Assembly: GCF_003018255.1 (NCBI RefSeq)
Contig: NZ_CP027440.1
Length of the DNA: 64,000 nucleotides
Origin: Escherichia coli
Lineage (GTDB): Bacteria > Pseudomonadota > Gammaproteobacteria > Enterobacterales > Enterobacteriaceae
Strand: one strand, 5' to 3'
Shown: one piece after another, positions 1-64,000 of the stretch
How positions within the stretch are numbered: the first letter of the stretch is position 1
Layout: the number at the start of each line of letters is the position of its first letter
Made by a program: the position numbers and the translations under genes
Notes under the pieces: generated by a model
The model's database searches: none
Seen by the model: the letters and a program-made list of their open reading frames with translations, nothing else
Told to the model about the DNA's origin: nothing

Positions 1-2317
<2,317 letters not shown>

Positions 2318-2414
2318 ACAACGCCGAAGATGTTTTGGCGGATGAGAGAAGATTTTCAGCCTGATACAGATTAAATCGACATGTCATAACGAGACGTGTT
2401 GATAAAACAGAATT

Positions 2415-2534
2415 TGCCTGGCGGCCTTAGCGCGGTGGTCCCACCTGACCCCATGCCGAACTCAGAAGTGAAACGCCGTAGCGCCGATGGTAGTGTGGGG
2501 TCTCCCCATGCGAGAGTAGGGAACTGCCAGGCAT
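2415..2534 (+). rRNA. rrfE: 5S ribosomal RNA
   Basis: 120-nt match to E. coli 5S rRNA, from tgcctggcggcc to gaactgccaggcat. Confidence 0.96.
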
Positions 2535-2545
2535 CAAATTAAGCG

Positions 2546-2573
2546 AAAGGCCATCCGAAAGGATGGCCTTTTT
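2546..2573 (+). terminator. rrn operon intrinsic terminator
   Basis: GC-rich hairpin aaaggccatcc-gaaa-ggatggccttt followed by a T tract, immediately after 5S. Confidence 0.85.
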
Positions 2574-2657
2574 GCATTGGCGCAGAAAAAATGCCGGATG
2601 CGACGCTGGCGCGTCTGCTCCAGCTTACGCAAGCACGATAGCACGATAGGGGGCAGC

Positions 2658-3101
2658 TTATTCCCCTACATATGCCAGATTCAGCAATGGATACGGTTTC
2701 CCCAAATCGTCCACCTCAGAGCGTCCCGTAACCTTAAAACCCATCTTCTTATAGAACCCAACAGCCTGCTTATTTTGCTCATTAACATTGGTTGTCAGTT
2801 CCGGTGCCATCGAGAGCGCATGTTCCACCAGCATCCGACCCACGCCGCAGCCGCGCACATCAGGATCGATAAACAGCGCATCCATATGCTGCCCACTTAA
2901 CAACATAAACCCAACCGGCCGATCCCGCTCATTAACCGCGACCCACAACGGCGCTTCCGGCAGGAAGGAACGAACTAGCTCCTCCAGCTCGGCCCGATAC
3001 GCTGCTGATAAAAAATCGTGAGTGGCATCGACAGAACGACACCAAATCGCAACGAGCTCCTCCCCTTCCTCATGCCGTGAGCGGCGAATACTAATAACCA
3101 T
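2658..3101 (-). CDS. yjaB: GNAT-family N-acetyltransferase YjaB
   Basis: 147-aa ORF with the acetyl-CoA binding motif region (RGCGVGRMLVEHAL); position between rrn and metA as in E. coli. Confidence 0.9.
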   Translation of the reverse strand: MVISIRRSRHEEGEELVAIWCRSVDATHDFLSAAYRAELEELVRSFLPEAPLWVAVNERDRPVGFMLLSGQHMDALFIDPDVRGCGVGRMLVEHALSMAPELTTNVNEQNKQAVGFYKKMGFKVTGRSEVDDLGKPYPLLNLAYVGE

Positions 3102-3214
3102 TTTCTCTCCTTTTCGTCATTCTTATATTCTAACGTAGCCTTTTCCTTGAAACTTTCTCACCTTCAATATGCAGGCTCGACATTGGCAAATTTTCTGGTT
3201 ATCTTCAGCTATCT

Positions 3215-3245
3215 GGATGTCTAAACGTATAAGCGTATGTAGTGA
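3215..3245 (+). promoter_or_regulatory. Tandem MetJ boxes in the metA promoter
   Basis: Consecutive 8-bp met-box-like repeats (gatgtcta aacgtata agcgtatg) just upstream of the metA start; MetJ consensus is AGACGTCT. Confidence 0.6.
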
Positions 3246-3257
3246 GGTAATCAGGTT

Positions 3258-4187
3258 ATGCCGATTCGTGTGCCGGACGAGCTACCCGCCGTCAATTTCT
3301 TGCGTGAAGAAAACGTCTTTGTGATGACAACTTCTCGTGCGTCTGGTCAGGAAATTCGTCCGCTAAAGGTGCTTATCCTTAACCTGATGCCGAAGAAGAT
3401 CGAAACTGAAAATCAGTTTCTGCGCCTGCTTTCAAACTCACCTTTGCAGGTCGATATTCAGCTGTTGCGCATCGATTCCCGTGAATCGCGCAACACGCCC
3501 GCAGAGCATCTGAATAACTTCTACTGTAACTTTGAAGATATTCAGGAACAAAACTTTGATGGTCTGATAGTTACCGGCGCGCCGCTGGGCCTGGTGGAGT
3601 TTAATGATGTTGCTTACTGGCCGCAGATCAAACAGGTGCTGGAGTGGTCGAAAGATCACGTCACCTCGACGCTGTTTGTCTGTTGGGCGGTCCAGGCCGC
3701 GCTCAATATCCTCTACGGCATTCCTAAGCAAACCCGCACCGACAAACTCTCTGGCGTTTACGAGCATCATATTCTCCATCCTCATGCGCTTCTGACGCGT
3801 GGCTTTGATGATTCATTCCTGGCACCACATTCGCGCTATGCTGACTTTCCGGCAGCGTTGATTCGTGATTATACCGATCTGGAAATTCTGGCGGAGACAG
3901 AAGAAGGGGATGCCTATCTGTTTGCCAGCAAAGATAAGCGAATTGCCTTTGTGACGGGCCATCCCGAATATGATGCGCAAACGCTGGCGCAGGAATTTTT
4001 CCGCGATGTGGAAGCCGGACTAGACCCGGATGTACCGTATAACTATTTCCCGCATAATGATCCGCAAAATACACCGCGAGCGAGCTGGCGTAGTCACGGT
4101 AATTTGCTGTTTACCAACTGGCTCAACTATTACGTCTACCAGATCACGCCATACGATCTACGGCACATGAACCCAACGCTGGATTAA
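3258..4187 (+). CDS. metA: Homoserine O-succinyltransferase
   Basis: 309-aa ORF starting [47 protein letters not shown], recognised as E. coli MetA. Confidence 0.96.
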
Positions 4188-4231
4188 TCTTCTGTGATAG
4201 TCGATCGTTAAGCGATTCAGCACCTTACCTC

Positions 4232-4255
4232 AGGCACCTTCGGGTGCCTTTTTTA
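4232..4255 (+). terminator. metA intrinsic terminator
   Basis: Hairpin aggcacc-ttcg-ggtgcct followed by tttttt. Confidence 0.8.
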
Positions 4256-4334
4256 TTTCCGAAACGCACCTCAGTAGGTGAATAAATTTTATTCATATTG
4301 TTATCAATAAGTTATCAAGTATTTTTAATTAAAA

Positions 4335-4357
4335 TGGAAATTGTTTTTGATTTTGCA
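4335..4357. promoter_or_regulatory. aceB promoter region with IclR operator
   Basis: tggaaattgtttttgattttgca about 100 bp upstream of aceB matches the known IclR box region of aceBAK; exact boundaries approximate. Confidence 0.55.
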
Positions 4358-4455
4358 TTTTAAATGAGTAGTCTTAGTTGTGCTGAACGAAAAGCGCACA
4401 ACGATCCTTCGTTCACAGTGGGGAAGTTTTCGGATCCATGACGAGGAGCTGCACG

Positions 4456-6057
4456 ATGACTGAACAGGCAACAACAACCGATGAATTGGCTTTCACAAGG
4501 CCGTATGGCGAGCAGGAGAAGCATATTCTTACTGCCGAAGCGGTAGAATTTCTGACTGAGCTGGTGACGCATTTTACGCCACAACGCAATAAACTTCTGG
4601 CAGCGCGCATTCAGCAGCAGCAGGATATCGATAACGGAACGTTGCCTGATTTTATTTCGGAAACAGCTTCCATTCGTGATGCTGACTGGAAAATTCGCGG
4701 GATTCCTGCGGACTTAGAAGATCGTCGGGTAGAGATTACCGGCCCGGTTGAGCGCAAGATGGTGATCAACGCGCTCAACGCCAATGTGAAAGTCTTTATG
4801 GCCGATTTCGAAGATTCACTGGCACCAGACTGGAACAAAGTGATCGATGGGCAAATTAACCTGCGCGATGCGGTTAACGGCACCATCAGCTATACCAATG
4901 AAGCAGGCAAAATTTATCAGCTCAAGCCCAATCCAGCGGTTTTGATTTGTCGGGTACGCGGTCTGCACTTGCCGGAAAAACATGTCACCTGGCGTGGTGA
5001 GGCAATCCCCGGTAGCCTGTTTGATTTTGCGCTCTATTTCTTCCACAACTATCAGGCACTGTTGGCAAAGGGCAGCGGTCCCTATTTCTATCTGCCGAAA
5101 ACCCAGTCCTGGCAGGAAGCGGCCTGGTGGAGCGAAGTCTTCAGCTATGCAGAAGATCGCTTTAATCTGCCGCGCGGCACCATCAAGGCGACGTTGCTGA
5201 TTGAAACGCTGCCCGCCGTGTTCCAGATGGATGAAATCCTTCACGCGCTGCGTGACCATATTGTTGGTCTGAACTGCGGTCGTTGGGATTACATCTTCAG
5301 TTATATCAAAACATTGAAAAACTATCCCGATCGCGTCCTGCCAGATAGACAGGCAGTGACGATGGATAAACCCTTCCTGAATGCTTACTCACGCCTGTTG
5401 ATTAAAACCTGCCATAAACGCGGTGCTTTTGCGATGGGCGGTATGGCGGCATTTATTCCGAGCAAAGATGAAGAGCGCAATAACCAGGTGCTCAACAAAG
5501 TAAAAGCGGATAAATCGCTGGAAGCTAATAACGGTCACGATGGCACATGGATTGCCCACCCAGGCCTTGCGGATACGGCAATGGCGGTATTCAACGACAT
5601 TCTCGGCTCCCGTAAAAATCAGCTTGAAGTGATGCGCGAACAAGACGCGCCGATTACTGCCGATCAGTTGCTGGCACCTTGTGATGGTGAACGCACCGAA
5701 GAAGGTATGCGCGCCAACATTCGCGTGGCTGTGCAGTACATCGAAGCGTGGATCTCTGGCAATGGCTGTGTGCCGATTTATGGCCTGATGGAAGATGCGG
5801 CGACGGCTGAAATTTCCCGTACCTCAATCTGGCAGTGGATCCATCATCAAAAAACGTTGAGCAATGGCAAACCGGTGACTAAAGCCTTGTTCCGCCAGAT
5901 GCTGGGCGAAGAGATGAAAGTCATTGCCAGCGAACTGGGCGAAGAACGTTTCTCCCAGGGGCGTTTTGACGATGCCGCACGCTTGATGGAACAGATCACC
6001 ACTTCCGATGAGTTAATTGATTTCCTGACCCTGCCAGGCTACCGCCTGTTAGCGTAA
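4456..6057 (+). CDS. aceB: Malate synthase A
   Basis: ORF-track 4438..6057; start moved to the internal ATG giving [20 protein letters not shown] (533 aa), the known AceB N-terminus. Confidence 0.95.
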
Positions 6058-6086
6058 ACCACCACATAACTATGGAGCATCTGCAC

Positions 6087-7391
6087 ATGAAAACCCGTAC
6101 ACAACAAATTGAAGAATTACAGAAAGAGTGGACTCAACCGCGTTGGGAAGGCATTACTCGCCCGTACAGCGCGGAAGATGTGGTGAAATTACGCGGTTCA
6201 GTCAATCCGGAATGCACCCTGGCGCAACTGGGCGCGGCGAAAATGTGGCGTCTGCTGCACGGCGAGTCGAAAAAAGGCTACATCAACAGCCTCGGTGCAC
6301 TGACTGGCGGTCAGGCGCTGCAACAGGCGAAAGCGGGTATTGAAGCAGTCTATCTGTCGGGATGGCAGGTAGCGGCGGACGCTAACCTGGCGGCCAGCAT
6401 GTATCCGGATCAGTCGCTCTATCCGGCAAACTCGGTGCCAGCGGTGGTGGAGCGGATCAACAATACTTTCCGCCGTGCGGATCAGATCCAATGGTCCGCG
6501 GGCATTGAGCCGGGCGATCCGCGCTATGTCGATTACTTCCTGCCGATCGTCGCCGATGCGGAGGCCGGTTTTGGCGGTGTACTGAATGCCTTTGAACTGA
6601 TGAAAGCGATGATTGAAGCCGGTGCAGCGGCAGTTCACTTCGAAGATCAGCTGGCATCAGTGAAGAAATGTGGTCACATGGGCGGCAAAGTTTTGGTGCC
6701 AACTCAGGAAGCTATTCAGAAACTGGTCGCGGCGCGTCTGGCAGCTGATGTGACGGGCGTTCCAACCCTGCTGGTTGCTCGTACCGATGCCGATGCGGCG
6801 GATCTGATTACCTCCGATTGCGACCCATATGACAGCGAATTTATTACTGGCGAGCGTACCAGTGAAGGCTTCTTCCGTACTCATGCGGGTATTGAGCAAG
6901 CGATCAGCCGTGGCCTGGCGTATGCGCCATATGCTGACCTGGTCTGGTGTGAAACCTCCACGCCGGACCTGGAACTGGCGCGTCGCTTTGCACAAGCCAT
7001 CCACGCGAAATATCCGGGCAAACTGCTGGCTTATAACTGCTCGCCGTCGTTCAACTGGCAGAAAAACCTCGACGACAAAACTATTGCCAGCTTCCAGCAG
7101 CAGCTGTCGGATATGGGCTACAAGTTCCAGTTCATCACCCTGGCAGGTATCCACAGCATGTGGTTCAACATGTTTGACCTGGCAAACGCCTATGCCCAGG
7201 GCGAGGGTATGAAGCACTATGTTGAGAAAGTGCAGCAGCCGGAATTTGCCGCCGCGAAAGATGGCTATACCTTCGTATCTCACCAACAGGAAGTGGGTAC
7301 AGGTTACTTCGATAAAGTGACGACCATTATTCAGGGCGGCACGTCGTCGGTTACCGCACTGACTGGCTCCACCGAAGAATCGCAGTTCTAA
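6087..7391 (+). CDS. aceA: Isocitrate lyase
   Basis: ORF-track 6072..7391; start moved to [22 protein letters not shown] (434 aa). Contains the isocitrate lyase signature KKCGHMGGK. Confidence 0.96.
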
Positions 7392-7414
7392 GCAACCGAT
7401 AAACGTTGCTGACT

Positions 7415-9331
<1,917 letters not shown>

Positions 9332-9347
9332 ATCAGAGGCGAAAAAG

Positions 9348-10172
9348 TCAGCGTATTCCACCGTACGCCAGCGTCACTTCCTTCGCCGCTTTAATCACCA
9401 TCGCGCCAAACTCGGTCACGCGGTCATCGGTAATACGTGAAATCGGTCCGGAAATTGAAATTGCGGCAAACGGTTCGCGGTGCTCATCGAAAATACACGC
9501 TGCAAGGCAACGCAGCCCCAGCGCATGTTCCTCATCGTCAAATGAATAACCCCGTTTGCGCGTTTGGGCGAGATCTTCTTTTAAATGCACAGGAGACACC
9601 AGCGTTGCGTGGGTATAGGCATGTAACCCTTTGCGGTGCAGCAGCTTCGTCACCTGTTCTTCGCTCAGTTGGGCCAGAAAGGCTTTACCCGCACCGGAAG
9701 CGTGCATCGGCAATTTACCGCCGATAGGCGCGGACATTCGCATCAGGTGAGTACACTGTACCTGGTCGATAATAATCGCTTCGTGATTGCTTTGATCAAG
9801 CACCGCCATATTGACCGTTTCGCCAGACTCTTCCATTAGATTGCGCAGGATAGGGTGAACAATCGCTAACAAATTACGGCTCTGGAGAAAGCTGCTACCG
9901 ACCATAAAGGCGTGTGCGCCGATTGCCCAGTGACCCAGTTCGCCGACCTGACGGACAAAGCCCTGTTGCTGCATCGTGGTTAGCAGGCGGTGGGTCGTGG
10001 AATTGGGTAACCCGGCTTGCTGTGCCAGTTCCGTGAGTGCCACACTGCCATTGGATTCGGCAATCCACTCCAGTAATTTCAGGCCACGCGTTAAAGACTG
10101 AACCTGTCCAGTCGCTGGTGCGGTGGCAACGGCGGGTTTTCTGCCGCGTTTTGCGGGAATGGGTGCGACCAT
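9348..10172 (-). CDS. iclR: Glyoxylate-shunt repressor IclR
   Basis: ORF-track 9348..10211; start moved to MVAPIPAKRGRKPAVATAPATGQVQSL (274 aa), the known IclR N-terminus. Confidence 0.94.
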   Translation of the reverse strand: MVAPIPAKRGRKPAVATAPATGQVQSLTRGLKLLEWIAESNGSVALTELAQQAGLPNSTTHRLLTTMQQQGFVRQVGELGHWAIGAHAFMVGSSFLQSRNLLAIVHPILRNLMEESGETVNMAVLDQSNHEAIIIDQVQCTHLMRMSAPIGGKLPMHASGAGKAFLAQLSEEQVTKLLHRKGLHAYTHATLVSPVHLKEDLAQTRKRGYSFDDEEHALGLRCLAACIFDEHREPFAAISISGPISRITDDRVTEFGAMVIKAAKEVTLAYGGIR

Positions 10173-10371
10173 GACAGTCTCCTTTTTCTGTATCGTGGAA
10201 ATCATTTTCATTTTTATTGTTAGCTAATGCAATAGTTGCTGAACTGATCCGATGAGTTAATGTTGAACAAATCTCATGTTGCGTGGTGGTCGCTTTTACC
10301 ACAGATGCGTTTATGCCAGTATGGTTTGTTGAATTTTTATTAAATCTGGGTTGAGCGTGTCGGGAGCAAGT

Positions 10372-14055
<3,684 letters not shown>

Positions 14056-14086
14056 TTCACAAATCTGTCACTTTTCCTTACAACAA

Positions 14087-14120
14087 ACAGGGCGCTCAAT
14101 GAGTGCCCTGTCTCTTTATT
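14087..14120 (+). terminator. metH intrinsic terminator
   Basis: Hairpin acagggcgctca-at-gagtgccctgt followed by ctctttatt. Confidence 0.7.
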
Positions 14121-14274
14121 AATATGAAACACTTATACTGGAAACAGGCTGGAATAATCTTAGCCGGAAAAACGAAGGTCAAAAGGCACAGTAAAGATGC
14201 CAGTCAGCGTGTTTCCGGTCCTTTGGTCATTCAATTGCTTCAGGAACATATAACGATAAGGAGAACCTGAACTC

Positions 14275-15906
14275 GTGTTAACGCTGCTTCACCTGCTTTC
14301 TGCCGTCGCCCTGCTGGTCTGGGGGACTCATATTGTTCGAACCGGCGTAATGCGCGTCTTCGGCGCGCGTTTGCGTACTGTCCTTAGCCGGAGCGTCGAA
14401 AAAAAGCCGCTCGCCTTTTGCGCGGGGATAGGCGTTACCGCACTGGTGCAGAGCAGTAATGCCACCACTATGCTGGTGACCTCGTTCGTCGCTCAGGATC
14501 TGGTAGCCCTCGCACCGGCTCTGGTGATTGTGCTGGGTGCAGATGTCGGGACGGCGCTAATGGCGCGTATTCTCACCTTCGACTTATCCTGGCTGTCACC
14601 ATTACTTATTTTTATCGGCGTGATTTTTTTCCTCGGACGCAAACAGTCACGCGCCGGGCAACTGGGCCGCGTCGGTATTGGTCTTGGGTTGATTTTGCTG
14701 GCGCTGGAGTTGATTGTGCAGGCCGTAACGCCGATCACCCAGGCAAACGGCGTTCAGGTGATCTTTGCCTCGCTGACCGGCGATATTCTGCTGGATGCGC
14801 TGATTGGTGCGATGTTCGCCATTATCAGCTACTCCAGCCTTGCCGCGGTACTGCTGACCGCGACTCTGACCGCCGCAGGCATTATCTCTTTCCCAGTGGC
14901 GCTTTGTCTGGTGATTGGTGCAAACCTCGGTTCCGGCCTGCTGGCGATGCTCAACAACAGTGCCGCCAATGCCGCAGCCCGCCGTGTCGCGCTGGGTAGC
15001 CTGCTGTTTAAGCTGGTGGGTAGCCTGATTATCCTGCCGTTTGTTCATTTGCTGGCAGAGACAATGGGGAAGTTGCCATTGCCAAAAGCGGAATTGGTGA
15101 TCTATTTCCACGTCTTCTACAACCTTGTACGCTGCCTGGTCATGCTGCCATTTGTTGACCCGATGGCACGGTTTTGCAAAACGATTATTCGCGATGAACC
15201 GGAACTGGATACCCAGCTACGGCCTAAACATCTGGATGTCAGCGCGCTGGATACGCCCACGCTTGCTCTGGCGAACGCTGCCCGCGAAACCCTGCGCATT
15301 GGCGACGCCATGGAACAGATGATGGAAGGGTTGAATAAAGTGATGCACGGCGAGCCACGGCAGGAGAAAGAGCTGCGTAAGCTGGCTGATGACATCAACG
15401 TTCTCTATACCGCCATTAAGCTGTATCTGGCGCGGATGCCAAAAGAGGAACTGGCAGAAGAAGAGTCGCGCCGCTGGGCGGAGATCATCGAAATGTCGCT
15501 CAACCTTGAACAGGCCTCCGATATCGTCGAGCGCATGGGGAGTGAAATTGCCGATAAATCGCTGGCAGCACGGCGGGCATTTTCGCTTGATGGCTTGAAG
15601 GAACTGGATGCGCTCTATGAGCAATTGCTCAGTAATTTAAAACTGGCAATGTCGGTTTTCTTCTCTGGCGATGTTACCAGCGCCCGTCGTTTGCGCCGCA
15701 GCAAGCATCGCTTTCGCATTCTTAATCGCCGTTATTCCCATGCTCACGTCGATCGCCTGCATCAGCAAAACGTGCAGAGTATTGAAACCAGTTCGCTACA
15801 TTTAGGCTTACTGGGAGATATGCAGCGTCTGAACTCGCTGTTTTGTTCGGTGGCTTACAGTGTGCTGGAACAGCCGGATGAAGACGAAGGACGGGACGAG
15901 TATTAA
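14275..15906 (+). CDS. yjbB: Na+/Pi-cotransporter family inner membrane protein YjbB
   Basis: 543-aa ORF with GTG start preceded by AAGGAG; N-terminal polytopic membrane domain and C-terminal PhoU-like region. Confidence 0.9.
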   Translation: MLTLLHLLSAVALLVWGTHIVRTGVMRVFGARLRTVLSRSVEKKPLAFCAGIGVTALVQSSNATTMLVTSFVAQDLVALAPALVIVLGADVGTALMARILTFDLSWLSPLLIFIGVIFFLGRKQSRAGQLGRVGIGLGLILLALELIVQAVTPITQANGVQVIFASLTGDILLDALIGAMFAIISYSSLAAVLLTATLTAAGIISFPVALCLVIGANLGSGLLAMLNNSAANAAARRVALGSLLFKLVGSLIILPFVHLLAETMGKLPLPKAELVIYFHVFYNLVRCLVMLPFVDPMARFCKTIIRDEPELDTQLRPKHLDVSALDTPTLALANAARETLRIGDAMEQMMEGLNKVMHGEPRQEKELRKLADDINVLYTAIKLYLARMPKEELAEEESRRWAEIIEMSLNLEQASDIVERMGSEIADKSLAARRAFSLDGLKELDALYEQLLSNLKLAMSVFFSGDVTSARRLRRSKHRFRILNRRYSHAHVDRLHQQNVQSIETSSLHLGLLGDMQRLNSLFCSVAYSVLEQPDEDEGRDEY

Positions 15907-15921
15907 TACCGTGACCCTGAA

Positions 15922-15988
15922 GGCCTGATAAGACGTGTAAAGCGTCGCATCAGGCACTATGTACAAGATGCCGGATCATGCATCCGGC
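15922..15988. repeat. REP-like palindromes between yjbB and pepE
   Basis: ggcctgataagacg...cgtcgcatcaggc and gccggatcatgcatccggc. Confidence 0.75.
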
Positions 15989-15995
15989 AATTCAC

Positions 15996-16685
15996 TTAAA
16001 AACGGTGACCCGCTTCCAGCGGAACCGCTTCTTCACCAGCCTTAAACACATAAGTGGTGTTCGGGCCACCCAGCGTTGCGTGACCTTTATTCACTGTGAT
16101 CCAGTTACCTTCCGGTAGACCAATAATTGTGAGTTCTGGCGCGACGACCAGCAGTTCGCGAATACGCTGTTCACGGGTTTCACCTTTATGGCCTTCCGGC
16201 AGCGCGTTGGTGAAGTGCGGGTTGATTTGCAACGGGAACAGATTCAGCGCATCGAAACCTTGTGGATCGACAATCGGCATATCGTTGGTGGTACGAATGG
16301 TTGGGCAAGCAAGGTTAGCGCCTGCGCTCCAGCCAATATACAGCGCGCCACGTTTCACCACGTCAGTAATGGGTGCCAGCAGCCCGCGCTCGCGGCACTG
16401 TTTCAGCAACTGGAAAGTATTCCCGCCGCCGACAATCACGATCTCAGCATTTTCAATCGCGGCAACGGGATCGACAACGCTATGAATACCGGTGACAGAA
16501 ACACCCAGCGGAGCGAGAACCGCAGCCGTTTTCGCTGTGTAATCATCCCAGGTCTGCGTTACGCCAGCGAAAGGGATAAACACCGCTGAGCGGCGACCCT
16601 GCAACTGTTCAGCAATTAGCGGCAGTGCATGTTCCAGCCAGGCTTTACCCGGCAGCGTCGAGTTACTCAATAAAAGCAGTTCCAT
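15996..16685 (-). CDS. pepE: Dipeptidase E (alpha-aspartyl dipeptidase)
   Basis: 229-aa ORF starting [28 protein letters not shown], recognised as PepE. Confidence 0.95.
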
Positions 16686-16808
16686 TACTTCTCCGGTTAG
16701 TAAGAAATCACGGAAGGCATGCTACCACTGCGAATTTAACCACTTACTGACATGGCTCACGATGTCACGTATTGCACAGGCGCTGAGACTGATGACAAAC
16801 ACAGCATT

Positions 16809-16906
16809 GCCTGATGCGCTACGCTTACCTGGCCTACCAGATAACTGCAATATATTGAATTTTCGAGATTATGTAGGCCGAATAAGGCTTCATTCCGCAT
16901 CCGGCA
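16809..16906. repeat. REP pair in the pepE-sorE spacer
   Basis: gcctgatgcgctacgcttacctggcctac and gtaggccgaataaggcttcattccgcatccggca. Confidence 0.8.
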
Positions 16907-16935
16907 TAAACAATGTGTACTTTGCCACCAATTTG

Positions 16936-16963
16936 AGCGCCCCTTAAGGCGCTGATATTTTTT
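16936..16963 (+). terminator. Terminator-like hairpin with T tract, no obvious plus-strand gene upstream
   Basis: agcgcc-ccttaa-ggcgct followed by gatatttttta; orientation is for plus-strand transcription. Confidence 0.4.
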
Positions 16964-17065
16964 ATCCTTCTCATGCAAATTGTGCTGCTTCAGCAATCAG
17001 CCGCACATCCGGTCGCGAAGTTGCCGCGGCGACCAGCCAGCGACATGCAGAGTTAAGTAGCGCGA

Positions 17066-18295
17066 TTAATCATGGGAAATTGCCTCTGCATGAGTGAGCA
17101 GATATTGCTCCGCCTCACCGGACCAGATCCCCTGATGACGCGCCAGAATTGCCGCCAGTGCTTGATCCTGAATCTGCGTGAGTGACATAAGCGGCAGGTA
17201 TTTCCCGGTATACACCAGCTTTTTGCCGCCGCCGACGGCAGGCAATTCAAGCGTGGTTTCGCCCGCGGCATTCAGCCCAAGAATATGTGTTACCACTTTT
17301 GCGGCCTGCACTTTTTTCTCTTCGATCAGTTTGACCGCCGCGCGCATGTCGTCGGTATTGCCGCCTGACGTGCCCACGTAGTGGGTAAATGCATAATGCA
17401 CATCGTAGAAATTAATTGGCGCGCTGAAATGTTTATCCTGCGGTCCGGCGAAGAAATTCAGGCAACCATCTGTCGCCAGCAAGGAAGAGGCGAGAGTCAC
17501 CAGTCCTTCATTAGGCACAAAGACGAAAATATCATCGAAGCCGTGACCGCCACTCAGCGCCATTAACGTATCAAATGCTGCATCAGTGGCATTGAGATAA
17601 TGAATCAGTGTTTGCGATTCTGATGGATAGTGCTTGCGCGCATAACTCAATTTATCGTTGTCGGTATCGGTAATGACGAGCAGCGACGGGTTAACGGGTC
17701 CATGCAGCGCATAATCAATCGCCAACAGTCCCATTGGTCCGGTGCCGCCGAGGATCAGCGTGCGCCCTTGCGGGCGAATCCCCATCGTGTGGTTATAACT
17801 ACCTTCCTGAAGATGATAGTTGGCGTTGAACGCGCCAATCACGCAGGAAAGCGGTTCAACCAGCGAGCCTTCAAAATAGGTTTCGCCGTCGTATGCCAGC
17901 AGGCAATCTTGTTCCATAACCTCATTTGGGATAACCACATGTGTGGCTTCACCGCCCACCCACGGGAAGGAGTAGCCGGGGCAGTCCGGGCGGTCGGGGA
18001 GTTGCAGGTTGGCCTGAATCACATAACGCTGACCCGGCTGGAATTTGTGCTGCCACTTTTTACCCACGGCCAGAATATCGCCGCAAAACTCGTGGCCGAT
18101 GATGATGGGGTTGGTCGCCACATCGTCGGGTACTTTTTTATGGTTTTCACCCAGATTGGCCTCTTTCCAGGAAGAGAGGCACAGGCTGTCGGTGACCACC
18201 GTCGCGAGGATTTCATCCTCCTGCATTTCAGGAAGATCAAAGGTTTCCAGGCGTAAATCACGTTTACCATAAAGACGCAGAGCTGTTGTTTTCAT
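17066..18295 (-). CDS. sorE: L-sorbose-1-phosphate reductase (zinc-dependent alcohol dehydrogenase family)
   Basis: ORF-track 17066..18307; start taken at MKTTALRLYGKRDLRLETFDLPEMQ. Medium-chain dehydrogenase features and last position in a sorCDFBAME-ordered operon. Confidence 0.85.
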   Translation of the reverse strand: MKTTALRLYGKRDLRLETFDLPEMQEDEILATVVTDSLCLSSWKEANLGENHKKVPDDVATNPIIIGHEFCGDILAVGKKWQHKFQPGQRYVIQANLQLPDRPDCPGYSFPWVGGEATHVVIPNEVMEQDCLLAYDGETYFEGSLVEPLSCVIGAFNANYHLQEGSYNHTMGIRPQGRTLILGGTGPMGLLAIDYALHGPVNPSLLVITDTDNDKLSYARKHYPSESQTLIHYLNATDAAFDTLMALSGGHGFDDIFVFVPNEGLVTLASSLLATDGCLNFFAGPQDKHFSAPINFYDVHYAFTHYVGTSGGNTDDMRAAVKLIEEKKVQAAKVVTHILGLNAAGETTLELPAVGGGKKLVYTGKYLPLMSLTQIQDQALAAILARHQGIWSGEAEQYLLTHAEAISHD

Positions 18296-18346
18296 AAACC
18301 ACCTCATGTTGAGCGATGGCCCCGGCAGTCGTGCCGGGGCGAAGAA

Positions 18347-19171
18347 TCAGGACAGGAAGCCCAGCACATTGCCGATAATCCCTAAGCCAAACAGGGCGAA
18401 AATCAGCCATACCGGGTTAATTTTTTTGTTGAGCAGACGAACCATCAGTAGCGTCAGACCGAGCGCCAGCAAACCAGGGCAAAGTTGGTCGAGAATGTTC
18501 TGCACGGTCATGGTGACGGTGGAGCCATCGGCGGCATGCGTTTGTGAAACCACCAACGGTACGTTGATTGACGTCCATTTGGTGACCAGCACGCCCATCA
18601 CAAACAGTCCGAGAATCGACGCGCCTTCGGTGAGTTTTTGCAGCACATTCCCGCCCATATCGCTGACGATATTCACCCCTTTGCGAAAGCCGAGCTGTAG
18701 GCCATACCACTTCATCGCCAGACGCACCGCGTTGAAAATAAAGAAGAACAGCAGGGGGCCGAGAATGTTGCCCGAAAGTGCCAGAGATGCGCCGAGCGCG
18801 GCGGTAATCGGGCGCAGCGTTCCCCAGACCAGTGGATCGCCAACCCCTGCCAACGGTCCCATCAGGCCGACTTTGATGCCGTTAATGGTACCGTCATCAA
18901 TTTCCGCGCCGTTGGCCCGCGCCTCTTCCATGGCGGCAGTGACGCCGATGACCGGGCCACATACGGCTGGCGTGGTATTGAAGAACACCAGGTGTCGCCT
19001 GAGCGCCGCAACCTGATCCTCTTTTAATGGGTAAAGTCGCTTGATGGCGGGGATCATGTCGTAGCAAAAACCCAGCCCATGAATACGTTCAAAGTTAAAG
19101 GACGCCTGTTGCAGGTTGGAGCGCAGAAACATGTTCACCAGATCGCTGCGTGTAATTTTTCTCTGTTCCAT
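18347..19171 (-). CDS. sorM: PTS sorbose-specific EIID component
   Basis: Mannose-family IID membrane protein. Start taken at MEQRKITRSDLV (GGAG 5 nt upstream); the ORF-track start at 19201 would overlap sorA by 20 nt and lacks a Shine-Dalgarno. Confidence 0.8.
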   Translation of the reverse strand: MEQRKITRSDLVNMFLRSNLQQASFNFERIHGLGFCYDMIPAIKRLYPLKEDQVAALRRHLVFFNTTPAVCGPVIGVTAAMEEARANGAEIDDGTINGIKVGLMGPLAGVGDPLVWGTLRPITAALGASLALSGNILGPLLFFFIFNAVRLAMKWYGLQLGFRKGVNIVSDMGGNVLQKLTEGASILGLFVMGVLVTKWTSINVPLVVSQTHAADGSTVTMTVQNILDQLCPGLLALGLTLLMVRLLNKKINPVWLIFALFGLGIIGNVLGFLS

Positions 19172-19181
19172 GATGGCTCCG

Positions 19182-19979
19182 TTAATTGTCAAGTTGGTCA
19201 AGGGCGGTGGAGGCGGTGGCCTGGAGTTGAGGTTCAGCTTTACGCCACTGTGGATTTAGCTGGATGTAGACCAGGGCCATGATCACGCCGACGCCACCGA
19301 ACGCCAGCAGACTGAGATCGAGGTAGCCACCTGCGAGGAAACCGAGGAAAAAGAAAGGCATCAAATATTTCACGCCCATCATGCGAAGCACCATGGCGTA
19401 ACCGACCACCACGATAAAACCGCCAGCAATCTGCAGTCCACGGGTCACAAATTCGGGAATGGCGCTCAGCATATTGCTCACCATATCAGCGCTGACGAAC
19501 AGCGAGACAATCAGTGCCGGAATAGCAACGCGCAGTGCCTGCACGCCAAGCGCGGAGACATGCAGAATATCGAGAGTGCGAAACCGTGCTTCTTCCGCTG
19601 CTTTATCCGCCGCGTGCTGGAACACTACGGTGATGGTACGGGCAAACACCGTCAGCACCTGGCCTGCCGCAGCCACAGGCAACGCGATGGCGATTCCGGT
19701 GGCGATGCTTTGCTGACCAACGATAACCAGAATGGCGGAGATTATGCTGGCGAGTGCAGAATCCGGAGATTGCGCCGCGCCGACGTTCATCCAGCCGAGA
19801 GCTATCAATTCCAGCGTACCACCGAGCATAATTCCGGTTTTTAAATCACCGAGAATTAAACCAATCACCGTACAGGCAATTAACGGACGATGAGTCTGAA
19901 ATTCATCCAGCACGCTGCCCATTCCGGCAATACAGGAAAAAAGAAATATAGCAATGATTTGTAGGGTACTTATTTCCAT
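19182..19979 (-). CDS. sorA: PTS sorbose-specific EIIC component
   Basis: 265-aa polytopic membrane protein of the mannose-family IIC type, between the IIB and IID genes. Confidence 0.88.
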   Translation of the reverse strand: MEISTLQIIAIFLFSCIAGMGSVLDEFQTHRPLIACTVIGLILGDLKTGIMLGGTLELIALGWMNVGAAQSPDSALASIISAILVIVGQQSIATGIAIALPVAAAGQVLTVFARTITVVFQHAADKAAEEARFRTLDILHVSALGVQALRVAIPALIVSLFVSADMVSNMLSAIPEFVTRGLQIAGGFIVVVGYAMVLRMMGVKYLMPFFFLGFLAGGYLDLSLLAFGGVGVIMALVYIQLNPQWRKAEPQLQATASTALDQLDN

Positions 19980-20044
19980 GATTTGTCACCTTTTAAGTGT
20001 CGTCATCCCTGCCTGTTAAAGCATATGTACACAGGCGCTATTAT

Positions 20045-20539
20045 TTAATTTGCGATTAACTGTTCGTTTATTTTGTCGATAATATTGATTGAGGGATCTG
20101 ACGCTACGACGCGTAAATCCAGTATGACGCCAAGATTATTTAACTCATGAAATGCGTTAATATCATCATCATCTAATGAAACCGCTTTGGTTAACTGTTT
20201 TTTACCGGGCCGCCAGGCCATGCCGCCAATATTCAGGGTGTCTATTTTTACCCCCTGGCGAACCATCGCTAAGGCATCCTGTGGGCGAGTGAAAAGATAA
20301 AAAACGGTTTCGTCCTGATATTGCGGGTTGTGATAAACCGCGACGGCTTTTTCAATATTGACCACGTTAACCTTCATTCCCGGTGGCGCAGCCTGACGCA
20401 ATAATGTCCGGCGCACTTCATCGTTATAAACTTCGTCATTGCAGATAATAATGTGCTGGGCATTAGCCACTTTCGACCAGACGGTAGTGACCTGGCCGTG
20501 GATCAGACGGTCATCAATGCGGGCGAGCGTAATGTTCAT
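20045..20539 (-). CDS. sorB: PTS sorbose-specific EIIB component
   Basis: 164-aa ORF with N-terminal RIDDRLIHGQV motif typical of mannose-family IIB domains. Confidence 0.88.
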   Translation of the reverse strand: MNITLARIDDRLIHGQVTTVWSKVANAQHIIICNDEVYNDEVRRTLLRQAAPPGMKVNVVNIEKAVAVYHNPQYQDETVFYLFTRPQDALAMVRQGVKIDTLNIGGMAWRPGKKQLTKAVSLDDDDINAFHELNNLGVILDLRVVASDPSINIIDKINEQLIAN

Positions 20540-20946
20540 CAGAAATCCTCCTCTGCCGTTGCCAGTTGTTTCCAGACAACGCAGGTTTGCTTTGCGATTT
20601 GCGTCAGGTGTTCACACAGTTCATCAACATTCATGCTGTGCTGGTTATCAACCAGTTCGAGCGCCAGCGGCAGAGAAAGGCCGCTGATTACCCGCAGACG
20701 AGGATTGCGCATCGCAAGCATCGCTGCCGCATTCCACGGGCTGCCGCACTGTAAATCCACGGCAATCAGCCACTCATCTTGATTGTGAATGCTTACTAAC
20801 TTTTCCAGCTTTGCTACGATGTCTCCGGCGTTTTCACCGGGCACAAATTCAACGGCTTCAACATTGGCGTTGCCGTAAACCATCTGAACCGATTCCAGCA
20901 TGGCGCAAGCTAATTTGCCGTGGGCACAAAAAATGGCGTTGACCAT
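20539..20946 (-). CDS. sorF: PTS sorbose-specific EIIA component
   Basis: 135-aa ORF of the mannose-family IIA type; AAGGAG upstream; its stop shares 1 nt with the sorB start. Confidence 0.88.
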   Translation of the reverse strand: MVNAIFCAHGKLACAMLESVQMVYGNANVEAVEFVPGENAGDIVAKLEKLVSIHNQDEWLIAVDLQCGSPWNAAAMLAMRNPRLRVISGLSLPLALELVDNQHSMNVDELCEHLTQIAKQTCVVWKQLATAEEDF

Positions 20947-20955
20947 AAAGCCTCC

Positions 20956-21762
20956 TTAGCCGCGCGTTTTGCCGCCCGCAATGTTAGTGGTTACTCCGGT
21001 GATATAGCTGGCGCGTTGAGACAGCAGATAACAAACAAAATCAGCGACTTCTGCTAATCTTCCGGCGCGCCCAATAGGAATGGCGTTTTTGGTATAGCCT
21101 TCACGCAGCTGCTCGACGGTGATATTGCGCGTCCACGCCAGCGCCTCTTCATATTCCGGCGTGCGTAGCCCGGTTTTTTCCAGAATCCCGGGCGCGATAC
21201 CGACCACACGGATGCCGTGTTTACCCAGCTCTTTCGACCAGGAGCGCGTGAAGCTATTGAGCGCGGCTTTGGTAGCGGCGTAACAGCTTTGGCCTTCTGA
21301 GCCTTCCAGTCCACTTTCTGAGGAAACATTCACAATCACGCCATCATGTTGTTTGACCATCTGTCGCGCCACCGCCTGCGACATCAGAAAAACGCCTTTC
21401 TGGTTGATATTGACCATTTTTTCGAATGCAGCTTCGTTGAGTTCATACTGCCCGGCAGGCGCTTTCTCATCGACCAGCAGACGCGGGAAATTGACCCCGG
21501 CGTTATTGACCAGACCGTCGATGCGACCAAAACGCTGGATAATTTCCGCTACCGTATGATTTACCTCTTTGGCGCTGGAAATATCGGTCGGCCAAAACTG
21601 ATAGCCTTTATGACCTTCATATTGTCCATCGCCACCGTGAATATCGACCATCTGTACATTCGCGCCTTGTGCTAATAATTCCTCTACAATCGCCAGACCA
21701 ATACCGCATGCGCCGCCGGTGACGATAATGATTTTATCCTGCAAATTTAACCACGTTTGCAT
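20956..21762 (-). CDS. sorD: Sorbitol(glucitol)-6-phosphate dehydrogenase, SDR family
   Basis: 268-aa short-chain dehydrogenase with N-terminal TGGACGIG cofactor motif and the YAATK catalytic motif. Confidence 0.87.
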   Translation of the reverse strand: MQTWLNLQDKIIIVTGGACGIGLAIVEELLAQGANVQMVDIHGGDGQYEGHKGYQFWPTDISSAKEVNHTVAEIIQRFGRIDGLVNNAGVNFPRLLVDEKAPAGQYELNEAAFEKMVNINQKGVFLMSQAVARQMVKQHDGVIVNVSSESGLEGSEGQSCYAATKAALNSFTRSWSKELGKHGIRVVGIAPGILEKTGLRTPEYEEALAWTRNITVEQLREGYTKNAIPIGRAGRLAEVADFVCYLLSQRASYITGVTTNIAGGKTRG

Positions 21763-21831
21763 AACAGACTCCTGATTTTAGATAATAGGGACCCGCCGTA
21801 ATTTTTATTACGATAAACATCGGGAAGATTT

Positions 21832-22779
21832 TTATTTCAGTAATAGTTCAGCTGTGCTGCTATTCGTTACCAGACAATTAATATATTTTCCACGCAGTGT
21901 ACCAATAATTCCGCTGTATTTTTCTTCACTCATGGCAATGCCAATGGAATACCGCGCCTGCTTTAATTTATTCATTTCGATAGAGAGTGTTTTTTCGCTC
22001 ATATTCGTTTCAACCATTGCGCCGTGAATATCAAAAAAGCGCGAGCAAATATCGCCAGCAACCTGGCGGGCATTCAGGTCGTCACTCTCTTCACCACCAT
22101 AAAACGCATGCCAGTTAGCGCCGTCGCGAATGGCCGGTGAGCCAATTCCCACCAGGGCGACATCCAGATTATCCCAGTAGGCAGAGATGGTTTTAAAGTG
22201 CTGAGACTGCATGATCCCATTACGAATTAATGGGTTATCCAGCAGAGCCGGAAAATCCGCGAGATGCGATTCCCCTTTCAGCTTCGCTGCCGCGCTGTAG
22301 GTTAATGTGTTTACGTGATAGCGGCTTTCGAGTTTACCGGACGGTCCGCCAATAATTGGTACGCAGATTAACTGCCGCGATTGCCCCGCCTGCGGCAAGT
22401 TTTCAACCAGTGCGCTCACCGCGCGACCCCAGGAAAAACCGACAATATCGCCAGGCTCCAGCAAGCGATCCAGCAGTTGCGCGCCGTGTAACCCCATCAT
22501 CGCCAGTTGAGTCTCTTCATCCTCATCATTTCCCGACACCACCACAACGTCTTTCAGGCCAAACTTTTGCTTCAGTTGCTGCTCCAGCCAGAGATTTTCG
22601 TTGTAGTCATAGTTGATGGCGATGGTGACAATTCCCTGATCGCGGCCTCGTTTAAGCAAGCGGCTGATGGTGGTGCGGTAAATACCCAGTTCGCGCGCGA
22701 TTTGCGCCTGCGTCATATCCTGTTCGTAATAGAGTTGGGCAATCTTCACAATCAAACGGATATCGTCACTGTTTTCCAT
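21832..22779 (-). CDS. sorC: Sorbose operon transcriptional regulator (SorC/DeoR family)
   Basis: ORF-track 21832..22863 begins at a TTG; start moved to MENSDDIRLIVKIAQLYYEQDMTQAQIARELGIYRTTISR (315 aa), preceded by AGGAGG. N-terminal helix-turn-helix plus sugar-phosphate binding domain. Confidence 0.85.
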   Translation of the reverse strand: MENSDDIRLIVKIAQLYYEQDMTQAQIARELGIYRTTISRLLKRGRDQGIVTIAINYDYNENLWLEQQLKQKFGLKDVVVVSGNDEDEETQLAMMGLHGAQLLDRLLEPGDIVGFSWGRAVSALVENLPQAGQSRQLICVPIIGGPSGKLESRYHVNTLTYSAAAKLKGESHLADFPALLDNPLIRNGIMQSQHFKTISAYWDNLDVALVGIGSPAIRDGANWHAFYGGEESDDLNARQVAGDICSRFFDIHGAMVETNMSEKTLSIEMNKLKQARYSIGIAMSEEKYSGIIGTLRGKYINCLVTNSSTAELLLK

Positions 22780-23126
22780 TGCCGCCTCCTGGTTCTGCAC
22801 ATTTGTGCAAATACGCTTTCTCACCGCTTGATCTGATATAACCCCATCATGAGGGCCTTTCAAAGCGATTTTTCACTCTTTGCATGGGGAGAAATAGCGC
22901 TTTCTCTTGCACATTTGTTTCTCTGCGTAGTAGTCATCAGCACAGGTGTGCAGCGATTCGTAATATGTTGATTATCCTTATTTTGCCAGGCAAATTTGCA
23001 TCGTACTTCCGGAGACACTTTTGTGATAAAAGGCGTGGCAGATCACATTTAATTTCGACGTTGCCGCATAACCCTGTTTTTCCCCGCTAAGAGGTACGGT
23101 ATATTCCGCGTTTTACAGGAGAATTT

Positions 23127-23999
23127 ATGCTGCCCGACTCATCAGTCCGTTTAAATAAATACATCAGCGAAAGCGGAATTTGCTCACGCCGCGAAGCGGA
23201 TCGCTATATCGAGCAAGGCAATGTGTTCCTTAATGGCAAGCGAGCCACCATTGGCGATCAGGTGAAACCCGGCGACGTTGTGAAAGTAAATGGTCAGTTG
23301 ATTGAACCTCGGGAAGCCGAAGATTTGGTACTTATCGCCCTGAACAAGCCCGTCGGTATTGTCAGCACCACCGAAGATGGCGAGCGCGATAACATTGTCG
23401 ATTTCGTTAACCACAGCAAACGCGTATTCCCGATTGGCCGCCTGGATAAAGACTCCCAGGGGCTGATTTTCCTCACCAATCACGGCGATCTGGTGAATAA
23501 GATCCTCCGTGCGGGTAACGATCATGAGAAAGAGTATCTGGTGACGGTCGATAAACCGATTACCGATGAATTTATTCGTGGTATGGGGGCGGGGGTGCCA
23601 ATCCTCGGGACAGTGACTAAAAAGTGCAAAGTCAAAAAAGAAGCGCCATTTGTCTTCCGCATTACCCTGGTGCAGGGGCTGAACCGTCAGATCCGTCGCA
23701 TGTGCGAGCACTTTGGTTACGAAGTGAAAAAGCTGGAACGTACGCGCATTATGAACGTCAGTTTAAGCGGCATTCCGCTGGGGGAGTGGCGCGATTTAAC
23801 CGACGATGAGTTAATCGACCTCTTTAAGCTCATCGAAAATTCCTCTTCCGAGGCAAAACCTAAAGCGAAGGCCAAACCGAAAACGGTAGGCATCAAACGT
23901 CCAGTCGTTAAGATGGAAAAAACGGCGGAAAAAGGCGGTCGCCCGGCGTCCAACGGTAAGCGTTTTACCTCGCCGGGGCGCAAAAAGAAGGGGCGTTAA
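23127..23999 (+). CDS. rluF: 23S rRNA pseudouridine synthase F
   Basis: 290-aa ORF with N-terminal S4 domain, RluA/RsuA-type catalytic region and Lys-rich tail; recognised as RluF. Confidence 0.93.
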
Positions 24000-24272
24000 T
24001 CAGCGCCTGCCGCGCGTCGACGTATTTGCTGACCAGCTAAATGACGCCTCAGGATCCGGTTTATAAGCCTGCTTTTTCTTCAATTGGCGGGCTTTTTTCG
24101 CTTCAGCCTCACGCTCGACCATTAATTTATCGATGTACTCTTTCTTAATGCTGTTGGTTTCGGAGTTGGTCAGTACGCGACCATGCGCAATCCGCGCCCG
24201 ATCCAGCAGTGTTTTAAGTTCACGCTGCTCGCGTTCAGTCATCTCTTTTTGGGTAATACGGGGGAGTGCCAT
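24000..24272 (-). CDS. yjbD: Uncharacterised protein YjbD (DUF3811)
   Basis: 90-aa ORF convergent with rluF; sequence recognised as YjbD. Confidence 0.85.
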   Translation of the reverse strand: MALPRITQKEMTEREQRELKTLLDRARIAHGRVLTNSETNSIKKEYIDKLMVEREAEAKKARQLKKKQAYKPDPEASFSWSANTSTRGRR

Positions 24273-24481
24273 GATGGTGCCCTCAGTGAGCCAGAGAGTT
24301 CAGTGTACGGGAATTCGTTTGCGAGCAGAACTGATAATATTCATTTTGCCTTCTCTTAACTATTTATCTCTTTCGATAATTAATTAGAGATGTAGATAAA
24401 AAAATTAAAGGCAATTATTCTCCGATAAAGACGTTGGTTAACAGAGTACAGGCTCGTTTATTTATGGGCATAATGACAAGA

Positions 24482-24516
24482 AAAACAATACGGCCCGAAA
24501 TAATGTCTTCCGGGCC
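24482..24516 (-). terminator. lysC intrinsic terminator
   Basis: On the minus strand, hairpin ggcccg...cgggcc followed by a T tract (plus-strand A run at 24481-24490), 10 bp past the lysC stop. Confidence 0.75.
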
Positions 24517-24525
24517 ATACTGTGT

Positions 24526-25875
24526 TTACTCAAACAAATTAAAATGCAGCTTCTGCACCACCTGCTCGGCATCTTCGCCGGGCACCAGGAAGCACAGGTT
24601 ATGGCTGGATGCGCCGTAACAAATCATGCGAATGTTGAACGGTTCCAGTACGCCGAATACCTCTTTGCCAACGCCGCAGGCTTTTGACAGGTCATTGCCA
24701 ATCAACGCGACCAGCGCCAGACCTTCCTCCACTTCTACCCGGCATAGTGCAGACAGCTCCATCAGCAGAGATTGCGTCAGCAAGGTATCGCCAGTGGAGG
24801 TTGAACCGGTGGTATCAAGGGTTAATGCCACGCTCACTTCTGACGTGGTGATTAAGTCTACCGAAATATTATGCCGCGCGAGGATGCCGAAAACTTCCGC
24901 GAGGAAACCGCGAGAATGCAGCATATTCAGGCTGTGCAAAGTGAGCAGAGTCTGATTGCGACGAAGCGCCAGCGCGCGGAACAGCGGCGGATTTTCAGTT
25001 TTATTGCACACCAGCGTACCACCTGCGCGTGGGTCTTTGCTGGAGCCGACAAAGACCGGGATATCGCTGCGTACTGCGGGTAGCAACGTTGCCGGATGCA
25101 GTACTTTTGCACCAAAAGTTGCCATCTCTGCCGCTTCGGCAAACGCGATTTCATCAATGCGTTTTGCTGCGGAAACCACGCGTGGATCGGTGGTGTAGAT
25201 GCCCGGGACGTCGGTCCAGATATCAACACGAGATGCGTGTAAAGCCTCCGCCAGCAAGGCTGCCGTATAATCGCTGCCTCCACGGCCAAGCGTCGTTGTA
25301 CGACCTTTATTTTCGCTGCCGATAAATCCCTGGGTGATCACTAAGCCTTCATTGAGGCGTGGGAGCAGTTGCAGCGCGGCCAGTTCCGCCAGCGCGGCTA
25401 CATCTGGCTCTGCACGACCAAATCGGTCGTTGGTACGCATCACTTTACGTACATCAAACCATTGTGCCTGAACATCGCGTTCGCGCAGGATCTCGACAAA
25501 CAGCAGGGTCGACATCAGCTCGCCGTGGCTGACCAGTTCATCTGTCAGGGCCGGAGACGTTGCCAGCGCCGCCGCTTCTGCCAGAACAGTAATGTTCTCC
25601 AGCAGACGTTCAATCTCTTCACGGATAACGTTCGGGTAACGCAGACGTTCCAGAATGGCAAACTGGATGTTGCGAATAGCGTCGAGTTTTTCGAATCGCT
25701 CGCCAGGTTCCAGTCCTTCAGCTAAAGCGACCAGCAGATTAGTGATACCAGCAGAAGCCGAGAGGACAACTAAACGCACGTTGGCATCAGAAAGCACAAT
25801 ATCAGCGCTGCGGTTCATGGCGTCAAAATCAGCTACGCTGGTACCGCCAAATTTGGAGACAACAATTTCAGACAT
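24526..25875 (-). CDS. lysC: Lysine-sensitive aspartokinase III
   Basis: 449-aa ORF starting MSEIVVSKFGGTSVADFDAMNRSADIVLSD, recognised as LysC. Confidence 0.96.
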   Translation of the reverse strand: MSEIVVSKFGGTSVADFDAMNRSADIVLSDANVRLVVLSASAGITNLLVALAEGLEPGERFEKLDAIRNIQFAILERLRYPNVIREEIERLLENITVLAEAAALATSPALTDELVSHGELMSTLLFVEILRERDVQAQWFDVRKVMRTNDRFGRAEPDVAALAELAALQLLPRLNEGLVITQGFIGSENKGRTTTLGRGGSDYTAALLAEALHASRVDIWTDVPGIYTTDPRVVSAAKRIDEIAFAEAAEMATFGAKVLHPATLLPAVRSDIPVFVGSSKDPRAGGTLVCNKTENPPLFRALALRRNQTLLTLHSLNMLHSRGFLAEVFGILARHNISVDLITTSEVSVALTLDTTGSTSTGDTLLTQSLLMELSALCRVEVEEGLALVALIGNDLSKACGVGKEVFGVLEPFNIRMICYGASSHNLCFLVPGEDAEQVVQKLHFNLFE

Positions 25876-25959
25876 AACTACCTCGTGTCAGGGGATCCAT
25901 TTTCAGCCTTGGCACAAGGGAAGAGCGGAAGACGGGTGGGCGCAGAGCGATACTTCGCT

Positions 25960-26160
25960 ACTATTTTCACCCAGAAGTGCTCCACCACTTGCGAAACGCC
26001 CGACTGCGAACGCTTCTGGTGACAACCCAGGGGATTCAGCCCCTGTAGCCGATGATGAACGTGGCCAGCCGTTCAATCACCTCGGCGATGCACCCCCTCA
26101 GGTGTTATCACAGGACTGGCTCCTCCAACACCGTTACTTGGGCAACGCGCCTCTTCTGGC
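25960..26160 (-). ncRNA. Lysine riboswitch (L box) in the lysC 5' leader
   Basis: About 300-nt untranslated leader upstream of lysC; minus-strand sequence GAAGAGGCGCGTTGCCCAAGTAACGGTGTTGGAGGAGCCAGTCCTGTGATAACACCTGAGGGGGTGCATCGCCGAGGTGATTGAACGG... is recognised as the E. coli lysC leader. Aptamer boundaries approximate. Confidence 0.85.
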
Positions 26161-26399
26161 CTGCGCTAGCGCAGGTAGTACATTTATAAATAAAGGGTGA
26201 GCGGGGCGGTTGTCAACGATGGGGTCATGCGGATTTTTCATCCACTCCTGGCGGTCAGTAGTTCAGCTAATAAATGCTTCACTGCGCTAAGGGTTTACAC
26301 TCAACATTACGCTAACGGCACTAAAACCATCACATTTTTCTGTGACTGGCGCTACAATCTTCCAAAGTCACAATTCTCAAAATCAGAAGAGTATTGCTA

Positions 26400-28049
26400 A
26401 TGAAAAACATCAATCCAACGCAGACCGCTGCCTGGCAGGCACTACAGAAACACTTCGATGAAATGAAAGACGTTACGATCGCCGATCTTTTTGCTAAAGA
26501 CGGCGATCGTTTTTCTAAGTTCTCCGCAACCTTCGACGATCAGATGCTGGTGGATTACTCCAAAAACCGCATCACTGAAGAGACGCTGGCGAAATTACAA
26601 GATCTGGCGAAAGAGTGCGATCTGGCGGGCGCGATTAAGTCGATGTTCTCTGGCGAGAAGATCAACCGCACTGAAAACCGCGCCGTGCTGCACGTAGCGC
26701 TGCGTAACCGTAGCAATACCCCGATTTTGGTTGATGGCAAAGACGTAATGCCGGAAGTCAACGCGGTGCTGGAGAAGATGAAAACCTTCTCGGAAGCGAT
26801 TATCTCCGGTGAGTGGAAGGGTTATACCGGCAAAGCAATCACTGACGTAGTGAACATCGGGATCGGCGGTTCTGACCTCGGCCCGTACATGGTGACCGAA
26901 GCACTGCGTCCGTACAAAAATCACCTGAACATGCACTTTGTTTCTAACGTCGATGGGACTCACATCGCGGAAGTGCTGAAAAAAGTAAACCCGGAAACCA
27001 CGCTGTTCCTGGTAGCATCTAAAACCTTCACCACTCAGGAAACCATGACCAACGCCCATAGTGCGCGTGACTGGTTCCTGAAAGCGGCTGGTGATGAAAA
27101 ACACGTTGCGAAACACTTTGCGGCGCTTTCCACCAATGCCAAAGCCGTTGGCGAGTTTGGTATTGATACTGCCAACATGTTCGAGTTCTGGGACTGGGTT
27201 GGCGGCCGTTACTCTTTGTGGTCAGCAATTGGCCTGTCGATTGTTCTCTCCATCGGCTTTGATAATTTTGTTGAACTGCTTTCTGGCGCACACGCGATGG
27301 ACAAGCATTTCTCCACCACGCCTGCCGAGAAAAACCTGCCTGTCTTGCTGGCGCTGATTGGCATCTGGTACAACAATTTCTTTGGCGCGGAAACTGAAGC
27401 GATTCTGCCGTATGACCAGTATATGCACCGTTTCGCGGCGTACTTCCAGCAGGGCAATATGGAGTCCAACGGTAAGTACGTTGACCGTAACGGTAACGTC
27501 GTGGATTACCAGACTGGCCCGATTATCTGGGGTGAACCCGGCACTAACGGTCAGCACGCGTTCTACCAGCTGATCCACCAGGGAACCAAAATGGTACCGT
27601 GCGATTTCATCGCCCCGGCTATCACCCATAACCCGCTCTCTGATCATCACCAGAAACTGCTGTCTAACTTCTTTGCTCAGACCGAAGCGCTGGCGTTTGG
27701 TAAATCCCGCGAAGTGGTTGAGCAGGAATATCGTGATCAGGGTAAAGATCCGGCAACGCTTGACTACGTGGTGCCGTTCAAAGTGTTCGAAGGTAACCGC
27801 CCGACCAACTCTATCCTGCTGCGCGAAATCACTCCGTTCAGCCTGGGTGCGTTGATTGCGCTGTATGAGCACAAAATCTTTACTCAGGGCGTGATCCTGA
27901 ACATCTTCACCTTCGACCAGTGGGGCGTGGAGCTGGGTAAACAACTGGCGAACCGTATTCTGCCAGAGCTGAAAGATGATAAAGAAATCAGCAGCCACGA
28001 TAGCTCGACCAATGGTCTGATTAACCGCTATAAAGCGTGGCGCGGTTAA
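26400..28049 (+). CDS. pgi: Glucose-6-phosphate isomerase
   Basis: ORF-track 26394..28049 begins at a TTG; start moved to [24 protein letters not shown] (549 aa), the known Pgi N-terminus. Confidence 0.96.
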
Positions 28050-28062
28050 TCATTGTCGATAT

Positions 28063-28139
28063 GTAGGCCGGATAAGGCGTTCACGCCGCATCCGGCAACC
28101 GATGCCTGATGCGACGCGGTCGCGTCTTATCAGGCCTAC
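28063..28139. repeat. REP element downstream of pgi
   Basis: gtaggccggataaggcgttcacgccgcatccggcaa...gcctgatgcgacgc...gcgtcttatcaggcctac. Confidence 0.9.
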
Positions 28140-28206
28140 AGGTCGATGCCGATATGTACATCGTATTCGGCAATTAATACATAGTACGATTGATTAAATA
28201 GCCTTA

Positions 28207-28240
28207 AAAACAATGCCGACTATAAGTCGGCATTGTTTTA
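28207..28240 (+). terminator. Intrinsic terminator after pgi
   Basis: Near-perfect palindrome aacaatgccgact-ata-agtcggcattgtt followed by ttta. Confidence 0.8.
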
Positions 28241-28546
28241 TCAGATAAATCCTCTTGTCTGTCATTTAACGAAAATCATACCGTGAGGTTAATCCTAAAA
28301 TAGATTTTTAATCGTGATTGATTTCGGAAAATACGCAGAGTAATTACTTTTTATTTTATTTTAACTTCATGATTTTTAATCTTATTTATATATAAGTCAA
28401 AGCTTATATTTGATATTCATTCCAATTGTCCTAAAACTCCATCACTAATTCCCTGCGCCGTAATTCGCATGCTTTAGTTGTGTATACTCGATCCCGCCCG
28501 AAATGTTTTGGGTAAATCTCCATTCATTCAATGAAGGGAAATTGTT

Positions 28547-28789
28547 ATGAAAAAAGTTCTGTATGGCATTTTTGCCATATCTGCGCTTGCGGCGACTTCT
28601 GCGTGGGCTGCACCTGTACAGGTGGGCGAAGCGGCAGGATCGGCAGCAACGTCGGTTTCGGCGGGTAGTTCCTCCGCGACCAGCGTCAGCACCGTAAGCT
28701 CGGCGGTGGGTGTCGCGCTCGCGGCAACCGGTGGCGGTGATGGTTCTAATACCGGGACCACCACAACCACGACCACCAGTACCCAGTAA
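28547..28789 (+). CDS. yjbE: Small secreted Ser/Thr/Gly-rich protein YjbE
   Basis: 80-aa ORF with signal peptide [21 protein letters not shown] and a low-complexity body ending in a poly-Thr run; first gene of yjbEFGH. Confidence 0.85.
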
Positions 28790-28903
28790 TAAAGTATGTA
28801 TCCCCAAAATAATTCGAGTCATCGCATCTGAAGCTTGAAGTATGAAGGGGATTAACCATAACCACACTCCGGTGTGGTTATTCTGCCCCTCTGGAGAAGA
28901 GTC

Positions 28904-29542
28904 GTGAAGCGACCTGCACTCATTCTTATCTGCCTGCTATTACAGGCCTGTTCAGCCACGACTAAAGAGCTGGGCAATTCACTATGGGACAGTCTGTTCG
29001 GTACGCCAGGCGTACAGCTGACGGACGATGATATTCAAAATATGCCCTACGCCAGCCAGTACATGCAGCTTAATGGCGGGCCGCAGTTATTTGTGGTGCT
29101 GGCCTTCGCTGAAGACGGACAACAAAAATGGGTCACTCAGGATCAGGCCACCCTTGTCACACAACATGGTCGTCTGGTGAAGACTTTGCTTGGCGGCGAC
29201 AACCTGATTGAAGTGAATAACCTTGCCGCCGACCCGCTGATTAAACCCGCACAAATCATTGATGGTGCAACCTGGACGCGCACGATGGGCTGGACCGAGT
29301 ACCAGCAGGTACGCTACGCCACCGCGCGCTCAGTCTTCAAATGGAATGGCACCGATACCGTCAAAGTCGGCAGCGATGAAACCCCGGTTCGCGTGCTGGA
29401 CGAAGAAGTCTTCACTGACCAGGCGCGCTGGCATAACCGCTATTGGATCGACAGCGAAGGGCAAATTCGCCAGTCGGAACAGTATCTCGGCGCGGATTAC
29501 TTCCCGGTGAAAACCACCCTCATCAAGGCGGCAAAACAATGA
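28904..29542 (+). CDS. yjbF: Lipoprotein YjbF
   Basis: ORF-track 28874..29542; start moved to the GTG giving (M)KRPALILICLLLQACSATTKE, a lipoprotein signal with lipobox LLQAC (212 aa). Confidence 0.8.
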   Translation: MKRPALILICLLLQACSATTKELGNSLWDSLFGTPGVQLTDDDIQNMPYASQYMQLNGGPQLFVVLAFAEDGQQKWVTQDQATLVTQHGRLVKTLLGGDNLIEVNNLAADPLIKPAQIIDGATWTRTMGWTEYQQVRYATARSVFKWNGTDTVKVGSDETPVRVLDEEVFTDQARWHNRYWIDSEGQIRQSEQYLGADYFPVKTTLIKAAKQ

Positions 29543-30276
29543 TTAAACAAACTATTGTCGCGTTGCTTTTGAGTGCGGGGGCGTCATCAGTCTTCGCGGC
29601 GGGAACCGTCAAGGTGTTCAGCAATGGCAGCAGTGAGGCCAAAACGCTGACGGGCGCAGAGCATTTAATCGATCTGGTAGGCCAACCGCGGCTGGCAAAC
29701 AGCTGGTGGCCCGGAGCGGTGATTAGCGAAGAGCTGGCCACGGCGGCTGCATTGCGTCAGCAGCAGGCGTTGCTGACACGGCTGGCAGAACTGGCTGCAG
29801 ATTCCAGCGCTGACGATGCCGCTGCGATTAACGCCTTACGCCAGCAAATTCAGGCGTTGAAGGTGACGGGCAGGCAAAAAATCAATCTTGATCCTGATAT
29901 CGTCCGCGTTGCCGAACGCGGTAACCCGCCGTTGCAGGGCAACTACACGCTGTGGGTCGGAACGCCGCCGTCCACGGTCACGTTGTTCGGGCTTATCAGT
30001 CGTCCTGGCAAGCAGTCATTCACTCCAGGTCGCGACGTGGCGAGCTATCTCTCTGACCAGAGCCTGCTCAGCGGTGCGGATCGCAGCTACGCGTGGGTGG
30101 TTTACCCGGACGGACGCACGCAAAAAGCGCCGGTGGCTTATTGGAACAAGCGTCACGTAGAGCCGATGCCCGGCAGCATTATTTATGTTGGCCTCGCGGA
30201 CTCCGTCTGGAGTGAGACACCTGATGCCCTTAACGCCGACATTCTTCAGACTCTGACGCAGCGGATACCCCAATAA
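29539..30276 (+). CDS. yjbG: Periplasmic protein YjbG
   Basis: ORF-track 29443..30276; start moved to [22 protein letters not shown] (signal peptide, 245 aa); ATGA overlap with the yjbF stop. Confidence 0.82.
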
Positions 30277-32372
30277 TGAAAAAAAGACATCTGCTTAGCT
30301 TACTGGCGCTGGGCATTAGCACAGCTTGCTACGGCGAAACATATCCTGCGCCCATTGGTCCGTCGCAATCGGATTTCGGTGGCGTAGGATTATTACAAAC
30401 GCCCACCGCGCGCATGGCGCGGGAAGGGGAGCTGAGCCTGAACTATCGCGATAACGATCAGTACCGTTATTACTCAGCTTCAGTGCAACTCTTCCCGTGG
30501 CTGGAAACAACGCTGCGCTATACCGATGTGCGCACCCGGCAGTACAGCAGCGTCGAAGCGTTCTCTGGTGATCAAACGTATAAAGATAAAGCCTTCGATC
30601 TCAAACTGCGTTTGTGGGAAGAGAGTTACTGGCTGCCGCAAGTGGCGGTTGGTGCGCGGGATATCGGCGGTACGGGGCTGTTCGATGCGGAATATCTTGT
30701 CGCCAGCAAAGCCTGGGGGCCATTCGATTTTACGCTCGGCCTGGGCTGGGGATATCTGGGCACCAGCGGTAATGTGAAAAATCCGCTCTGTTCGGCCAGT
30801 GACAAATATTGCTATCGCGATAACAGCTACAAACAAGCGGGATCTATCGACGGCAGCCAGATGTTCCACGGTCCGGCCTCACTGTTTGGCGGCGTGGAAT
30901 ACCAGACGCCCTGGCAACCGCTGCGCCTGAAACTGGAGTATGAAGGCAATAATTATCAGCAGGATTTTGCCGGTAAGCTGGAGCAAAAAAGTAAGTTTAA
31001 CGTCGGGGCGATTTATCGCGTTACCGATTGGGCCGACGTTAACCTTAGCTATGAACGTGGCAACACTTTTATGTTTGGCGTCACGCTGCGCACCAACTTT
31101 AACGATCTGCGCCCGTCCTACAACGATAACGCCCGCCCGCAATATCAACCGCAACCACAGGATGCCATTTTGCAGCATTCGGTGGTGGCGAATCAGTTAA
31201 CGCTGTTGAAATACAACGCCGGACTGGCCGATCCGCAGATCCAGACGAAAGGCGATACGCTGTATGTCACCGGCGAGCAGGTGAAATATCGTGATTCGCG
31301 TGAAGGGATCATCCGTGCTAATCGGATCGTGATGAACGATCTGCCGGATGGGATCAAAACGATCCGCATTACGGAAAATCGCCTTAACATGCCGCAGGTG
31401 ACGACGGAAACCGATGTCGCCAGCCTGAAAAATCATCTCGGCGGAGAGCCGTTGGGCCACGAAACGACGCTGGCGCAAAAACGCGTCGAGCCAGTGGTTC
31501 CGCAGTCCACCGAGCAGGGCTGGTATATCGACAAATCACGCTTTGATTTCCATATCGATCCGGTGCTGAACCAGTCGGTCGGTGGCCCGGAAAACTTTTA
31601 CATGTATCAGCTGGGCGTGATGGGAACGGCGGATTTGTGGCTGACGGACCATCTGCTGACCACCGGCAGCCTGTTTGCTAACCTTGCCAACAACTACGAC
31701 AAGTTTAACTACACTAATCCACCGCAGGACTCGCACTTACCGCGCGTTCGTACCCATGTGCGCGAGTATGTGCAGAACGATGTCTATGTGAATAACCTGC
31801 AAGCCAACTACTTCCAGCATCTGGGCAACGGCTTCTACGGTCAGGTCTACGGAGGTTATCTCGAAACCATGTTTGGCGGTGCGGGGGCAGAAGTGTTGTA
31901 TCGCCCGCTGGACAGCAACTGGGCGTTTGGTGTGGATGCCAACTACGTTAAACAGCGCGACTGGCGTAGTGCAAAAGATATGATGAAATTCACCGACTAC
32001 AGCGTGAAAACCGGACATCTGACCGCCTACTGGACGCCATCTTTCGCTCAGGATGTGTTAGTGAAAGCGAGCGTCGGGCAGTATCTGGCTGGGGATAAAG
32101 GCGGCACGCTGGAGATCGCCAAACGCTTTGATAGCGGCGTGGTAGTGGGGGGCTATGCCACGATCACGAATGTTTCGAAAGAGGAGTACGGCGAAGGGGA
32201 CTTCACCAAAGGCGTGTATGTCTCTGTACCGCTGGATCTCTTCTCGTCTGGTCCGACACGCAGCCGTGCGGCAATTGGCTGGACGCCGCTGACGCGTGAC
32301 GGTGGTCAGCAACTTGGGCGTAAGTTCCAGTTGTATGACATGACCAGCGACCGTAGCGTCAATTTCCGCTAA
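30276..32372 (+). CDS. yjbH: Outer-membrane lipoprotein YjbH
   Basis: 698-aa ORF with signal peptide and lipobox (LGISTAC); last gene of yjbEFGH; start overlaps the yjbG stop (TAATG). Confidence 0.88.
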
Positions 32373-32380
32373 GTCATGGG

Positions 32381-32416
32381 AAAGGTGCCAGTTTTCGCAC
32401 TCACTGGCACCTTTAT
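32381..32416 (+). terminator. Intrinsic terminator after yjbH
   Basis: Hairpin aaaggtgccag...ctggcaccttt followed by attctt. Confidence 0.7.
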
Positions 32417-32418
32417 TC

Positions 32419-32667
32419 TTAATGGCCTGTCGAGCCATCAGGAACGCAGTTCACCCCCGGTTTGCGATCTGGTGTGTAAAGGCGAAAACATTCTGTCTTC
32501 CTGTCCGTCGATATCGGTTGCAGGTCTGGTTGCCTGAGCGACTGGGCCATCATTGGGCTGGAGACATTGCTTTGCGGTAGGTCGGCTTTATCAGCAGTAC
32601 CGAGCGGACCAGCATAAGCAGGAAGAACAGAGACTGATAACATCAAAGCAGCAAAATAAGGCTTCAT
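32419..32667 (-). CDS. yjbT: Small periplasmic protein YjbT
   Basis: ORF-track 32419..32697 (92 aa); start preferred at MKPYFAALMLSVSVLPAYA (signal peptide; GGTGG upstream). The longer start cannot be excluded. Confidence 0.6.
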   Translation of the reverse strand: MKPYFAALMLSVSVLPAYAGPLGTADKADLPQSNVSSPMMAQSLRQPDLQPISTDRKTECFRLYTPDRKPGVNCVPDGSTGH

Positions 32668-32911
32668 TTTTACCACCTTTATCAGGTTACGTTTCATTTG
32701 TTCCAGAGGAACATTGTCGATTTTTCGCGCATTGCTGGTGGCTGGGAATCACCTGAATGGGTGATTTTTTTGGGCTGTGTGTTTTGCCAGATGCGACGTT
32801 GATGGGAGATGCCCACTTAATTGAGCTGAACAAAACATACACAAAAAATATAGATCTCCGTCACATTTTTGCGTTATACAGGAAGCTCGCCACTGTGAAG
32901 GAGGTACTGCT

Positions 32912-33322
32912 ATGACGTCACTCTCTCGTCCGCGCGTGGAGTTTATCTCCACCATTTTGCAGACCGTACTCAATCTTGGCCTGTTGTGCCTCGGCCTGAT
33001 TTTGGTTGTCTTCCTCGGCAAAGAAACGGTGCATCTGGCTGATGTGCTGTTCGCGCCAGAACAAACCAGTAAATATGAGCTGGTAGAAGGGCTGGTGGTT
33101 TACTTTCTCTATTTCGAATTTATCGCGCTGATTGTGAAGTACTTTCAGTCAGGTTTTCACTTCCCGCTACGTTACTTTGTCTATATTGGGATCACCGCCA
33201 TTGTGCGCTTGATCATCGTCGATCATAAATCGCCACTGGATGTGTTGATCTACTCGGCAGCGATCCTGTTACTGGTGATCACCCTGTGGCTGTGTAATTC
33301 GAAACGGCTGAAGCGGGAGTAA
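32912..33322 (+). CDS. psiE: Phosphate-starvation-inducible inner membrane protein PsiE
   Basis: 136-aa ORF starting [34 protein letters not shown], recognised as PsiE; AGGAGG upstream. Confidence 0.93.
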
Positions 33323-33345
33323 AAAAAGGCGCTCCGTGGAGCGCC
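33321..33345. terminator. Terminator between convergent psiE and malG
   Basis: aaaaaaa then hairpin ggcgctcc-gt-ggagcgcc; the A tract gives a T tract on the minus strand, so it mainly serves malG. Confidence 0.7.
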
Positions 33346-33415
33346 GAATAACAGTCACAAGTTGGGATAACGTAAGTTGAGGGTGCAGCGGCATAACATT
33401 GGCAGAACAACATCT

Positions 33416-34306
33416 TTAACCTTTCACACCACCTGCCGTCAGGCCGTTGACCAGCCAGCGTTGAGCCAGCAAGAAGACGATGGTGATCGGTAATGCAGAC
33501 ATCACGGCAGCGGCGGCAAAGTCACCCCACAGGTAGTTTTGCGGGTTGAGGTATTGCTGCATCCCCACGGCCAGGGTGTAGCTGTTTACGTCACGCAGTA
33601 ACAGCGATGCGACCGGAACTTCAGTAATAGCAGCGATAAACGACAGGATGAACACCACCGCCAGAATCGGTACTGACAGCGGCAACAGGACAAGGCGGAA
33701 GGCCTGCCACGGTGTCGCACCATCCAGCGCAGCCGCTTCTTCCAGCGAACTGTCGATGGTTTCGAAATAGCCTTTGATGGTCCAGACATGCAGCGCAATC
33801 CCACCCAGATACGCGAAAATTACGCCGCCGTGAGTATTCAGGCCAATGAATGGAATGTACTCACCCAGACGATCAAACAACGCATACAACGCGACCAGTG
33901 AAAGTACTGCCGGGAACATCTGGAAAATCAGCATTCCTTTCAGCAGCGTCGCTTTGCCTGGAAAGCGCATACGGGCGAAAGCGTAGGCGCAGGTGGTGGA
34001 GAGCGCCACAATGCCAATCGCGGAAATCCCGGCGACCTTTACCGAGTTCCACAGCCATAGCAGTACCGGAAACGGCGGCGGTGTAACGCGACCATCAGCC
34101 TGTTCCACGCTAAAACCTAATGCCAGTTTCCAGTGATCCCAGGAGATTTGCTCCGGGATCAGGCTGCCGGTCGCAAAGTTCCCCTGGCGCAGTGAGATAG
34201 CGACGACCATCAGTAGCGGGAACATAATCGCCGCGATAAAAAGTAGCAGTAGCAGGTGAGTAATAAACAAACGTGTTTTTTGCGATTTCGGTTGGACCAT
34301 TGCCAT
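33416..34306 (-). CDS. malG: Maltose ABC transporter permease MalG
   Basis: 296-aa ORF starting [32 protein letters not shown], recognised as MalG. Confidence 0.96.
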
Positions 34307-34320
34307 TTTTGTTATCTCCC

Positions 34321-35865
34321 TTAATCAAACTTCATTCGCGTGGCTTTCAGGTTCACTATCGCCAGCGCACCCACCAGCAGGAAGATCAGCGTGGCAATTG
34401 CTGCCGCCAGACCGAAGTCCTGACCCCCGCCGCCTTCAAAAGCGATGCGGTAGGTGTAGTTAACAAGCAGGTCGGTATAACCGGCTGGCGTGGTCGTGCC
34501 AAGACGATCCGGGCCGCCGTTGGTTAACAGTTGAATCAGCACGAAGTTGTTAAAGTTGAAGGCGAAGCTGGCGATCATCAGCGGCGTCAGCGGTTTAATC
34601 AGCAGCGGCAGCGTAATCTTAAAGAAGTTCTGGAACGGACCTGCGCCATCCATTGCTGAGGCTTCATACAAATCGTCCGGAATCGCTTTCAGCAAGCCCA
34701 TGCAGAGGATCATCATGTACGGATAACCCAGCCAGGTATTGACGATAATCAGCATCGTTCGGGCGGTGGTCGGATCGCTGAACCAGGCGGGCTTCACGCC
34801 AAACAGCGCGCTCAACATCATGTTGATCTCACCGAAGCTCTGGTTAAACAACCCTTTGAAAATCAAGATTGAAATGAACGATGGCACCGCATAGGGCAGA
34901 ATCAGCAGGACACGATAGACCGCTTTTCCGCGCAACGCTTCCCACTGCACCAGACACGCCAGAACCATGCCGACCGCCACCGTTAAAAAGACAGTGATCA
35001 GCGAGAACACCACGGTCCAGACGAAAATGGCGAGGAACGGTTTCTGAATGCCTTCGTCGGTGAAGACGCGGGTAAAGTTTTTCCAGCCAGTGGTCACGGT
35101 GTAACCGGGGCTTAGCTTTTCATCGCCCCAGTTGCCGTCGGCGGTAATGGACTGGTAAAAGCCAATTTGGTTATTCGGACGATATTTCACGCCGCTCTGA
35201 TTATTCGTCAACGTGCCGGCACCGTCGAGTGTGTAGAGCGGCTGCGTGCCAGAAAACTGGCGCAGGGAGCTCATCATCACTTTGTTGCCATCTGGCAGAA
35301 TGGCGGTAATGTCACTCAGCGCCTGACGATTCTGGGTAATCACGCGCAGATTCGCGCGTTCGCCTTCGGGCTGGGCGGTCGTTTCTTTCAGTTGCAGTTT
35401 TTGCTCGCCGCCAAATTTAAACGCGTCGGAGAGGTAATTTTTGCCGGTTTCGCCGTCGCTGAGCGCCAGTTGCCACTCATCGCCCGCCGGGTAAAGACCA
35501 AAATTATAGGTTTTGCCTGCTTGCCAGGAGCGATCTAACAACACTTCCTGTGCACGTTCAAAAGTCAGCTGGTTAGTGCTGCTGTAGTTGGTGAAGGCAA
35601 TGGCGATGGTGCAGACCAGAGGGAAGAGGACGAATAATCCCATTCCAGCCATTCCCGGGTAAACATAGCGCCAGGCGTAGGCTTTACGATTGGCGAAAAT
35701 ATACAGCCCCGCTGAACTCAATATCAGCGTGGTAATGGCGAACAGGTATTCCCCTTGTGTGTACATTAAAACAACAAGGTAACCCACCAGCAGGCCGAGC
35801 AGACCTAACACTGACCATTTCAGCGCGTCGCTTTGCCACCAATGTTTCTTTTTAATGACATCCAT
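34321..35865 (-). CDS. malF: Maltose ABC transporter permease MalF
   Basis: ORF-track 34321..35880; start moved to [26 protein letters not shown] (514 aa), the known MalF N-terminus. Confidence 0.95.
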
Positions 35866-35885
35866 GGGGTTCTTCCTCATTCCAG

Positions 35886-36008
<123 letters not shown>

Positions 36009-36018
36009 TTTCACAGCA

Positions 36019-37573
<1,555 letters not shown>

Positions 37574-38689
37574 ATGGCGAGCGTACAGCTGCAAAATGTA
37601 ACGAAAGCCTGGGGCGAGGTCGTGGTATCGAAAGATATCAATCTCGATATCCATGAAGGTGAATTCGTGGTGTTTGTCGGACCGTCTGGCTGCGGTAAAT
37701 CGACTTTACTGCGCATGATTGCCGGGCTTGAGACGATCACCAGCGGCGACCTGTTCATCGGTGAGAAACGGATGAATGACACTCCGCCTGCAGAACGCGG
37801 CGTTGGTATGGTGTTTCAGTCTTACGCGCTCTATCCCCACCTGTCAGTAGCAGAAAACATGTCATTTGGCCTGAAACTGGCTGGCGCGAAAAAAGAAGTG
37901 ATTAACCAGCGAGTTAACCAGGTTGCGGAAGTGCTGCAACTGGCGCATTTGCTGGATCGCAAACCGAAAGCGCTCTCCGGTGGTCAGCGTCAGCGTGTGG
38001 CGATTGGCCGTACGCTGGTAGCCGAGCCAAGCGTATTTTTGCTCGATGAACCGCTCTCCAACCTCGATGCTGCACTGCGTGTGCAAATGCGTATCGAAAT
38101 CTCCCGTCTGCATAAACGCCTGGGCCGCACAATGATTTACGTCACCCACGATCAGGTCGAAGCGATGACACTAGCCGACAAAATCGTGGTGCTGGACGCC
38201 GGTCGCGTGGCGCAGGTTGGGAAACCGCTGGAGCTGTACCACTATCCGGCAGACCGTTTTGTCGCCGGATTTATCGGTTCGCCAAAGATGAACTTCCTGC
38301 CAGTAAAAGTGACCGCCACTGCAATCGATCAAGTGCAGGTGGAGCTGCCGATGCCAAATCGTCAGCAAGTCTGGCTGCCGGTTGAAAGCCGTGATGTCCA
38401 GGTTGGAGCCAATATGTCGCTGGGTATTCGCCCGGAACATCTACTGCCGAGTGATATCGCTGACGTCATCCTTGAGGGTGAAGTTCAGGTCGTCGAGCAA
38501 CTCGGCAACGAAACCCAAATCCATATCCAGATCCCTTCCATTCGTCAAAACCTGGTGTACCGCCAGAACGACGTGGTGTTGGTAGAAGAAGGTGCCACAT
38601 TCGCTATCGGCCTGCCGCCAGAGCGTTGCCATCTGTTCCGTGAGGATGGCACTGCATGTCGTCGACTGCATAAGGAGCCGGGCGTTTAA
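37574..38689 (+). CDS. malK: Maltose ABC transporter ATP-binding protein MalK
   Basis: ORF-track 37484..38689; start moved to [44 protein letters not shown] (371 aa). Walker A and ABC signature LSGGQRQR present. Confidence 0.96.
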
Positions 38690-38730
38690 GCACCCCACAA
38701 AACACACAAAGCCTGTCACAGGTGATGTGA

Positions 38731-40101
<1,371 letters not shown>

Positions 40102-40112
40102 TAGCAAAACCT

Positions 40113-40242
<130 letters not shown>

Positions 40243-40338
40243 TAAAAACAGCTTTAAGGGGCGAAAGCCCCTCTGATTATCGGGTTTAGCGCGCTATTGC
40301 CTGGCTACCGCTGAGCTCCAGATTTTGAGGTGAAAACA

Positions 40339-41259
40339 ATGAAAATGAATAAAAGTCTCATCGCTCTCTGTTTATCAGCAGGGTTGCTGGCAAGCGCACC
40401 TGGAATCAGCCTTGCCGATGTTAACTACGTACCGCAAAACACCAGCGACGCGCCAGCCATTCCATCTGCCGCGCTGCAACAACTCACCTGGACACCGGTC
40501 GATCAATCTAAAACCCAGACCACCCAACTGGCGACTGGCGGCCAACAACTGAACGTTCCCGGCATCAGAGGTCCGGTTGCTGCGTACAGCGTCCCGGCAA
40601 ACATTGGCGAACTGACCCTAACGCTGACCAGCGAAGTGAACAAACAAACTAGCGTATTTGCGCCGAACGTGCTGATTCTTGATCAGAACATGACCCCATC
40701 AGCCTTCTTCCCCAGCAGTTATTTCACCTACCAGGAACCAGGCGTGATGAGTGCAGATCGTCTGGAAGGCGTTATGCGCCTGACACCGGCGTTGGGGCAG
40801 CAAAAACTTTATGTTCTGGTCTTTACCACGGAAAAAGACCTCCAGCAGACGACCCAACTGCTCGACCCGGCTAAAGCCTATGCCAAAGGCGTCGGTAACT
40901 CGATCCCGGATATTCCTGACCCGGTTGCTCGTCATACCACCGATGGCTTACTGAAACTGAAAGTCAAAACGAACTCCAGTTCTAGCGTGTTGGTCGGGCC
41001 TCTATTTGGTTCTTCCGCTCCAGCTCCGGTTACGGTAGGCAACACGGCGGCACCAGCTGTGGCTGCACCCGCTCCGGCACCGGTGAAGAAAAGCGAGCCG
41101 ATGCTCAACGACACGGAAAGTTATTTTAATACCGCGATCAAAAACGCTGTCGCGAAAGGTGATGTTGATAAGGCGTTAAAACTGCTTGATGAAGCTGAAC
41201 GCCTGGGGTCGACATCTGCCCGTTCCACCTTTATCAGCAGTGTAAAAGGCAAGGGGTAA
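40339..41259 (+). CDS. malM: Maltose-regulon periplasmic protein MalM
   Basis: ORF-track 40330..41259 begins at a GTG; start moved to MKMNKSLIALCLSAGLLASAPGISLA (signal peptide, 306 aa). Confidence 0.93.
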   Translation: MKMNKSLIALCLSAGLLASAPGISLADVNYVPQNTSDAPAIPSAALQQLTWTPVDQSKTQTTQLATGGQQLNVPGIRGPVAAYSVPANIGELTLTLTSEVNKQTSVFAPNVLILDQNMTPSAFFPSSYFTYQEPGVMSADRLEGVMRLTPALGQQKLYVLVFTTEKDLQQTTQLLDPAKAYAKGVGNSIPDIPDPVARHTTDGLLKLKVKTNSSSSVLVGPLFGSSAPAPVTVGNTAAPAVAAPAPAPVKKSEPMLNDTESYFNTAIKNAVAKGDVDKALKLLDEAERLGSTSARSTFISSVKGKG

Positions 41260-41291
41260 TTACGCCCCACAGTGCTGATTTTGCAACAACT

Positions 41292-41318
41292 GGTGCGTCT
41301 CCTGGCGCACCTTTTTTT
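41292..41318 (+). terminator. malK-lamB-malM operon terminator
   Basis: Hairpin ggtgcg-tctcctgg-cgcacc followed by ttttttt. Confidence 0.85.
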
Positions 41319-41437
41319 CTCCTCCTGTACTATTGTTGCGTTTTTGTTGCGCATTAGTTCACTTAATTTGCTTTACATCTCCCGTAAATATTTTTCTGCG
41401 ATACAATGCCTTTACGTTATGTAACGGAGAGTTCGGC

Positions 41438-41935
41438 ATGTCACACCCCGCGTTAACGCAACTGCGTGCGCTGCGCTATTTTACAGAGATCCCTGCCCTG
41501 GAGCCGCAACTGCTCGACTGGCTGTTGCTGGAAGATTCCATGACAAAACGTTTTGAACAGCAGGGAAAAACGGTGAGCGTGACGATGATCCGCGAAGGGT
41601 TTGTCGAGCAGAATGAAATCCCCGAAGAACTGCCACTGCTGCCGAAAGAGTCTCGTTACTGGTTACGTGAAATTTTGTTATGTGCCGATGGTGAACCGTG
41701 GCTTGCCGGTCGTACCGTCGTTCCTGTGTCAACGTTAAGCGGGCCGGAGCTGGCGTTACAAAAATTAGGTAAAACGCCGTTAGGACGCTATCTGTTCACA
41801 TCATCGACATTAACCCGGGACTTTATTGAGATAGGCCGTGATGCCGGACTGTGGGGGCGACGTTCCCGCCTGCGATTAAGCGGTAAACCGCTGTTGCTAA
41901 CAGAACTGTTTTTACCGGCGTCACCGTTGTACTAA
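41438..41935 (+). CDS. ubiC: Chorismate pyruvate-lyase
   Basis: ORF-track 41333..41935; start moved to [15 protein letters not shown] (165 aa), the known UbiC N-terminus. Confidence 0.93.
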
Positions 41936-41947
41936 GAGGAAAAAAAT

Positions 41948-42820
41948 ATGGAGTGGAGTCTGACGCAGAATAAGCTGCTGGCGTTTCATCGCTTAATGCG
42001 TACGGATAAGCCAATTGGCGCGTTACTGCTGCTCTGGCCAACATTATGGGCGTTGTGGGTGGCGACACCGGGCGTTCCCCAGCTCTGGATCCTGGCGGTG
42101 TTTGTCGCGGGCGTCTGGCTGATGCGCGCTGCTGGTTGCGTGGTGAATGATTATGCTGACCGCAAGTTTGATGGTCATGTTAAGCGCACGGCGAACCGAC
42201 CACTTCCCAGCGGTGCGGTAACAGAGAAAGAGGCGCGCGCGCTGTTTGTAGTGCTGGTATTGATTTCATTTTTACTGGTGCTGACGCTGAATACGATGAC
42301 TATTCTGTTGTCGATTGCCGCGCTGGCGCTGGCGTGGGTATACCCATTTATGAAGCGGTATACCCATCTACCGCAAGTGGTGCTGGGCGCGGCGTTTGGC
42401 TGGTCGATTCCAATGGCTTTTGCTGCTGTGAGTGAGTCGGTGCCATTGAGTTGCTGGTTAATGTTCCTCGCCAATATTCTCTGGGCGGTGGCATACGACA
42501 CGCAGTATGCGATGGTTGACCGTGATGATGATGTGAAGATTGGCATTAAATCCACCGCAATCCTGTTCGGCCAATACGATAAATTGATTATTGGTATTTT
42601 GCAGATTGGCGTACTGGCGCTGATGGCGATTATCGGTGAGTTAAATGGCTTAGGCTGGGGATATTACTGGTCAATTCTGGTGGCTGGCGCGCTGTTTGTT
42701 TATCAACAAAAACTGATTGCCAACCGCGAGCGTGAAGCCTGCTTTAAAGCATTTATGAATAATAACTATGTTGGTCTGGTACTGTTTTTAGGGCTGGCAA
42801 TGAGTTACTGGCATTTCTGA
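41948..42820 (+). CDS. ubiA: 4-hydroxybenzoate octaprenyltransferase
   Basis: 290-aa polytopic membrane protein with the UbiA prenyltransferase motif NDYADRKFD; immediately downstream of ubiC. Confidence 0.95.
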
Positions 42821-42826
42821 TGATGT

Positions 42827-42851
42827 AAAAAAGCCGGATGATCATCCGGCT
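42827..42851. terminator. Bidirectional terminator between ubiA and plsB
   Basis: aaaaaa then perfect palindrome agccggatgatcatccggct; the A tract gives a T tract on the minus strand for plsB. Confidence 0.75.
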
Positions 42852-42863
42852 TCCTTCTGGGTT

Positions 42864-42964
42864 GCCTGATGCGCTGCGCTTCTCAGGCCTACACAACATA
42901 TCGCAATTTATTGAATTTGCAGATCATGGTAGGCCGAATAAGGCGTTTGCGCCGCATCCGGCAA
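42864..42964. repeat. REP elements downstream of plsB
   Basis: gcctgatgcgctgcgcttctcaggcctac and gtaggccgaataaggcgtttgcgccgcatccggcaa. Confidence 0.85.
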
Positions 42965-42974
42965 TTCTCCCTGA

Positions 42975-45398
42975 TTACCCTTCGCCCTGCGTCGCACTCT
43001 CAATCGTCAAACGCACGTCTGATGTAATCAACTCCGCCAGCAACTGATACACCTTCATCGTTTCTGCCGGTTCGGCGTCGCCGCTATCGCTGATATACCC
43101 TTCATCACGCAGTGTCAGCACCAGAGAACTGAACACCGCCTTGTCGAAGAACTCCGGCGCGTTGATGCCGTGCAGCACGGAGAGACGTTGCGCGACGGTG
43201 CGGCTCTCTTTCTCCAGCGTACCGCGGTTGATCGACGGGTTGGCGCTCAACAGCCAGAAGGTGATGGCATAACGTTGCAGCGTTTCGCGCGCGCCTGCGG
43301 CCAGCAGCTGTAGCGTGCGAGAATGCGCCGGGTTGATATGCAACTCATCATCTTGCAGGGTAATCAGCCCCTGACGTTGCATCTCATTTGCCAGCGCATC
43401 AATAACGTCCGGCAACTCGTCGCGATCCCAGCGCAGGAACAGCTCCGCTTTCAGCATTGGGTAAAGCACATTGACGTGCTCCATCAATACGTCGCGGGAG
43501 ATGTGGCGATGCTGGGTGACAATTGCCGCCATCAGCGAAGGCAGCACCAACATATGCGCAATGTTGTTGCGATAGTAGGTCATCAGCACCGCTTGCTCGC
43601 GCGGCAGAATGATGATGTCGCCGATCGTGTCTTTCTCGACTTCAAACTTGTTCATTTGCAGCGCGTGATCGATAAGCTCGCTGGCGCTGGCTGAAGGAAC
43701 GGTAGAGTCCGTGGAGTAAGGCACGTTGCGCATCAGATCCAGGTAGCAGTTGAGTTGCTCGGTTAACTGCTCGCGGGTGAGTGAGCGCTGACGTGATGCC
43801 AGTAGCGCAGTACAGCACAGGTTCATGGCGTTTGCCGCGCCTGCGTTGTTAATGCGTACCATCAGATCGGCAGCAATATTATTGACCGTCGGCGTTAACC
43901 ATGCCGGACGCACCGCTTCGATGGGATCGATAGATTCACGCCAGTCTGGTACGTGCTGGTTAAGGTAGGTCATCAACGGCATTGGTTCACCGAAATTGAC
44001 GTAACCCTGGCCGAGATTACGCAGCTTGCTTAAACCGCGCAGCATCTGCGGCAGGCTCTCTTTCTCTTTCGTCGCGCCGCGCAGTTCTTTGGCGTAAGTA
44101 CCCACTTCCATGACGTGCTCATAACCGATATAGATCGGAATCAGCGTAATCGGACGCGTGCCGCCACGCAGCATCGCCTGAATGGTCATCGACAGCGTAC
44201 CGGTTTTCGGATCCAGCAAACGCCCCGTGCGGGAACGACCGCCTTCCACGAAGTACTCGACGGAATAACCACGGCTGAACAGTTCGCCGAGATACTCACG
44301 GAAAACGGTGGAATAAAGTTTATTGCCTTTAAAAGTACGGCGAATAAAGAACGCCCCCAGACGGCGGAAAATCGGCCCGGCCGGCCAGAAGTTTAGGTTG
44401 ATCCCGGCGGCGATATGCGGCGGCACCAGCCCCTGGTGATACAGCACGTAAGAAAGTAGCAGGTAGTCCATGTGACTGCGGTGGCAAGGCACATACACCA
44501 GCTCATGACCGTCGTGGGCCAGCTGGCGAACGCGCTCGGCGTTATGGACGTTGATGCCCTGATAAAGTCGGTTCCAGGTGAAGCCCAGAATGCGGTCAGT
44601 CAGGCGGATCATCTCGTAAGAGAAATTCGCCGCAATCTCTTCCATCAGCGCAATCGCGTTCTGCTGCGCTTTTTCATGGGAGATTTTTTTGCTGCGCGCT
44701 TCATCTTCTACCGCTTTGGCAATGGCGCGGGAGGCGAGCAGCTTATTAAACAGATCCTGACGAGCAGGCAGACGTGGTCCTACGGCAGCCAGACGTTGAC
44801 GGGCAAAGTGCATACGCGCCACGCGCGCCAGTTTCTGCGCGATAGTTTTATCCGTGCCGTGTTCATCCGCCATACGGCGCAGCGAAACTGACGGCGAGAA
44901 ACGCACAAAACTGTCGCGACCGAGCCACAGTACAGCGAAAAATTTCTGTACGCCGTTAAGCATACGCAGCGGCGGGTTCACTTCGCCTTTTTCACGCCCC
45001 GGCGCGCGACCAAACATCACCGACACTGGCACCATCTGCACATCCAGATTTGGGTTACTGCGGTGCAAATCGAGATAGTCGTGGAACAGCTTAATAGACT
45101 CTTCTTTCGGCGTGTAATAGGTGAATACACGCGGCCCGCCGTGAATGAACACATAGCGCGGCAGTAGCGTGCCGTCGATTTCCAGCGGCTCTAACGGGTC
45201 AGGCAGGTCATGTGCCAGACACTGGGCGCGCAACGTCAGCAAGTCTGCTTTCGAGTTGTACGGTAAAACGTACATAATTGGACGAGAGGTATCCAGCCCC
45301 AGTTCCGGGGCAGGATCTGCCGGAATAGACTTGCTTTTTACCAGGATGCTTAATGGTAAATTCAGTAATTTGTAGTAAATTCGTGGCCAGCCGGACAT
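42975..45398 (-). CDS. plsB: Glycerol-3-phosphate acyltransferase
   Basis: ORF-track 42975..45458; start moved to [29 protein letters not shown] (807 aa). Acyltransferase HXXXXD motif ([10 protein letters not shown]) present. Confidence 0.95.
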
Positions 45399-45568
45399 AA
45401 ACGATGTAAAGCCTCTGGTTAATAATGCAAATGCGCGGCAAGGATAGCAGAAAGTCATGGGAAATTCTGTGGTATCCGCTCATGTTTCGCGCGGCGTTAC
45501 GCAAACCCGAATCATCGGATTTAACGGTACACTGATATTGACGCTCATAATGTAAAAAGGTTCTTTCA

Positions 45569-45937
45569 ATGGCCAATAATACCACTGGATTCACCCGAAT
45601 TATCAAAGCTGCTGGCTATTCCTGGAAAGGTTTACGCGCTGCATGGATCAACGAAGCGGCATTCCGTCAGGAAGGTGTAGCGGTATTGTTAGCGGTGGTT
45701 ATCGCCTGCTGGCTGGATGTGGACGCGATTACCCGCGTACTGCTTATCAGCTCCGTGATGCTGGTGATGATTGTGGAAATTCTCAATAGCGCCATCGAAG
45801 CGGTGGTTGACCGAATTGGCTCTGAATACCATGAGCTTTCCGGACGCGCTAAAGATATGGGATCCGCCGCAGTGCTGATTGCCATTATCGTCGCCGTGAT
45901 TACCTGGTGCATCCTGTTATGGTCGCATTTTGGATAA
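45569..45937 (+). CDS. dgkA: Diacylglycerol kinase
   Basis: 122-aa ORF starting MANNTTGFTRIIKAAGYSWKGLRAAW, recognised as DgkA; divergent from plsB. Confidence 0.96.
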   Translation: MANNTTGFTRIIKAAGYSWKGLRAAWINEAAFRQEGVAVLLAVVIACWLDVDAITRVLLISSVMLVMIVEILNSAIEAVVDRIGSEYHELSGRAKDMGSAAVLIAIIVAVITWCILLWSHFG

Positions 45938-46001
45938 CCCTTCCAGATTTCGATAAATCTCTGGTTTATTGTGCAGTTTATGGTTCCAAAATCGCCTTTT
46001 G

Positions 46002-46038
46002 CTGTATATACTCACAGCATAACTGTATATACACCCAG
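46002..46038 (+). promoter_or_regulatory. Two SOS boxes (LexA operators) of the lexA promoter
   Basis: ctgtatatactcacag (46002-46017) and ctgtatatacacccag (46023-46038); both fit CTGT-N8-ACAG and lie directly upstream of the lexA ATG. Confidence 0.92.
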
Positions 46039-46046
46039 GGGGCGGA

Positions 46047-46655
46047 ATGAAAGCGTTAACGGCCAGGCAACAAGAGGTGTTTGATCTCATCCGTGATCAC
46101 ATCAGCCAGACAGGTATGCCGCCGACGCGTGCGGAAATCGCGCAGCGTTTGGGGTTCCGTTCCCCAAACGCGGCTGAAGAACATCTGAAGGCGCTGGCAC
46201 GCAAAGGCGTTATTGAAATTGTTTCCGGCGCATCACGCGGGATTCGTTTATTGCAGGAAGAGGAAGAAGGGTTGCCGCTGGTAGGTCGTGTGGCTGCCGG
46301 TGAACCGCTTCTGGCGCAACAGCATATTGAAGGTCATTATCAGGTCGACCCTTCCTTGTTCAAGCCGAATGCTGATTTCCTGCTGCGTGTCAGCGGGATG
46401 TCGATGAAAGATATCGGCATTATGGATGGCGATTTGCTGGCAGTGCATAAAACTCAGGATGTACGTAACGGTCAGGTCGTTGTCGCACGTATTGATGACG
46501 AAGTTACCGTTAAACGCCTGAAAAAACAGGGCAATAAAGTCGAACTGTTGCCAGAAAACAGCGAGTTTAAACCAATTGTCGTTGACCTTCGTCAGCAGAG
46601 CTTCACCATTGAGGGGCTGGCGGTTGGGGTTATTCGCAACGGCGACTGGCTGTAA
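46047..46655 (+). CDS. lexA: SOS repressor LexA
   Basis: 202-aa ORF starting [69 protein letters not shown], recognised as LexA. Ala-Gly cleavage site and Ser/Lys dyad present. Confidence 0.97.
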
Positions 46656-46673
46656 CATATCTCTGAGACCGCG

Positions 46674-48053
46674 ATGCCGCCTGGCGTCGCGGTTTGTTTT
46701 TCATCTCTCTTCATCAGGCTTGTCTGCATGGCATTCCTCACTTCATCTGATAAAGCACTCTGGCATCTCGCCTTACCCATGATTTTCTCCAATATCACCG
46801 TTCCGTTGCTGGGACTGGTCGATACGGCGGTAATTGGTCATCTTGATAGTCCGGTTTATTTGGGCGGCGTGGCGGTTGGTGCAACGGCGACCAGCTTTCT
46901 CTTTATGTTGTTGCTGTTTTTACGCATGAGCACCACCGGGCTGACTGCACAGGCTTATGGTGCCAAAAATCCTCAGGCATTAGCCCGTGCGCTGGTGCAA
47001 CCGTTGCTGTTGGCGTTGGGGGCTGGGGCGTTAATTGCGCTGCTGCGTACGCCGATTATCGATCTGGCGCTGCATATTGTTGGCGGTAGTGAAGCAGTCC
47101 TGGAACAGGCGCGACGCTTTCTTGAAATCCGCTGGTTAAGCGCACCGGCGTCGCTGGCGAATCTGGTATTACTTGGTTGGTTACTCGGCGTGCAATATGC
47201 CCGTGCGCCAGTAATTTTGTTAGTGGTCGGCAATATCCTCAACATTGTGCTGGATGTCTGGCTGGTGATGGGGCTGCATATGAACGTGCAGGGCGCGGCT
47301 CTGGCAACGGTTATTGCGGAATATGCAACATTGCTGATTGGTCTGCTAATGGTGCGTAAAATCCTCAAACTACGCGGAATCTCCGGCGAAATGCTGAAAA
47401 CAGCCTGGCGAGGAAACTTCCGTCACTTGCTGGCGCTTAACCGCGATATCATGCTGCGCTCGCTGTTGCTGCAACTCTGTTTCGGCGCGATCACTGTACT
47501 TGGCGCGCGACTGGGGAGTGACATTATCGCTGTTAACGCGGTTCTGATGACGCTACTCACCTTTACCGCCTATGCGTTGGATGGTTTTGCCTACGCGGTT
47601 GAAGCACATTCCGGTCAGGCATACGGTGCGCGCGACGGTAGTCAATTGCTGGATGTCTGGCGGGCAGCGTGCCGCCAGTCGGGGATCGTAGCGTTACTGT
47701 TTTCGGTGGTTTATTTGCTGGCAGGGGAACACATCATTGCGTTGCTGACGTCGTTAACCCAGATTCAGCAGCTGGCTGACCGCTATCTTATCTGGCAGGT
47801 GATTTTGCCGTTGGTCGGCGTCTGGTGTTATCTGCTGGACGGCATGTTTATAGGCGCAACGCGTGCCGCCGAAATGCGTAACAGTATGGCGGTGGCCGCC
47901 GCAGGTTTTGCGCTGACGCTCCTTACGCTGCCGTGGCTGGGGAATCATGGTTTGTGGCTGGCGTTAACCGTCTTTCTGGCGTTACGCGGGCTTTCTCTGG
48001 CGGCTATCTGGCGGCGTCACTGGCGTAACGATACCTGGTTTGTCGCAACGTGA
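46674..48053 (+). CDS. dinF: MATE-family efflux protein DinF
   Basis: 459-aa polytopic membrane ORF 19 bp downstream of lexA. An alternative start at MAFLTSSDK (46728) cannot be excluded. Confidence 0.88.
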   Translation: MPPGVAVCFSSLFIRLVCMAFLTSSDKALWHLALPMIFSNITVPLLGLVDTAVIGHLDSPVYLGGVAVGATATSFLFMLLLFLRMSTTGLTAQAYGAKNPQALARALVQPLLLALGAGALIALLRTPIIDLALHIVGGSEAVLEQARRFLEIRWLSAPASLANLVLLGWLLGVQYARAPVILLVVGNILNIVLDVWLVMGLHMNVQGAALATVIAEYATLLIGLLMVRKILKLRGISGEMLKTAWRGNFRHLLALNRDIMLRSLLLQLCFGAITVLGARLGSDIIAVNAVLMTLLTFTAYALDGFAYAVEAHSGQAYGARDGSQLLDVWRAACRQSGIVALLFSVVYLLAGEHIIALLTSLTQIQQLADRYLIWQVILPLVGVWCYLLDGMFIGATRAAEMRNSMAVAAAGFALTLLTLPWLGNHGLWLALTVFLALRGLSLAAIWRRHWRNDTWFVAT

Positions 48054-48168
48054 CGGTTAAAAATTCTGAATAAATAATCCTAAGCCAAATTGCTGACTAC
48101 ACTTAATCTCACGTTCAGAAGAAAAGTGAACGTACTCTCATTCACAACCTAACGATGAGGTCTTGATT

Positions 48169-48378
48169 ATGAATAAAGATGAAGCCGGCGGTAACTGGAA
48201 ACAGTTTAAAGGTAAAGTGAAAGAGCAATGGGGCAAACTGACCGATGATGATATGACGATCATTGAAGGAAAACGTGATCAGTTAGTGGGTAAAATCCAG
48301 GAACGCTACGGTTATCAGAAAGATCAGGCAGAAAAAGAGGTTGATAGTTGGGAAAAACGCCATGATTACCGCTGGTAA
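48169..48378 (+). CDS. yjbJ: CsbD-family stress protein YjbJ
   Basis: ORF-track 48163..48378 begins at a TTG; start moved to MNKDEAGGNWKQFKGKVKEQWGKLTDDD (69 aa). Confidence 0.88.
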   Translation: MNKDEAGGNWKQFKGKVKEQWGKLTDDDMTIIEGKRDQLVGKIQERYGYQKDQAEKEVDSWEKRHDYRW

Positions 48379-48419
48379 TTAATCCCTCCTGCCCGACATG
48401 TACAAGGATGTACACCCTT

Positions 48420-48935
48420 TTAGCGAGGTTTCTTTTTCACCTGAATAGAGTGGTCATGATGGCACTGTTCGGGATGACGACACGCTTCTACTTCTACACA
48501 TGCTGAACATAATCCATGTGCTTCAATAACATTATGCCGCAGGGCAAAACCCATTTTTGCCGCCAGCGTATGCATGATGTCTTCCACGCCTTCAGCACAT
48601 TCTTCTTTCACCGCGCCGCAGCGATCGCAAATAAACATGGCTGAAGTATGGGTGGGCTGATCGAACAGATGACAGAGCACATAACTGTTGGTGGATTCCA
48701 CCTTATGCACAAAACCTTGTTCAAGCAGAAACTCCAGCGCGCGATAAACCGTTGGCGGCTTGGCTTGCGGTTCAGCTTCGCGCAGCAAATCAAGCAGATC
48801 ATAAGCACTGATAGCGCCATCCTGCAGACTCATCAGGCGCAACACTTCGAGACGCTGTGGGGTCAGGCGCACATTACGCTGTGCGCAGATTTTTTCAGCC
48901 TGCGCTAATAACTCCTGCGTTGTGGTCTTTTCCAT
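48420..48935 (-). CDS. zur: Zinc uptake regulator Zur
   Basis: ORF-track 48420..49106; start moved to MEKTTTQELLAQAEKICAQRNVRLTPQRLEVL (171 aa). Fur-family fold with C-terminal Cys/His cluster. Confidence 0.92.
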   Translation of the reverse strand: MEKTTTQELLAQAEKICAQRNVRLTPQRLEVLRLMSLQDGAISAYDLLDLLREAEPQAKPPTVYRALEFLLEQGFVHKVESTNSYVLCHLFDQPTHTSAMFICDRCGAVKEECAEGVEDIMHTLAAKMGFALRHNVIEAHGLCSACVEVEACRHPEQCHHDHSIQVKKKPR

Positions 48936-49090
48936 TGGGCACCTCGACAGTGGGGTTAAGAATGTCCTTACTTTACCATAGTTCTCACTTAAACGCCGAG
49001 AACAGGGTGTCATGGCTGTCACATTGCCTGATCGCATATTCGTTATGCTATAGTAGCGCCCCCAATTTACCAGATGCTTAAAAAGTCGCC

Positions 49091-50086
49091 ATGCCAGCAG
49101 AATCACACACTGTTTATCCCGCTTACCGTTTCTCGATTGCCCCGATGCTCGACTGGACGGACAGACATTGCCGTTATTTCCTGCGTCTGCTTTCCCGCAA
49201 TACGTTGCTGTATACCGAAATGGTGACCACAGGGGCGATTATTCACGGTAAAGGTGATTACCTGGCGTACAGTGAAGAAGAACATCCGGTAGCGTTGCAA
49301 CTCGGGGGTAGCGATCCGGCGGCGCTGGCACAGTGTGCGAAGCTGGCAGAAGCGCGCGGATATGATGAGATCAACCTGAATGTCGGCTGCCCGTCTGACC
49401 GGGTGCAGAACGGCATGTTTGGTGCGTGTCTGATGGGTAATGCGCAGCTGGTTGCCGACTGCGTGAAAGCGATGCGCGATGTGGTGTCGATTCCGGTGAC
49501 GGTGAAAACGCGTATTGGCATCGATGATCAGGACAGCTATGAATTTCTCTGCGATTTCATCAACACCGTTTCCGGCAAAGGTGAGTGTGAGATGTTCATC
49601 ATCCACGCACGTAAAGCCTGGCTTTCTGGGTTAAGTCCGAAAGAAAACCGTGAGATCCCGCCGCTCGATTATCCGCGTGTGTATCAACTGAAGCGTGACT
49701 TTCCGCATCTGACGATGTCGATTAACGGTGGTATCAAGTCGCTGGAAGAAGCTAAAGCGCATTTGCAACATATGGATGGCGTGATGGTCGGGCGCGAGGC
49801 GTATCAGAATCCGGGTATTCTGGCGGCGGTAGACCGAGAGATTTTTGGTTCCTCGGATACTGATGCTGATCCGGTGGCGGTAGTGCGCGCCATGTATCCG
49901 TACATTGAGCGTGAACTCAGCCAGGGTACGTATCTCGGCCATATTACCCGGCATATGCTGGGCTTGTTCCAGGGTATTCCTGGCGCGCGGCAGTGGCGGC
50001 GTTATTTAAGTGAAAATGCCCATAAAGCGGGTGCAGACATTAATGTGCTGGAACACGCGCTCAAACTGGTGGCGGATAAGCGTTAA
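49091..50086 (+). CDS. dusA: tRNA-dihydrouridine synthase A
   Basis: 331-aa ORF with the Dus-family TIM-barrel and conserved [16 protein letters not shown] region; divergent from zur. Exact N-terminus uncertain. Confidence 0.9.
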
Positions 50087-50122
50087 CTTTTCACCAAAAA
50101 GTAGTCAAATTCACCACGCCCT

Positions 50123-50146
50123 GCGCCCCGTCGCGGGGCGTTTTGC
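50123..50146 (+). terminator. dusA intrinsic terminator
   Basis: Hairpin gcgccccg-tcg-cggggcg followed by ttttgctgtt. Confidence 0.8.
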
Positions 50147-50168
50147 TGTTAAATCAATAGATTATTTT

Positions 50169-50184
50169 TGGCATGATTCTTGTA
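50169..50184 (+). promoter_or_regulatory. Putative sigma-54 promoter of pspG
   Basis: TGGCAT-N5-TTGTA fits the -24/-12 GG-N10-G(C/T) architecture about 35 bp upstream of the pspG ATG; pspG is a known PspF/sigma-54 target. Confidence 0.5.
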
Positions 50185-50219
50185 ATGCCAGCAAGAGATT
50201 TCATATTTGGGAGAGCATC

Positions 50220-50462
50220 ATGCTGGAACTACTTTTTGTAATTGGCTTTTTTGTCATGCTGATGGTCACCGGTGTTTCGTTGCTGGGTATTATCGCCGCG
50301 CTGATTGTGGCGACGGCCTTTATGTTCCTCGGCGGTATGCTGGCATTGATGATTAAGTTGCTGCCGTGGCTGCTGTTGGCGGTTGCGGTGGTGTGGGTGA
50401 TCAGGGCGATTAAAGCACCAAAAGTGCCGAAATATCAGCGTTATGACCGCTGGCGTTACTAA
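50220..50462 (+). CDS. pspG: Phage-shock protein G
   Basis: ORF-track 50010..50462; start moved to MLELLFVIGFFVMLMVTGVSLLGIIAAL (80 aa), a small membrane protein ending ...PKYQRYDRWRY. Confidence 0.88.
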   Translation: MLELLFVIGFFVMLMVTGVSLLGIIAALIVATAFMFLGGMLALMIKLLPWLLLAVAVVWVIRAIKAPKVPKYQRYDRWRY

Positions 50463-50589
50463 GGGATTGTGCGGATGATCACAACCTAAGGTTTTATCCT
50501 TAGAACAAAATAGGAATTGATAATCAAATCTGTCATTATTGCGCGTCAAACAAATTCATCGAGCTGTACCCTACATACAGCCGAACTAT

Positions 50590-50626
50590 AAAAGAAAGGG
50601 CTTCCCAGGTGGAAGCCCAATTTCTT
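50590..50626. terminator. Bidirectional terminator between pspG and qor
   Basis: Hairpin gggcttccc-aggt-ggaagccc flanked by A-rich and T-rich tracts. Confidence 0.7.
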
Positions 50627-51610
50627 TTATGGAATCAACAGGCTGGAACCCTGCGTCGCCCGGCTTTCCAGAATCTCATGCGCACGCCGCGCATCCTTCA
50701 GCGGATATTTCTGCTGCTCGGCGACATCGACCTTAATCACACCGCTGGCAATCAAAGAGAACAGTTCATTACTGGCCTCGGTTAATTCCTCCCGCGTGGT
50801 GATATAGCCTTGCAGGGAAGGGCGTGTCACATACAACGAGCCTTTCTGATTGAGAATGCCTAAGTTCACACCGGTAACCGCACCTGATGAGTTGCCAAAA
50901 CTCACCATTAAGCCGCGGCGTTGCAGGCAATCCAGCGACCGTTCCCAGGTGTCTCTGCCCACTGAATCGTACACCACGCGCACTTTCTTACCACCGGTGA
51001 TCTCTTTTAACCGCTCGACCAGATTCTCTTCACGATAGTTAATAACCTGCCACGCGCCCGCTTTTAGCGCACTCTGCGCTTTTTGCGCGGTTCCTACGGT
51101 GCCGATAAGTTTCGCGCCAAGGGCTTTTGCCCACTGGCAGGCAATCAAGCCAACGCCGCCAGCCGCTGCGTGGAACAGGAACTGCTCATCGGGTTTAATT
51201 TCATAGGTTTTGCGCAGCAGATAATAAACCGTTAAGCCTTTCAGGAAGGATGCCGCAGCTTGCTCAAAAGAAATTGCCGCAGGCAGAATCGCCGCTTTAT
51301 CCGCATTAATGTTATGCACAGAGCTGTAAGCGCCTAATGCCGATTGTGCATAGACTACGCGATCGCCTGCCTTAATATGCTTTACACCACTGCCGACTTT
51401 ACTCACGATGCCTGCCGCTTCGGTGCCTAATCCGCTGGGTAGCGATGGCGGCGGGTAAAGGCCGCTGCGGATATACGTGTCGATAAAATTGATGCCGATG
51501 GCTTTATTTTCGACCTGGATTTCATTCTCCGCCGGATCGGCAGGAGTGAACTCTACGGCTTGAAGTACTTCCGGGCCACCGTGCTTGTGAAATTCAATTC
51601 GTGTTGCCAT
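50627..51610 (-). CDS. qor: NADPH:quinone oxidoreductase
   Basis: ORF-track 50627..51718; start moved to MATRIEFHKHGGPEVLQAVEFTPADP (327 aa). Zeta-crystallin-like medium-chain reductase with AAGGVG motif. Confidence 0.93.
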   Translation of the reverse strand: MATRIEFHKHGGPEVLQAVEFTPADPAENEIQVENKAIGINFIDTYIRSGLYPPPSLPSGLGTEAAGIVSKVGSGVKHIKAGDRVVYAQSALGAYSSVHNINADKAAILPAAISFEQAAASFLKGLTVYYLLRKTYEIKPDEQFLFHAAAGGVGLIACQWAKALGAKLIGTVGTAQKAQSALKAGAWQVINYREENLVERLKEITGGKKVRVVYDSVGRDTWERSLDCLQRRGLMVSFGNSSGAVTGVNLGILNQKGSLYVTRPSLQGYITTREELTEASNELFSLIASGVIKVDVAEQQKYPLKDARRAHEILESRATQGSSLLIP

Positions 51611-51692
51611 GTGTCCTCCAGAACGTATCGTCAGGGTCTGCTTCATATGGTAAAGTTTCGACCCATTCTTTATCTCGGTAACTCCATTCACT

Positions 51693-53108
51693 ATGGCAGG
51701 AAATAAACCCTTCAACAAACAGCAGGCTGAACCCCGCGAACGCGATCCACAAGTTGCCGGGCTGAAAGTGCCTCCGCACTCGATCGAAGCGGAGCAGTCG
51801 GTGTTGGGCGGTTTAATGCTGGATAACGAACGCTGGGATGATGTAGCTGAGCGTGTGGTGGCAGATGATTTTTACACCCGCCCACACCGTCATATCTTTA
51901 CTGAAATGGCGCGTTTGCAGGAAAGCGGTAGTCCTATCGATCTGATTACCCTTGCGGAATCGCTGGAACGCCAGGGGCAACTCGATAGCGTCGGTGGTTT
52001 TGCTTATCTGGCAGAGCTGTCAAAAAATACGCCAAGTGCGGCGAACATCAGTGCATATGCGGATATCGTGCGCGAACGTGCCGTTGTTCGTGAGATGATC
52101 TCCGTTGCTAACGAGATTGCCGAAGCTGGTTTTGATCCACAAGGGCGTACCAGTGAAGATCTGCTCGACCTTGCTGAATCCCGCGTCTTTAAAATTGCCG
52201 AAAGTCGTGCAAACAAAGACGAAGGGCCGAAGAACATCGCCGATGTGCTCGACGCAACCGTGGCGCGTATTGAGCAGTTGTTTCAGCAGCCACACGATGG
52301 CGTTACCGGGGTAAATACCGGTTATGACGATCTCAACAAAAAAACCGCTGGCTTGCAGCCGTCGGATTTGATCATCGTTGCCGCGCGTCCGTCGATGGGT
52401 AAAACGACATTTGCGATGAACCTCGTCGAAAACGCGGCGATGTTGCAGGATAAACCGGTGCTTATCTTCTCGCTGGAGATGCCATCAGAACAGATCATGA
52501 TGCGTTCTCTGGCGTCGCTGTCGCGCGTTGACCAGACTAAAATCCGTACCGGTCAGCTCGATGATGAAGACTGGGCACGCATTTCCGGCACCATGGGTAT
52601 TTTGCTCGAAAAACGTAATATCTATATCGATGATTCCTCCGGCTTGACGCCAACGGAAGTGCGTTCCCGCGCACGCCGTATTGCCCGTGAACACGGCGGC
52701 ATCGGGCTTATCATGATCGACTACCTGCAACTGATGCGCGTACCGGCGCTTTCCGATAACCGTACGCTGGAAATTGCAGAAATCTCCCGCTCGCTGAAAG
52801 CACTGGCGAAAGAACTGAACGTGCCGGTGGTGGCGCTGTCCCAGTTGAACCGTTCTCTGGAACAACGTGCCGACAAACGCCCGGTCAACTCCGACCTGCG
52901 TGAATCTGGCTCTATCGAGCAGGATGCGGACTTGATCATGTTTATCTATCGTGATGAGGTGTATCACGAAAACAGTGATTTAAAAGGCATCGCGGAAATT
53001 ATTATCGGTAAACAACGTAACGGCCCAATCGGGACGGTACGCCTGACCTTTAACGGTCAATGGTCGCGCTTCGACAACTATGCGGGGCCGCAGTACGACG
53101 ACGAATAA
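51693..53108 (+). CDS. dnaB: Replicative DNA helicase DnaB
   Basis: 471-aa ORF starting MAGNKPFNKQQAEPRERDPQVAGLKVPPHSIEAEQSVLGGLMLDNERWDDV, recognised as DnaB; Walker A (GKT) present. Confidence 0.97.
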   Translation: MAGNKPFNKQQAEPRERDPQVAGLKVPPHSIEAEQSVLGGLMLDNERWDDVAERVVADDFYTRPHRHIFTEMARLQESGSPIDLITLAESLERQGQLDSVGGFAYLAELSKNTPSAANISAYADIVRERAVVREMISVANEIAEAGFDPQGRTSEDLLDLAESRVFKIAESRANKDEGPKNIADVLDATVARIEQLFQQPHDGVTGVNTGYDDLNKKTAGLQPSDLIIVAARPSMGKTTFAMNLVENAAMLQDKPVLIFSLEMPSEQIMMRSLASLSRVDQTKIRTGQLDDEDWARISGTMGILLEKRNIYIDDSSGLTPTEVRSRARRIAREHGGIGLIMIDYLQLMRVPALSDNRTLEIAEISRSLKALAKELNVPVVALSQLNRSLEQRADKRPVNSDLRESGSIEQDADLIMFIYRDEVYHENSDLKGIAEIIIGKQRNGPIGTVRLTFNGQWSRFDNYAGPQYDDE

Positions 53109-53160
53109 TAATTATTTTATGAATTAGGTAATTAAAGCAAACACTTATCAAGGAACACAA

Positions 53161-54240
53161 ATGCAAGCGGCAACTGTTGTGATTAACCGCCGCGCTCTGC
53201 GACACAACCTGCAACGTCTTCGTGAACTGGCGCCTGCCAGTAAAATGGTTGCGGTGGTGAAAGCGAACGCTTATGGTCACGGTCTTCTTGAGACCGCGCG
53301 AACGCTCCCCGATGCTGACGCCTTTGGCGTAGCCCGTCTCGAAGAAGCTCTGCGACTGCGTGCGGGGGGAATCACCAAACCTGTACTGTTACTCGAAGGC
53401 TTTTTTGATGCCAGAGATCTGCCGACGATTTCTGCGCAACATTTTCATACCGCCGTGCATAACGAAGAACAGCTGGCTGCGCTGGAAGAGGCTAGCCTGG
53501 ACGAGCCGGTTACCGTCTGGATGAAACTCGATACCGGTATGCACCGTCTGGGCGTAAGGCCGGAACAGGCTGAGGCGTTTTATCATCGCCTGACCCAGTG
53601 CAAAAACGTTCGTCAGCCGGTGAATATCGTCAGCCATTTTGCGCGCGCGGATGAACCAAAATGCGGCGCAACCGAGAAACAACTCGCTATCTTTAATACC
53701 TTTTGTGAAGGCAAACCAGGTCAACGTTCCATTGCCGCGTCGGGTGGCATTCTGCTGTGGCCACAGTCGCATTTTGACTGGGTGCGCCCGGGCATCATTC
53801 TTTATGGCGTCTCGCCGCTGGAAGATCGTTCCACCGGTGCCGATTTTGGCTGTCAGCCGGTAATGTCATTGACCTCCAGCCTGATTGCTGTGCGTGAGCA
53901 TAAAGCCGGAGAGCCTGTCGGTTATGGTGGAACCTGGGTAAGCGAACGTGATACCCGCCTTGGCGTAGTCGCGATGGGCTATGGCGATGGTTATCCGCGC
54001 GCCGCGCCGTCCGGTACGCCAGTGCTGGTGAACGGTCGCGAAGTGCCGATTGTCGGGCGCGTCGCGATGGATATGATCTGCGTAGACTTAGGTCCACAGG
54101 CGCAGGACAAAGCCGGGGACCCGGTCATTTTATGGGGCGAAGGTTTGCCCGTAGAACGTATCGCTGAAATGACAAAAGTGAGCGCTTACGAACTTATTAC
54201 GCGCCTGACTTCAAGGGTCGCGATGAAATACGTGGATTAA
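53161..54240 (+). CDS. alr: Alanine racemase (biosynthetic)
   Basis: 359-aa ORF with the PLP-binding site [10 protein letters not shown]; immediately downstream of dnaB. Confidence 0.95.
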
Positions 54241-54266
54241 TCGTTCTGTAATATTTGATTGTCTGT

Positions 54267-54297
54267 GCCGGATGCGGCGTGAATGCCTTATCCGGCC
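54267..54297. repeat. Single REP-like palindrome downstream of alr
   Basis: gccggatgcggcgtgaatgccttatccggcc. Confidence 0.6.
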
Positions 54298-54492
54298 AAT
54301 AAAATCTTACCAATTCAATAAGTTGATATTCTTTCATGCTCTTATAAAGGTCGTGCATCTGGCGGATGTACGTTTGTCATGAGTCTCACTCTGTTGCTAA
54401 TTGCCATTCGCCCCTGAACATCCTCTCGATCTTCGCCTTCTTCCGGTTTATTGTGTTTTAACCACCTGCCCGTAAACCTGGAGAACCATCGC

Positions 54493-55686
54493 GTGTTTCA
54501 AAAAGTTGACGCCTACGCTGGCGACCCGATTCTTACGCTTATGGAGCGTTTTAAAGAAGACCCTCGCAGCGACAAAGTGAATTTAAGTATCGGTCTGTAC
54601 TACAACGAAGACGGAATTATTCCACAACTGAAAGCCGTAGCGGATGCGGAAGCGCGCCTGAATGCGCAGCCTCATGGTGCTTCGCTTTATTTACCGATGG
54701 AAGGGCTTAACAGCTATCGCCATGCCATTGCGCCGCTGCTGTTTGGTGCGGACCATCCGGTACTGCAACAACAGCGCGTAGCAACCATTCAAACCCTTGG
54801 CGGCTCAGGGGCATTGAAAGTGGGTGCAGATTTCCTGAAACGCTACTTCCCGGAATCAGGCGTCTGGGTCAGCGATCCTACCTGGGAAAACCACGTAGCA
54901 ATATTCGCCGGGGCTGGATTCGAAGTGAGCACTTACCCCTGGTATGACGAAGCGACTAACGGCGTGCGCTTTAATGACCTGTTGGCGACGCTGAAAACAT
55001 TACCTGCCCGCAGTATTGTGTTGCTGCATCCATGTTGCCACAACCCAACGGGTGCCGATCTCACTAATGACCAGTGGGATTCCGTGATTGAAATTCTCAA
55101 AGCCCGCGAGCTTATTCCATTCCTCGATATTGCCTATCAAGGATTTGGTGCCGGTATGGAAGAGGATGCCTACGCCATTCGCGCCATTGCCAGCGCTGGA
55201 TTACCCGCTCTGGTGAGCAATTCGTTCTCGAAAATTTTCTCCCTTTACGGCGAGCGCGTCGGCGGACTTTCTGTTCTGTGTGAAGATGCCGAAGCCGCAG
55301 GCCGCGTACTGGGGCAATTGAAAGCAACAGTTCGCCGCAACTACTCCAGCCCGCCGAATTTTGGTGCGCAGGTGGTGGCTGCGGTGCTGAATGACGAGGC
55401 ATTGAAAGCCAGCTGGCTGGCGGAAGTAGAAGAGATGCGTACTCGCATTCTGGCGATGCGTCAGGAACTGGTGAAGGTATTGAGCACAGAGATACCAGAA
55501 CGCAATTTCGATTATCTGCTTAATCAGCGCGGTATGTTCAGTTATACCGGTTTAAGTGCCGCTCAGGTTGACCGACTACGTGAAGAATTTGGTGTCTATC
55601 TCATCGCCAGCGGTCGCATGTGTGTCGCCGGGTTAAATACGGCAAATGTACAACGTGTGGCAAAGGCGTTTGCTGCGGTGATGTAA
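54493..55686 (+). CDS. tyrB: Aromatic-amino-acid aminotransferase
   Basis: ORF-track 54451..55686; start moved to the GTG giving (M)[27 protein letters not shown] (397 aa). Class-I aminotransferase PLP motif [16 protein letters not shown] present. Confidence 0.95.
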
Positions 55687-55907
55687 TGCAGGAAAGCAGG
55701 CTGGAGTTATCCAGCCTGCAGTGAAATTAAACTGTCGTCGCTTTCACTCTTGCTTTATAGATGATTTTTTTGATGCCATCGTTCTACGTGAGAGGTAATA
55801 AAACGTTGTTAGTTCTAACTTGTTAAGTTTATCCCAATGTTCTGGAGTACTTTTCCCTGTTTTACCGTGTGGAATAATAATTTTTGCACATCTAACCATT
55901 ATTAAAT

Positions 55908-56411
55908 TTAATAATAAGTATCGGGTTTGTTACGATAGAATTTTTCTATATCCTCAAGAATATGCTTTGCCTTATTGCCTGTGACTATCTGAGATTCAAT
56001 TATAGTATCGTTAAATTCTAAAGTTAAAGAGAACTCTTTTTTTCCGCTTTGTGTAAGTTTAACCTTATATTGATTACCAATATCAAATAAAAAGGTCCTG
56101 TAATGAGAATAATCACCTTTAACCTCCTCGGCAAAACAGCAAAGCGTGCAAATATACATACAATCTTTCTTACCCCTGATTTTGTTAACTAAATCAATAA
56201 ATGCGTGAAAAACTGTACTTGCAATAGAACTTGATACTTCTTCTCCAGGTCTACAAAAATCTTTTGCAATTTTTAACTGTGTTTCTATATATAAAAAGAG
56301 ATCTTTGGCATAAGAGAAATCTTTGGCATAAGAGATACCTTTGTTATTTAGTGTATCTAGCTCTACAGGTAAAGATGTCGTGTTGTTGCTATTCACATTT
56401 GATATATTCAT
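55908..56411 (-). CDS. Hypothetical protein, no assignable family (AT-rich orphan gene)
   Basis: Intact minus-strand ORF in the AT-rich tyrB-aphA spacer. Start preferred at ATG 56409-56411 (MNISNVNSNN...), preceded by AAGGAG with an 8-nt spacer; the longest ORF starts at 56450 (180 aa) but lacks a Shine-Dalgarno. Asn/Ser-rich N-terminus, Cys cluster DCMYICTLCC, Lys-rich C-terminus; no signal peptide or TM segment evident. Confidence 0.6.
   Translation of the reverse strand: MNISNVNSNNTTSLPVELDTLNNKGISYAKDFSYAKDLFLYIETQLKIAKDFCRPGEEVSSSIASTVFHAFIDLVNKIRGKKDCMYICTLCCFAEEVKGDYSHYRTFLFDIGNQYKVKLTQSGKKEFSLTLEFNDTIIESQIVTGNKAKHILEDIEKFYRNKPDTYY
56301..56336. repeat. Perfect-frame 18-bp tandem duplication inside the orphan ORF
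   Basis: atctttggcataagagaa / atctttggcataagagat, two adjacent 18-bp copies identical at 17 of 18 positions, giving the duplicated peptide SYAKDF-SYAKDL. Confidence 0.9.
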
Positions 56412-56532
56412 ATCATCATCTCCTTCGGGAGTAATAAAATTAGTCACCATTGTAGGGTAGGGGGCTGGTCAATCAGAAATCATCTTTATAAACTTCGATT
56501 GTTTTGTAATGCTGTATCATTAAGTTTATTAA

Positions 56533-57525
<993 letters not shown>

Positions 57526-57530
57526 CAGAG

Positions 57531-57567
57531 CGGGAGAGCGTAATACTCTCCCGAATGCTGTTTTTTT
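57531..57567 (+). terminator. aphA intrinsic terminator
   Basis: Hairpin cgggagag-cgtaata-ctctcccg followed a few bases later by ttttttt. Confidence 0.75.
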
Positions 57568-57635
57568 AATCACACCTTTATCCTTTCGCTGTCTTGCTGC
57601 AAACTGATTAAGAGAGTTTTATCAAGGAGCAGCAC

Positions 57636-58052
57636 ATGTGGTATCAAAAGACGCTCACGCTTAGCGCCAAATCTCGTGGGTTTCATCTGGTAACGGATGA
57701 AATTCTGAATCAGCTGGCTGATATGCCGCGCGTTAACATCGGTTTACTGCATCTGTTGCTGCAACATACCTCCGCCTCTCTGACACTTAATGAGAACTGC
57801 GATCCCACCGTACGCCACGACATGGAGCGTTTTTTCCTCCGCGCCGTTCCCGATAACGGAAATTATGAGCATGACTATGAGGGAGCAGACGATATGCCTT
57901 CTCATATCAAATCCTCAATGCTGGGAACATCGCTTGTATTGCCGGTGCATAAAGGGCGTATTCAGACCGGCACCTGGCAAGGCATCTGGCTGGGGGAACA
58001 TCGCATCCACGGCGGATCGCGTCGCATCATCGCGACACTACAAGGGGAGTGA
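57636..58052 (+). CDS. yjbQ: UPF0047-family protein YjbQ
   Basis: 138-aa ORF starting [23 protein letters not shown], recognised as YjbQ. Confidence 0.9.
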
Positions 58053-58055
58053 AAA

Positions 58056-58412
58056 ATGACCATTTCGGAGTTGCTACAATATTGCATGGCAAAACCAGGC
58101 GCAGAACAGAGCGTGCATAACGACTGGAAAGCGACGCAGATCAAAGTGGAAGATGTGCTGTTTGCGATGGTGAAAGAAGTAGAAAATCGCCCAGCTGTTT
58201 CGCTGAAAACCAGCCCGGAGCTGGCGGAGCTGCTACGTCAGCAGCACAGCGATGTGCGTCCAAGCCGCCATCTGAATAAAGCGCACTGGAGCACCGTGTA
58301 TCTCGACGGTTCGCTGCCGGATTCGCAAATCTATTATCTGGTGGATACGTCTTATCAGCAGGCGGTGAATTTGCTGCCGGAAGAAAAACGTAAATTGCTG
58401 GTGCAACTCTGA
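58056..58412 (+). CDS. yjbR: Uncharacterised protein YjbR
   Basis: 118-aa ORF 4 bp after yjbQ, starting MTISELLQYCMAKPGAEQSVHNDWKATQIK. Confidence 0.88.
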   Translation: MTISELLQYCMAKPGAEQSVHNDWKATQIKVEDVLFAMVKEVENRPAVSLKTSPELAELLRQQHSDVRPSRHLNKAHWSTVYLDGSLPDSQIYYLVDTSYQQAVNLLPEEKRKLLVQL

Positions 58413-58418
58413 AAGAAG

Positions 58419-58441
58419 AAGGCCGCTCTGAAAGCGGCCTT
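58419..58441. terminator. Terminator between convergent yjbR and uvrA
   Basis: Hairpin aaggccgct-ctgaa-agcggcctt; flanks only weakly T-rich, so efficiency is uncertain. Confidence 0.6.
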
Positions 58442-58446
58442 AACGA

Positions 58447-61269
58447 TTACAGCATCGGCTTGAGGAAGCGCGCCGTATGCGAAGCTTCGCACTCTGCGAC
58501 GGTTTCTGGCGTACCGGAGACGAGGATTTCGCCGCCCCCACTGCCGCCTTCCGGTCCCAGGTCGACAATCCAGTCAGCGGTTTTGATCACGTCGAGATTG
58601 TGCTCAATTACCACAATGGTATTGCCCTGATCGCGCAGTTTATGCAGTACGTCGAGCAGTTGCTGAATATCGGCGAAGTGCAGACCGGTGGTCGGCTCGT
58701 CGAGAATATACAGCGTCTGCCCGGTGCCGCGTTTTGACAGCTCACGCGCCAGCTTCACGCGCTGGGCTTCACCACCAGAAAGTGTGGTTGCGGACTGCCC
58801 GAGGCGAATGTACGTCAGGCCAACATCCATCAGCGTTTGCAGCTTACGCGCCAGAGCTGGCACCGCATCAAAGAACTCACGCGCCTCTTCGATGGTCATA
58901 TCCAGCACTTCGTGGATGGTTTTGCCTTTGTACTTAATCTCCAGCGTTTCACGGTTATAGCGTTTGCCTTTGCACTGGTCGCACGGTACGTAAATGTCCG
59001 GCAGGAAGTGCATCTCCACTTTGATCACGCCGTCGCCCTGACAGGCCTCGCAGCGTCCGCCACGGACGTTAAAGCTGAAACGCCCTGGCGTATAACCACG
59101 CGCACGGGATTCTGGTACGCCTGCGAACAGTTCGCGTACAGGTGTAAACACGCCGGTATAGGTTGCCGGATTGGAACGTGGGGTACGACCAATTGGGCTT
59201 TGGTCGATATCGATCACTTTGTCGAAATGTTCCAGTCCCTGAATATCGCGATACGGTGCCGGTTCGGCGATGGTCGCACCATTCAACTGGCGTTGGGCAA
59301 TCGGGAACAGTGTGTCGTTAATCAGTGTCGATTTACCGGAACCTGAAACCCCTGTGATGCAAGTAAACAGACCCACCGGCAGCGTCAGCGTCACGTCTTT
59401 CAGGTTGTTGCCGCGTGCGCCTGTCAGTTTCAGCACTTTTTCCGGATTTGCCGGAACGCGCTTCTTCGGCACTTCAATCTTGCGTTTACCGCTCATGTAC
59501 TGCCCGGTCAACGACTCTGGCACCGCCATTATTGCTTCCAGCGGACCTTCCGCGACGACTTCACCGCCGTGTACACCCGCACCCGGACCGATATCGATCA
59601 CATGATCAGCGGCGCGAATCGCGTCTTCGTCGTGCTCCACCACAATCACGGTATTACCGAGATCGCGCAGATGGATAAGCGTACCCAGCAGGCGCTCGTT
59701 ATCGCGCTGGTGCAGGCCGATAGACGGCTCATCCAGCACGTACATCACGCCAACCAGGCCCGCACCAATCTGGCTCGCCAGACGAATACGCTGGGCTTCA
59801 CCGCCGGAAAGTGTCTCTGCTGAGCGGGAAAGTGTCAGGTAATTCAGGCCGACGTTAACGAGGAATTTCAGACGATCGCCGATCTCTTTAAGGATTTTTT
59901 CTGCAATCTTCGCCCGCTGACCTGCGAGTTTGAGATTGTTGAAGAATTCCATCGCATGACCGATGCTCATGTCGGAGATGGCGGGCAGCGGCGTATTCTC
60001 GACATACACGTGGCGTGCTTCCCGACGCAGACGGGTTCCTTCGCAGCTGGCGCACGGACGATTGCTGATAAACTTGGCTAATTCTTCACGTACCGCGCTG
60101 GATTCCGTCTCTTTATAACGGCGCTCCATATTGTGCAGCACGCCTTCGAACGGATGACGACGAATGGAGGTATCGCCACGATCGTTCATGTATTTGAATT
60201 CAATGTTTTCTTTGCCAGAACCGTACAACACCACTTTATGCACGTTCGCGCTCAGGCTGCCCCACGGCGCTTCGACGTCGAACTTATAGTGATCTGCCAG
60301 CGATTTCAGCATCTGGAAATAATAGAAGTTGCGGCGATCCCAGCCACGGATCGCACCGCCAGCCAGCGACAATTCCGGATTCTGGATCACGCGGTCAGGA
60401 TCGAAATATTGCTGTACGCCAAGACCGTCACAGGTCGGGCAGGCTCCCGCCGGGTTGTTAAATGAAAACAGGCGAGGTTCCAGCTCGCGCATACTGTAAC
60501 CGCAAATCGGGCAGGCAAAGTTGGCGGAGAACAGCAGCTCTTCCGCTTTCGGATCGTCCATATCCGCCACTACCGCGGTACCACCGGAAAGCTCCAGCGC
60601 GGTTTCAAACGACTCGGCAAGACGTTGGGTAAGATCGTCACGCACTTTGAAGCGATCAACCACCACTTCAATGGTATGTTTCTTTTGCAGTTCCAGTTTC
60701 GGCGGATCGGAAAGATCGCAGACTTCGCCATCAATACGAGCACGGATGTAACCCTGACTTGCCAGGTTCTCCAGCGTTTTGGTGTGTTCGCCTTTGCGCT
60801 CTTTAATGATTGGCGCGAGCAGCATCAGGCGTTTACCTTCCGGCTGGGACAACACGTTATCCACCATCTGACTGACGGTTTGCGCTGCCAGCGGGACGTC
60901 GTGGTCCGGGCAGCGCGGCTCACCGACGCGGGCGAACAACAAACGCAAATAGTCGTGGATTTCGGTGATTGTCCCCACCGTAGAACGCGGGTTATGAGAC
61001 GTCGATTTCTGCTCAATCGAGATGGCAGGAGAAAGCCCCTCAATATGATCGACGTCCGGCTTTTCCATCAGTGACAGAAACTGCCGCGCGTAGGCGGAAA
61101 GGGATTCAACGTAACGGCGCTGCCCTTCGGCATATAAGGTGTCGAAAGCGAGCGAGGATTTGCCAGAACCCGAAAGCCCGGTCACGACAATGAGTTTGTC
61201 GCGGGGGATAACGAGGTTGATGTTTTTGAGATTATGGGTGCGGGCGCCCCGAACTTCGATCTTATCCAT
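58447..61269 (-). CDS. uvrA: Excinuclease ABC subunit A
   Basis: 940-aa ORF starting [65 protein letters not shown], with two ABC ATPase modules and zinc-finger cysteines. Confidence 0.97.
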
Positions 61270-61353
61270 TCACCTTTCCCGGATTAAACGCTTTTTTGCC
61301 CGGTGGCATGGTGCTACCGGCGATCACAAACGGTTAATTATGACACAAATTGA

Positions 61354-61369
61354 CCTGAATGAATATACA
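61354..61369. promoter_or_regulatory. SOS box shared by the divergent uvrA and ssb promoters
   Basis: ctgaatgaatatacag (reverse complement CTGTATATTCATTCAG) fits CTGT-N8-ACAG, located between the uvrA and ssb starts. Confidence 0.88.
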
Positions 61370-61522
61370 GTATTGGAATGCATTACCCGGAGTGTTGTGT
61401 AACAATGTCTGGCCAGGTTTGTTTCCCGGAACCGAGGTCACAACATAGTAAAAGCGCTATTGGTAATGGTACAATCGCGCGTTTACACTTATTCAGAACG
61501 ATTTTTTTCAGGAGACACGAAC

Positions 61523-62059
61523 ATGGCCAGCAGAGGCGTAAACAAGGTTATTCTCGTTGGTAATCTGGGTCAGGACCCGGAAGTACGCTACATGCCAAAT
61601 GGTGGCGCAGTTGCCAACATTACGCTGGCTACTTCCGAATCCTGGCGTGATAAAGCCACCGGCGAGATGAAAGAGCAGACTGAATGGCACCGCGTTGTGC
61701 TGTTCGGCAAACTGGCAGAAGTGGCCAGCGAATATCTGCGTAAAGGTTCTCAGGTTTATATCGAAGGTCAGCTGCGTACCCGCAAATGGACCGATCAATC
61801 CGGTCAGGATCGCTACACCACAGAAGTCGTGGTGAACGTTGGCGGCACCATGCAGATGCTGGGTGGTCGTCAGGGTGGTGGCGCTCCTGCAGGTGGCAAT
61901 ATCGGTGGTGGTCAGCCGCAGGGCGGTTGGGGTCAGCCTCAGCAGCCGCAGGGTGGCAATCAGTTCAGCGGCGGCGCGCAGTCTCGCCCGCAGCAGTCCG
62001 CTCCGGCAGCGCCGTCTAACGAGCCGCCGATGGACTTTGATGACGATATTCCGTTCTGA
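61523..62059 (+). CDS. ssb: Single-stranded DNA-binding protein
   Basis: ORF-track 61460..62059; start moved to [44 protein letters not shown] (178 aa). Gly/Gln-rich linker and acidic tail DFDDDIPF present. Confidence 0.97.
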
Positions 62060-62122
62060 TTTGTCTTTAAAACAATAGGTTATATTGTTTTAAGGTGGAT
62101 GATTAAAGCATCTGCCAGCCAT

Positions 62123-62152
62123 AAAAAAGAAGCCTCCGTTATGGAGGCTTCT
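62123..62152 (-). terminator. yjcB intrinsic terminator
   Basis: Plus-strand aaaaaa then hairpin agaagcctcc-gttat-ggaggcttct; on the minus strand this is a hairpin followed by a T tract just past the yjcB stop. Confidence 0.75.
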
Positions 62153-62157
62153 ACATA

Positions 62158-62439
62158 TCAAGTCAAAATCATTGGCCATTGTGGCGGTGTCTGATTCATC
62201 TCTTCTATCATCACCGACTCGATGTTGTGCCAGATGGCGGTGATATCCGCCATTGTGATGCCAAGCAACCCCATTGCGAACCAGCAGGCAGAAACCACGC
62301 CCAGACCGCTGCTGATCACTGCAAGCCCGACATAATCAGCCCGACGAAAACGGATGTTGAGCGTGCTAGCCAGAAACATCATTACGGCACTAAGAAGTTG
62401 CCAGCGAAAAAGAACCACGCCAGTGGTGAGGGTAGCCAT
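62158..62439 (-). CDS. yjcB: Small inner membrane protein YjcB
   Basis: ORF-track 62158..62538; start moved to MATLTTGVVLFRWQLLSAVMMFLASTLNIRF (93 aa), two predicted TM helices. Confidence 0.85.
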   Translation of the reverse strand: MATLTTGVVLFRWQLLSAVMMFLASTLNIRFRRADYVGLAVISSGLGVVSACWFAMGLLGITMADITAIWHNIESVMIEEMNQTPPQWPMILT

Positions 62440-62867
62440 CAAACAATTCCTCGGAAAAGAGCTGATGCCCTGGACAGCGCGGCGTTGTTCACGGGAGGCG
62501 TGATACACTCTGGCTATCGCGGGGCTTGCAGAACACAAAAATGAAACACTCTGTTTGTTTCATGAATTTTGTGAACTATATCACAATTGGTTGTTTGTTA
62601 GCCAGATTAGGCCGTGACTTTTATTGCCGTACAGATTATGTGTTTTTTCAGCGGCATTAAGGGTATATCTTCCCGCCGCCTCTGCATTCCTGAAGGTGAT
62701 TAATTTTTAAGATCAATGAATTATCGTCATCCTGGTGACGATTAAAAAGGTCTCAATTTTATATCAGGCAAAAGTGCTATTTATACCGTAAGATTTATCT
62801 AAAGACGTCGGTAGCCAGGGTTTCACCTTGCAATAACCGGGTATAAACAGGCAGGGAATTGATAGCA

Positions 62868-64000
62868 ATGAGTCATCGTGCACGACACCAATTACTGGCG
62901 TTTCCGGGCATTATCTTTTTAGTTCTCTTTCCCATCATTCTGTCGCTATGGATTGCCTTCTTTTGGGCAAAATCAGAAGTGAATAATCAGCTCCGAACCT
63001 TTGCTCAGCTGGCGTTGGATAAATCTGAGCTGGTCATTCGTCAGGCAGATTTAGTGAGCGATGCAGCTGAACGCTATCAGGGGCAAGTTTGCACTCCAGC
63101 CCATCAAAAGCGAATGTTGAATATTATTCGTGGCTATCTTTATATTAATGAATTGATTTATGCTCGTGATAACCATTTTTTATGCTCATCGCTGATAGCG
63201 TCTGTAAATGGCTATACGATTGCACCGGCCGATTATAAGCGTGAACCTAACGTTTCTATCTATTATTACCGTGATACGCCTTTTTTCTCTGGCTATAAAA
63301 TGACCTACATGCAGCGGGGAAATTATGTGGCGGTTATCAACCCTCTCTTCTGGAGTGAAGTGATGTCTGATGATCCGACATTGCAATGGGGAGTGTATGA
63401 TACGGTGACGAAAACCTTTTTCTCGTTAAGCAACGAGGCCTCGGCAGCAACGTTTTCTCCGCTGATTCATTTGAATGATTTAACCGTACAACGAAATGGC
63501 TATTTATATGCGACAGTTTATTCGACAAAACGCCCAATTGCAGCCATTGTTGCGACTTCATATCAACGTCTTATAACTCATTTTTATAATCATCTTATTT
63601 TTGCGTTGCCCGCCGGTATTTTGGGGAGTCTTGTTCTGCTATTACTCTGGCTACGTATTCGACAAAACTATTTGTCTCCCAAACGCAAATTGCAACGCGC
63701 CCTCGAAAAACATCAACTTTGCCTTTATTACCAGCCAATAATCGATATCAAAACAGAAAAATGTATCGGAGCTGAAGCATTGTTACGTTGGCCTGGTGAG
63801 CAGGGGCAAGTAATGAATCCGGCAGAGTTTATTCCGCTGGCAGAAAAGGAGGGGATGATCGAACAGATAACTGATTATGTTATTGATAATGTCTTCCGCG
63901 ATCTGGGCGTGTACCTGGCAACACATGTCGATCGCTATGTTTCTATTAACCTGTCGGCCTCCGATTTTCATACGTCACGGTTGATAGCGCGAACCAACCA
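62868..64000 (+). CDS. pdeC: c-di-GMP phosphodiesterase PdeC (YjcC), N-terminal part; continues beyond the window
   Basis: Open frame from ATG 62868 to the window end, not in the ORF track because no stop is reached. Starts [32 protein letters not shown] (TM helix), then a periplasmic sensor region, a second TM helix, and the start of an EAL domain ([20 protein letters not shown]). Confidence 0.88.

What the first reader, a model, noticed from the sequence alone, without database searches (positions are those of the whole stretch)
2575..2657. No yjaA gene between the 5S rRNA gene and yjaB
In K-12, yjaA sits between rrfE and yjaB. Here only about 120 bp separate the 5S 3' end from the yjaB stop, with no ORF. 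yjaA is another Clermont phylotyping marker, so together with the arpA result this points away from a K-12-like lineage; the spacer also has a short direct repeat gcacgatagcacgatag (2634-2650).
Basis: partly seen in the sequence, partly recalled or inferred. Interest (0 to 1): 0.25.

Follow-up and report, generated by a model that had tools for sequence, protein, structure and literature searches.

The report
yjaA-negative rrnE–yjaB spacer allele
This E. coli window has no yjaA gene between its rrnE 5S rRNA gene and yjaB, only a 125-bp spacer; this is the ordinary "yjaA-negative" form found in about half of all E. coli and already used for strain typing.

Summary
The 5S rRNA gene ends at 2532 and the yjaB stop codon is at 2658-2660, leaving a 125-bp spacer. 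yjaA is absent from this spacer and from the rest of the 64-kb window. K-12 does carry yjaA at this position.

The spacer is not a clean deletion. It replaces about 520 bp of K-12 sequence with:
- an rrn "T2-type" terminator hairpin (2546-2571);
- a decayed REP element (2593-2624);

Positions 2533-2628 are homologous to the K-12 rrnA trailer.

Among 5,426 complete E. coli genomes, 2,594 carry yjaA, and 2,592 of them carry it at the canonical junction. A further 2,803 carry the short spacer. The window's genome therefore almost certainly lacks yjaA entirely. arpA is also missing, because aceK abuts iclR, so the window is not a K-12-like (phylogroup A) lineage.

yjaA sits at the same position in Kosakonia, Phytobacter and Superficieibacter. 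The gene is therefore probably ancestral and has been lost repeatedly. In E. whittamii the segment looks recently imported by recombination.

This is a known marker polymorphism of low interest.

The parts
2417..2532 (+). 5S rRNA gene of the rrnE operon. It reads ...GGCGGCCTTAGCG... where K-12 rrfE has CAGTAGCG.
   Evidence: Rfam RF00001, 93.2 bits, full length; alignments.
2533..2628 (+). Generic rrn trailer segment (T2-type terminator, linker, REP). It is homologous to the trailer of rrnA in K-12.
   Evidence: blastn: query positions 1-96 match K-12 4040803-4040899 at 90.7%, between rrfA and mobB, with 3-4 places per genome; alignment A3.
2546..2576 (.). Intrinsic terminator hairpin AAAGGCCATCC-GAAA-GGATGGCCTTT followed by a T run. 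It ends rrnE on the + strand and probably also ends yjaB on the - strand.
   Evidence: The terminator scan calls it on the - strand (11 pairs). The + strand shows the same stem followed by TTTTT. Fold -23.3 kcal/mol, z -5.4. The same hairpin position is conserved in all alleles and genera.
2593..2624 (.). Decayed REP-like element GCCGGATGCGACGCTGGCGCGTCTGCTCCAGC. Other alleles keep the better palindrome ...GCGTCTTATCCAGC.
   Evidence: Alignment A3. Weak naRNA4/REP model match of 18.4 bits, below the 59.5 gathering score. Fold z only -1.4. The resemblance to the REP consensus is from my own knowledge.
2633..2648 (.). 8-bp tandem duplication GCACGATA x2, a lineage-restricted indel.
   Evidence: positions; single copy in O157:H7 and E1V33, absent or diverged in KE40, L725 and CFSAN027346; about 615 complete genomes give ungapped 61-nt matches of 90% or more, others match with an 8-nt gap.
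2658..3101 (-). yjaB (GNAT acetyltransferase). The last codon differs from K-12 (…VGE* here, …VGA* in K-12), which marks the right edge of the replaced segment.
9332..9347 (.). aceK-iclR junction without arpA.
   Evidence: ORF list; same layout annotated in JNE23-011; arpA reverse primer absent.

Best explanation
The window carries the common yjaA-negative allele of the rrnE-yjaB intergenic region of E. coli. In place of the K-12 segment (a distinct terminator hairpin, yjaA, and a second hairpin; about 520 bp) it has a 125-bp spacer. The spacer consists of a T2-type intrinsic terminator, a decayed REP element and about 33 bp of unique sequence with a lineage-specific 8-bp slippage duplication. 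The spacer has no gene. Its role is to terminate rrnE transcription, and probably also the convergent yjaB transcript. The two alleles are an old dimorphism. yjaA at this exact position is the older architecture of Enterobacteriaceae and has been lost repeatedly. The alleles are passed between lineages by homologous recombination through the conserved rRNA and yjaB/metA flanks. Shown here: absence of yjaA, the anatomy of the spacer, allele frequencies, synteny in other genera, and the mosaic identity in E. whittamii. Inferred: the direction of change (loss rather than gain), terminator function, and the recombination mechanism for this particular lineage.
For: Absence of yjaA. K-12 layout. Replacement rather than deletion: the window and K-12 are identical through the 5S gene plus CATCAAATTA, then unalignable until the last codon of yjaB; only the terminator flanks (CAAATTA ... 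TTTTTGCAT) align better than shuffles (1 of 1000). Frequencies among 5,426 genomes: yjaA in 2,594, canonical junction in 2,592, short spacer in 2,803. Terminator. Paralogy to the rrnA trailer. yjaA between the 5S T2-type hairpin and yjaB, in the same orientation, in Kosakonia sp. S29, Phytobacter diazotrophicus and Superficieibacter electus (65-69% aa identity, E 1e-50 to 1e-53), with a conserved upstream motif TTTTTGCGT...GCATGATAAAGGAAT...CATG; Phytobacter massiliensis lacks it. Recombinational transfer: E. whittamii is 99.6% identical to K-12 over the 5S-to-yjaA-to-yjaB interval and 98.7% over yjaB, but only 93.2% over metA and 93.1% over the metA-aceB intergenic region plus the 5' part of aceB. 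The nearest genome, JNE23-011, has the identical spacer and is annotated rrf-yjaB with nothing between.
Against: Only 64 kb of this genome is available, so genome-wide absence of yjaA rests on population statistics and not on the strain itself. The direction of change is not proven. Salmonella, Citrobacter, Klebsiella, Pluralibacter and Kluyvera, which include the closest genera to Escherichia, all lack yjaA. An acquisition of yjaA in Escherichia by recombination from a Kosakonia-like donor would therefore also fit. The contigs for E. albertii and several others end too close to yjaB to score. No remnant of yjaA is detectable in the spacer. Terminator activity was not measured.
Confidence: 0.85

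Rival explanations
1. yjaA is a late acquisition. The short spacer (generic rrn trailer plus REP) would be the ancestral Escherichia state. The yjaA cassette, with its own terminator hairpin, would have been imported into some E. coli lineages (A, C, B2, clade I) from another enterobacterial genus and then spread by recombination.
For: All sampled members of Salmonella, Citrobacter, Klebsiella and Kluyvera lack yjaA and have T2 plus a REP-like element before yjaB, like the window. The short allele is paralogous to the rrnA trailer, as expected of an undisturbed rrn trailer. The K-12 allele has an atypical terminator stem (CCCCGGTCC...GGCCGGGG) not seen in the other genera. E. whittamii shows that the cassette does move by recombination.
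Against: The same gene sits in the same slot and orientation, with a conserved upstream motif, in three other genera. Its protein divergence (65-69%) is in proportion to that of the neighbouring YjaB (78%). Within Phytobacter one species has it and one does not, which shows that loss does occur.
Confidence: 0.3
2. The short allele arose by ectopic recombination or gene conversion between rrn operons. A conversion tract starting in the 23S/5S genes of an rrnA-like operon would have run out into its trailer (T2, linker, REP) and resolved illegitimately near the yjaB stop, deleting yjaA in one step.
For: Homology of 96 nt at 91% to the rrnA trailer, ending exactly at the REP tail (CCAGCYTAC). Some yjaA-negative strains (strain 81, KE40) even carry the complete rrnA/rrnB-like T1, 5S remnant and T2 arrangement (168 bp extra) downstream of rrnE. 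The window's 23S-5S spacer differs from that of its nearest relative at the same operon, which shows ongoing rrn homogenisation.
Against: yjaA-positive outgroups also have a T2-type hairpin directly after the 5S gene, so T2 need not have come from another operon. The origin of the 33 bp between the REP and yjaB is unexplained. No junction microhomology could be shown; the AGAAAAAAT match is not significant (38 of 1000 shuffles).
Confidence: 0.25
3. The apparent absence is an assembly artefact, such as a collapse or mis-join at a repeated rRNA operon, and the real genome has yjaA here.
For: rRNA operons are classic sites of assembly error. The 23S-5S spacer of the window is an unusual variant.
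Against: The identical 125-bp spacer joined to the same yjaB is present in independent complete genomes (JNE23-011 at 100%). Homologous short alleles occur in 2,803 complete genomes. The spacer's right part (2629-2657) is unique to this locus and contiguous with yjaB.
Confidence: 0.01

Closest known systems
yjaA-negative genotype of the Clermont triplex/quadruplex E. coli phylotyping PCR
   Same: There is no yjaA gene and no primer sites, and arpA is also negative. Under the published table this combination fits F or some B2 profiles and excludes A/C (K-12-like).
   Different: The PCR scheme records only presence or absence. Here the sequence of the negative allele is resolved (terminator, REP, 8-bp duplication). 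chuA and TspE4.C2 lie outside the window, so no phylogroup can be assigned.
K-12 rrnA trailer (rrfA-mobB interval) and the rrnB T2 terminator
   Same: The same hairpin family (GGCCATCC-loop-GGATGGCC plus a T run), the same linker TTTTTGCATTGGCGCAGAAAAAAAT and the same REP, at 91% identity over 96 nt. The similarity to rrnB T2 is from memory only.
   Different: In the window the hairpin directly follows the 5S gene. K-12 rrnA, and some yjaA-negative rrnE alleles, have T1 plus a 5S remnant (about 168 bp) in front of it. The loop sequence differs (GAAA against TGAC or GTCA).
K-12 rrfE-yjaA-yjaB interval (yjaA-positive allele)
   Same: The same flanks: the 5S gene plus CATCAAATTA on the left, yjaB from its penultimate codon on the right, and a terminator at the same position followed by TTTTTGCAT.
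   Different: The K-12 interval is 520 bp with a different hairpin stem, the 127-aa YjaA gene (NCBIfam NF041448 'YjaA family stress response protein') and a second hairpin. None of this is detectable in the window.

Membership tests
Clermont yjaA-negative / arpA-negative genotype | No amplifiable yjaA target (primers CAAACGTGAAGTGTCAGGAG and AATGCGTTCCTCAACCTGTG, 211 bp) | tested here: met
   No site at up to 4 mismatches in the window; 211-bp product in the K-12 control (primers from PMC9854720). Only the 64-kb window was tested. The rest of the genome is covered by inference: yjaA is at the canonical junction in 2,592 of 2,594 genomes.
Clermont yjaA-negative / arpA-negative genotype | No arpA target (aceK-side forward primer plus arpA reverse primer, 400 bp) | tested here: met
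   Forward primer at 8933 in aceK; reverse primer absent; aceK and iclR are 16 bp apart.
Clermont yjaA-negative / arpA-negative genotype | chuA and TspE4.C2 status, needed to name the phylogroup | not testable with these tools
   There are no primer sites in the window. These loci lie elsewhere on the chromosome, so absence from the window is uninformative.
YjaA family (NCBIfam NF041448) | An ORF whose product matches the YjaA profile or K-12 YjaA | tested here: not met
   tblastn of K-12 YjaA against the window gives a best E of 4.9. The mechanical ORFs in the spacer have no Pfam match.
Intrinsic (Rho-independent) terminator, rrn T2 type | G+C-rich hairpin followed by a T/U run directly downstream of the last rRNA gene | tested here: met
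   11-pair stem at 2546-2571, T run 2569-2576, -23.3 kcal/mol, z -5.4; homologous hairpin after the 5S gene in all compared alleles and genera.
Intrinsic (Rho-independent) terminator, rrn T2 type | Transcripts actually end there | not testable with these tools
   Needs 3'-end mapping.
REP (repetitive extragenic palindromic) element | Imperfect palindrome matching the E. coli REP consensus, located between convergent genes | tested here: inconclusive
   Position 2593-2624 lies between convergent rrnE and yjaB. The sequence starts with GCCGGATGCGACGC, but the 3' arm is mutated (GCTCCAGC instead of TATCCGGC). Fold z is -1.4. The Rfam naRNA4 (REP-derived) match is 18.4 bits against a 59.5 threshold. 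Better preserved copies occur in other alleles and in the rrnA trailer.

The most novel reading that the evidence does not exclude
The yjaA +/- dimorphism may not be a simple clade marker. It may be an ancient polymorphism at the rrnE trailer that crosses species boundaries. Under this reading yjaA is ancestral to Enterobacteriaceae, has been lost repeatedly (possibly through rrn-trailer conversion), and is re-introduced across Escherichia species by homologous recombination through the rRNA and yjaB/metA flanks, as in E. whittamii. The marker would then be intrinsically homoplasic.
Probability: 0.45. Interest if true: 0.2.

Novelty: already known. Interest (0 to 1): 0.08.

Why it matters
The finding has practical value only. 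It tells the annotator that this window comes from an arpA-negative, yjaA-negative E. coli, so not phylogroup A or K-12-like. It also confirms that nothing is missing or mis-assembled downstream of rrnE. Two observations are a modest caution for people who read yjaA PCR results as strict phylogenetic signal: the negative allele is a replacement with an rrnA-like trailer, and the yjaA cassette can cross species by recombination. Neither changes current understanding.

Tried and rejected
1. I looked for yjaA remnants in the spacer and across the window with tblastn and word-7 blastn. Nothing scored better than E of about 1.

2. I tested whether the right flank of the K-12 allele (AGAAAAAAT...GCCTACGC) is homologous to the window's linker and REP tail, which would define a clean insertion site. 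The local alignment is only the 9-mer, and 38 of 1000 shuffles reach it, so I dropped it as unsupported.

3. I ran a low-threshold Rfam scan of 2500-2720. There are only sub-threshold matches; the best is the Pseudomonas rnk leader at 25 bits against a threshold of 55, which I take as chance.

4. I ran Pfam on the two mechanical ORFs overlapping the spacer, with no hits.

5. I searched the literature for a description of the rrnE-yjaA-yjaB junction. Seven papers mention the genes, and none of the six listed titles or abstracts concerns the locus; I opened only PMC9501238, for its single yjaA mention. YjaA appears only in a gene list under 'cell adhesion and biofilm formation' (PMC9501238).

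6. I could not assign a phylogroup, because chuA and TspE4.C2 lie outside the window.

7. I could not check the nearest complete genome (JNE23-011) for yjaA directly, because the hit tables list at most 60 records. I used the count argument instead.

Full report
**What is in the window.** The left end of the window is the 3' part of an rRNA operon. The 23S rRNA runs from 1 to 2317 and is cut at its 5' end, and the 5S rRNA lies at 2417-2532 (Rfam). On the minus strand, a 147-aa GNAT acetyltransferase ORF occupies 2658-3101. It matches the NCBIfam equivalog for YjaB (PRK10514, 3e-83). metA (3258-4187), aceB, aceA and aceK follow. The nearest complete genome, E. coli JNE23-011, is annotated purH, 16S, tRNA-Glu, 23S, 5S, yjaB, metA, aceBAK, iclR, metH. 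The operon is therefore rrnE. The gap between the 5S gene and the yjaB stop codon is 125 bp (2533-2657).

**Check of the observation.**
- The window has no trace of it. tblastn with YjaA and sensitive blastn with the whole K-12 rrfE-yjaB interval find nothing significant in 64 kb.
- The Clermont yjaA primers have no site at up to 4 mismatches, although they give the expected 211-bp product on the K-12 locus (primer sequences from PMC9854720).
- The repeat is real.
- The repeat is a true duplication. Homologous spacers of O157:H7 and Escherichia sp. E1V33 have one copy, while strain 81 shares the two copies.
- About 615 complete genomes give ungapped matches of 90% or more across it. Others align with an 8-nt gap.
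- Two mechanical ORFs overlap the spacer. They have no family match and cannot be conserved, because alleles differ by 8-bp and 1-bp indels.

**Anatomy: a replacement, not a clean deletion.** The window and K-12 are identical through the 5S gene and the next few bases (CATCAAATTA). They are then unalignable until the last codon of yjaB, which reads …VGE* here and …VGA* in K-12. The window's 125 bp consist of five parts:
- 2533-2545: a short 5S trailer.
- 2546-2571: a strong hairpin, AAAGGCCATCC-GAAA-GGATGGCCTTT, with its T run extending to 2576. It folds at -23.3 kcal/mol with z -5.4. The simple scan also calls it as a terminator on the minus strand, so it can serve both the rrnE and the convergent yjaB transcripts.
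- 2572-2592: a linker.
- 2593-2624: a decayed REP-like palindrome.
- 2625-2657: sequence unique to this locus, containing the 8-bp duplication.

Positions 2533-2628 are 91% identical to the trailer of rrnA in K-12, which lies between rrfA and mobB. They match 3-4 places per genome. The left two-thirds of the spacer is therefore the generic rrn trailer. Some yjaA-negative strains (strain 81, KE40) additionally carry the T1 terminator plus a 5S remnant (168 bp) before this hairpin, exactly as K-12 rrnA does. K-12's own rrnE terminator sits at the same place and shares the flanks CAAATTA…TTTTTGCAT (only 1 of 1000 shuffles aligns as well). Its stem, however, is different.

**Population frequency.** The collection holds 5,426 complete E. 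coli genomes.

| Feature | Genomes | Source |
|---|---|---|
| yjaA DNA present | 2,594 (48%) | |
| Canonical yjaA-yjaB junction | 2,592 | |
| Short spacer, at least 80% covered | 2,803 | |

The gene is therefore essentially never anywhere else. The two alleles account for all but about 30 genomes. A genome with the short allele, like this one, almost certainly has no yjaA at all. The state is ordinary, because every second E. coli has it.

**Lineage.** arpA is absent as well. aceK (7607-9331) is followed after 16 bp by iclR (9348-10211). Only the aceK-located forward primer of the arpA PCR has a site. In the Clermont table reproduced in PMC9854720, K-12 is arpA+ yjaA+, and arpA-/yjaA- occurs only in F or some B2 profiles. 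Over 24 kb the window is about 97.5% identical to K-12 derivatives and 99% or more to only 44 records. The spacer itself is identical only to JNE23-011 and one other genome. The phylogroup cannot be named, because chuA and TspE4.C2 lie outside the window.

**Which state is older.** A scan of one genome per species with YjaB returned the homologous locus from many Enterobacteriaceae.
- *With yjaA.* A YjaA homologue (65-69% aa identity, E 1e-50 to 1e-53) sits between the 5S T2-type hairpin and yjaB, in the K-12 orientation, in Kosakonia sp. S29, Phytobacter diazotrophicus and Superficieibacter electus. The upstream motif (TTTTTGCGT…GCATGATAAAGGAAT…CATG) is recognisably the same as in K-12.
- *Without yjaA.* Salmonella enterica subsp. 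arizonae and diarizonae, Citrobacter, Klebsiella, Pluralibacter, Kluyvera and Phytobacter massiliensis lack it. They usually have a REP-like element instead.

Conserved position, orientation and upstream motif, together with divergence in proportion to the neighbouring YjaB (78%), make 'old gene, repeatedly lost' the better reading. The alternative is a late import into Escherichia from a Kosakonia-like donor, and it is not excluded, because the genera closest to Escherichia all lack the gene.

**Evidence that the cassette moves by recombination.** In E. whittamii, the 5S-to-yjaA-to-yjaB interval is 99.6% identical to K-12, yjaB is 98.7% identical and the yjaB-metA spacer is 99.4% identical. 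In contrast, metA is 93.2% identical, and the metA-aceB intergenic region plus the 5' part of aceB is 93.1% identical, which is the level expected between species. This mosaic shows a recent exchange of the yjaA-yjaB block between E. coli (a K-12-like allele) and E. whittamii. One end probably lies in the rRNA operon and the other near the metA start. The same mechanism would explain the patchy distribution of yjaA among E. coli phylogroups. In the window, yjaB is more diverged from K-12 (95.9%) than metA (96.9%) or aceB (97.4%), as expected if the yjaB end is linked to an old allele class.

**Comparison with what is known, and verdict.** Presence or absence of yjaA is one of the four markers of the standard E. 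coli phylotyping PCR, and hundreds of papers use it (404 matches). YjaA is annotated as a stress response protein. The finding is therefore a correct reading of a known polymorphism. Nothing in the spacer suggests a new gene, RNA or system. Rfam finds no match at or near threshold, and there is no protein family match. The details added here are descriptive refinements:
- replacement rather than deletion;
- an rrnA-like trailer;
- an optional T1 plus 5S remnant;
- the 8-bp slippage polymorphism;
- deep synteny of yjaA;
- the import in E. whittamii.

Interest is low.

Noticed in passing
window 2375-2405 (23S-5S spacer): The 23S-5S internal spacer carries a variant hairpin (…AAATCGACATGTCATAACGAGACGTGTTGATAAAAC…). 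K-12, O157, L725 and even the otherwise near-identical JNE23-011 rrnE have …AAATCAGAACGCAGAAGCGGTCTGATAAAAC…. A similar variant is seen in Superficieibacter electus. This probably reflects exchange between rrn operons of different spacer types.
   Followed up: partly
L010 (Escherichia whittamii Sa2BVA5) 3001-4035, compared with L001: The 5S-to-yjaA-to-yjaB interval (99.6%) and yjaB itself (98.7%) are nearly identical to K-12, while metA and aceB next door are 93% identical. This indicates a recent inter-species recombinational import of the yjaA block.
   Followed up: partly
window 9332-9347: aceK (7607-9331) and iclR (9348-10211) are only 16 bp apart, so arpA is absent. The Clermont arpA forward primer site lies in aceK at 8933, and there is no reverse site.
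   Followed up: yes
window 7418-7579: Two tandem naRNA4 (REP/BIME-derived) matches above the Rfam gathering score (78 and 72 bits) lie in the aceA-aceK intergenic region.
   Followed up: no
L004 (strain 81) 133-300; L006 (KE40) 133-300: Some yjaA-negative E. coli have an extra 168 bp after the rrnE 5S gene. It consists of a T1 terminator plus the 3' remnant of a second 5S gene, as in K-12 rrnA. The negative allele therefore comes in at least two lengths.
   Followed up: partly
L011 (E. coli-labelled SCPM-O-B-8794) 3445-3570: This locus has a third, unrelated spacer sequence downstream of yjaB, neither the yjaA type nor the window's type, and a divergent YjaB C-terminus. About 30 of the 5,426 complete genomes fit neither main allele.
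   Followed up: no
L025 (Phytobacter massiliensis) versus L023 (P. diazotrophicus): Within one genus, one species has yjaA and the other has only about 20 bp between the T2 hairpin and yjaB. The retained …CGCAT of the yjaA upstream motif makes this look like a clean deletion.
   Followed up: no

What the first reader, a model, noticed from the sequence alone, without database searches (positions are those of the whole stretch)
9332..9347. No arpA gene: aceK and iclR stop codons are only 16 bp apart
In K-12 the ankyrin-repeat gene arpA lies between aceK and iclR. Here the convergent aceK and iclR stops are separated by just atcagaggcgaaaaag, and AceK has a slightly different C-terminus (...[10 protein letters not shown]) from the K-12 one as I recall it. 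Lack of arpA is the marker used in Clermont phylotyping for phylogroups B2 and F, so this suggests a non-A/B1 background.
Basis: partly seen in the sequence, partly recalled or inferred. Interest (0 to 1): 0.3.

Follow-up and report, generated by a model that had tools for sequence, protein, structure and literature searches.

The report
Empty arpA site between aceK and iclR
This E. coli stretch lacks the arpA gene that K-12 carries between aceK and iclR, which is the original, never-occupied state of the site and a well-known typing marker for phylogroups B2, F and G, so the finding is correct but ordinary.

Summary
aceK (7607..9331, +, 574 aa) and iclR (stop at 9348..9350, -) converge with a 16-bp spacer, ATCAGAGGCGAAAAAG. 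K-12 has 2,471 bp between the two stops, holding arpA.

The break is exact. The 14 bp at window 9327..9340 (TATAAATCAGAGGC, which includes the aceK stop) are replaced in K-12 by 2,481 bp of 37% G+C DNA. This rewrites the AceK tail from ...RFV* to ...RYGEMLF*.

E. albertii has almost the same junction, and 76 other Enterobacteriaceae species have aceK and iclR adjacent without arpA. So the window shows the ancestral empty site and arpA is an insertion, not a loss here.

Among 5,426 complete E. coli genomes, 1,314 have the uninterrupted junction and 4,109 carry arpA DNA.

In-silico Clermont PCR on the window is arpA-negative and yjaA-negative. That argues against typical B2.

The nearest complete genome, JNE23-011, is chuA+ and gives the ybgD amplicon. 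Labelled references rank ST117 (G) 1.5%, CFT073 (B2) 2.5%, IAI39 (F) 2.5% and K-12 (A) 2.9% divergent. The background is probably phylogroup G.

This is a known marker of low interest.

The parts
7607..9331 (+). aceK, isocitrate dehydrogenase kinase/phosphatase, 574 aa, ending ...[10 protein letters not shown] (ancestral-type tail)
   Evidence: ORF list; translation; Pfam AceK_regulatory and AceK_kinase domains; same length and tail in CFT073, IAI39, APEC O2-211 and E. albertii
8933..8952 (+). Perfect binding site for Clermont primer AceK.f. The partner primer ArpA1.r has no site within 4 mismatches, so no 400-bp arpA amplicon is predicted
   Evidence: In-silico PCR, primers from PMC10132334. 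The K-12 control gives 400 bp
9327..9340 (.). 14 bp (TATAAATCAGAGGC, includes the aceK stop codon) that occupy the position where K-12 has the 2,481-bp arpA segment. This is the empty insertion site
   Evidence: blastn break points; junction alignment; coordinates and lengths
9332..9347 (.). 16-bp spacer ATCAGAGGCGAAAAAG between the convergent stop codons. Its last 7 bp (GAAAAAG) are kept in K-12 next to iclR and supply the T-run of a weak terminator-like site for iclR
   Evidence: terminator-like site 9370..9349 on the - strand; fold not better than shuffles
9348..10172 (-). iclR, repressor of the aceBAK operon, 274 aa (an in-frame upstream ATG extends the ORF to 10211)
   Evidence: ORF list; translation; Pfam HTH_IclR and IclR_C; annotated as 825 bp in the nearest genomes
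2542..2662 (.). 121 bp between rrf (5S rRNA) and yjaB where K-12 has 518 bp containing yjaA. This is a second Clermont marker, also negative in this window
   Evidence: blastn; primers absent; sequence; JNE23-011 and IAI39 annotations lack yjaA, CFT073 has it

Best explanation
The window comes from an E. coli sensu stricto lineage in which the aceK-iclR junction is still in its ancestral state: two convergent genes with stop codons 16 bp apart. arpA was never inserted here. In K-12-like lineages, a 2,481-bp low-G+C segment landed on the aceK stop codon and replaced 14 bp. The segment carries arpA, a ShET2/EspL-family ankyrin-repeat gene. The insertion extended the aceK reading frame by four net codons into foreign DNA and pushed iclR 2.5 kb away. 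Nothing is missing functionally in the window: aceBAK and iclR are intact. The absence is the arpA-negative result of the Clermont quadruplex PCR, shared by phylogroups B2, F and G. Together with the absence of yjaA and the nearest relatives, it points to phylogroup G. Shown: the anatomy, the orthology of the junction to the outgroup, the population split and the primer results. Inferred: the direction of the event (insertion rather than deletion) and the phylogroup.
For: Junction and break points. K-12 layout. Foreign character of the K-12 segment: G+C 0.369 against 0.53-0.56 for aceK, iclR and metH; Pfam Toxin_15 (ShET2 N-terminal) plus ankyrin repeats; named EspL4 or ShET2/EspL2-family T3SS effector by RefSeq. 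Outgroups: in all 77 non-E. coli Enterobacteriaceae loci that hold both genes, aceK and iclR are convergent neighbours and none has an ArpA match. E. albertii has a 15-bp spacer ATCAGTGGCGAAAAG and the same AceK tail RFSVRFV*. Population: 1,314 of 5,426 complete genomes have the uninterrupted junction and 4,109 have arpA DNA, at most 2 places per genome. Reference strains: the same 16-bp junction in CFT073 (B2), IAI39 (F) and APEC O2-211 (ST117; ST117 is phylogroup G per PMC7858641). Typing: the ArpA1.r and yjaA primer sites are absent from the window while the K-12 control gives 400 and 211 bp. Divergence over about 17 kb: JNE23-011 0.52%, ST117 1.48%, CFT073 2.46%, IAI39 2.54%, K-12 2.93%. 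JNE23-011 gives perfect chuA (288 bp) and ybgD (177 bp, listed as the group G test in PMC12473729) amplicons.
Against: Only one other Escherichia species (E. albertii) was in the outgroup set. E. fergusonii and the cryptic clades were not seen, so the point in the tree at which arpA entered is not fixed. chuA, TspE4.C2 and ybgD lie outside the window and were typed only on a proxy genome. That proxy is 0.5-1.2% divergent and mosaic relative to the window. TspE4.C2 was not located at all, so a yjaA-negative B2 profile is not formally excluded. One paper (PMC9973021) assigns ybgD and cfaB to F and G the other way round from PMC12473729. As a control, the F reference IAI39 has no ybgD primer site in the stretches fetched around gltA (715-740 kb and 760-810 kb), but the stretch just upstream of gltA, where the operon sits in JNE23-011, was not fetched.
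Confidence: 0.85

Rival explanations
1. arpA was once present in this lineage and was removed by a secondary deletion.
For: Presence/absence alone cannot tell gain from loss. About three quarters of complete E. coli genomes carry arpA.
Against: A deletion would have had to restore the ancestral 14 bp exactly, including the original aceK stop codon and the RFV* tail. These match E. albertii apart from point substitutions. No arpA remnant is left. The same exact junction occurs in B2, F and G references.
Confidence: 0.04
2. The lineage once had arpA but regained the empty-site allele by homologous recombination with an arpA-less donor, using the conserved aceK and iclR flanks.
For: The region is visibly mosaic. 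The window is about 100% identical to JNE23-011 from 2.6 to 15.6 kb and 97-99% beyond. The aceK 3' half is 3% away even from G, B2 and F references. ClermonTyping authors report probable horizontal transfer of arpA alleles between phylogroups (PMC6113867).
Against: All close relatives and the three arpA-negative phylogroups share the empty site, so no arpA-positive ancestor needs to be assumed. There is no direct evidence for such an event.
Confidence: 0.1
3. The tight junction is an assembly artefact that collapsed the arpA region.
For: None found.
Against: The identical junction is present in 1,314 complete genomes, including a 100% match over 901 bp in JNE23-011. Both reading frames close properly.
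Confidence: 0.01

Closest known systems
arpA-negative genotype of the Clermont quadruplex phylotyping PCR (primers AceK.f / ArpA1.r), phylogroups B2, F and G
   Same: AceK.f binds perfectly at 8933..8952 and ArpA1.r has no site. The junction is the same as in CFT073 (B2), IAI39 (F) and APEC O2-211 (ST117, G).
   Different: Nothing differs at the junction. The window is also yjaA-negative, unlike the B2 reference CFT073, and is closest to G-type genomes rather than to the B2 or F references.
K-12 MG1655 aceK-arpA-iclR locus (b4016-b4018)
   Same: The flanks are collinear at 96.6-97.1% identity. aceK and iclR have the same orientation, and the same GAAAAAG lies next to the iclR stop.
   Different: K-12 has 2,481 bp of 37% G+C DNA carrying arpA in place of 14 bp, an AceK of 578 rather than 574 aa ending YGEMLF*, and a 32-bp aceK/arpA overlap.
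aceK-iclR junction of Escherichia albertii and other Enterobacteriaceae
   Same: Convergent aceK and iclR with no gene between them in all 77 species loci that hold both genes. E. albertii has a 15-bp spacer and the same AceK tail.
   Different: Spacer length varies between genera, from a 47-bp overlap to about 1.7 kb. Citrobacter and Salmonella spacers (43-50 bp) differ in sequence, and the Citrobacter ones hold GC-rich palindromes.

Membership tests
Clermont arpA-negative E. coli (B2 / F / G) | No 400-bp AceK.f/ArpA1.r product (arpA absent next to aceK) | tested here: met
   AceK.f is perfect and ArpA1.r is absent within 4 mismatches. The K-12 control gives 400 bp. tblastn with ArpA is negative over the whole window.
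Clermont arpA-negative E. coli (B2 / F / G) | chuA present | not testable with these tools
   The chu locus is about 0.6 Mb away from the window. The proxy genome JNE23-011 has chuA with a perfect 288-bp amplicon.
Phylogroup B2 (typical profile - + + +/-) | yjaA present (211-bp product) | tested here: not met
   yjaA primers are absent and 121 bp replace the yjaA segment. CFT073 (B2) has yjaA. The rare - + - + B2 profile is not excluded because TspE4.C2 is untested.
Phylogroup G (F-like quadruplex profile plus ybgD allele-specific product) | ybgD 177-bp product; TspE4.C2 negative | not testable with these tools
   Both markers lie outside the window. The proxy JNE23-011 gives a perfect 177-bp ybgD amplicon. 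The F reference IAI39 has no ybgD primer site in the stretches fetched around gltA. TspE4.C2 was not located. Supporting distance data: ST117 1.48% against B2 2.46% and F 2.54%.
Phylogroup F | Clusters with F reference genomes | tested here: not met
   IAI39 (F) is 2.5-2.7% divergent, as far as B2 and almost as far as K-12. This rests on only about 17 kb of a mosaic region.
Ancestral (never occupied) insertion site | Junction orthologous base for base to that of an outgroup lacking the element; inserted DNA compositionally foreign | tested here: met
   E. albertii alignment. 77 of 77 species loci that hold both genes have no arpA. K-12 insert G+C is 0.369 against 0.53-0.56 in the flanks.

The most novel reading that the evidence does not exclude
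The stop codons are 16 bp apart and no convincing intrinsic terminator is predicted for either gene. Transcription of the induced aceBAK operon may therefore run antisense into iclR, the gene for its own repressor, and the reverse may also happen. That would give arpA-negative lineages a convergent-transcription feedback on the glyoxylate shunt. The 2.5-kb arpA insertion would have uncoupled this feedback in K-12-like lineages, together with a changed AceK tail.
Probability: 0.07. Interest if true: 0.35.

Novelty: already known. Interest (0 to 1): 0.08.

Why it matters
It matters little beyond strain typing. The absence of arpA places the source strain outside phylogroups A, B1, C, D and E and, with the other evidence, probably in G, a poultry- and ExPEC-associated group. 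There are two small clarifications. The arpA-negative state is the ancestral empty site rather than a loss. The K-12 reference AceK C-terminus (GEMLF) is a by-product of the arpA insertion. The differing residues lie after the end of the Pfam kinase domain match (residue 564 of 574), so no functional effect is expected.

Tried and rejected
- **Terminators in the spacer.** The scan finds only a weak iclR-side site that uses the GAAAAAG run. RNA folds of both strands are no better than shuffles, with z-scores of +0.5 and -1.2. No bidirectional terminator is claimed.
- **Insertion mechanism.** I looked for terminal repeats or target duplications at the ends of the K-12 insert and saw none, so no mechanism of insertion is proposed.
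- **Literature on the junction.** A search for papers that discuss arpA, aceK, iclR and phylogroup together gave no hits. A search for EspL4/arpA gave nothing useful.
- **TspE4.C2.** It could not be located in the proxy genome because only the 20-nt primers are known to me.
- **F assignment.** It was considered from the quadruplex logic and set aside because IAI39 is as distant as B2.

Full report
**Observation**

The sequence is as described.
- aceK occupies 7607..9331 on the + strand and encodes 574 aa ending [10 protein letters not shown].
- iclR lies on the - strand with its stop codon at 9348..9350. The ORF runs to 10211, and the 274-aa annotated form starts at 10172.
- The spacer 9332..9347 is ATCAGAGGCGAAAAAG, 16 bp.
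- Pfam identifies both proteins unambiguously.
- In K-12 MG1655 the order is aceK (+, 578 aa), arpA (-, 728 aa, overlapping the aceK 3' end by 32 bp), iclR (-). There are 2,471 bp between the aceK and iclR stops.

**Anatomy of the difference**

blastn of the window against the K-12 locus is collinear at about 97% identity and breaks only around the junction. A junction alignment refines the break.
- Homology on the aceK side runs through window 9326.
- Homology on the iclR side resumes at 9341 (GAAAAAG followed by the iclR stop).
- The 14 bp between, TATAAATCAGAGGC, contain the aceK stop codon. In K-12 they are replaced by 2,481 bp (L001 9317..11797).
- The K-12 segment is 36.9% G+C, against 53-56% for aceK, iclR and metH.
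- It encodes a protein with a ShET2 enterotoxin N-terminal domain and ankyrin repeats. RefSeq names it EspL4 or ShET2/EspL2-family type III effector.
- In K-12 the aceK frame reads on into this DNA, which produces the GEMLF tail.
- No terminal repeats were seen at the insert ends.

**Direction of the event**

One scan of species-representative genomes with the window's AceK returned 80 loci.
- In all 77 that contain both genes, aceK and iclR are convergent neighbours, and none has an ArpA match.
- E. albertii is the only other Escherichia species returned. It has a 15-bp spacer ATCAGTGGCGAAAAG and the AceK tail RFSVRFV*. It aligns column for column with the window, CFT073, IAI39 and APEC O2-211.
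- A deletion would have had to recreate this ancestral sequence exactly. The simplest reading is that the window holds the never-occupied site and that arpA is a horizontally acquired insertion in the other lineages.
- Re-import of the empty allele by homologous recombination cannot be excluded. The region is mosaic, and arpA allele transfer has been suggested by others (PMC6113867).

**Population frequency**

- A 901-bp query across the junction is uninterrupted in 1,314 of 5,426 complete E. coli genomes. In the others it splits at the junction.
- arpA DNA is found in 4,109 genomes, at most twice per genome.
- The two counts add to 5,423. This gives no sign that arpA-less junctions coexist with arpA elsewhere, although the two sets were not intersected directly.

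**Phylogroup**

Primer sequences came from PMC10132334.
- In-silico PCR gives the expected 400-bp arpA and 211-bp yjaA products on K-12. On the window AceK.f binds perfectly, but there is no ArpA1.r site and no yjaA primer site.
- The yjaA segment is replaced by 121 bp at 2542..2662.
- Reference genomes behave as the scheme predicts:

| Reference | Phylogroup | arpA | yjaA |
|---|---|---|---|
| CFT073 | B2 | absent | present |
| IAI39 | F | absent | absent |
| APEC O2-211 (ST117) | G | absent | absent |

- Divergence from the window over about 17 kb of shared sequence:

| Genome | Divergence |
|---|---|
| JNE23-011 | 0.52% |
| JNE120442 / 2014C-3338 | 1.4% |
| ST117 genomes (G) | 1.48% |
| CFT073 (B2) | 2.46% |
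| IAI39 (F) | 2.54% |
| K-12 (A) | 2.93% |

- JNE23-011 is the nearest complete genome: 99.3% identical over the first 28.8 kb, 98.8% over the rest, and fully collinear.
- It carries the chu locus with a perfect 288-bp chuA amplicon and a perfect 177-bp ybgD amplicon.
- ybgD is listed as the group G test in PMC12473729 and is used for G by EzClermont (PMC7656184).
- The F reference IAI39 shows a TRAP transporter gene rather than ybgD next to gltA and has no ybgD primer site in the stretches fetched around gltA. The DNA upstream of that gene was not fetched.
- This rests on a proxy genome and a mosaic 17-kb comparison. TspE4.C2 was not tested.

**Function**

- Nothing in the glyoxylate-shunt cluster is damaged: metA, aceB, aceA, aceK, iclR and metH are all intact and syntenic.
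- The AceK residues that differ from K-12 lie beyond the Pfam kinase-domain match, which ends at residue 564 of 574.
- The spacer holds no convincing terminator. There is only a weak terminator-like site for iclR, with its stem inside the iclR coding end and the spacer's T-run. Folds are not better than shuffles.
- Convergent read-through between aceBAK and iclR is conceivable but untested.

**Verdict**

The feature is a textbook typing marker. The additions here are:
- the exact break points;
- evidence that the empty site is ancestral and the K-12 AceK tail derived;
- the likely assignment to phylogroup G.

Interest is low.

Noticed in passing
window 2542..2662: yjaA is absent: 121 bp, with a terminator-like hairpin and a REP-like GC-rich stretch, replace the 518 bp that hold yjaA in K-12. 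YjaA homologues sit at the same upstream position in several other genera (47-72% identity in Kosakonia, Phytobacter, Superficieibacter and others). So here the absence looks like a loss, the opposite polarity to arpA.
   Followed up: partly
window 16767..23091: A sorbose (sor) PTS/utilisation operon of about 6.3 kb lies between pepE and rluF. It is absent from K-12 and present in JNE23-011, CFT073, IAI39 and ST117 genomes.
   Followed up: partly
window about 33321..33325, 41318..41332 and 49003..49137: Three further K-12 segments are missing from the window: xylE (about 1.8 kb between psiE and malG), the yjbI pseudogene (about 1.9 kb between malM and ubiC) and yjbL-yjbM (about 1.7 kb between zur and dusA). 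JNE23-011 lacks them too.
   Followed up: no
window 2663..25000 against JNE23-011 (L002/L083): Identity to the nearest complete genome is mosaic: 99.9-100% from 2.6 to 15.6 kb, then 97-99% through pepE and the sor operon. The aceK 3' half is about 3% from the G, B2 and F references. This suggests recombination tracts.
   Followed up: partly
E. coli genome hits H61-H79 (not in the window): About half of the arpA-positive complete genomes match only 72% of K-12 arpA, in two pieces spanning about 1.54 kb. This points to a common allele with an internal deletion of about 0.6 kb, still annotated as a ShET2/EspL2-family effector.
   Followed up: no
L086 28261..29609 (IAI39) and L086/L087 between metH and yjbB: IAI39 carries an IS1397 copy between aceA and aceK. 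IAI39 and CFT073 both have two small hypothetical genes between metH and yjbB that the window, K-12 and the G genomes lack.
   Followed up: no

Follow-up and report, generated by a model that had tools for sequence, protein, structure and literature searches.

Which genes separate pepE from rluF in this Escherichia coli strain, for which sugar would they be used, and did the strain gain them or did K-12 lose them? We approached these questions by examining directly which genes are present, in what order and how intact, together with their catalytic motifs, their orthologues and their distribution in the population, working outward from a 64,000-nucleotide stretch of DNA (the window, whose positions are used throughout). 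The locus is almost certainly the chromosomal L-sorbose (sor) operon, orthologous to sorCDFBAME of Klebsiella pneumoniae, intact and in its customary position between pepE and rluF.

An occupied interval between pepE and rluF

The site lies near metH/iclR and is empty in K-12 MG1655, where pepE and rluF are adjacent, divergent and separated by a spacer of 211 bp. According to the ORF map, the corresponding intergenic interval comprises all of 16686-23126 (6441 bp), in agreement with the preliminary description, which had placed about 6.4 kb between the two genes.

15996-16685, minus strand: pepE (dipeptidase E), left flank; NCBIfam NF003642, 357 bits against a cut-off of 156
16686-16766, no strand: pepE-proximal spacer common to K-12; 80 of 81 nt identical to the MG1655 intergenic region (BLAST, alignment)
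23127-23999, plus strand: rluF, right flank, divergent from sorC; NCBIfam equivalog NF007784, 607 bits, above cut-off

Alignment to the MG1655 interval, which had been proposed as a check, placed the junctions: by BLAST, window positions 16767-23091 (6325 bp) replace 95 bp of K-12, and a finer alignment limited the rluF-side homology to ~57-66 nt from the rluF ATG. The sor genes have no counterpart at this site in the MG1655 interval.

Seven genes in the Klebsiella order

Seven uninterrupted minus-strand ORFs, in the order sorC-D-F-B-A-M-E, occupy the interval.

21832-22779, minus strand: sorC, SorC-family regulator, first gene of the operon; 315 aa; ATG at 22779, AGGAGG ribosome binding site at 22786-22791
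20956-21762, minus strand: sorD, predicted D-glucitol(sorbitol)-6-phosphate dehydrogenase, SDR; 268 aa; NF004817; motifs TGGACGIG15 and YAATK161
20539-20946, minus strand: sorF, PTS EIIA (His9-Gly); 135 aa; TIGR00824, 148 bits against a cut-off of 98; PDB matches to the IIA-Man family
20045-20539, minus strand: sorB, PTS EIIB (RIDDRLIHGQV histidine motif); 164 aa; TIGR00854, 222 bits, above cut-off; PDB 1NRZ
19182-19979, minus strand: sorA, PTS EIIC; 265 aa; TIGR00822 (EII-Sor), 423 bits against a cut-off of 340
18347-19171, minus strand: sorM, PTS EIID; 274 aa; TIGR00828, 469 bits against a cut-off of 293
17066-18295, minus strand: sorE, putative L-sorbose-1-phosphate reductase, zinc-type MDR; 409 aa; Pfam ADH_N and ADH_zinc_N; orthology to CFT073

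The ORF map and the family assignments (NCBIfam, Pfam, PDB) bear out the earlier reading of a regulator, an SDR, EIIA, EIIB, EIIC and EIID components and a zinc-dependent dehydrogenase in the Klebsiella order. Seven co-oriented genes in this succession of regulator, SDR, IIA, IIB, IIC, IID and MDR reductase were also found in at least 30 enterobacterial loci, and the lengths of all seven ORFs equal those in the RefSeq annotation of strains SCU-171 and CFT073. The sorF stop and sorB start overlap by one base (TGATG), as had been noticed before; the remaining gaps, in operon order, are 69, 9, 65, 10 and 51 nt. A single transcript starting in the sorC-rluF spacer probably covers all seven genes.

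Comparison with the Klebsiella products identified two close orthologues. SorC is identical to K. pneumoniae SorC (PDB 2W48) at 273 of 315 residues (86.7%), end to end from 1 to 315, including 74 of 75 in the DNA-binding domain, and SorB matches K. pneumoniae IIB-Sor (PDB 1NRZ) at 138 of 160 (86.3%). Gene order and pathway are those of K. pneumoniae sorCDFBAME (Sprenger & Lengeler; Wehmeier); in other Klebsiella species, protein identity is 74-95% and the neighbors are the same, and nucleotide identity to Klebsiella falls to ~78-85%. A closer relative is the sor operon of E. coli CFT073, in which the proteins of c4981-c4987 have equal lengths and 95.6-98.8% identity (SorM 97.8%, SorA 97.4%). 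The two operons share their site (iclR-metH-yjbB-pepE / sor / rluF-yjbD) and the number and lengths of their genes, and differ only as alleles do, by 1.6-6.1% at the nucleotide level, with sorF the most divergent.

The two dehydrogenases differ in how they could be named. SorD scored 498 bits against the NF004817 model ('sorbitol-6-phosphate dehydrogenase subunit', cut-off 304) and contains TGxxxGxG and YxxxK motifs, so that it is a predicted D-glucitol-6-phosphate dehydrogenase. For SorE, the NCBIfam profile search returned no HMM above cut-off. Its MDR fold and Zn-ligand pattern are present (Cys39, His68-Glu69, EPLS147, GTGPMG184), among solved structures it comes closest to sorbitol dehydrogenase and ketose reductase, and it shares 98.5% identity with the SorE of CFT073, annotated by RefSeq as L-sorbose 1-phosphate reductase; we propose the same name on the strength of orthology to CFT073 and Klebsiella.

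The PTS subunits point to sorbose

All four subunit types of a mannose-family PTS are present and exceed the cut-offs of TIGR00824, TIGR00854, TIGR00822 and TIGR00828, and the N-terminal phospho-histidine motifs were found in SorF, which starts MVNAIFCAHG, and in SorB (RIDDRLIHGQV). The models passed by these subunits reach only the subfamily level, 'mannose/fructose/sorbose', and the closest solved homologue of SorF in the PDB is weak, at 54 bits at best. Both observations would suit a PTS cluster for some other substrate (mannose/fructose, N-acetylgalactosamine/galactosamine, fructoselysine or glucoselysine), an explanation that we nevertheless find scarcely credible. The top solved IIB for SorB is sorbose-specific (1NRZ, 302 bits, versus 169 for mannose IIB); the cluster includes the pathway-specific SorE and SorD and a SorC orthologue; and the orthologous fragment of CFT073, c4981-c4987, conferred growth on L-sorbose when cloned in DH5alpha (PMC2831201). 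The cloning primers of that study match window positions 17036-17065 and 23098-23121.

An N-acetylgalactosamine/galactosamine (aga) PTS was considered separately and rejected: AgaF scored 70 bits against a cut-off of 130, AgaW 147 against 300, AgaE 168 against 500 and PRK11425 110 against 180. Across the Aga/galactosamine equivalogs, scores of 70-191 bits faced cut-offs of 130-500. A closer kinship of the PTS components to another sugar family, which had been named as grounds for abandoning the sorbose assignment, was therefore not what these far lower scores revealed.

The E. coli mannose PTS (ManXYZ) is likewise built from mannose-class IIA, IIB, IIC and IID, and SorA and SorM pass mannose-type subfamily models. 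ManX, however, is a fused IIA-IIB, whereas SorF and SorB are separate polypeptides; the PRK15088 IIAB equivalog, with a cut-off of 400, gave only 62 and 208 bits; and the sor PTS is linked to SorE, SorD and SorC.

Candidate control sites in the sorC-rluF spacer

Alignment of related loci revealed the following elements between sorC and rluF.

22797-22808, no strand: candidate SorC operator for repression, a palindrome (GCACAAATGTGC) that lies between the ribosome binding site and the -10-like conserved block
22835-22843, minus strand: invariant block GGTTATATC, candidate -10 region; TTGAAA (22858-22863) is located 17 nt upstream
22909-22916, no strand: half-site AAATGTGC; CAAATGTGCAA invariant
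22940-22951, no strand: palindrome GCACACCTGTGC (GCAC-N4-GTGC), candidate SorC operator
22990-22999, no strand: conserved palindrome GCAAATTTGC
23016-23025, no strand: palindrome CACAAAAGTG, candidate SorC operator
23029-23050, no strand: CRP-like site AAATGTGATCTGCCACGCCTTT; left half a perfect consensus, 16 of 22 positions overall

Footprints in this spacer are invariant across 31 loci. The GCACAAATGTGC palindrome is unchanged in 19 aligned loci and in 12 more, at the same distance from sorC, and GCAC-N4-GTGC occurs at only three sites in the entire 64-kb window, two of them in this spacer. The promoter scan detected no consensus sigma-70 promoter in the spacer and did not call the GGTTATATC block. 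We infer that the CAC-N4-GTG palindromes at 22797-22808, 22940-22951 and 23016-23025, together with the half-site at 22909-22916, are candidate sites of SorC action. The CRP-like site is kept in all aligned loci, even where sor does not adjoin rluF; if CRP binds there, as its sequence suggests, it would place the operon under catabolite control.

SorC-family regulators bind as tetramers to two palindromic half-operators (PMC11229326). The Bacillus subtilis repressors DeoR and CggR (PMC11229326) belong to the same regulator family, with the DeoR equivalog matched at E = 4.5e-63, below its cut-off, and the several short palindromes around the candidate promoter of the sor spacer resemble their arrangement. 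The motifs differ: the candidate SorC motif, (G)CAC-N4-GTG(C), is neither that of DeoR (TTGAA...TTCAA) nor that of CggR. For SorC, activation has been reported in addition to repression (PMC12817954).

Predicted pathway and activity

The sorbose pathway is established (Sprenger & Lengeler 1984, via PMC2831201; summary in PMC13410766). Accordingly, SorF (IIA), SorB (IIB), SorA (IIC) and SorM (IID) would take up and phosphorylate L-sorbose to L-sorbose-1-phosphate, which SorE would reduce to D-glucitol-6-phosphate; oxidation by SorD would then yield fructose-6-phosphate for glycolysis. SorC, the product of the first gene, would act as a repressor without sorbose and as an activator with it. In ST131/ST648, sorbose is reported to induce all seven sor genes, and a phenotype is reported for a sorE knock-out (PMC12817954).

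Presence need not mean activity: Shigella and some E. coli retain sor DNA and are sorbose-negative (PMC2831201), and the operon here could similarly be cryptic, whether silent or subtly inactivated. Decay was seen in related loci: L008 matches sorD only in part, and sorE is split in both L046 and the E. albertii locus L043. The complete genome closest to the window is only 99.0-99.1% identical. We consider a cryptic operon improbable, as all seven ORFs are full length with no internal stops, the catalytic motifs are present, and the 347-bp regulatory spacer is 98.8% identical to that of CFT073 with every conserved block intact.

A lost eighth gene downstream of sorE

Between sorE and pepE, the spacer contains a BIME as well as what is left of an eighth gene.

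16962-17073, minus strand: remnant of sdhL (shikimate-5-dehydrogenase-like), the eighth gene; alignment to the E. whittamii locus L005
16936-16953, no strand: G+C-rich hairpin, 9 nt beyond the former sdhL stop; terminator scan
16809-16906, no strand: BIME, two inverted REP units (16809-16837 and ~16873-16906) with a 35-nt linker; REP consensus with one mismatch, inverted repeat

The ATG of the remnant, at 17073, overlaps the sorE stop; a stop follows at codon 7, and an internal deletion of ~701 bp has its junction at 17017|17016. In E. whittamii sdhL is intact (270 aa; NCBIfam NF009202, 462 bits against a cut-off of 306), and the gene follows sorE in 28 related loci. Klebsiella oxytoca-group loci retain the sdhL that is deleted in the window, while CFT073 has the same ~380-bp scar in its sorE-pepE spacer. 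Because the hairpin scores as an intrinsic terminator on the plus strand only, it could at most mark the end of the sor transcript or stabilize it; the terminator scan found no canonical terminator after sorE in the sor direction. A second copy of the REP lies at 42864.

Distribution and history of the locus

Among 5426 complete E. coli genomes, 2865 (53%) carry the sor locus at the pepE-rluF site and 2557 carry the 95-bp K-12-type filler allele; the two are mutually exclusive. This variable presence would fit a horizontally acquired island, with the 6.3 kb entering an originally K-12-like spacer and the empty site as the ancestral state of E. coli. The sor-rluF-yjbD block is also 85-93% identical between E. 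coli and Pseudocitrobacter, compared with 80-82% for the neighboring pepE, yjbB and lysC, a pattern showing that the block can move by homologous exchange, and the rluF-proximal ~57-66 nt of the filler are of the Citrobacter/Klebsiella type, unlike the E. coli sor+ type. We nonetheless judge acquisition unlikely. The sor genes fill this site in E. albertii, E. whittamii and further members of Escherichia, and the order yjbD-rluF/sorCDFBAME/pepE-yjbB recurs across Escherichia, Citrobacter, Klebsiella, Raoultella, Enterobacter and Cedecea with a divergence typical of the background, the nucleotide identities across genera being 74-86% for the sor genes and 79-83% for the flanks. Apart from the sister groups A and B1, every phylogroup has a published carriage above 86% (PMC12817954).

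An integrative genomic island was rejected as a candidate. The ORFs are metabolic and regulatory only; scans of locus and window found no integrase or IS, no tRNA, and at the junctions no flanking repeat (no shared k-mer of at least 7 nt). G+C content does not shift, at 51.2% in the sor interval and 52.0% in the rest of the window.

Since the same arrangement occurs across genera at background divergence and bears no marks of mobile elements, the sor operon is most likely ancestral at the pepE-rluF site in the Enterobacteriaceae, and its absence from K-12 a secondary loss. The K-12 filler is not what a clean deletion from the present sor+ haplotype would leave, and ~60 nt of it have no match among the sequences retrieved; for this reason the polarity of gain or loss was drawn from the distribution only. 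The preliminary description of a non-K-12 accessory locus thus holds as regards absence from K-12, but its wording suggests an insertion, whereas the synteny across genera points to loss in the K-12 lineage. Its view that the locus is nothing new agrees with the literature, in which the E. coli sor operon had already been published (PMC2831201): the sor locus of this strain is already-known biology, intact and ordinary.

An intact L-sorbose operon between pepE and rluF

The preliminary description placed an L-sorbose operon, known from other E. coli and absent from K-12, at 16686-23126 of the window. The interval was correctly delimited: pepE and rluF lie 6441 bp apart and enclose seven unbroken minus-strand ORFs, whose start codons we set by comparison with orthologues. 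The lengths of all seven products equal those in the RefSeq annotation of E. coli strains SCU-171 and CFT073. The single nucleotide said to be shared by sorF and sorB is the overlap of stop and start in TGATG; the gaps between the remaining sor genes are 69, 9, 65, 10 and 51 nt. In K-12 MG1655, pepE and rluF are indeed neighbouring and divergent, separated by a spacer of 211 bp.

Genes of the sor locus and its flanks (window coordinates)
15996-16685, minus strand, pepE, left flank
17066-18295, minus strand, sorE, 409 aa
18347-19171, minus strand, sorM, 274 aa
19182-19979, minus strand, sorA, 265 aa
20045-20539, minus strand, sorB, 164 aa
20539-20946, minus strand, sorF, 135 aa
20956-21762, minus strand, sorD, 268 aa
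21832-22779, minus strand, sorC, 315 aa
23127-23999, plus strand, rluF, right flank

Family assignments, orthology with Klebsiella SorC and SorB, and functional cloning from CFT073 all uphold the sorbose identity. SorF, SorB, SorA and SorM fall in the IIA, IIB, IIC and IID subfamilies of the mannose/fructose/sorbose PTS, and all exceed the NCBIfam cut-offs; SorD scores 498 bits against a cut-off of 304 for 'sorbitol-6-phosphate dehydrogenase subunit' (NCBIfam). SorC aligns end to end with Klebsiella pneumoniae SorC (PDB 2W48; 273/315 identical), including 74 of the first 75 residues, which form the DNA-binding domain. SorB matches the sorbose-specific IIB of K. pneumoniae (PDB 1NRZ) at 138/160 residues and scores 302 bits for sorbose IIB versus 169 for mannose IIB. 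The alternative of a different PTS sugar found no support, as the N-acetylgalactosamine/galactosamine equivalogs of NCBIfam scored far below cut-off. SorE has both Pfam domains of zinc-type medium-chain dehydrogenases; among solved structures it is closest to sorbitol dehydrogenase and ketose reductase, and its Cys / His-Glu / Glu ligand pattern aligns with theirs. NCBIfam has no dedicated HMM for SorE and returned just weak IolM/Tdh matches, far below cut-off, so its name rests on orthology.

Identity to CFT073 c4981-c4987 is 95.6-98.8% across the seven proteins. The CFT073 sor fragment, cloned in DH5alpha, confers growth on L-sorbose (PMC2831201); the primers used match the window exactly at 17036-17065 and over a 24-nt core at 23098-23121. 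Sorbose induction of all seven genes has been reported, as have knock-out and knock-in phenotypes (PMC12817954). Because of this orthology and these reports, we conclude that the operon is real and was correctly read, and that, as the preliminary description held, it is a known accessory locus whose biology is already established. By the established pathway, L-sorbose would enter as L-sorbose-1-phosphate through EII-Sor (SorF, SorB, SorA and SorM), SorE would reduce it to D-glucitol-6-phosphate, and SorD would oxidise the latter to fructose-6-phosphate; SorC would repress without sorbose and activate with it.

Conserved candidate operators upstream of sorC

Alignment of 19 sorC-rluF spacers (22780-23126 in the window; mean column identity 75%) revealed invariant blocks. 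These hold the same distance from sorC in 12 additional loci, among them those of Serratia, Erwinia, Pantoea and Mangrovibacter, where rluF does not adjoin sorC, giving strict conservation over 31 loci in all.

Conserved elements of the sorC-rluF spacer
22798-22807, CAC-N4-GTG palindrome, candidate SorC site, extended as GCACAAATGTGC at 22797-22808
22835-22843, GGTTATATC block, with TTGAAA 17 nt upstream
22909-22916, half-site
22941-22950, CAC-N4-GTG palindrome, candidate SorC site, extended as GCACACCTGTGC at 22940-22951
22990-22999, GCAAATTTGC palindrome
23016-23025, CAC-N4-GTG palindrome, candidate SorC site
23029-23050, candidate CRP-like 22-mer, left half perfect

GCAC-N4-GTGC occurs three times in the 64-kb window, twice within this spacer. 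SorC-family tetramers bind paired palindromic half-operators (PMC11229326), which makes the conserved palindromes the obvious candidate SorC sites. A scan for sigma-70 consensus promoters gave matches only within the sorC and sorB coding sequences and none in the spacer; the absence of a strong consensus promoter fits an activator-dependent one. Candidate transcription starts lie some 7 nt downstream of 22835-22843 and near 22965. In the searchable literature we found neither a description of these candidate SorC and CRP sites nor a paper mapping them.

The scar of an eighth gene downstream of sorE

The sorE-pepE spacer is not empty filler.

Elements of the sorE-pepE spacer
16809-16906, BIME of two inverted REP units
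16936-16953, G+C hairpin
16962-17073, minus strand, sdhL remnant, a scar of about 110 bp

No sor-direction terminator past sorE was found by a consensus terminator scan. The gene sdhL, whose product is a PRK12550 shikimate-dehydrogenase-like enzyme, is intact in E. whittamii (11223-12035 of retrieved locus L005; 270 aa), where it starts 8 nt ahead of the sorE stop and its product reaches 462 bits (cut-off 306) with the NCBIfam shikimate 5-dehydrogenase model NF009202. Full-length sdhL, whose start codon overlaps the sorE stop, follows sorE in 28 retrieved species-level loci ranging from Escherichia to Serratia. The window retains the ATG at 17073, followed by a stop at codon 7, and has lost about 701 bp at the junction 17017/17016. 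In E. coli, sdhL persists in only 177 of 5426 complete genomes (177 of the 2865 that are sor+).

Published work restricts the presence and sorbose induction of sdhL to ST648 and regards the gene as a lineage-specific insertion (PMC12817954). Contrary to that view, the cross-genus data suggest that sdhL is ancestral and was subsequently lost. On balance, we lean slightly towards the seven-gene operon being a reduced form of an older sorCDFBAME-sdhL, with ST648 sdhL a retained ancestral state and the gene having an unrecognised, sorbose-linked role. An eighth gene, read as co-transcribed, would have been deleted in most E. coli, and the window holds its scar.

Probable loss of the operon in K-12

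A SorE search of one genome per species returned 80 loci. Besides E. whittamii, E. albertii and further Escherichia, the genera Pseudocitrobacter, Citrobacter, Klebsiella, Raoultella, Enterobacter and Cedecea share the arrangement yjbD-rluF / sorCDFBAME / variable spacer / pepE-yjbB. Nucleotide identity to Citrobacter and Klebsiella is 74-86% for the sor genes and 79-83% for the flanking genes, a match expected under vertical descent at a fixed site. The locus has neither a tRNA nor a GC shift, and no repeat or microhomology of at least 7 nt occurs at its junctions; an integrated island was rejected for lack of a tRNA, an integrase and a GC shift. Carriage of sor exceeds 86% in every phylogroup except A (9.6%) and B1 (12.1%) (PMC12817954). 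Taken together, the cross-genus synteny, background-level divergence, missing mobile-element marks and phylogroup distribution make it probable that K-12 has lost the operon. The window strain is not K-12-like and is probably not of phylogroup A or B1.

Against a simple loss stand the mobility of the sor block and the sequence found in its place in K-12 (the filler), which is not a clean deletion product. By BLAST, window 16767-23091 stands for 95 bp of K-12 (L004 2725-2819). In a multiple alignment, the ~57-66 nt of the K-12 spacer nearest rluF are homologous to the ancestral spacer, with a sequence of Citrobacter/Klebsiella type and not of E. coli sor+ type; some 60 nt of the filler match nothing among the sequences retrieved. 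Neither a local alignment with the sor segment nor a BLAST search of 84 related loci traced more of it than its flank-proximal parts. The complete sor interval is present in 2865 of the 5426 genomes and the K-12-type filler in 2557, summing to 5422, so that the two behave as alleles of one site. The filler allele is nearly invariant (2549/2557 match K-12 at 99% identity or more across 101 bp).

As to mobility, the block is clearly able to move: yjbD-rluF-sorCDFBAME of Pseudocitrobacter (L006, L007, L077) is 85-93% nucleotide-identical to window 17066-24272, and the pepE, yjbB and lysC beside it are only 80-82% identical. This suggests that the block was swapped between the Escherichia and Pseudocitrobacter lineages.

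Relatives and neighbouring sequences

Signs of gene decay appear among relatives. Split copies of sorE occur in Escherichia sp. MOD1-EC7003 (L046 10486-11226) and E. albertii (L043 1517-2257), and a split sdhL in UBA3516 (L009 11223-12024). sorD has no more than a partial match in SCPM-O-B-8794, the GTDB 'E. coli' representative (L008 4068-4598); since its pepE and rluF are only ~92% identical, this strain may lie outside E. coli sensu stricto. The best complete E. coli genomes are 99.0-99.1% identical to the window (5426 compared over 16686-23126 and 24100-44000), and its lineage is thus not closely represented in that collection.

sorE homologues 53-65% identical adjoin sorB, sorA and sorM homologues in Enterococcus (L034, L036), Gilliamella (L037-L047) and the Clostridia MAG Anaerostipes (L049), so the PTS-plus-reductase module extends well past the Enterobacteriaceae; the sorC-like gene of Gilliamella is found downstream of its sorE.

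The rluF stop directly abuts yjbD at 23999/24000, without a spacer, as in CFT073, SCU-171 and O104:H4. K-12 has 132 additional bp there (L004 3728-3859), taken for a putative REP-type insertion. Haplotypes of rluF and pepE do not sort by sor status; the window rluF is 98.2% identical to that of sor-minus O104:H4 and 96.0% to that of K-12. A REP-like element in the yjbB-pepE spacer (15919-15989; copies at ~7453-7578, 28103, 35922 and 40152) matches Rfam naRNA4 on either strand, but below threshold (42 bits; gathering score 59.5). At E <= 1, Rfam returned nothing within the sor locus; an RNase P match was judged chance.

Implications

The locus is a textbook strain-variable catabolic operon from which little new is learned, although the operon has recently been tied to competitive fitness and virulence in high-risk E. 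coli lineages (PMC12817954, PMC13410766). The inferred indel polarity, the scar of sdhL and the conserved operator candidates are small refinements of modest value and no new biology; they favour loss in K-12 over gain in the window strain. Mapping of the promoter and operators could start from the conserved SorC and CRP candidates. If true, the eight-gene origin, together with the CAC-N4-GTG palindromes and the CRP-like site, would provide a testable regulatory and evolutionary model.

Follow-up and report, generated by a model that had tools for sequence, protein, structure and literature searches.

What fills the 380-bp gap between pepE and sorE in Escherichia coli strains that carry the sor genes, and does it mark the place where those genes were acquired? 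The stretch of DNA analysed here (the window, 64,000 nucleotides) shows the gene order metH, yjbB (14275-15906, plus strand), pepE (15996-16685, minus strand), spacer and sorE, with sorM, sorA, sorB, sorF, sorD and sorC lying upstream of sorE on the minus strand as far as 22863, followed by rluF on the plus strand (23127-23999). An initial annotation, made from the letters of the sequence, described the gap as a pair of REP palindromes and an orphan terminator for plus-strand transcription, possibly the scar of an acquired sor island. It placed pepE on the minus strand, as we do, and overlooked what the identical orientation of sorE means for the spacer. As both genes are read from that strand, the spacer comprises the 3' end of the sor operon and the promoter and upstream region of pepE. 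We consider it quite likely that the spacer represents what is left of the 3' end of the sor operon after decay, adjoining the pepE promoter. The comparisons establish its anatomy, homology, conservation and distribution; activity as a terminator or insulator, binding of IHF and promoter function are inferred from them. The region is an ordinary layered operon tail, composed of a gene stub, an old terminator stem, a BIME-1 and the promoter of the neighbouring gene, and contains no new kind of element (Table 1).

RefSeq annotates no feature in the stub region of the sorE-pepE spacer, and an Rfam search of 15700-17300 (E <= 10) returned nothing in this spacer. A REP-derived match to the Rfam model naRNA4, below the gathering score, sits in the yjbB-pepE gap and is the only such match in 15700-17300. 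The list of open reading frames confirms that no plus-strand gene lies upstream of the hairpin, as had been noted before. The sole plus-strand open reading frame in that position (16762-16947, 61 aa) runs across both REPs, and only eight codons of it are left in K-12; it was rejected as a small gene and is taken to be translated REP sequence.

Table 1 Features of the sorE-pepE spacer and its surroundings, in window coordinates
Feature	Position	Strand	Details
pepE 5' region and promoter block, common to sor-less strains (K-12)	16686..16775	-	90 bp align to K-12
sor segment, 6316 bp, replaced by 86 unrelated bp in K-12	16776..23091	-	BIME, hairpin, sdhL stub, sorE through sorC, sorC upstream region
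pepE-side arm of 21-nt imperfect inverted repeat, GGCGCTGAGACTGATGACAAA	16779..16799	.	76% complementary to 16921-16941
Y-type REP (short) of BIME-1, GCCTGATGCGCTACGCTTACCTGGCCTAC	16808..16837	+	tail motif CTTATCMGGCCTAC with 2 mismatches; aligns to the Y REP of the second BIME-1 and to the undecayed E. whittamii copy
L linker of BIME-1, 35 nt	16838..16872	.	conserved core TGCAATATATTGAATTT at 16846-16862
Z1-type REP of BIME-1, GTAGGCCGAATAAGGCTTCATTCCGCATCCGGCA	16873..16906	-	inverted relative to the Y REP; 1 mismatch in tail motif
sorE-side arm of 21-nt inverted repeat, TTTGCCACCAATTTGAGCGCC	16921..16941	.	overlaps one hairpin arm
Conserved 3' stem-loop of the sor operon	16936..16953	-	minus: AGCGCCU-UAAG-GGGCGCU (7 bp); plus: AGCGCC-CCUUAA-GGCGCU (6 bp)
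A-rich spacer from sdhL stop to hairpin (minus strand AAAAAATATC), equal to the plus-strand T tract GATATTTTTT	16954..16963	.	
sdhL remnant, unannotated, shikimate-5-dehydrogenase-like	16962..17073	-	identified by alignment with intact sdhL of E. whittamii and of one E. coli
sorE (L-sorbose-1-phosphate reductase)	17066..18307	-	last intact gene of sorCDFBAME

An eighth sor gene and its remnant

The part of the spacer next to sorE is the remnant of a gene, sdhL. A single clean internal deletion of 701 bp (junction 17016/17017) has left the start region, which contains two ATG codons, one at 17073-17071 that overlaps the sorE stop and a second, inner one at 17046-17044, together with the last ~55 nt of the gene and its stop codon at 16964-16962. 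What can still be read from this stub is an 18-codon frameshifted frame, MSLAGRRGNFATGCAADC, closed by a stop codon. The proposed history of the region begins with an sdhL gene whose start overlapped the sorE stop and which was reduced to a stub by this deletion.

SorE relatives were scanned with one genome per species, which returned 80 loci. In 26 of the 32 enterobacterial loci that were examined, sorE is followed by a same-strand gene of 261-271 aa, whose annotated start overlaps the sorE stop. Intact sdhL lies directly after sorE in E. whittamii, and also in sister species and five other genera; the E. whittamii orthologue is a full-length match to NCBIfam NF009202 (444.5 bits, cut-off 306). 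Within E. coli, 177 genomes have kept the intact gene. From comparative sequence evidence, this distribution indicates that in Enterobacteriaceae sdhL originally belonged to the sor operon as its eighth gene.

A previous study found sdhL next to sor only in ST648 among the sequence types examined, and treated it as an ST-specific insertion (PMC12817954). The gene named there (HI_0607-like, NF009202) is the same as that of the stub, and 176 genomes with an intact copy share a junction identical to that of strain EC488. Our reading differs in that sdhL would be ancestral in Enterobacteriaceae and lost from most E. coli via the one 701-bp deletion. In an ST648 strain sdhL was co-induced with the sor genes by sorbose, and just as strongly (L2FC 6.01 for RNA and 6.77 for protein; supplement of PMC12817954); the same supplement contains no expression values for pepE. 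The new points are minor ones, namely an ancestral eighth gene, its unannotated stub in most sor-positive E. coli, and the identification of the supposed orphan terminator as the operon's own stem. They correct both the annotation and the evolutionary reading of a locus that now serves to mark high-risk lineages of E. coli: the sor operon of Enterobacteriaceae would ancestrally have had eight genes rather than the seven that remain intact in the window.

The hairpin and its strand

The hairpin and T tract reported in the initial annotation are present where it put them, as AGCGCC/CCTTAA/GGCGCT followed by GATATTTTTT, and they form the best-ranked terminator-like site in a scan of 15800-17400 (five sites, compared with 1.9 +/- 1.2 in shuffled sequence). 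In the sor direction the same bases read TAA-AAAATATC-AGCGCCT-TAAG-GGGCGCT-CAAATTGG, so that the hairpin begins 8 nt past the ancestral sdhL stop codon, and two T's of the plus-strand T tract are the AA of that TAA codon. The terminator-like look of the plus strand thus arises from a palindromic stem combined with an A-rich stretch that follows a minus-strand stop codon.

On shape, each strand has part of what is expected of an intrinsic terminator. The plus strand offers a 6-bp stem with five GC pairs and a U run that starts 4 nt after the stem, but neither a gene nor a promoter upstream on the same strand; the scan of 15800-17400 found no sigma-70-like promoter on either strand. The sor strand offers a stem-loop just 3' of the operon's last gene, but in E. 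coli no U tract after the stem: its tail there, CAAAUUGGUGG, has a score of 1.71 and is part of the BIME cassette's inverted-repeat arm. The opposite strand of E. coli carries a run of T6-T7 with a tail score of about 2.5, or by hand estimate ~4.5 if the stem is extended to 16930-16959. Neither strand of the E. coli hairpin is a textbook terminator, and on shape alone the plus strand looks better.

Comparison across genera points to the other strand. A stem of the form (A)GAGCGCC-loop-GGCGCTC(T) is found 4-13 nt past the sdhL stop in at least 20 taxa of Escherichia, Pseudocitrobacter, Citrobacter, Klebsiella, Raoultella and Enterobacter, and this hairpin (GAGCGCC/GGCGCTC) is also present in genera that have no BIME at the locus. 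In a 23-taxon alignment 90.8% of the cells of the stem are paired, compared with 22-56% when the partner is slid, and three stem pairs have changed on both sides, including one full compensatory exchange to GAGCACC/GGTGCTC in UBA3516. Wobble pairs (G.U) speak for the sor strand in three lineages, but in E. albertii the stem forms on the opposite strand only; covariation does not assign the stem to a strand. U tails with scores of 3.1-3.8 follow the stem on the sor strand in Citrobacter MGH106 and wls619, in R. ornithinolytica and in Raoultella BIGb0138 (opposite strand 1.7-2.3), and a U-rich tail on the sor strand is seen where nothing has been inserted beside the stem. The presence of such tails in relatives without later insertions suggests that the ancestral role of the hairpin was that of an intrinsic terminator of the sor operon.

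The E. coli copy can thus be compared with the predicted rho-independent terminators 3' of sdhL in the Citrobacter and Raoultella sor operons, whose GC-rich stem (GAGCGCC/GGCGCTC) is homologous to its own and stands equally far from the stop codon that closes the last gene. Unlike them, it has no U tail on the operon strand and carries its T run on the other strand. Position and conservation together make the hairpin appear to be the sor operon's own terminator stem seen from the wrong strand, and the idea of an orphan plus-strand terminator was not borne out: the structure is a conserved stem-loop after the last gene of a minus-strand operon. Under the proposed explanation, this terminal stem-loop, 8 nt past the old sdhL stop, would act as an intrinsic terminator in relatives without later insertions, and in Escherichia its U tail would have been replaced by the flank of the repeat cassette. 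With the U tail replaced, the Escherichia hairpin is probably only a weak terminator or a structure that protects the 3' end.

A rival explanation takes the hairpin to be a real plus-strand or bidirectional intrinsic terminator in E. coli, which blocks antisense transcription from the pepE upstream or BIME region into sorE and whose T run was sharpened to T7 after the loss of sdhL. The canonical shape on the plus strand agrees with this, as does the folding, which departs further from expectation on the plus strand (-12 kcal/mol, z = -4.07) than on the minus strand (-12.2 kcal/mol, z = -2.28). The hairpin is invariant in eight aligned sor-positive sequences (the window and seven other E. coli genomes); the hairpin region is single copy in 2658 genomes, in which hairpin and T run are invariant or nearly so, 1813 of them matching at >=99% identity over the aligned stretch. 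In Klebsiella, several Citrobacter and P. vendiensis, moreover, a convergent ccdAB-like gene pair ends inside the stem, the stop codon of the ccdB-like gene abutting the hairpin, which suggests that the stem can serve the opposite strand too. An uninterrupted T run is confined to the sdhL-deleted E. coli lineage: most E. coli, with sdhL deleted, have GATGTTTTTTT (T7), the window has GATATTTTTT, and E. coli with intact sdhL have GATGTTTCTTA, as do other Escherichia. However, the run is not conserved in other Escherichia, and drift would also lead to the gain of a homopolymer beside a dead gene. The T run does not start until four non-T bases after the stem, the plus strand has neither gene nor promoter to be terminated, and a search of the literature for transcripts or sRNAs in the sorE-pepE gap found nothing usable and hence no RNA support. 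We regard a plus-strand or bidirectional terminator in E. coli as unlikely, and prefer the reading of the hairpin as the inherited stem of the sor operon.

The BIME-1 and its rearrangements

Between the hairpin and the pepE promoter block lie the two REP palindromes, both of which are present as previously reported, the first with a left end at 16808. With no more than two mismatches allowed, the window contains 17 matches to the REP tail motif CTTATCMGGCCTAC, compared with 0.45 expected by chance. Both spacer REPs are somewhat decayed in E. coli, with two mismatches in the tail motif of one and one in that of the other, and the inner stem of the Z1 REP is eroded; the REP-derived Rfam model naRNA4 matches neither of them. 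The core of the linker between them, TGCAATATATTGAATTT, matches the IHF consensus WATCAANNNNTTR on the minus strand with one mismatch, as read from the sequence. The same core occurs again at 42902-42918 (0.12 matches expected by chance), within a second Y-L-Z1 element at 42863-42950 that has the same Y and Z1 partners at the same spacing.

BIME-1 elements have been defined as a z1 and a y REP in single copy with a long conserved L linker, frequently with an IHF site (PMC3333891). The spacer element has y and z1 REPs in inverted orientation, a long linker with an IHF-type site, and just one unit at the locus, both in the window and in seven other aligned sor-positive E. coli. By these features the REP pair is one BIME-1, made up of Y REP, L linker and Z1 REP. 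It shares with the class, known also as RIP/RIB or REP-IHF-REP, the inverted Y and Z1 REPs, a linker of ~35 nt with an IHF-type core, the single copy and the position at the 3' end of a transcription unit, and it differs in that its REPs are slightly decayed, its IHF site is putative and an additional 21-nt imperfect inverted repeat brackets it (16779-16799 and 16921-16941). Elements of the BIME-1 class sit at the 3' ends of transcription units. The single BIME-1 with its bracketing repeat would, in the proposed explanation, probably help in stabilising or terminating the sor transcript and in keeping sor and pepE apart.

The cassette has a varied history in related genomes. E. whittamii carries the same BIME-1 at this position, as do two further Escherichia lineages outside E. 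coli. In E. albertii a 147-bp unit consisting of half of the hairpin and the BIME has been amplified about fourfold (3.9 tandem units), and in Pseudocitrobacter the 21-nt arm that lies on the pepE side in the window directly follows the hairpin and the cassette stands in the opposite orientation relative to the flanking genes. Three alleles with sor are found within E. coli. Stub, hairpin and BIME occur together in 2681 genomes. A second group of 176 genomes has an intact sdhL and a spacer of 122 bp; between two TCAGCGCCT direct repeats, this spacer lacks the entire BIME along with the pepE-side arm of the hairpin, which on the sor strand is the 3' arm. One genome, JNEC-KY178, combines intact sdhL with hairpin and BIME, as in E. 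whittamii; this arrangement looks ancestral, and the other two alleles look like independent deletions. The 176 genomes that have neither the hairpin arm nor the BIME suggest that the structure is dispensable. The contrast between 2681 genomes with hairpin and BIME and 176 with neither offers a natural experiment on whether structures of this kind at a 3' end shield the next gene, pepE, from a strongly induced operon.

These rearrangements also bear on the possibility that the cassette is a present or past mobile or invertible unit of a REP-associated transposase. Such a unit would have inserted at the terminator and would now form one of the two hairpin arms, so that the hairpin in Escherichia would be partly repeat-derived. 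The 21-nt inverted repeats end in GGCGCT/AGCGCC on both sides, and inversion in Pseudocitrobacter, amplification in E. albertii and precise absence between the direct repeats in the 176 E. coli genomes would all be in keeping with such a unit. Against it, the cassette is present in a single copy per genome, for which reason a MITE reading was rejected, and the occurrence of the hairpin in genera without the BIME shows the stem to be native. Ordinary recombination between short repeats can, moreover, invert, delete and amplify. A mobile or invertible cassette is thus improbable in our estimation. We give similarly little credence to a more far-reaching scenario, in which E. coli, after the loss of sdhL, turned the old sor stem into a plus-strand terminator by means of T7, shielding sor from antisense transcription with a start near the BIME or the pepE promoter, next to a BIME cassette that inverts, amplifies and excises; if true, it would be a case of a REP element remodelling an operon's terminator in real time. 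The preferred reading remains that of a native stem next to a single BIME-1.

The edge of the sor segment and the putative pepE promoter block

The remaining question is whether the spacer records the arrival of sor. In K-12, the pepE-rluF spacer measures 211 bp, of which the first 90 bp correspond to window positions 16686-16775 and the last 35 bp to 23092-23126, with 86 private bp between them. This alignment places the left edge of the sor/no-sor polymorphism at 16775/16776, within the spacer, as the initial annotation had supposed. The pepE promoter block thus ends right beside this edge, and the closest REP is 33 bp away. The whole 380-bp spacer is present in 2681 of 5426 complete E. coli genomes, and the rest match only its first 81-90 bp. 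It follows that the REPs and the hairpin travel with sor; they were not seen at pepE in sor-less strains, an arrangement that would have counted against the initial annotation.

This agreement does not extend to the proposed acquisition scar, in which the REP pair would be the recombination scar of an incoming sor island. Apart from the absence of REPs and hairpin from sor-less genomes, this proposal can point to a left boundary only 33 bp from the Y REP and to the standing of REP and BIME elements as known rearrangement targets (PMC3333891). But the boundary is outside the REP, no REP is present at the right junction (23091/23092), and the BIME occupies the same position in sister Escherichia with intact sdhL. 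The order rluF-sor-pepE-yjbB is found across at least six genera, in Escherichia (four non-coli lineages), Pseudocitrobacter, Citrobacter, Klebsiella, Raoultella and Enterobacter, and the GC content inside the sor segment (0.48-0.55) is the same as that of its flanks (0.50-0.56). The published distribution shows sor in more than 86% of genomes in each phylogroup except A (9.56%) and B1 (12.12%) (PMC12817954). The usual marks of an island boundary, namely absence in relatives, deviant composition and flanking repeats or mobility genes, are not found here, with neither a REP nor another repeat at the right junction. We consider the acquisition scar largely refuted and very improbable indeed. Synteny across genera, the distribution over phylogroups and the flat GC content suggest that the lineage of K-12 has lost sor, which is more probable than a recent gain here.

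The 86 bp private to K-12 contain no REP remnant, and their local alignment to the sor-side spacer does not exceed that of shuffled sequences (p = 0.09-0.84), which adds to the case against a scar. Two segments, GATAAAAAATAGTCA and GCTCAAAT, resemble by eye relics of the hairpin or of the sdhL stop; given the same shuffles (p = 0.09-0.84), no homology is claimed for them.

On the other side of the edge, the 90 bp shared with K-12 look like a complete pepE promoter. They contain a CRP/FNR-type palindrome at 16746-16761 (minus strand, CGTGAGCCATGTCAGT) and an extended -10 at 16719-16727 (minus strand, TGGTAGCAT). With this spacing the centre of the palindrome would fall near -41.5, as for a class II activator site. 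For pepE of K-12, an FNR ChIP peak and direct activation by FNR have been reported (PMC3688515). The first 81-90 bp of the spacer are matched in 5424 of 5426 E. coli genomes, and the promoter block is conserved in Salmonella and Kluyvera, with different genes beyond it. In the proposed explanation, this block of ~90 bp with its CRP/FNR-type site and extended -10 would drive pepE, and the sor/no-sor polymorphism begins directly upstream of it. The locus in this respect resembles other variable slots between core genes: between rluF and pepE, Salmonella has a DUF2058 gene and Kluyvera a higBA-like pair, other genera have sor with or without the ccdAB-like pair, and K-12 has no cargo. It differs from such slots in having no integrase, tRNA or att-like repeat, and its border is at the same time the upstream limit of the pepE promoter block.

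Second inactivating change in sdhL and alleles in E. coli

Read from its ATG (17073-17071), which overlaps the sorE stop, the sdhL stub left in the window by the 701-bp deletion meets a TAA at codon 7 (MINRAT*), and this sequence was invariant in all aligned sor+ sequences (8/8, the window and seven other E. coli genomes). The TAA is a second inactivating change in sdhL, the ancestral eighth sor gene, besides the deletion. In an E. coli lineage with intact sdhL (EC488, L090 490-522; 176 genomes in total), sdhL lies only 122 bp from pepE, the BIME is absent and a single hairpin arm is left; sorbose-induced transcription may continue directly into pepE in these strains. The genome closest to the window in the spacer, E. 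coli 2012C-4221, is annotated with frameshifted pseudogenes for both sorE and metH, which may reflect either assembly errors or true decay of the sor pathway.

Inverted and tandem BIME cassettes in related species

In Pseudocitrobacter (L060/L010), the BIME cassette with its flanking arm is collinear with the anti-sor strand of E. coli, and thus the entire cassette is inverted between the genera relative to sdhL and pepE. In Escherichia albertii NBRC 107761, a 147-bp unit composed of the distal half of the hairpin and the entire BIME-1 occurs in 3.9 tandem copies with 93% matches, an unusual arrangement because BIME-1 is normally single-copy. The hairpin of this locus pairs on the anti-sor strand only, and the tblastn match to SorE spans just 251 aa (~60% of the query).

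Cargo genes beside pepE

A convergent pair of ccdB-like (105 aa) and ccdA-like (97 aa) genes lies between sdhL and pepE in Klebsiella grimontii, Pseudocitrobacter vendiensis and several Citrobacter; its NCBIfam matches are weak and fall below the cut-off, and the stop codon of the ccdB-like gene falls within the terminator stem of the sor operon. The same gap in Citrobacter sp. MGH106 holds two further, unrelated minus-strand ORFs of 154 and 289 aa. Since the gap between rluF and pepE carries a DUF2058 gene in Salmonella enterica and a higBA-like pair in Kluyvera, this site represents a variable cargo slot across Enterobacteriaceae.

Other REP elements in the window

As a comparator for the spacer BIME-1 we used a second BIME-1 in the window, which has the same architecture and spacing. 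A further REP pair is located in the convergent yjbB-pepE gap, where naRNA4, a REP-derived Rfam family, matches the minus strand at a sub-threshold 42.1 bits (E = 1e-5; gathering score 59.5).

Coordinates of sdhL, BIME and cargo features in the window and in the comparison loci
Feature	Sequence	Position	Remarks
sdhL stub, start region with TAA	window	17047-17073	
REP pair, naRNA4 match	window	15922-15989	
Second BIME-1	window	42863-42950	Y REP, L linker CGCAATTTATTGAATTT, Z1 REP
BIME cassette and flanking arm	Pseudocitrobacter, L060/L010	7067-7225	compared with window 16776-16945
Tandem BIME units	E. albertii, L040	3602-4177	
ccdB-like/ccdA-like pair	K. grimontii, L021	7064-7674	weak NCBIfam matches, below cut-off
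ccdB-like/ccdA-like pair	P. vendiensis, L011	7074-7681	weak NCBIfam matches, below cut-off
Two ORFs in the sdhL-pepE gap	Citrobacter sp. MGH106, L017	7089-8738	
DUF2058 gene	S. enterica, L092	2240-2779	
Gp49/HTH (higBA-like) pair	Kluyvera, L094	2120-2786	
Closest spacer match	E. coli 2012C-4221, L002

What the first reader, a model, noticed from the sequence alone, without database searches (positions are those of the whole stretch)
22780..22920. Repeated motifs upstream of sorC: candidate SorC operator sites
The sorC 5' region contains two copies of a two-part motif in swapped order: tgcacatttg (22796-22805) then cgctttctc (22814-22822), and cgctttctc (22898-22906) then tgcacatttg (22908-22917). 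The first copy overlaps a near-palindrome, tgcacatttgtgcaaa. SorC in Klebsiella is reported to autoregulate and control the operon, so these are plausible operator half-sites; they have not, as far as I know, been mapped in E. coli.
Basis: inference. Interest (0 to 1): 0.35.

Follow-up and report, generated by a model that had tools for sequence, protein, structure and literature searches.

The report
Predicted SorC operators upstream of sorC
One of the two repeated motifs upstream of the sorbose regulator gene sorC is part of a deeply conserved palindromic site that is almost certainly where SorC binds; the other motif is a lineage-specific coincidence.

Summary
sorC is on the minus strand (ATG 22779), so they lie in its 5' region.

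TGCACATTTG (really 11 nt) is real signal. Its two copies are the best-conserved stretches of the control region: 99% and 97% identity across 22 non-redundant Enterobacteriaceae sequences, against a 65% background.

The functional unit is a 16-bp dyad, TTGCAC-N4-GTGCAA. There are three sites:
- O1 (22795-22810), a near-perfect dyad next to the ribosome-binding site.
- O2 (22907-22922), a half-site 112 bp upstream of O1.

A promoter-like block lies between O2 and O1. The O1-O3 spacing of 142-144 bp recurs in Brenneria, Yersinia and Orbus. The same dyad accompanies SorC-like regulators in Firmicutes and changes with their recognition helix. It has the geometry of the Bacillus subtilis DeoR operator.

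CGCTTTCTC is not conserved (39% and 63%), and a 9-mer repeat arises in 23% of shuffles.

The verdict is predicted SorC operators. They probably act by cooperative or looped binding around the promoter, but this is untested. This is a new member of a known kind, of moderate interest.

The parts
22795..22810 (-). O1: near-perfect dyad TTGCAC-AAAT-GTGCAG (14-bp core TGCACAAATGTGCA, 22796-22809).
   Evidence: Identity is 0.99 across 22 non-redundant enterobacterial sequences. The core is exact in 26 of 27 enterobacterial loci. A dyad sits in the same place in Brenneria, Yersinia, Orbus and Oceanobacillus.
22907..22922 (-). O2: a half-site. The conserved part is CAAATGTGCAA (22907-22917) and the left half is degenerate (AGAAAC). 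Its centre is 112 bp from O1.
   Evidence: Identity is 0.97. The spacing is 112 bp in 25 of 28 sequences and 113 bp in a Serratia. In Kluyvera it is 101 bp, and the site there is a full dyad, TGCACAAACGTGCA.
22938..22953 (-). Its centre is 143 bp from O1 and 31 bp from O2.
   Evidence: families D2 and I2; identity 0.75; GCAC and GTGC nearly invariant. A dyad lies 142-144 bp upstream of O1 in Brenneria, Yersinia mollaretii and Orbus as well.
22829..22843 (-). Invariant block GGTTATATCAGATCA. This is the inferred -10 region (TATATC or TTATAT) and start-site region of the sor promoter. It contains a GATC.
   Evidence: Identity is 0.96 and the block is conserved in Brenneria and Yersinia. It was not called by the consensus promoter scan. 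The promoter assignment is inference.
22858..22874 (-). Block GAAAAATCGCTTTGAAA. The inferred -35 is TTGAAA (22858-22863), 17 bp before TATATC, preceded by an A-rich tract.
   Evidence: The TT of TTG is invariant. The aligned element is TTGACA in Brenneria and TTGACT in Yersinia. Inference.
22785..22790 (-). Shine-Dalgarno sequence AGGAGG of sorC. The start codon is at 22777-22779.
   Evidence: In most other genera the Shine-Dalgarno sequence (CAGGAG) overlaps the end of O1.
22814..22822 (+). Probably not functional.
   Evidence: Identity is 0.39, the 7th percentile of sliding windows. It differs in E. coli E69, E. coli SCPM and Pseudocitrobacter faecalis.
22898..22906 (+). Distal copy of motif 2 (CGCTTTCTC). 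It is part of a lineage-specific dyad, GAGAAA-N6-TTTCTC (22889-22906). Probably not functional.
   Evidence: Identity is 0.63, the 43rd percentile. It is not conserved outside the E. coli / Pseudocitrobacter clade.
22961..22973 (-). Match to the IHF (integration host factor) core consensus, AATCAACATATTA (WATCAA-N4-TTR), 22 nt upstream of O3.
   Evidence: Present in 25 of 28 sequences at the same offset. The specified positions are conserved and the N4 varies freely. It is also present in Yersinia. An E. coli SNP at 22965 falls in the N4. Binding is untested.
23015..23026 (-). Candidate weak fourth site (O4): palindrome TCAC-AAAA-GTGT, which is ACACAAAAGTGT in most genera and shares the CAC-N4-GTG core.
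   Evidence: Conserved across Enterobacteriaceae and related to O1 by repeat family D1. A similar ACACATATGTGT sits next to the Shine-Dalgarno sequence of a Bacillus SorC-like gene. Tentative.
23029..23050 (-). CRP-like 22-mer AAATGTGATCTGCCACGCCTTT. The left half is perfect; the right half is weak in E. coli and better (ACACC) in other genera.
   Evidence: Conserved at about 243 bp from O1 in most Enterobacteriaceae and in Yersinia. The match to the CRP consensus is by eye, from my own knowledge of that consensus.

Best explanation
The TGCACATTTG repeats belong to a set of SorC-binding sites. Each site is a version of the 16-bp dyad TTGCAC-N4-GTGCAA, read by a dimer of SorC's N-terminal helix-turn-helix domains.

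O1 is a near-perfect dyad. It lies between a promoter-like block (TTGAAA, 17 bp, TATATC) and the sorC ribosome-binding site, at about +20 to +33 if transcription starts near 22828. O2 (a half-site) and O3 (a near-dyad) lie 112 and 143 bp upstream, on the other side of that promoter.

SorC is a tetramer built as a dimer of dimers. The most likely mechanism is that, without sorbose, one tetramer holds O1 and O3 (or O2) together. That loops out the promoter and blocks initiation or elongation. Inducer would weaken the dimer-dimer contacts, as shown for the relative CggR. The loop would open and SorC left at O2/O3 could activate, which fits the reported dual repressor/activator role.

Shown here: the motifs, their conservation, the fixed spacing, and co-occurrence and co-variation with the regulator.

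Inferred: binding by SorC, the position of the promoter, looping, and the switch to activation.

The CGCTTTCTC repeat plays no part.
For: (1) Conservation. In an alignment of 28 enterobacterial sor upstream regions, O1 and the O2 half-site are the most conserved stretches (0.99 and 0.97 against a 0.65 background). O3 keeps GCAC-N4-GTGC.

(2) Enrichment. TGCAC-N4-GTGCA with at most 1 mismatch occurs 39 times in the 260 bp upstream of 27 sorC genes (5.6 per kb). It occurs 6 times in the rest of those loci (0.034 per kb). In the 64-kb window the only other such match is an unrelated one at 6213.

(3) Spacing. O1-O2 is 112 bp in 25 of 28 sequences. Kluyvera has 101 bp through an 11-bp deletion, about one helical turn, and its O2 is a full dyad. 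O1-O3 is 143-144 bp in Enterobacteriaceae and 143, 144 and 142 bp in Brenneria, Yersinia and Orbus, whose operons lack sorD.

(4) The motif follows the regulator, not the sorbose genes. Firmicute SorC-like regulators with the same helix (GIYRTTISR) sit next to rpiA-like and Gfo/Idh/MocA genes. They carry TGCACA(A/T)TTGTGC-type dyads plus a second site or half-site 19-20 bp away.

(5) Co-variation. A Planococcus relative with a DeoR-like helix (NRVTVSR) has TGAACATTTGTTCA instead.

(6) Geometry. The B. subtilis DeoR left half-operator, solved in complex with the protein, is TTGAAC-AAAA-TTTCAA. That is the same 6-4-6 layout with 12-13 of 16 bases shared. The DeoR arginines reported to contact bases (R34, R39) align with conserved SorC R35 and R40.

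(7) Protein identity. Residues 1-60 of the window's SorC, which include the helix-turn-helix, are identical to crystallised K. pneumoniae SorC (2W48, a tetramer) except at one residue (full-length match).

(8) Family precedent. CggR's operator lies at +32 to +77, downstream of its transcription start.
Against: No binding or expression data exist for these sites.

The transcription start is not known. The consensus promoter scan found nothing, and both candidate -10 hexamers are imperfect.

The spacings of 31, 112 and 143 bp differ from the roughly two-turn tandem operators of DeoR and CggR, and from the roughly 70 Å separation of DNA-binding domains in the SorC crystal.

Spacings of 112 and 143 bp are not whole numbers of 10.5-bp turns. 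They fit only if the helical repeat in the cell is about 11 bp.

Fixed spacing could reflect a conserved layout rather than looping.

O1 could also form a 7-bp RNA hairpin in the leader.

A reverse search with the Firmicute 14-mer found only chance matches.
Confidence: 0.75

Rival explanations
1. One reading: both motifs together form composite SorC half-sites, arranged in swapped order at the two positions.
For: Both motifs repeat exactly, and their joint occurrence is rare in shuffles (2 of 1000). The shared stretch extends to GAGAAAGCG(C)TATTT with one indel (read).
Against: CGCTTTCTC is at background conservation or below (0.39 and 0.63). It is absent outside the E. coli / Pseudocitrobacter clade. 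The proximal copy differs in other E. coli alleles (TTAAAAAGCG, GTAAAAAGCG). It has no counterpart in Brenneria, Yersinia, Orbus or the Firmicutes. Its orientation relative to the adjacent half-site differs between the two positions.
Confidence: 0.05
2. The dyads are bound by another transcription factor (for example a LacI/CytR-type or CRP-family protein) rather than SorC.
For: No direct binding data exist. TGCA-containing dyads resemble CytR octamers (noted). CRP-like and IHF-like elements sit in the same region.
Against: The dyad occurs next to SorC-type regulator genes in Enterobacterales, Orbales and several Firmicute genera, whatever the neighbouring genes are. It also changes with the regulator's recognition helix. 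A second factor shared by all these lineages and always sited there is unlikely. The spacing (N4) is not that of CRP (N6).
Confidence: 0.08
3. O1 works at the RNA level, as a leader hairpin next to the Shine-Dalgarno sequence that affects mRNA stability or translation. The upstream copies would then be unrelated.
For: A 7-bp hairpin (centroid -7.9 kcal/mol) forms in the predicted leader, and in most genera its 3' arm abuts the Shine-Dalgarno sequence.
Against: The whole leader is not unusually stable (z = -0.99). There is no covariation, because stem and loop bases are all invariant. That pattern is what sequence-specific protein recognition predicts. The same motif recurs at O2 and O3 upstream of the promoter, and over promoters in Firmicutes. 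No Rfam family matches.
Confidence: 0.05
4. SorC binds the sites independently, with no loop. O1 would be a simple roadblock or occlusion operator, and O2/O3 a separate activation site or the operator of a second promoter.
For: O2 and O3 lie 31 bp apart (three helical turns) and could take one tetramer. The blocks TGCAAA (22995-23000) and GATAAT (22971-22976) could form a second promoter just upstream of O3. Family operators are normally contiguous.
Against: The O1-O3 distance of 142-144 bp is kept across families that share little other upstream sequence. The only natural indel between O2 and the promoter is 11 bp. O1 has no partner site about 20 bp away, whereas isolated half-operators bound DeoR poorly.
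Confidence: 0.3

Closest known systems
Bacillus subtilis DeoR (SorC family, HTH subclass) operator of dra-nupC-pdp
   Same: The regulator family and DNA-binding-domain type are the same. The left half-operator, TTGAAC-AAAA-TTTCAA, has the same 6-4-6 dyad layout and differs from TTGCAC-AAAT-GTGCAA at 3-4 of 16 positions. The base-contacting arginines are conserved. A tetramer needs two sites for stable binding.
   Different: The DeoR operator is one contiguous 39-bp unit over -60 to -21, with its two halves about two turns apart. The E. coli sor sites are 31, 112 and 143 bp apart and flank the promoter. DeoR is a pure repressor, whereas SorC is reported as both repressor and activator.
Bacillus subtilis CggR operator of the gapA operon
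   Same: CggR is an autoregulated first gene of its operon. Its operator lies downstream of the start site (+32 to +77), as O1 is inferred to. Tetramer cooperativity is broken by the inducer.
   Different: CggR has a winged-helix DNA-binding domain and a different motif (CGGGAC-N6-TGTC direct repeats). Its operator is a contiguous 45 bp with no distant partner.
E. coli LsrR boxes in the lsrR-lsrA intergenic region
   Same: LsrR is an enterobacterial SorC-family tetramer with the same HTH subclass, and it has two boxes in a divergent control region alongside CRP sites.
   Different: The box sequences reported differ (AACAAT, AAGATTTAA), and LsrR's helix is LTRLKVSR. I did not compare the geometry in detail.
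Looping operator pairs flanking a promoter (gal OE/OI about 113 bp apart; araO2-I; lac O1-O3)
   Same: Operators lie on both sides of the promoter at about 110-145 bp, the repressor is multimeric, and an architectural-protein site is nearby. This comparison rests on my own knowledge of those systems.
   Different: The repressor families differ. Looping at sor is inferred only from conserved spacing.

Membership tests
SorC-family (DeoR-subclass) operator | The cognate regulator has an N-terminal HTH plus a SorC sugar-binding domain (PF04198). | tested here: met
   The window protein matches K. pneumoniae SorC 2W48 over residues 1-315 (E = 5e-183) as well as DeoR and LsrR. PF04198 is present on its homologues. 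NCBIfam matches to the DeoR and LsrR models fall below their cut-offs, as expected for a paralogue.
SorC-family (DeoR-subclass) operator | Dyad-symmetric half-sites recognised by a dimer of DNA-binding domains, laid out as in the solved DeoR-DNA complex. | tested here: met
   O1 is TTGCAC-AAAT-GTGCAG and DeoR OL is TTGAAC-AAAA-TTTCAA. Both are 6-4-6.
SorC-family (DeoR-subclass) operator | Two half-operators about two helical turns apart, occupied by one tetramer. | tested here: not met
   In the window the centre-to-centre distances are 31, 112 and 143 bp, and O1 has no partner 19-22 bp away (read). The feature is met in the Firmicute relatives, at 19-20 bp.
SorC-family (DeoR-subclass) operator | The sites lie in the control region of the regulated, autoregulated operon. 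| tested here: met
   All sites lie within 180 bp upstream of sorC, the first gene of the sorC / SDR oxidoreductase / PTS IIA-IID / sorE cluster.
SorC-family (DeoR-subclass) operator | Demonstrated binding of the regulator, released or altered by the effector. | not testable with these tools
   This needs gel shifts or footprinting. No published mapping was found. A 2010 paper states that operators in the family were then known only for DeoR and CggR.
DNA-looping operator pair | At least two operators flank the promoter, with spacing constrained to the helical phase. | tested here: inconclusive
   The spacing is fixed (112 bp; 142-144 bp), and the single natural indel is 11 bp. There is only one such case, and the promoter position is inferred.
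IHF binding site | Core WATCAA-N4-TTR with an upstream A/T-rich tract. | tested here: met
   AATCAACATATTA at 22961-22973, preceded by AAAATAAGGAT. It is conserved in 25 of 28 sequences with a variable N4. Binding is not testable here.

The most novel reading that the evidence does not exclude
SorC, unlike its characterised relatives that sit on one contiguous 40-45-bp operator, assembles a long-range complex. A tetramer would bridge O1 (downstream of the promoter) and O3/O2 (142-144 and 112 bp upstream), helped by a conserved IHF-type bend and perhaps a fourth weak site and CRP further upstream. Opening of this loop by sorbose would convert the same protein from repressor to activator.
Probability: 0.3. 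Interest if true: 0.55.

Novelty: new member of a known kind. Interest (0 to 1): 0.4.

Why it matters
SorC gave its name to a large family of sugar-responsive regulators, and its crystal structure has been known since 2009. In the literature I could search, however, its DNA target has never been defined. The family's mechanism rests on DeoR, CggR and LsrR.

A concrete 16-bp consensus, three mapped candidate sites and a conserved 143-bp spacing make the old question directly testable: how can one protein both repress and activate the sor operon? A few gel-shift, footprint and reporter experiments would answer it.

The sor operon is also a marker and fitness factor of high-risk E. coli lineages. 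Its control region is therefore of practical interest.

If the sites behave as ordinary operators, this is a routine annotation gain.

Tried and rejected
- **Consensus promoter and terminator scan of 22700-23200:** nothing found. The promoter is inferred from conservation only.
- **Rfam search of the region:** no match.
- **Antisense 68-aa ORF (22884-23090) as the reason for conservation:** rejected. The frame is broken at different places in other genera.
- **RNA hairpin at O1:** it can form, but the leader is not unusually stable, and the idea does not explain O2 and O3.
- **Reverse test:** None had a SorC-family gene nearby. This is uninformative, because chance 14-mers dominate so large a collection.
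- **Literature searches** for a mapped SorC operator, for the motif itself, or for a RegPrecise entry: nothing found. The primary Klebsiella papers (Wöhrl 1990; de Sanctis 2009) are not held.
rejected by eye. GTGA is not conserved and the right half does not match.
- **Partner site about 20 bp from O1:** none found.
- **Within-E. coli SNPs (3 alleles):** none fall in O1-O3, but there are too few to be informative.
- **First protein search:** it listed only homologues of 70% identity or more, so it added no new lineages.

Full report
**Observation.** The region was read on both strands. sorC runs on the minus strand from 22779 to 21832, with a Shine-Dalgarno sequence (AGGAGG) at 22785-22790. 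The divergent gene rluF starts at 23127.

TGCACATTTG lies at 22796-22805 and 22908-22917, and the exact repeat is 11 nt. CGCTTTCTC lies at 22814-22822 and 22898-22906. The proximal copy of the first motif sits in the perfect inverted repeat TGCACA-TT-TGTGCA (22796-22809).

I tested chance with 1000 dinucleotide-preserving shuffles of the 347-bp intergenic region. A repeat of at least 11 nt appeared in 16 shuffles, one of at least 9 nt in 226, and both together in 2. The 11-mer stands out; the 9-mer alone does not.

**Context.** The downstream genes are an SDR sorbitol-6-phosphate dehydrogenase, PTS IIA, IIB, IIC and IID components of the mannose/sorbose type, and sorE. This is the sor operon.

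- The locus is present in 2863 of 5426 complete E. coli genomes.
- Strains without sor share homology only from about 23092 onwards, so the whole control region belongs to the sor segment.
- RefSeq annotates no regulatory feature in the intergenic region.
- Residues 1-60 of the window's SorC differ from crystallised K. pneumoniae SorC (2W48) at a single residue (the full-length match is).

**Phylogenetic footprint.** A scan of one genome per species returned 27 enterobacterial sorC loci. These came from Escherichia, Pseudocitrobacter, Citrobacter, Klebsiella, Raoultella, Mangrovibacter, Cedecea, Enterobacter, Pantoea, a Serratia, Entomohabitans and Kluyvera. It also returned more distant homologues.

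I aligned about 230 nt upstream of each enterobacterial gene and scored identity to the window over 22 sequences that are less than 90% alike:

| Feature | Identity |
|---|---|
| O1 dyad | 0.99 |
| Distal TGCACATTTG copy | 0.97 |
| Third dyad (O3) | 0.75 (GCAC and GTGC arms nearly invariant) |
| GGTTATATCAGATCA, 22829-22843 | 0.96 |
| Whole region (background) | 0.65 |
| CGCTTTCTC, proximal copy | 0.39 (7th percentile of sliding windows) |
| CGCTTTCTC, distal copy | 0.63 (43rd percentile) |

The proximal CGCTTTCTC copy already differs in two other E. coli alleles and in Pseudocitrobacter faecalis. The second motif is therefore a lineage-specific coincidence, and the first is under strong constraint.

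**The functional unit.** In gene orientation the sites read as follows:

| Site | Coordinates | Sequence |
|---|---|---|
| O1 | 22810→22795 | TTGCAC-AAAT-GTGCAG |
| O2 | 22922→22907 | AGAAAC-AAAT-GTGCAA (only the right half and the spacer are conserved) |
| O3 | 22953→22938 | CTGCAC-ACCT-GTGCTG |

The consensus is a 16-bp dyad, TTGCAC-N4-GTGCAA.

- In Kluyvera, O2 is a perfect dyad (TTGCACAAACGTGCAA) and O3 shrinks to GTGCC. This suggests that O2 and O3 share one job.
- TGCAC-N4-GTGCA with at most 1 mismatch occurs 39 times in the 260 bp upstream of the 27 genes. It occurs 6 times in the remaining 175 kb or so of those loci, a roughly 160-fold enrichment.
- In the 64-kb window it occurs only at O1, at O3 and at one unrelated place.

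**Spacing.** O1-O2 is 112 bp in 25 of 28 sequences and 113 bp in the Serratia. It is 101 bp in both Kluyvera, because of an 11-bp deletion between O2 and the -35-like block. That deletion is about one helical turn. O1-O3 is 143-144 bp wherever O3 is recognisable. O2-O3 is 31 bp (30 bp in Kluyvera).

**The motif follows the regulator.**

- *Firmicute homologues with the same helix.* Three homologues of 43-48% identity carry the same recognition helix (LGIYRTTISRmLK). They are in Terrilactibacillus, Pseudalkalibacillus and Paenibacillus. Their neighbours are not sorbose genes but an rpiA-like gene and a Gfo/Idh/MocA oxidoreductase.
  - All three have the dyad upstream: TTGCACAATTGTGC, TTGCACAATTGTAC-7-TGTACATTTGTGCAA, and TGCACAATTGTGC.
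  - Each has a second site or half-site 19-20 bp away.
  - None has the dyad in the other 6.7 kb or so of its locus.
- *Further loci from a second protein search and contig look-ups.*
  - Paenibacillus polymyxa, a Bacillus and Halobacillus show the same arrangement. In P. polymyxa the two sites flank a TATAAT.
  - Brenneria, Yersinia mollaretii and Orbus have sorC-like genes followed by PTS IIA-IID genes and a dehydrogenase, without sorD. Each has a dyad next to the Shine-Dalgarno sequence and another 143, 144 and 142 bp upstream. They also keep a recognisable TTATATCA-type block. The aligned -35 elements are TTGACA and TTGACT in the first two.
  - Oceanobacillus has a true sorC / SDR / PTS IIA / IIB / IIC operon and the helix NRSTISR. 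It carries TGAACAATTGTGCAGGAGG abutting its Shine-Dalgarno sequence. It also has a perfect TGCACATTTGTGCA 40 nt before the SDR gene.
  - Planococcus has the DeoR-like helix NRVTVSR. It has GTACATTTGTAC and TGAACATTTGTTCA 20 bp apart.

The motif therefore travels with the regulator across two phyla and shifts with its recognition helix. That is the pattern expected of a cognate operator.

**Comparison with solved relatives.** The B. subtilis DeoR left half-operator, crystallised with the protein, is ATTGAACAAAATTTCAAT, that is TTGAAC-AAAA-TTTCAA (PMC11229326). This is the same 6-4-6 layout as the SorC dyad, with 12-13 of 16 bases shared.

- DeoR's base-contacting R34 and R39 align with SorC R35 and R40. 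The helices are ISRPTVSRLL and IYRTTISRLL.
- DeoR binds stably only when both halves of its 39-bp operator are present.
- CggR's 45-bp operator lies at +32 to +77.
- The inducer breaks CggR's dimer-dimer cooperativity (PMC11229326, PMC2943609).
- The SorC crystal tetramer presents its DNA-binding domains so as to fit two sites about two helical turns apart.
- Chaix et al. (2010) note that operators in the family had then been identified only for DeoR and CggR.
- A 2025 study of the E. coli sor operon never mentions a promoter or operator. It cites only the 1990 Klebsiella work for SorC being an activator with sorbose and a repressor without it.

I found no paper containing the motif or a mapped SorC site. 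The primary Klebsiella papers are not in the library, and I could not check the RegPrecise database. An earlier prediction therefore cannot be excluded.

**Likely mechanism.** Between O2 and O1 lies a conserved promoter-like pair: TTGAAA (22863→22858), 17 bp, then TATATC (22840→22835).

- The consensus scan rejects it because the last -10 base is not T.
- The TTG and the whole -10 block are conserved.
- The -35 is consensus-like in Brenneria and Yersinia.
- It is the only candidate retained in Kluyvera, whose intergenic region is short.

If transcription starts near 22828, the site centres fall at about +26.5 (O1), -86.5 (O2) and -117.5 (O3).

I infer that a SorC tetramer bridges O1 and O3 (or O2). 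This would enclose the promoter in a loop of 112-143 bp and repress it. Inducer would loosen the tetramer, and SorC remaining upstream could then stimulate an intrinsically weak promoter.

The supports for looping are:
- the conserved 142-144 bp distance across families that share little else upstream;
- the 11-bp natural deletion;
- the lack of any partner for O1 at about 20 bp.

Against it:
- the spacings are whole numbers of turns only with a helical repeat of about 11 bp;
- no experiment exists;
- independent action of O1 (as a roadblock) and O2/O3 remains possible.

I put about 0.75-0.8 on "these are SorC sites" and about 0.3-0.4 on looping.

**Alternatives.**
- The composite two-part motif is rejected on conservation.
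- Another transcription factor is unlikely, given the cross-phylum association with SorC-type genes.
- An RNA hairpin at O1 is possible (7 bp). It does not explain the invariant loop bases or the upstream copies, and no Rfam family matches.
- A conserved antisense ORF is excluded.

**Further conserved elements, not part of the finding.**
- An IHF-consensus core, AATCAACATATTA (22973→22961), lies a fixed 22 nt before O3 in 25 of 28 sequences, with the N4 free to vary.
- The block TGCAAATTTGCC (23000→22989) is conserved.
- The palindrome ACACAAAAGTGT (TCAC...GTGT in E. coli, 23026→23015) shares the CAC-N4-GTG core.
- A CRP-like 22-mer, AAATGTGATCTGCCACGCCTTT (23050→23029), is kept about 243 bp from O1, also in Yersinia.

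Together these suggest a control region of about 270 bp that builds a higher-order complex.

**Verdict.** This is a well-founded prediction of the operators of a known regulator. The site type is as expected for its family, but the long-range arrangement is unusual. It is a new member of a known kind and of moderate interest.

Noticed in passing
window 22961-22973 (minus strand): Match to the IHF core consensus, AATCAACATATTA. It is conserved in 25 of 28 enterobacterial sor upstream regions and in Yersinia, at a fixed 22 nt upstream of O3. The specified positions are invariant and the N4 is variable.
   Followed up: partly
window 23029-23050 (minus strand): CRP-like 22-mer AAATGTGATCTGCCACGCCTTT with a perfect left half. 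It is conserved about 243 bp from O1 in Enterobacteriaceae and in Yersinia mollaretii. It lies too far from the inferred promoter for classical CRP activation.
   Followed up: partly
window 23015-23026: Conserved palindrome ACAC/TCAC-AAAA-GTGT, directly next to the CRP-like site. It shares the CAC-N4-GTG core of the SorC dyad and may be a weak fourth site. A similar ACACATATGTGT sits by the Shine-Dalgarno sequence of a Bacillus SorC-like gene (L170).
   Followed up: partly
window 22989-23000 and 22968-22976 (minus strand): Conserved blocks TGCAAATTTGCC and GATAATCAA. The second reads CAGAATCAA in most genera. With 18-bp spacing they could be the -35 and -10 of a second promoter just upstream of O3. 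Both blocks are absent in Kluyvera.
   Followed up: no
window 22828-22834: A GATC (Dam methylation) site lies inside the invariant -10 / start-site block CAGATCA. It is conserved in most Enterobacteriaceae.
   Followed up: no
window 22889-22906: Lineage-specific dyad GAGAAA-TAGCGC-TTTCTC, which contains the distal CGCTTTCTC. It is not a dyad in E. coli E69 or in other genera.
   Followed up: yes
window ~23092: Strains without sor share homology only from about 23092 onwards, about 35 nt before the rluF start codon. The rluF promoter region in sor+ strains must therefore lie partly in sor-linked DNA. The sor-rluF junction sequence is shared by E. coli, Citrobacter, Klebsiella, Raoultella and Kluyvera.
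   Followed up: partly
L166 (Brenneria) -301, L167 (Yersinia) -305, L021 (Entomohabitans) -304, relative to sorC start: An additional dyad (perfect in Brenneria and Yersinia, one mismatch in Entomohabitans) lies 268-281 bp upstream of O1 in these genera. It has no clear counterpart in E. coli.
   Followed up: no
L172 (Oceanobacillus) 3613-3626: A Firmicute operon with sorC-like, SDR, and PTS IIA, IIB and IIC genes has a perfect TGCACATTTGTGCA between the regulator gene and the SDR gene. There the structural genes appear to have their own operator.
   Followed up: no
L173 (Planococcus) upstream of 321; L172: The recognition helix and the half-site vary together. RTTISR goes with TGCACA, and DeoR-like RVTVSR goes with TGAACA and GTACA. 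RSTISR goes with a mixed TGAACA/TGTGCA dyad. The sample is small.
   Followed up: partly
L045 3149-3972 (E. coli E2865, identical to the window over 22700-23200): RefSeq marks the PTS IID gene (sorM) as frameshifted in that strain. In the window the corresponding ORF (18347-19201) is open for 284 codons.
   Followed up: no

What the first reader, a model, noticed from the sequence alone, without database searches (positions are those of the whole stretch)
25960..26160. Lysine riboswitch in the lysC leader (known element, listed for completeness)
The long untranslated region between lysC and divergent pgi is not empty: it encodes the L-box aptamer that controls lysC. This explains about 300 bp of otherwise non-coding DNA and should not be mistaken for a novel RNA.
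Basis: established knowledge. Interest (0 to 1): 0.15.

Follow-up and report, generated by a model that had tools for sequence, protein, structure and literature searches.

The report
Known lysine riboswitch upstream of lysC

Summary
Confirmed and already known. The Rfam lysine-riboswitch model (RF00168) matches window 25967-26163 on the minus strand over its full length (99.5 bits, gathering score 30, E 2e-26). The window is E. coli K-12-type DNA, and RefSeq annotates a riboswitch at the same coordinates. 5424 of 5426 complete E. coli genomes carry it. In 45 enterobacterial leaders the aptamer helices show strong compensatory covariation, and the L2-L3 kissing loop covaries too. The expression platform (anti-P1 helix, Shine-Dalgarno sequestrator, UCUUCC/C-rich tract) is almost invariant. 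Published landmarks (G309 pause, RNase E Site1 at 250-253, rut near 240) all fit a transcription start at 26181, giving a 306-nt leader. Lysine binding stabilises P1, which frees the sequestrator to hide the ribosome-binding site and exposes the RNase E/Rho entry tract. This mechanism is taken from the literature and only checked for consistency here. Unexpected side result: 32 of 79 related species (Citrobacter, Enterobacter cloacae group, cryptic Escherichia) have a 77-79-nt leader with no aptamer. It looks like a roughly 229-nt deletion between CTGCGC repeats that E. coli still carries, and it keeps the sequestrator hairpin.

The parts
26211..26216 (-). lysC promoter -35 hexamer TTGACA, followed by the T/A-rich -10 region TTTATTTATAAAT at 26182-26194
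   Evidence: Read directly from the sequence. The motif TTGACA-N12-16-TTTATTTAT was found upstream of lysC in 74 of the 80 related loci, and four of the six misses lack enough upstream sequence. The exact -10 hexamer is inferred. The simple promoter scan missed it because of its own rule on -10 positions.
26181..26181 (-). Transcription start (+1, G) of the lysC leader. Leader position n corresponds to window 26182-n.
   Evidence: Inferred, not measured here. It is the only origin that makes three landmarks of Ghosh et al. 2024 (PMC10946432) fit the sequence: G309 is the G of the AUG, Site1 at 250-253 reads UCUU, and the C-rich/G-poor tract spans 231-270.
26160..26175 (-). 5'-terminal hairpin +7..+22 (CCUGCGC-UA-GCGCAGG), immediately 5' of P1 and outside the Rfam model
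   Evidence: Perfect inverted repeat in the sequence. The structure is kept in long-leader relatives with different arm sequences (CCTGCA, TACCTAT, AACCCGCG, TATCTGC, CCTGTGC and others).
25967..26163 (-). Lysine riboswitch aptamer (RF00168), helices P1-P5 around a five-way junction (+19..+215)
   Evidence: cmscan 99.5 bits, full model. RefSeq riboswitch feature at identical coordinates. Covariation in P2, P2a, P3 and the P5 extension. L2-L3 kissing loop +62-66 x +114-118 covaries.
26153..26159 (-). P1 5' strand (+23..+29, CCAGAAG)
   Evidence: Rfam consensus structure mapped onto the sequence. All 7 P1 pairs are invariant in 45 of 45 leaders.
25971..25977 (-). P1 3' strand (+205..+211, CUUCUGG), the switching sequence shared between P1 (OFF) and anti-P1 (ON)
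   Evidence: In ligand-free ViennaRNA folds, +209-214 pairs with +244-249 instead.
25968..25992 (-). Anti-P1 / antisequestrator 5' strand (+190..+214)
   Evidence: Unconstrained minimum-free-energy fold of +1..+330. The two helices are 100% and 98.8% paired across 45 leaders, with only G-U-compatible single changes. Described as the anti-P1 stem in PMC10946432.
25914..25938 (-). Anti-P1 / antisequestrator 3' strand (+244..+268), which buries the UCUUCC motifs in the ON state
   Evidence: PMC10946432.
25912..25951 (-). C-rich, G-poor tract (+231..+270; 50% C, 17% G), the putative rut site overlapping the RNase E sites
   Evidence: Composition computed. PMC10946432 places the rut site near position 240, overlapping Site1.
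25929..25932 (-). RNase E cleavage Site1 (+250..+253, UCUU), within the first UCUUCC copy
   Evidence: Positions 250-253 are from PMC10946432, citing Caron et al. 2012. The sequence was read.
25919..25924 (-). Second UCUUCC copy (+258..+263), the probable RNase E Site2
   Evidence: The sequence repeat was read. The paper names a Site2, but the text I could read gives no coordinates, so this assignment is inferred.
25913..25919 (-). Shine-Dalgarno sequestrator 5' half (+263..+269, CCUUGUG). It pairs with the SD when OFF and with +190-196 when ON.
   Evidence: ViennaRNA fold of +200..+320. 97.8% paired in 45 leaders. The same hairpin is the only conserved structure in aptamer-less leaders.
25881..25887 (-). 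Sequestrator 3' half (+295..+301, CACGAGG), containing the SD GAGG (25881-25884)
25873..25875 (-). lysC start codon AUG (+307..+309). G309 is the reported RNA polymerase pause and Rho-dependent termination site.
   Evidence: ORF call. G309 is from PMC10946432.
24526..25875 (-). lysC coding sequence (lysine-sensitive aspartokinase III, 449 aa), the regulated gene
   Evidence: RefSeq annotation.
26169..26174 (-). Direct repeat CTGCGC, copy 1 (+8..+13)
   Evidence: With copy 2, this is the only direct repeat of 6 nt or more that brackets the aptamer.
25940..25945 (-). Direct repeat CTGCGC, copy 2 (+237..+242), 229 nt from copy 1
   Evidence: A deletion between the copies gives a 77-nt leader, which is the length seen in aptamer-less relatives.

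Best explanation
This is the E. coli lysC lysine riboswitch, a cis-acting RNA in the 306-nt 5' leader of the aspartokinase III mRNA. Without lysine, the 3' strand of P1 and the adjacent P5-proximal sequence (+190-214) pair with +244-268 (anti-P1/antisequestrator). The Shine-Dalgarno sequence is then free and the UCUUCC/C-rich tract is buried, so lysC is transcribed, stable and translated. When lysine binds the five-helix aptamer, P1 (+23-29 with +205-211) is stabilised and +244-268 is released. CCUUGUG (+263-269) then pairs with CACGAGG (+295-301) and hides the SD. The now single-stranded +231-262 tract becomes an entry site for RNase E (Site1 at +250-253) and for Rho, which terminates at the G309 pause. 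Shown here: the identity and architecture of the aptamer, its covariation, and the existence and conservation of the mutually exclusive pairings. Taken from the literature: lysine binding, translational repression, RNase E cleavage and Rho termination.
For: RF00168 hit at 99.5 bits, full length. Identical RefSeq riboswitch annotation. 100% identity to K-12 derivatives and presence in 5424 of 5426 complete E. coli genomes. Aptamer covariation: 92.1% paired, 26 of 61 pairs compensatory, 0 of 500 shuffles as high, slid controls about 44%. The L2-L3 kissing loop covaries: G62:C118 is GC in 25, AU in 15 and GU in 5 sequences, never unpaired. The ligand-free minimum-free-energy fold forms anti-P1, and the isolated platform forms the SD sequestrator. 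Anti-P1 is 99-100% paired and the sequestrator 97.8% paired across 45 species. The numbering of Ghosh et al. 2024 maps consistently onto the sequence. The mechanism is described in PMC10946432. The lysC riboswitch populates multiple conformations in living E. coli (PMC13271884).
Against: No result contradicts it. Limits: the expression-platform helices have no compensatory double changes, so they rest on invariance and G-U-compatible single changes. The whole-leader fold z-score is only -2.04. The inner hairpin +219-239 is poorly conserved (68% paired). The transcription start is inferred from published numbering and was not measured. Ligand binding and regulation were not testable here. The primary paper (Caron et al. 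2012) was not available to read.
Confidence: 0.97

Rival explanations
1. A lysine riboswitch of the Bacillus type, which works by forming an intrinsic transcription terminator rather than by SD sequestration.
For: The aptamer class is the same as in B. subtilis lysC, where terminator/antiterminator control is described (PMC6614840).
Against: No terminator-like stem plus U-run lies on the minus strand between the aptamer and the AUG. The only minus-strand terminator-like site in the scanned stretch lies upstream of the promoter, within pgi. The conserved downstream helix pairs directly with the SD. The literature reports translational, RNase E and Rho-dependent control for E. coli.
Confidence: 0.02
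2. A decayed, non-functional aptamer remnant. Regulation of lysC would then be entirely at the promoter and by feedback inhibition of the enzyme.
For: Many close relatives manage without the aptamer, so it is dispensable in principle. lysC is also regulated at the promoter (PMC10946432).
Against: The score is 3.3 times the gathering threshold with a full-length match. P1, the junction core and the platform are invariant across 45 species. The element is fixed in E. coli. Experimental regulation is reported.
Confidence: 0.01
3. The region encodes something else: a small protein, or an antisense or independent sRNA gene.
For: Mechanical ORFs overlap it: 181 aa on the + strand at 25655-26200 and 57 aa on the - strand at 25903-26076.
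Against: Neither ORF has a Pfam match. Substitutions follow RNA pairing, not codons. Insertions of 35-130 nt are tolerated in loops in relatives. No other Rfam family hits the region.
Confidence: 0.005

Closest known systems
E. coli K-12 lysC lysine riboswitch (Caron et al. 2012; Ghosh et al. 2024, PMC10946432)
   Same: It is this element. The sequence is 100% identical to K-12 derivatives, the RefSeq coordinates are the same, and every published landmark maps onto it.
   Different: Nothing.
Bacillus subtilis lysC L-box riboswitch
   Same: Same aptamer family (RF00168), same five-helix architecture, and the same regulated enzyme (aspartokinase).
   Different: The B. subtilis expression platform is an intrinsic terminator/antiterminator (PMC6614840). 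The E. coli platform is an SD sequestrator combined with an RNase E/Rho entry tract.
E. coli thiC (TPP) and ribB (FMN) riboswitches
   Same: Translational riboswitches that also modulate Rho-dependent termination through structure-dependent access to a rut site, with a pause near the start codon (PMC10946432).
   Different: Different ligand and aptamer class. At lysC the G309 pause lifetime is reported not to depend on ligand, unlike thiC.
Aptamer-less lysC leaders of Citrobacter, the Enterobacter cloacae complex and cryptic Escherichia clades (found here)
   Same: Same promoter motif, same SD sequestrator hairpin, and the same pgi-lysC arrangement where checked (Escherichia sp. E1V33, E. whittamii, two Citrobacter).
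   Different: They lack +8..+236 (5' hairpin, aptamer and anti-P1 5' strand), and there is no RF00168 hit within 4.3 kb.

Membership tests
Lysine riboswitch (L-box), Rfam RF00168 | Score at or above the curated gathering threshold of the covariance model, over the full model length | tested here: met
   99.5 bits against 30, model positions 1-182 of 182, E 2.2e-26.
Lysine riboswitch (L-box), Rfam RF00168 | Five helices (P1-P5) around a central junction, supported by compensatory base changes | tested here: met
   61 pairs, 92.1% paired, 26 pairs with changes on both sides against 16.3 +/- 1.9 in shuffles (0 of 500 as high), slid controls 42-47%. P1 and the base of P5 are invariant, which is uninformative but compatible.
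Lysine riboswitch (L-box), Rfam RF00168 | Conserved junction/core nucleotides (AGAGGNGC after P1, GGGG, GCCGA, UGUCAC, GGAGNNCU before the P1 3' strand) | tested here: met
   These positions match the model consensus (alignment) and are invariant or nearly so in 45 leaders (invariant-column list).
Lysine riboswitch (L-box), Rfam RF00168 | L2-L3 kissing-loop tertiary contact (the feature is recalled from established structural knowledge of the class; PMC6614840 Fig. 1 legend mentions the L2-L3 interaction) | tested here: met
   +62-66 GCCAG pairs with +114-118 CUGGC. 81.8% paired against 11-40% for slid partners. G62:C118 switches to A:U in 15 sequences and G:U in 5, and is never unpaired.
Lysine riboswitch (L-box), Rfam RF00168 | Located in the 5' leader of a lysine biosynthesis or transport gene, on the same strand | tested here: met
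   91 nt upstream of the lysC AUG on the minus strand.
Lysine riboswitch (L-box), Rfam RF00168 | Specific binding of L-lysine by the aptamer | not testable with these tools
   Reported for this element in the literature (PMC10946432). Not measured here.
Translational (SD-sequestering) riboswitch with dual RNase E/Rho control, E. coli lysC type | Mutually exclusive pairings: P1 versus anti-P1, and anti-P1 versus the SD sequestrator | tested here: met
   Both conformations are recovered by folding. They are 98-100% paired in 45 species but show no compensatory changes, so the support comes from conservation only.
Translational (SD-sequestering) riboswitch with dual RNase E/Rho control, E. coli lysC type | C-rich/G-poor rut tract and U-rich RNase E sites that are exposed only in the OFF state | tested here: met
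   +231-270 is 50% C and 17% G, and the UCUU of Site1 is at +250-253. These positions lie inside the anti-P1 helix. Cleavage and termination themselves are from the literature.
Transcription-terminator lysine riboswitch, Bacillus type | Intrinsic terminator hairpin plus U-tract downstream of the aptamer | tested here: not met
   No such site on the minus strand between 25876 and 25966.

The most novel reading that the evidence does not exclude
Nothing about the window's own element is new. The most novel reading the evidence allows concerns its evolution. The lysC riboswitch would be a dispensable module that was excised as a unit, by a roughly 229-nt deletion between CTGCGC repeats that E. 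coli still carries. The resulting short allele is now found in about 40% of the sampled Enterobacteriaceae species, in a pattern that does not follow the lysC gene tree (at least 9 changes). That pattern implies recurrent loss or horizontal exchange of the leader. The short allele keeps the SD-sequestering hairpin but has no antisequestrator, so those species would translate lysC under a constitutive or differently controlled brake.
Probability: 0.3. Interest if true: 0.4.

Novelty: already known. Interest (0 to 1): 0.1.

Why it matters
For the scan, it closes the question. About 300 nt of the lysC-pgi intergenic region is a textbook riboswitch and should not be flagged as a novel RNA. The element is biologically important because it is the model for riboswitches that combine translational repression, RNase E decay and Rho termination, but none of that is new. 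The side result would matter modestly if confirmed. Closely related species with and without the aptamer, but with the same promoter and SD sequestrator, form a natural experiment on what a riboswitch adds to promoter-level and allosteric control. It would also bear on proposals to target lysine riboswitches with antibacterials, since Citrobacter and the Enterobacter cloacae group would lack the target at lysC.

Tried and rejected
1. Long-range pairing of the leader's 5' end (+3-9 ACUACCU) with the SD region (+299-305 AGGUAGU). ViennaRNA placed it in constrained folds. In most of the 42 other long-leader loci tested the duplex is no better than shuffled sequence, for example 131 of 200 shuffles as good in E. 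albertii. Rejected as a conserved feature.

2. Long-range helix +16-21 GCGCAG with +237-242 CUGCGC next to P1. The direct repeat that creates it occurs in only 9 of 42 long alleles, and the 5' hairpin arms covary on their own. Rejected.

3. Inner platform hairpin +219-239. Only 68% paired, so it is not supported as conserved. MAFFT indels there may contribute.

4. Coding potential of the overlapping ORFs. No Pfam hits.

5. My first fixed-offset alignment of upstream regions gave about 45-55% identity for many loci. This was not misalignment but true absence of the aptamer, shown by blastn and cmscan.

6. My first hand-written pair list for the platform was off by one, giving non-pairs such as TT and AC. 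It was re-derived programmatically before any counting.

7. A MAFFT --auto run timed out and was repeated in fast mode.

8. Caron et al. 2012 and Rodionov et al. 2003 could not be read. Their content is cited only as relayed by PMC10946432.

9. Literature searches for reports of lysC riboswitch loss found nothing relevant (one search does not cover the lysine class). This is weak evidence of novelty because most subscription papers and databases such as RegPrecise are not searchable here.

10. Salmonella was not among the 80 loci returned, and I did not spend a large database search to fetch it.

Full report
OBSERVATION. The whole-window scan gives the same hit. The ORF listing shows lysC (449 aa, 25875..24526, minus strand) and pgi (ATG at 26400, plus strand) diverging from a 524-bp intergenic region.

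IDENTITY OF THE LOCUS. An 801-nt query spanning the region is 100% identical to E. coli K-12 derivatives (JM83 and an MG1655 derivative). It is found at 95% identity or more and at least 80% coverage in 5424 of 5426 complete E. coli genomes. RefSeq annotates a 'riboswitch' feature at L001 1838-2034. By the locus-to-window conversion (window = 28001 - locus) this is 26163-25967, exactly the cmscan hit. lysC and pgi are annotated on either side.

ANATOMY. Ghosh et al. 2024 (PMC10946432) number the leader from the transcription start. [quoted passage not shown] Setting +1 at window 26181 makes 307-309 read AUG, makes 250-253 read UCUU, and places the 50% C / 17% G stretch at 231-270. I therefore take 26181 as the start. 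This is an inference from three concordant landmarks, not a measurement. Upstream lie TTGACA (26216-26211) and the T/A-rich -10 region. This promoter motif recurs in 74 of the 80 related loci examined, and four of the six misses lack enough upstream sequence.

The leader is 306 nt and consists of the following parts:
- a 5' hairpin at +7-22
- the aptamer at +19-215
- the platform at +190-306

ViennaRNA folding of +1..+330 without constraints gives the ligand-free architecture, with +190-214 paired to +244-268 (anti-P1). Folding the platform alone gives CCUUGUG (+263-269) paired with CACGAGG (+295-301), which contains the SD GAGG. No intrinsic terminator is present downstream of the aptamer on the minus strand.

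COMPARATIVE TEST. A scan of species-representative genomes with LysC returned 80 Enterobacteriaceae loci. The 45 distinct riboswitch-bearing leaders align cleanly (A1). The counts are:

- Rfam aptamer structure: 92.1% of cells are standard pairs (42-47% when partners are slid). 26 of 61 pairs have compensatory changes, against 16.3 +/- 1.9 in shuffles (0 of 500 as high). These are concentrated in P2, P2a, P3 and the P5 extension. P1 is invariant.
- L2-L3 kissing loop (+62-66 with +114-118): 81.8% paired (11-40% when slid). G62:C118 switches to A:U in 15 sequences.
- Anti-P1 main helices: 100% and 98.8% paired, with no compensatory double changes.
- SD sequestrator: 97.8% paired, with no compensatory double changes.

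The two platform structures show only invariance and G-U-compatible single changes. That is what one expects of nucleotides constrained by two alternative partners, but it counts as conservation, not covariation.

MECHANISM. Shown here: a bona fide lysine aptamer, and two mutually exclusive downstream pairings, one of which occludes the SD. Taken from the literature: lysine binding stabilises P1. The OFF state blocks translation initiation, exposes RNase E sites, and exposes a rut site that leads to Rho termination at G309. The ON state hides these sites in the anti-P1 stem (PMC10946432). In living E. coli the lysC riboswitch populates multiple conformations (PMC13271884).

Rivals were considered and rejected:
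- A Bacillus-type terminator platform: no terminator is present.
- A decayed remnant: ruled out by the score, the invariance and fixation in E. coli.
- A coding or sRNA function: no Pfam hits for the overlapping ORFs, and substitutions follow RNA pairing.

UNEXPECTED SIDE RESULT. In 32 of the 79 leaders that could be scored (78 related loci plus the window), blastn found only the last 40-90 nt of the leader or nothing at all. In 20 such loci cmscan found no RF00168 hit anywhere in about 4.3 kb. All 20 blastn-positive loci tested gave full-length hits of 68-100 bits.

The aptamer-less loci keep pgi as the divergent neighbour where checked, the TTGACA...TTTATTTAT promoter, and the SD region, but their leaders are only 77-95 nt. 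A few are lengthened by an inserted repeat element. They include Escherichia sp. E1V33, E. whittamii, all the Citrobacter whose upstream region could be read, the Enterobacter cloacae group, Lelliottia, Trabulsiella and Pluralibacter. E. coli, E. albertii, Klebsiella, Raoultella, Kluyvera, Kosakonia, Cedecea and most Buttiauxella have the riboswitch.

On a neighbour-joining tree of the lysC coding sequence, the two states need at least 9 changes and the root is reconstructed as riboswitch-present. This is a single-gene tree, so the count is only indicative.

E. coli carries CTGCGC at +8 and +237. This is the only direct repeat of 6 nt or more that brackets the aptamer. Deleting between the copies gives a 77-nt leader, the length observed in the cryptic Escherichia. 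An alternative junction, with the hairpin kept and +23..+249 lost (79 nt), aligns less well but is not excluded.

Short leaders resemble one another (0.71-0.91 identity to the C. amalonaticus short leader) more than they resemble E. coli's virtual deletion product (0.61-0.77). They are therefore an old, coherent allele rather than recent independent deletions. No complete E. coli genome carries the short allele. The only conserved structure in the short leaders is the SD sequestrator hairpin, with C-to-U changes opposite G.

I found no report of this in the searchable literature, but that search is far from exhaustive.

VERDICT. The element is already known and annotated, and interest is low. 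The evolutionary polymorphism in relatives is recorded as a side lead.

Noticed in passing
Related loci, e.g. L003 1424-1500, L005, L007, L012, L074 (short leaders). Compare window 25945-26174.: 32 of 79 scorable lysC leaders (78 related loci plus the window) lack the riboswitch entirely. They have 77-95-nt leaders with the same promoter and SD sequestrator. They include cryptic Escherichia clades, Citrobacter and the Enterobacter cloacae group. The distribution needs at least 9 changes on the lysC gene tree.
   Followed up: partly
window 26169-26174 and 25940-25945 (minus strand, +8-13 and +237-242): CTGCGC direct repeat bracketing the aptamer. Deletion between the copies predicts a 77-nt leader, which matches the short allele. 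The repeat is present in only 9 of 42 long alleles (E. coli, Kluyvera and Cedecea types).
   Followed up: partly
window 26160-26175 (minus strand, +7..+22): 5'-terminal hairpin just upstream of P1, outside the Rfam model. It is kept as a structure in relatives with many different arm sequences. It may be a 5'-end protective stem or a helix stacking on P1.
   Followed up: partly
L082 645-1342 (E. coli strain EECO1006, blood isolate): IS1 is inserted in the expression platform between the aptamer (ends at locus 634) and the lysC start (1502). This physically uncouples the sensor from the SD.
   Followed up: partly
window 25877-25883 and 26173-26179 (minus strand): 7-nt perfect complementarity between the leader's 5' end (+3-9) and the SD/spacer (+299-305). 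It is not conserved in relatives, so it is probably chance.
   Followed up: yes
L049 and L067 (A1 columns ~190-300); also L010, L016, L019, L072 upstream of the short leader: An insertion of about 100 nt, containing ...GAATCCCGATGAACTTACTTAAGTAAGTGATTCAGGTGAG..., sits inside the P5 loop of the aptamer in Buttiauxella noackiae and Cedecea sulfonylureivorans. A similar element lies between the promoter and the short leader in some Citrobacter. It looks like an ERIC/IRU repeat, but this is from memory and was not tested.
   Followed up: no
L023, L025, L027, L030, L052-L056, L061, L069 (A1 columns ~184-313 and 417-556): Klebsiella and Raoultella leaders carry a P5 extension of about 35 nt and an insert of about 90 nt between the two halves of the SD sequestrator, which greatly lengthens its loop.
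   Followed up: no
L006 (A2 columns 395-481): E. albertii has an insertion of about 86 nt between the 5' hairpin and P1. Several other species also have long inserts there, with leaders of 390-640 nt.
   Followed up: no
window 28066-28136 (both strands); also 7418-7488, 7509-7579, 35885-35955, 40114-40184: Rfam naRNA4 hits, which are REP/BIME-type palindromic repeats. One lies just after pgi.
   Followed up: no
window 28202-28351 (minus strand): Rfam STnc430 (enterobacterial sRNA) hit at 72.8 bits, between pgi and the next gene.
   Followed up: no
window 1-2317 and 2417-2532 (plus strand): The window begins inside an rRNA operon: the 3' part of 23S rRNA, followed by 5S rRNA.
   Followed up: no
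E. coli genomes H13-H16; H12 strain WB61: Four E. coli genomes match the cryptic-clade version of the segment upstream of the lysC promoter at 75.9% over 169 nt, whereas other strains match only 42 nt. Strain WB61 covers only 77% of the lysC-pgi query, in two places.
   Followed up: no
L011: A record titled Chryseobacterium sp. 18061 carries an enterobacterial lysC locus (LysC 89% identical to E. coli, full lysine riboswitch). It is probably a mislabelled or contaminated assembly.
   Followed up: no
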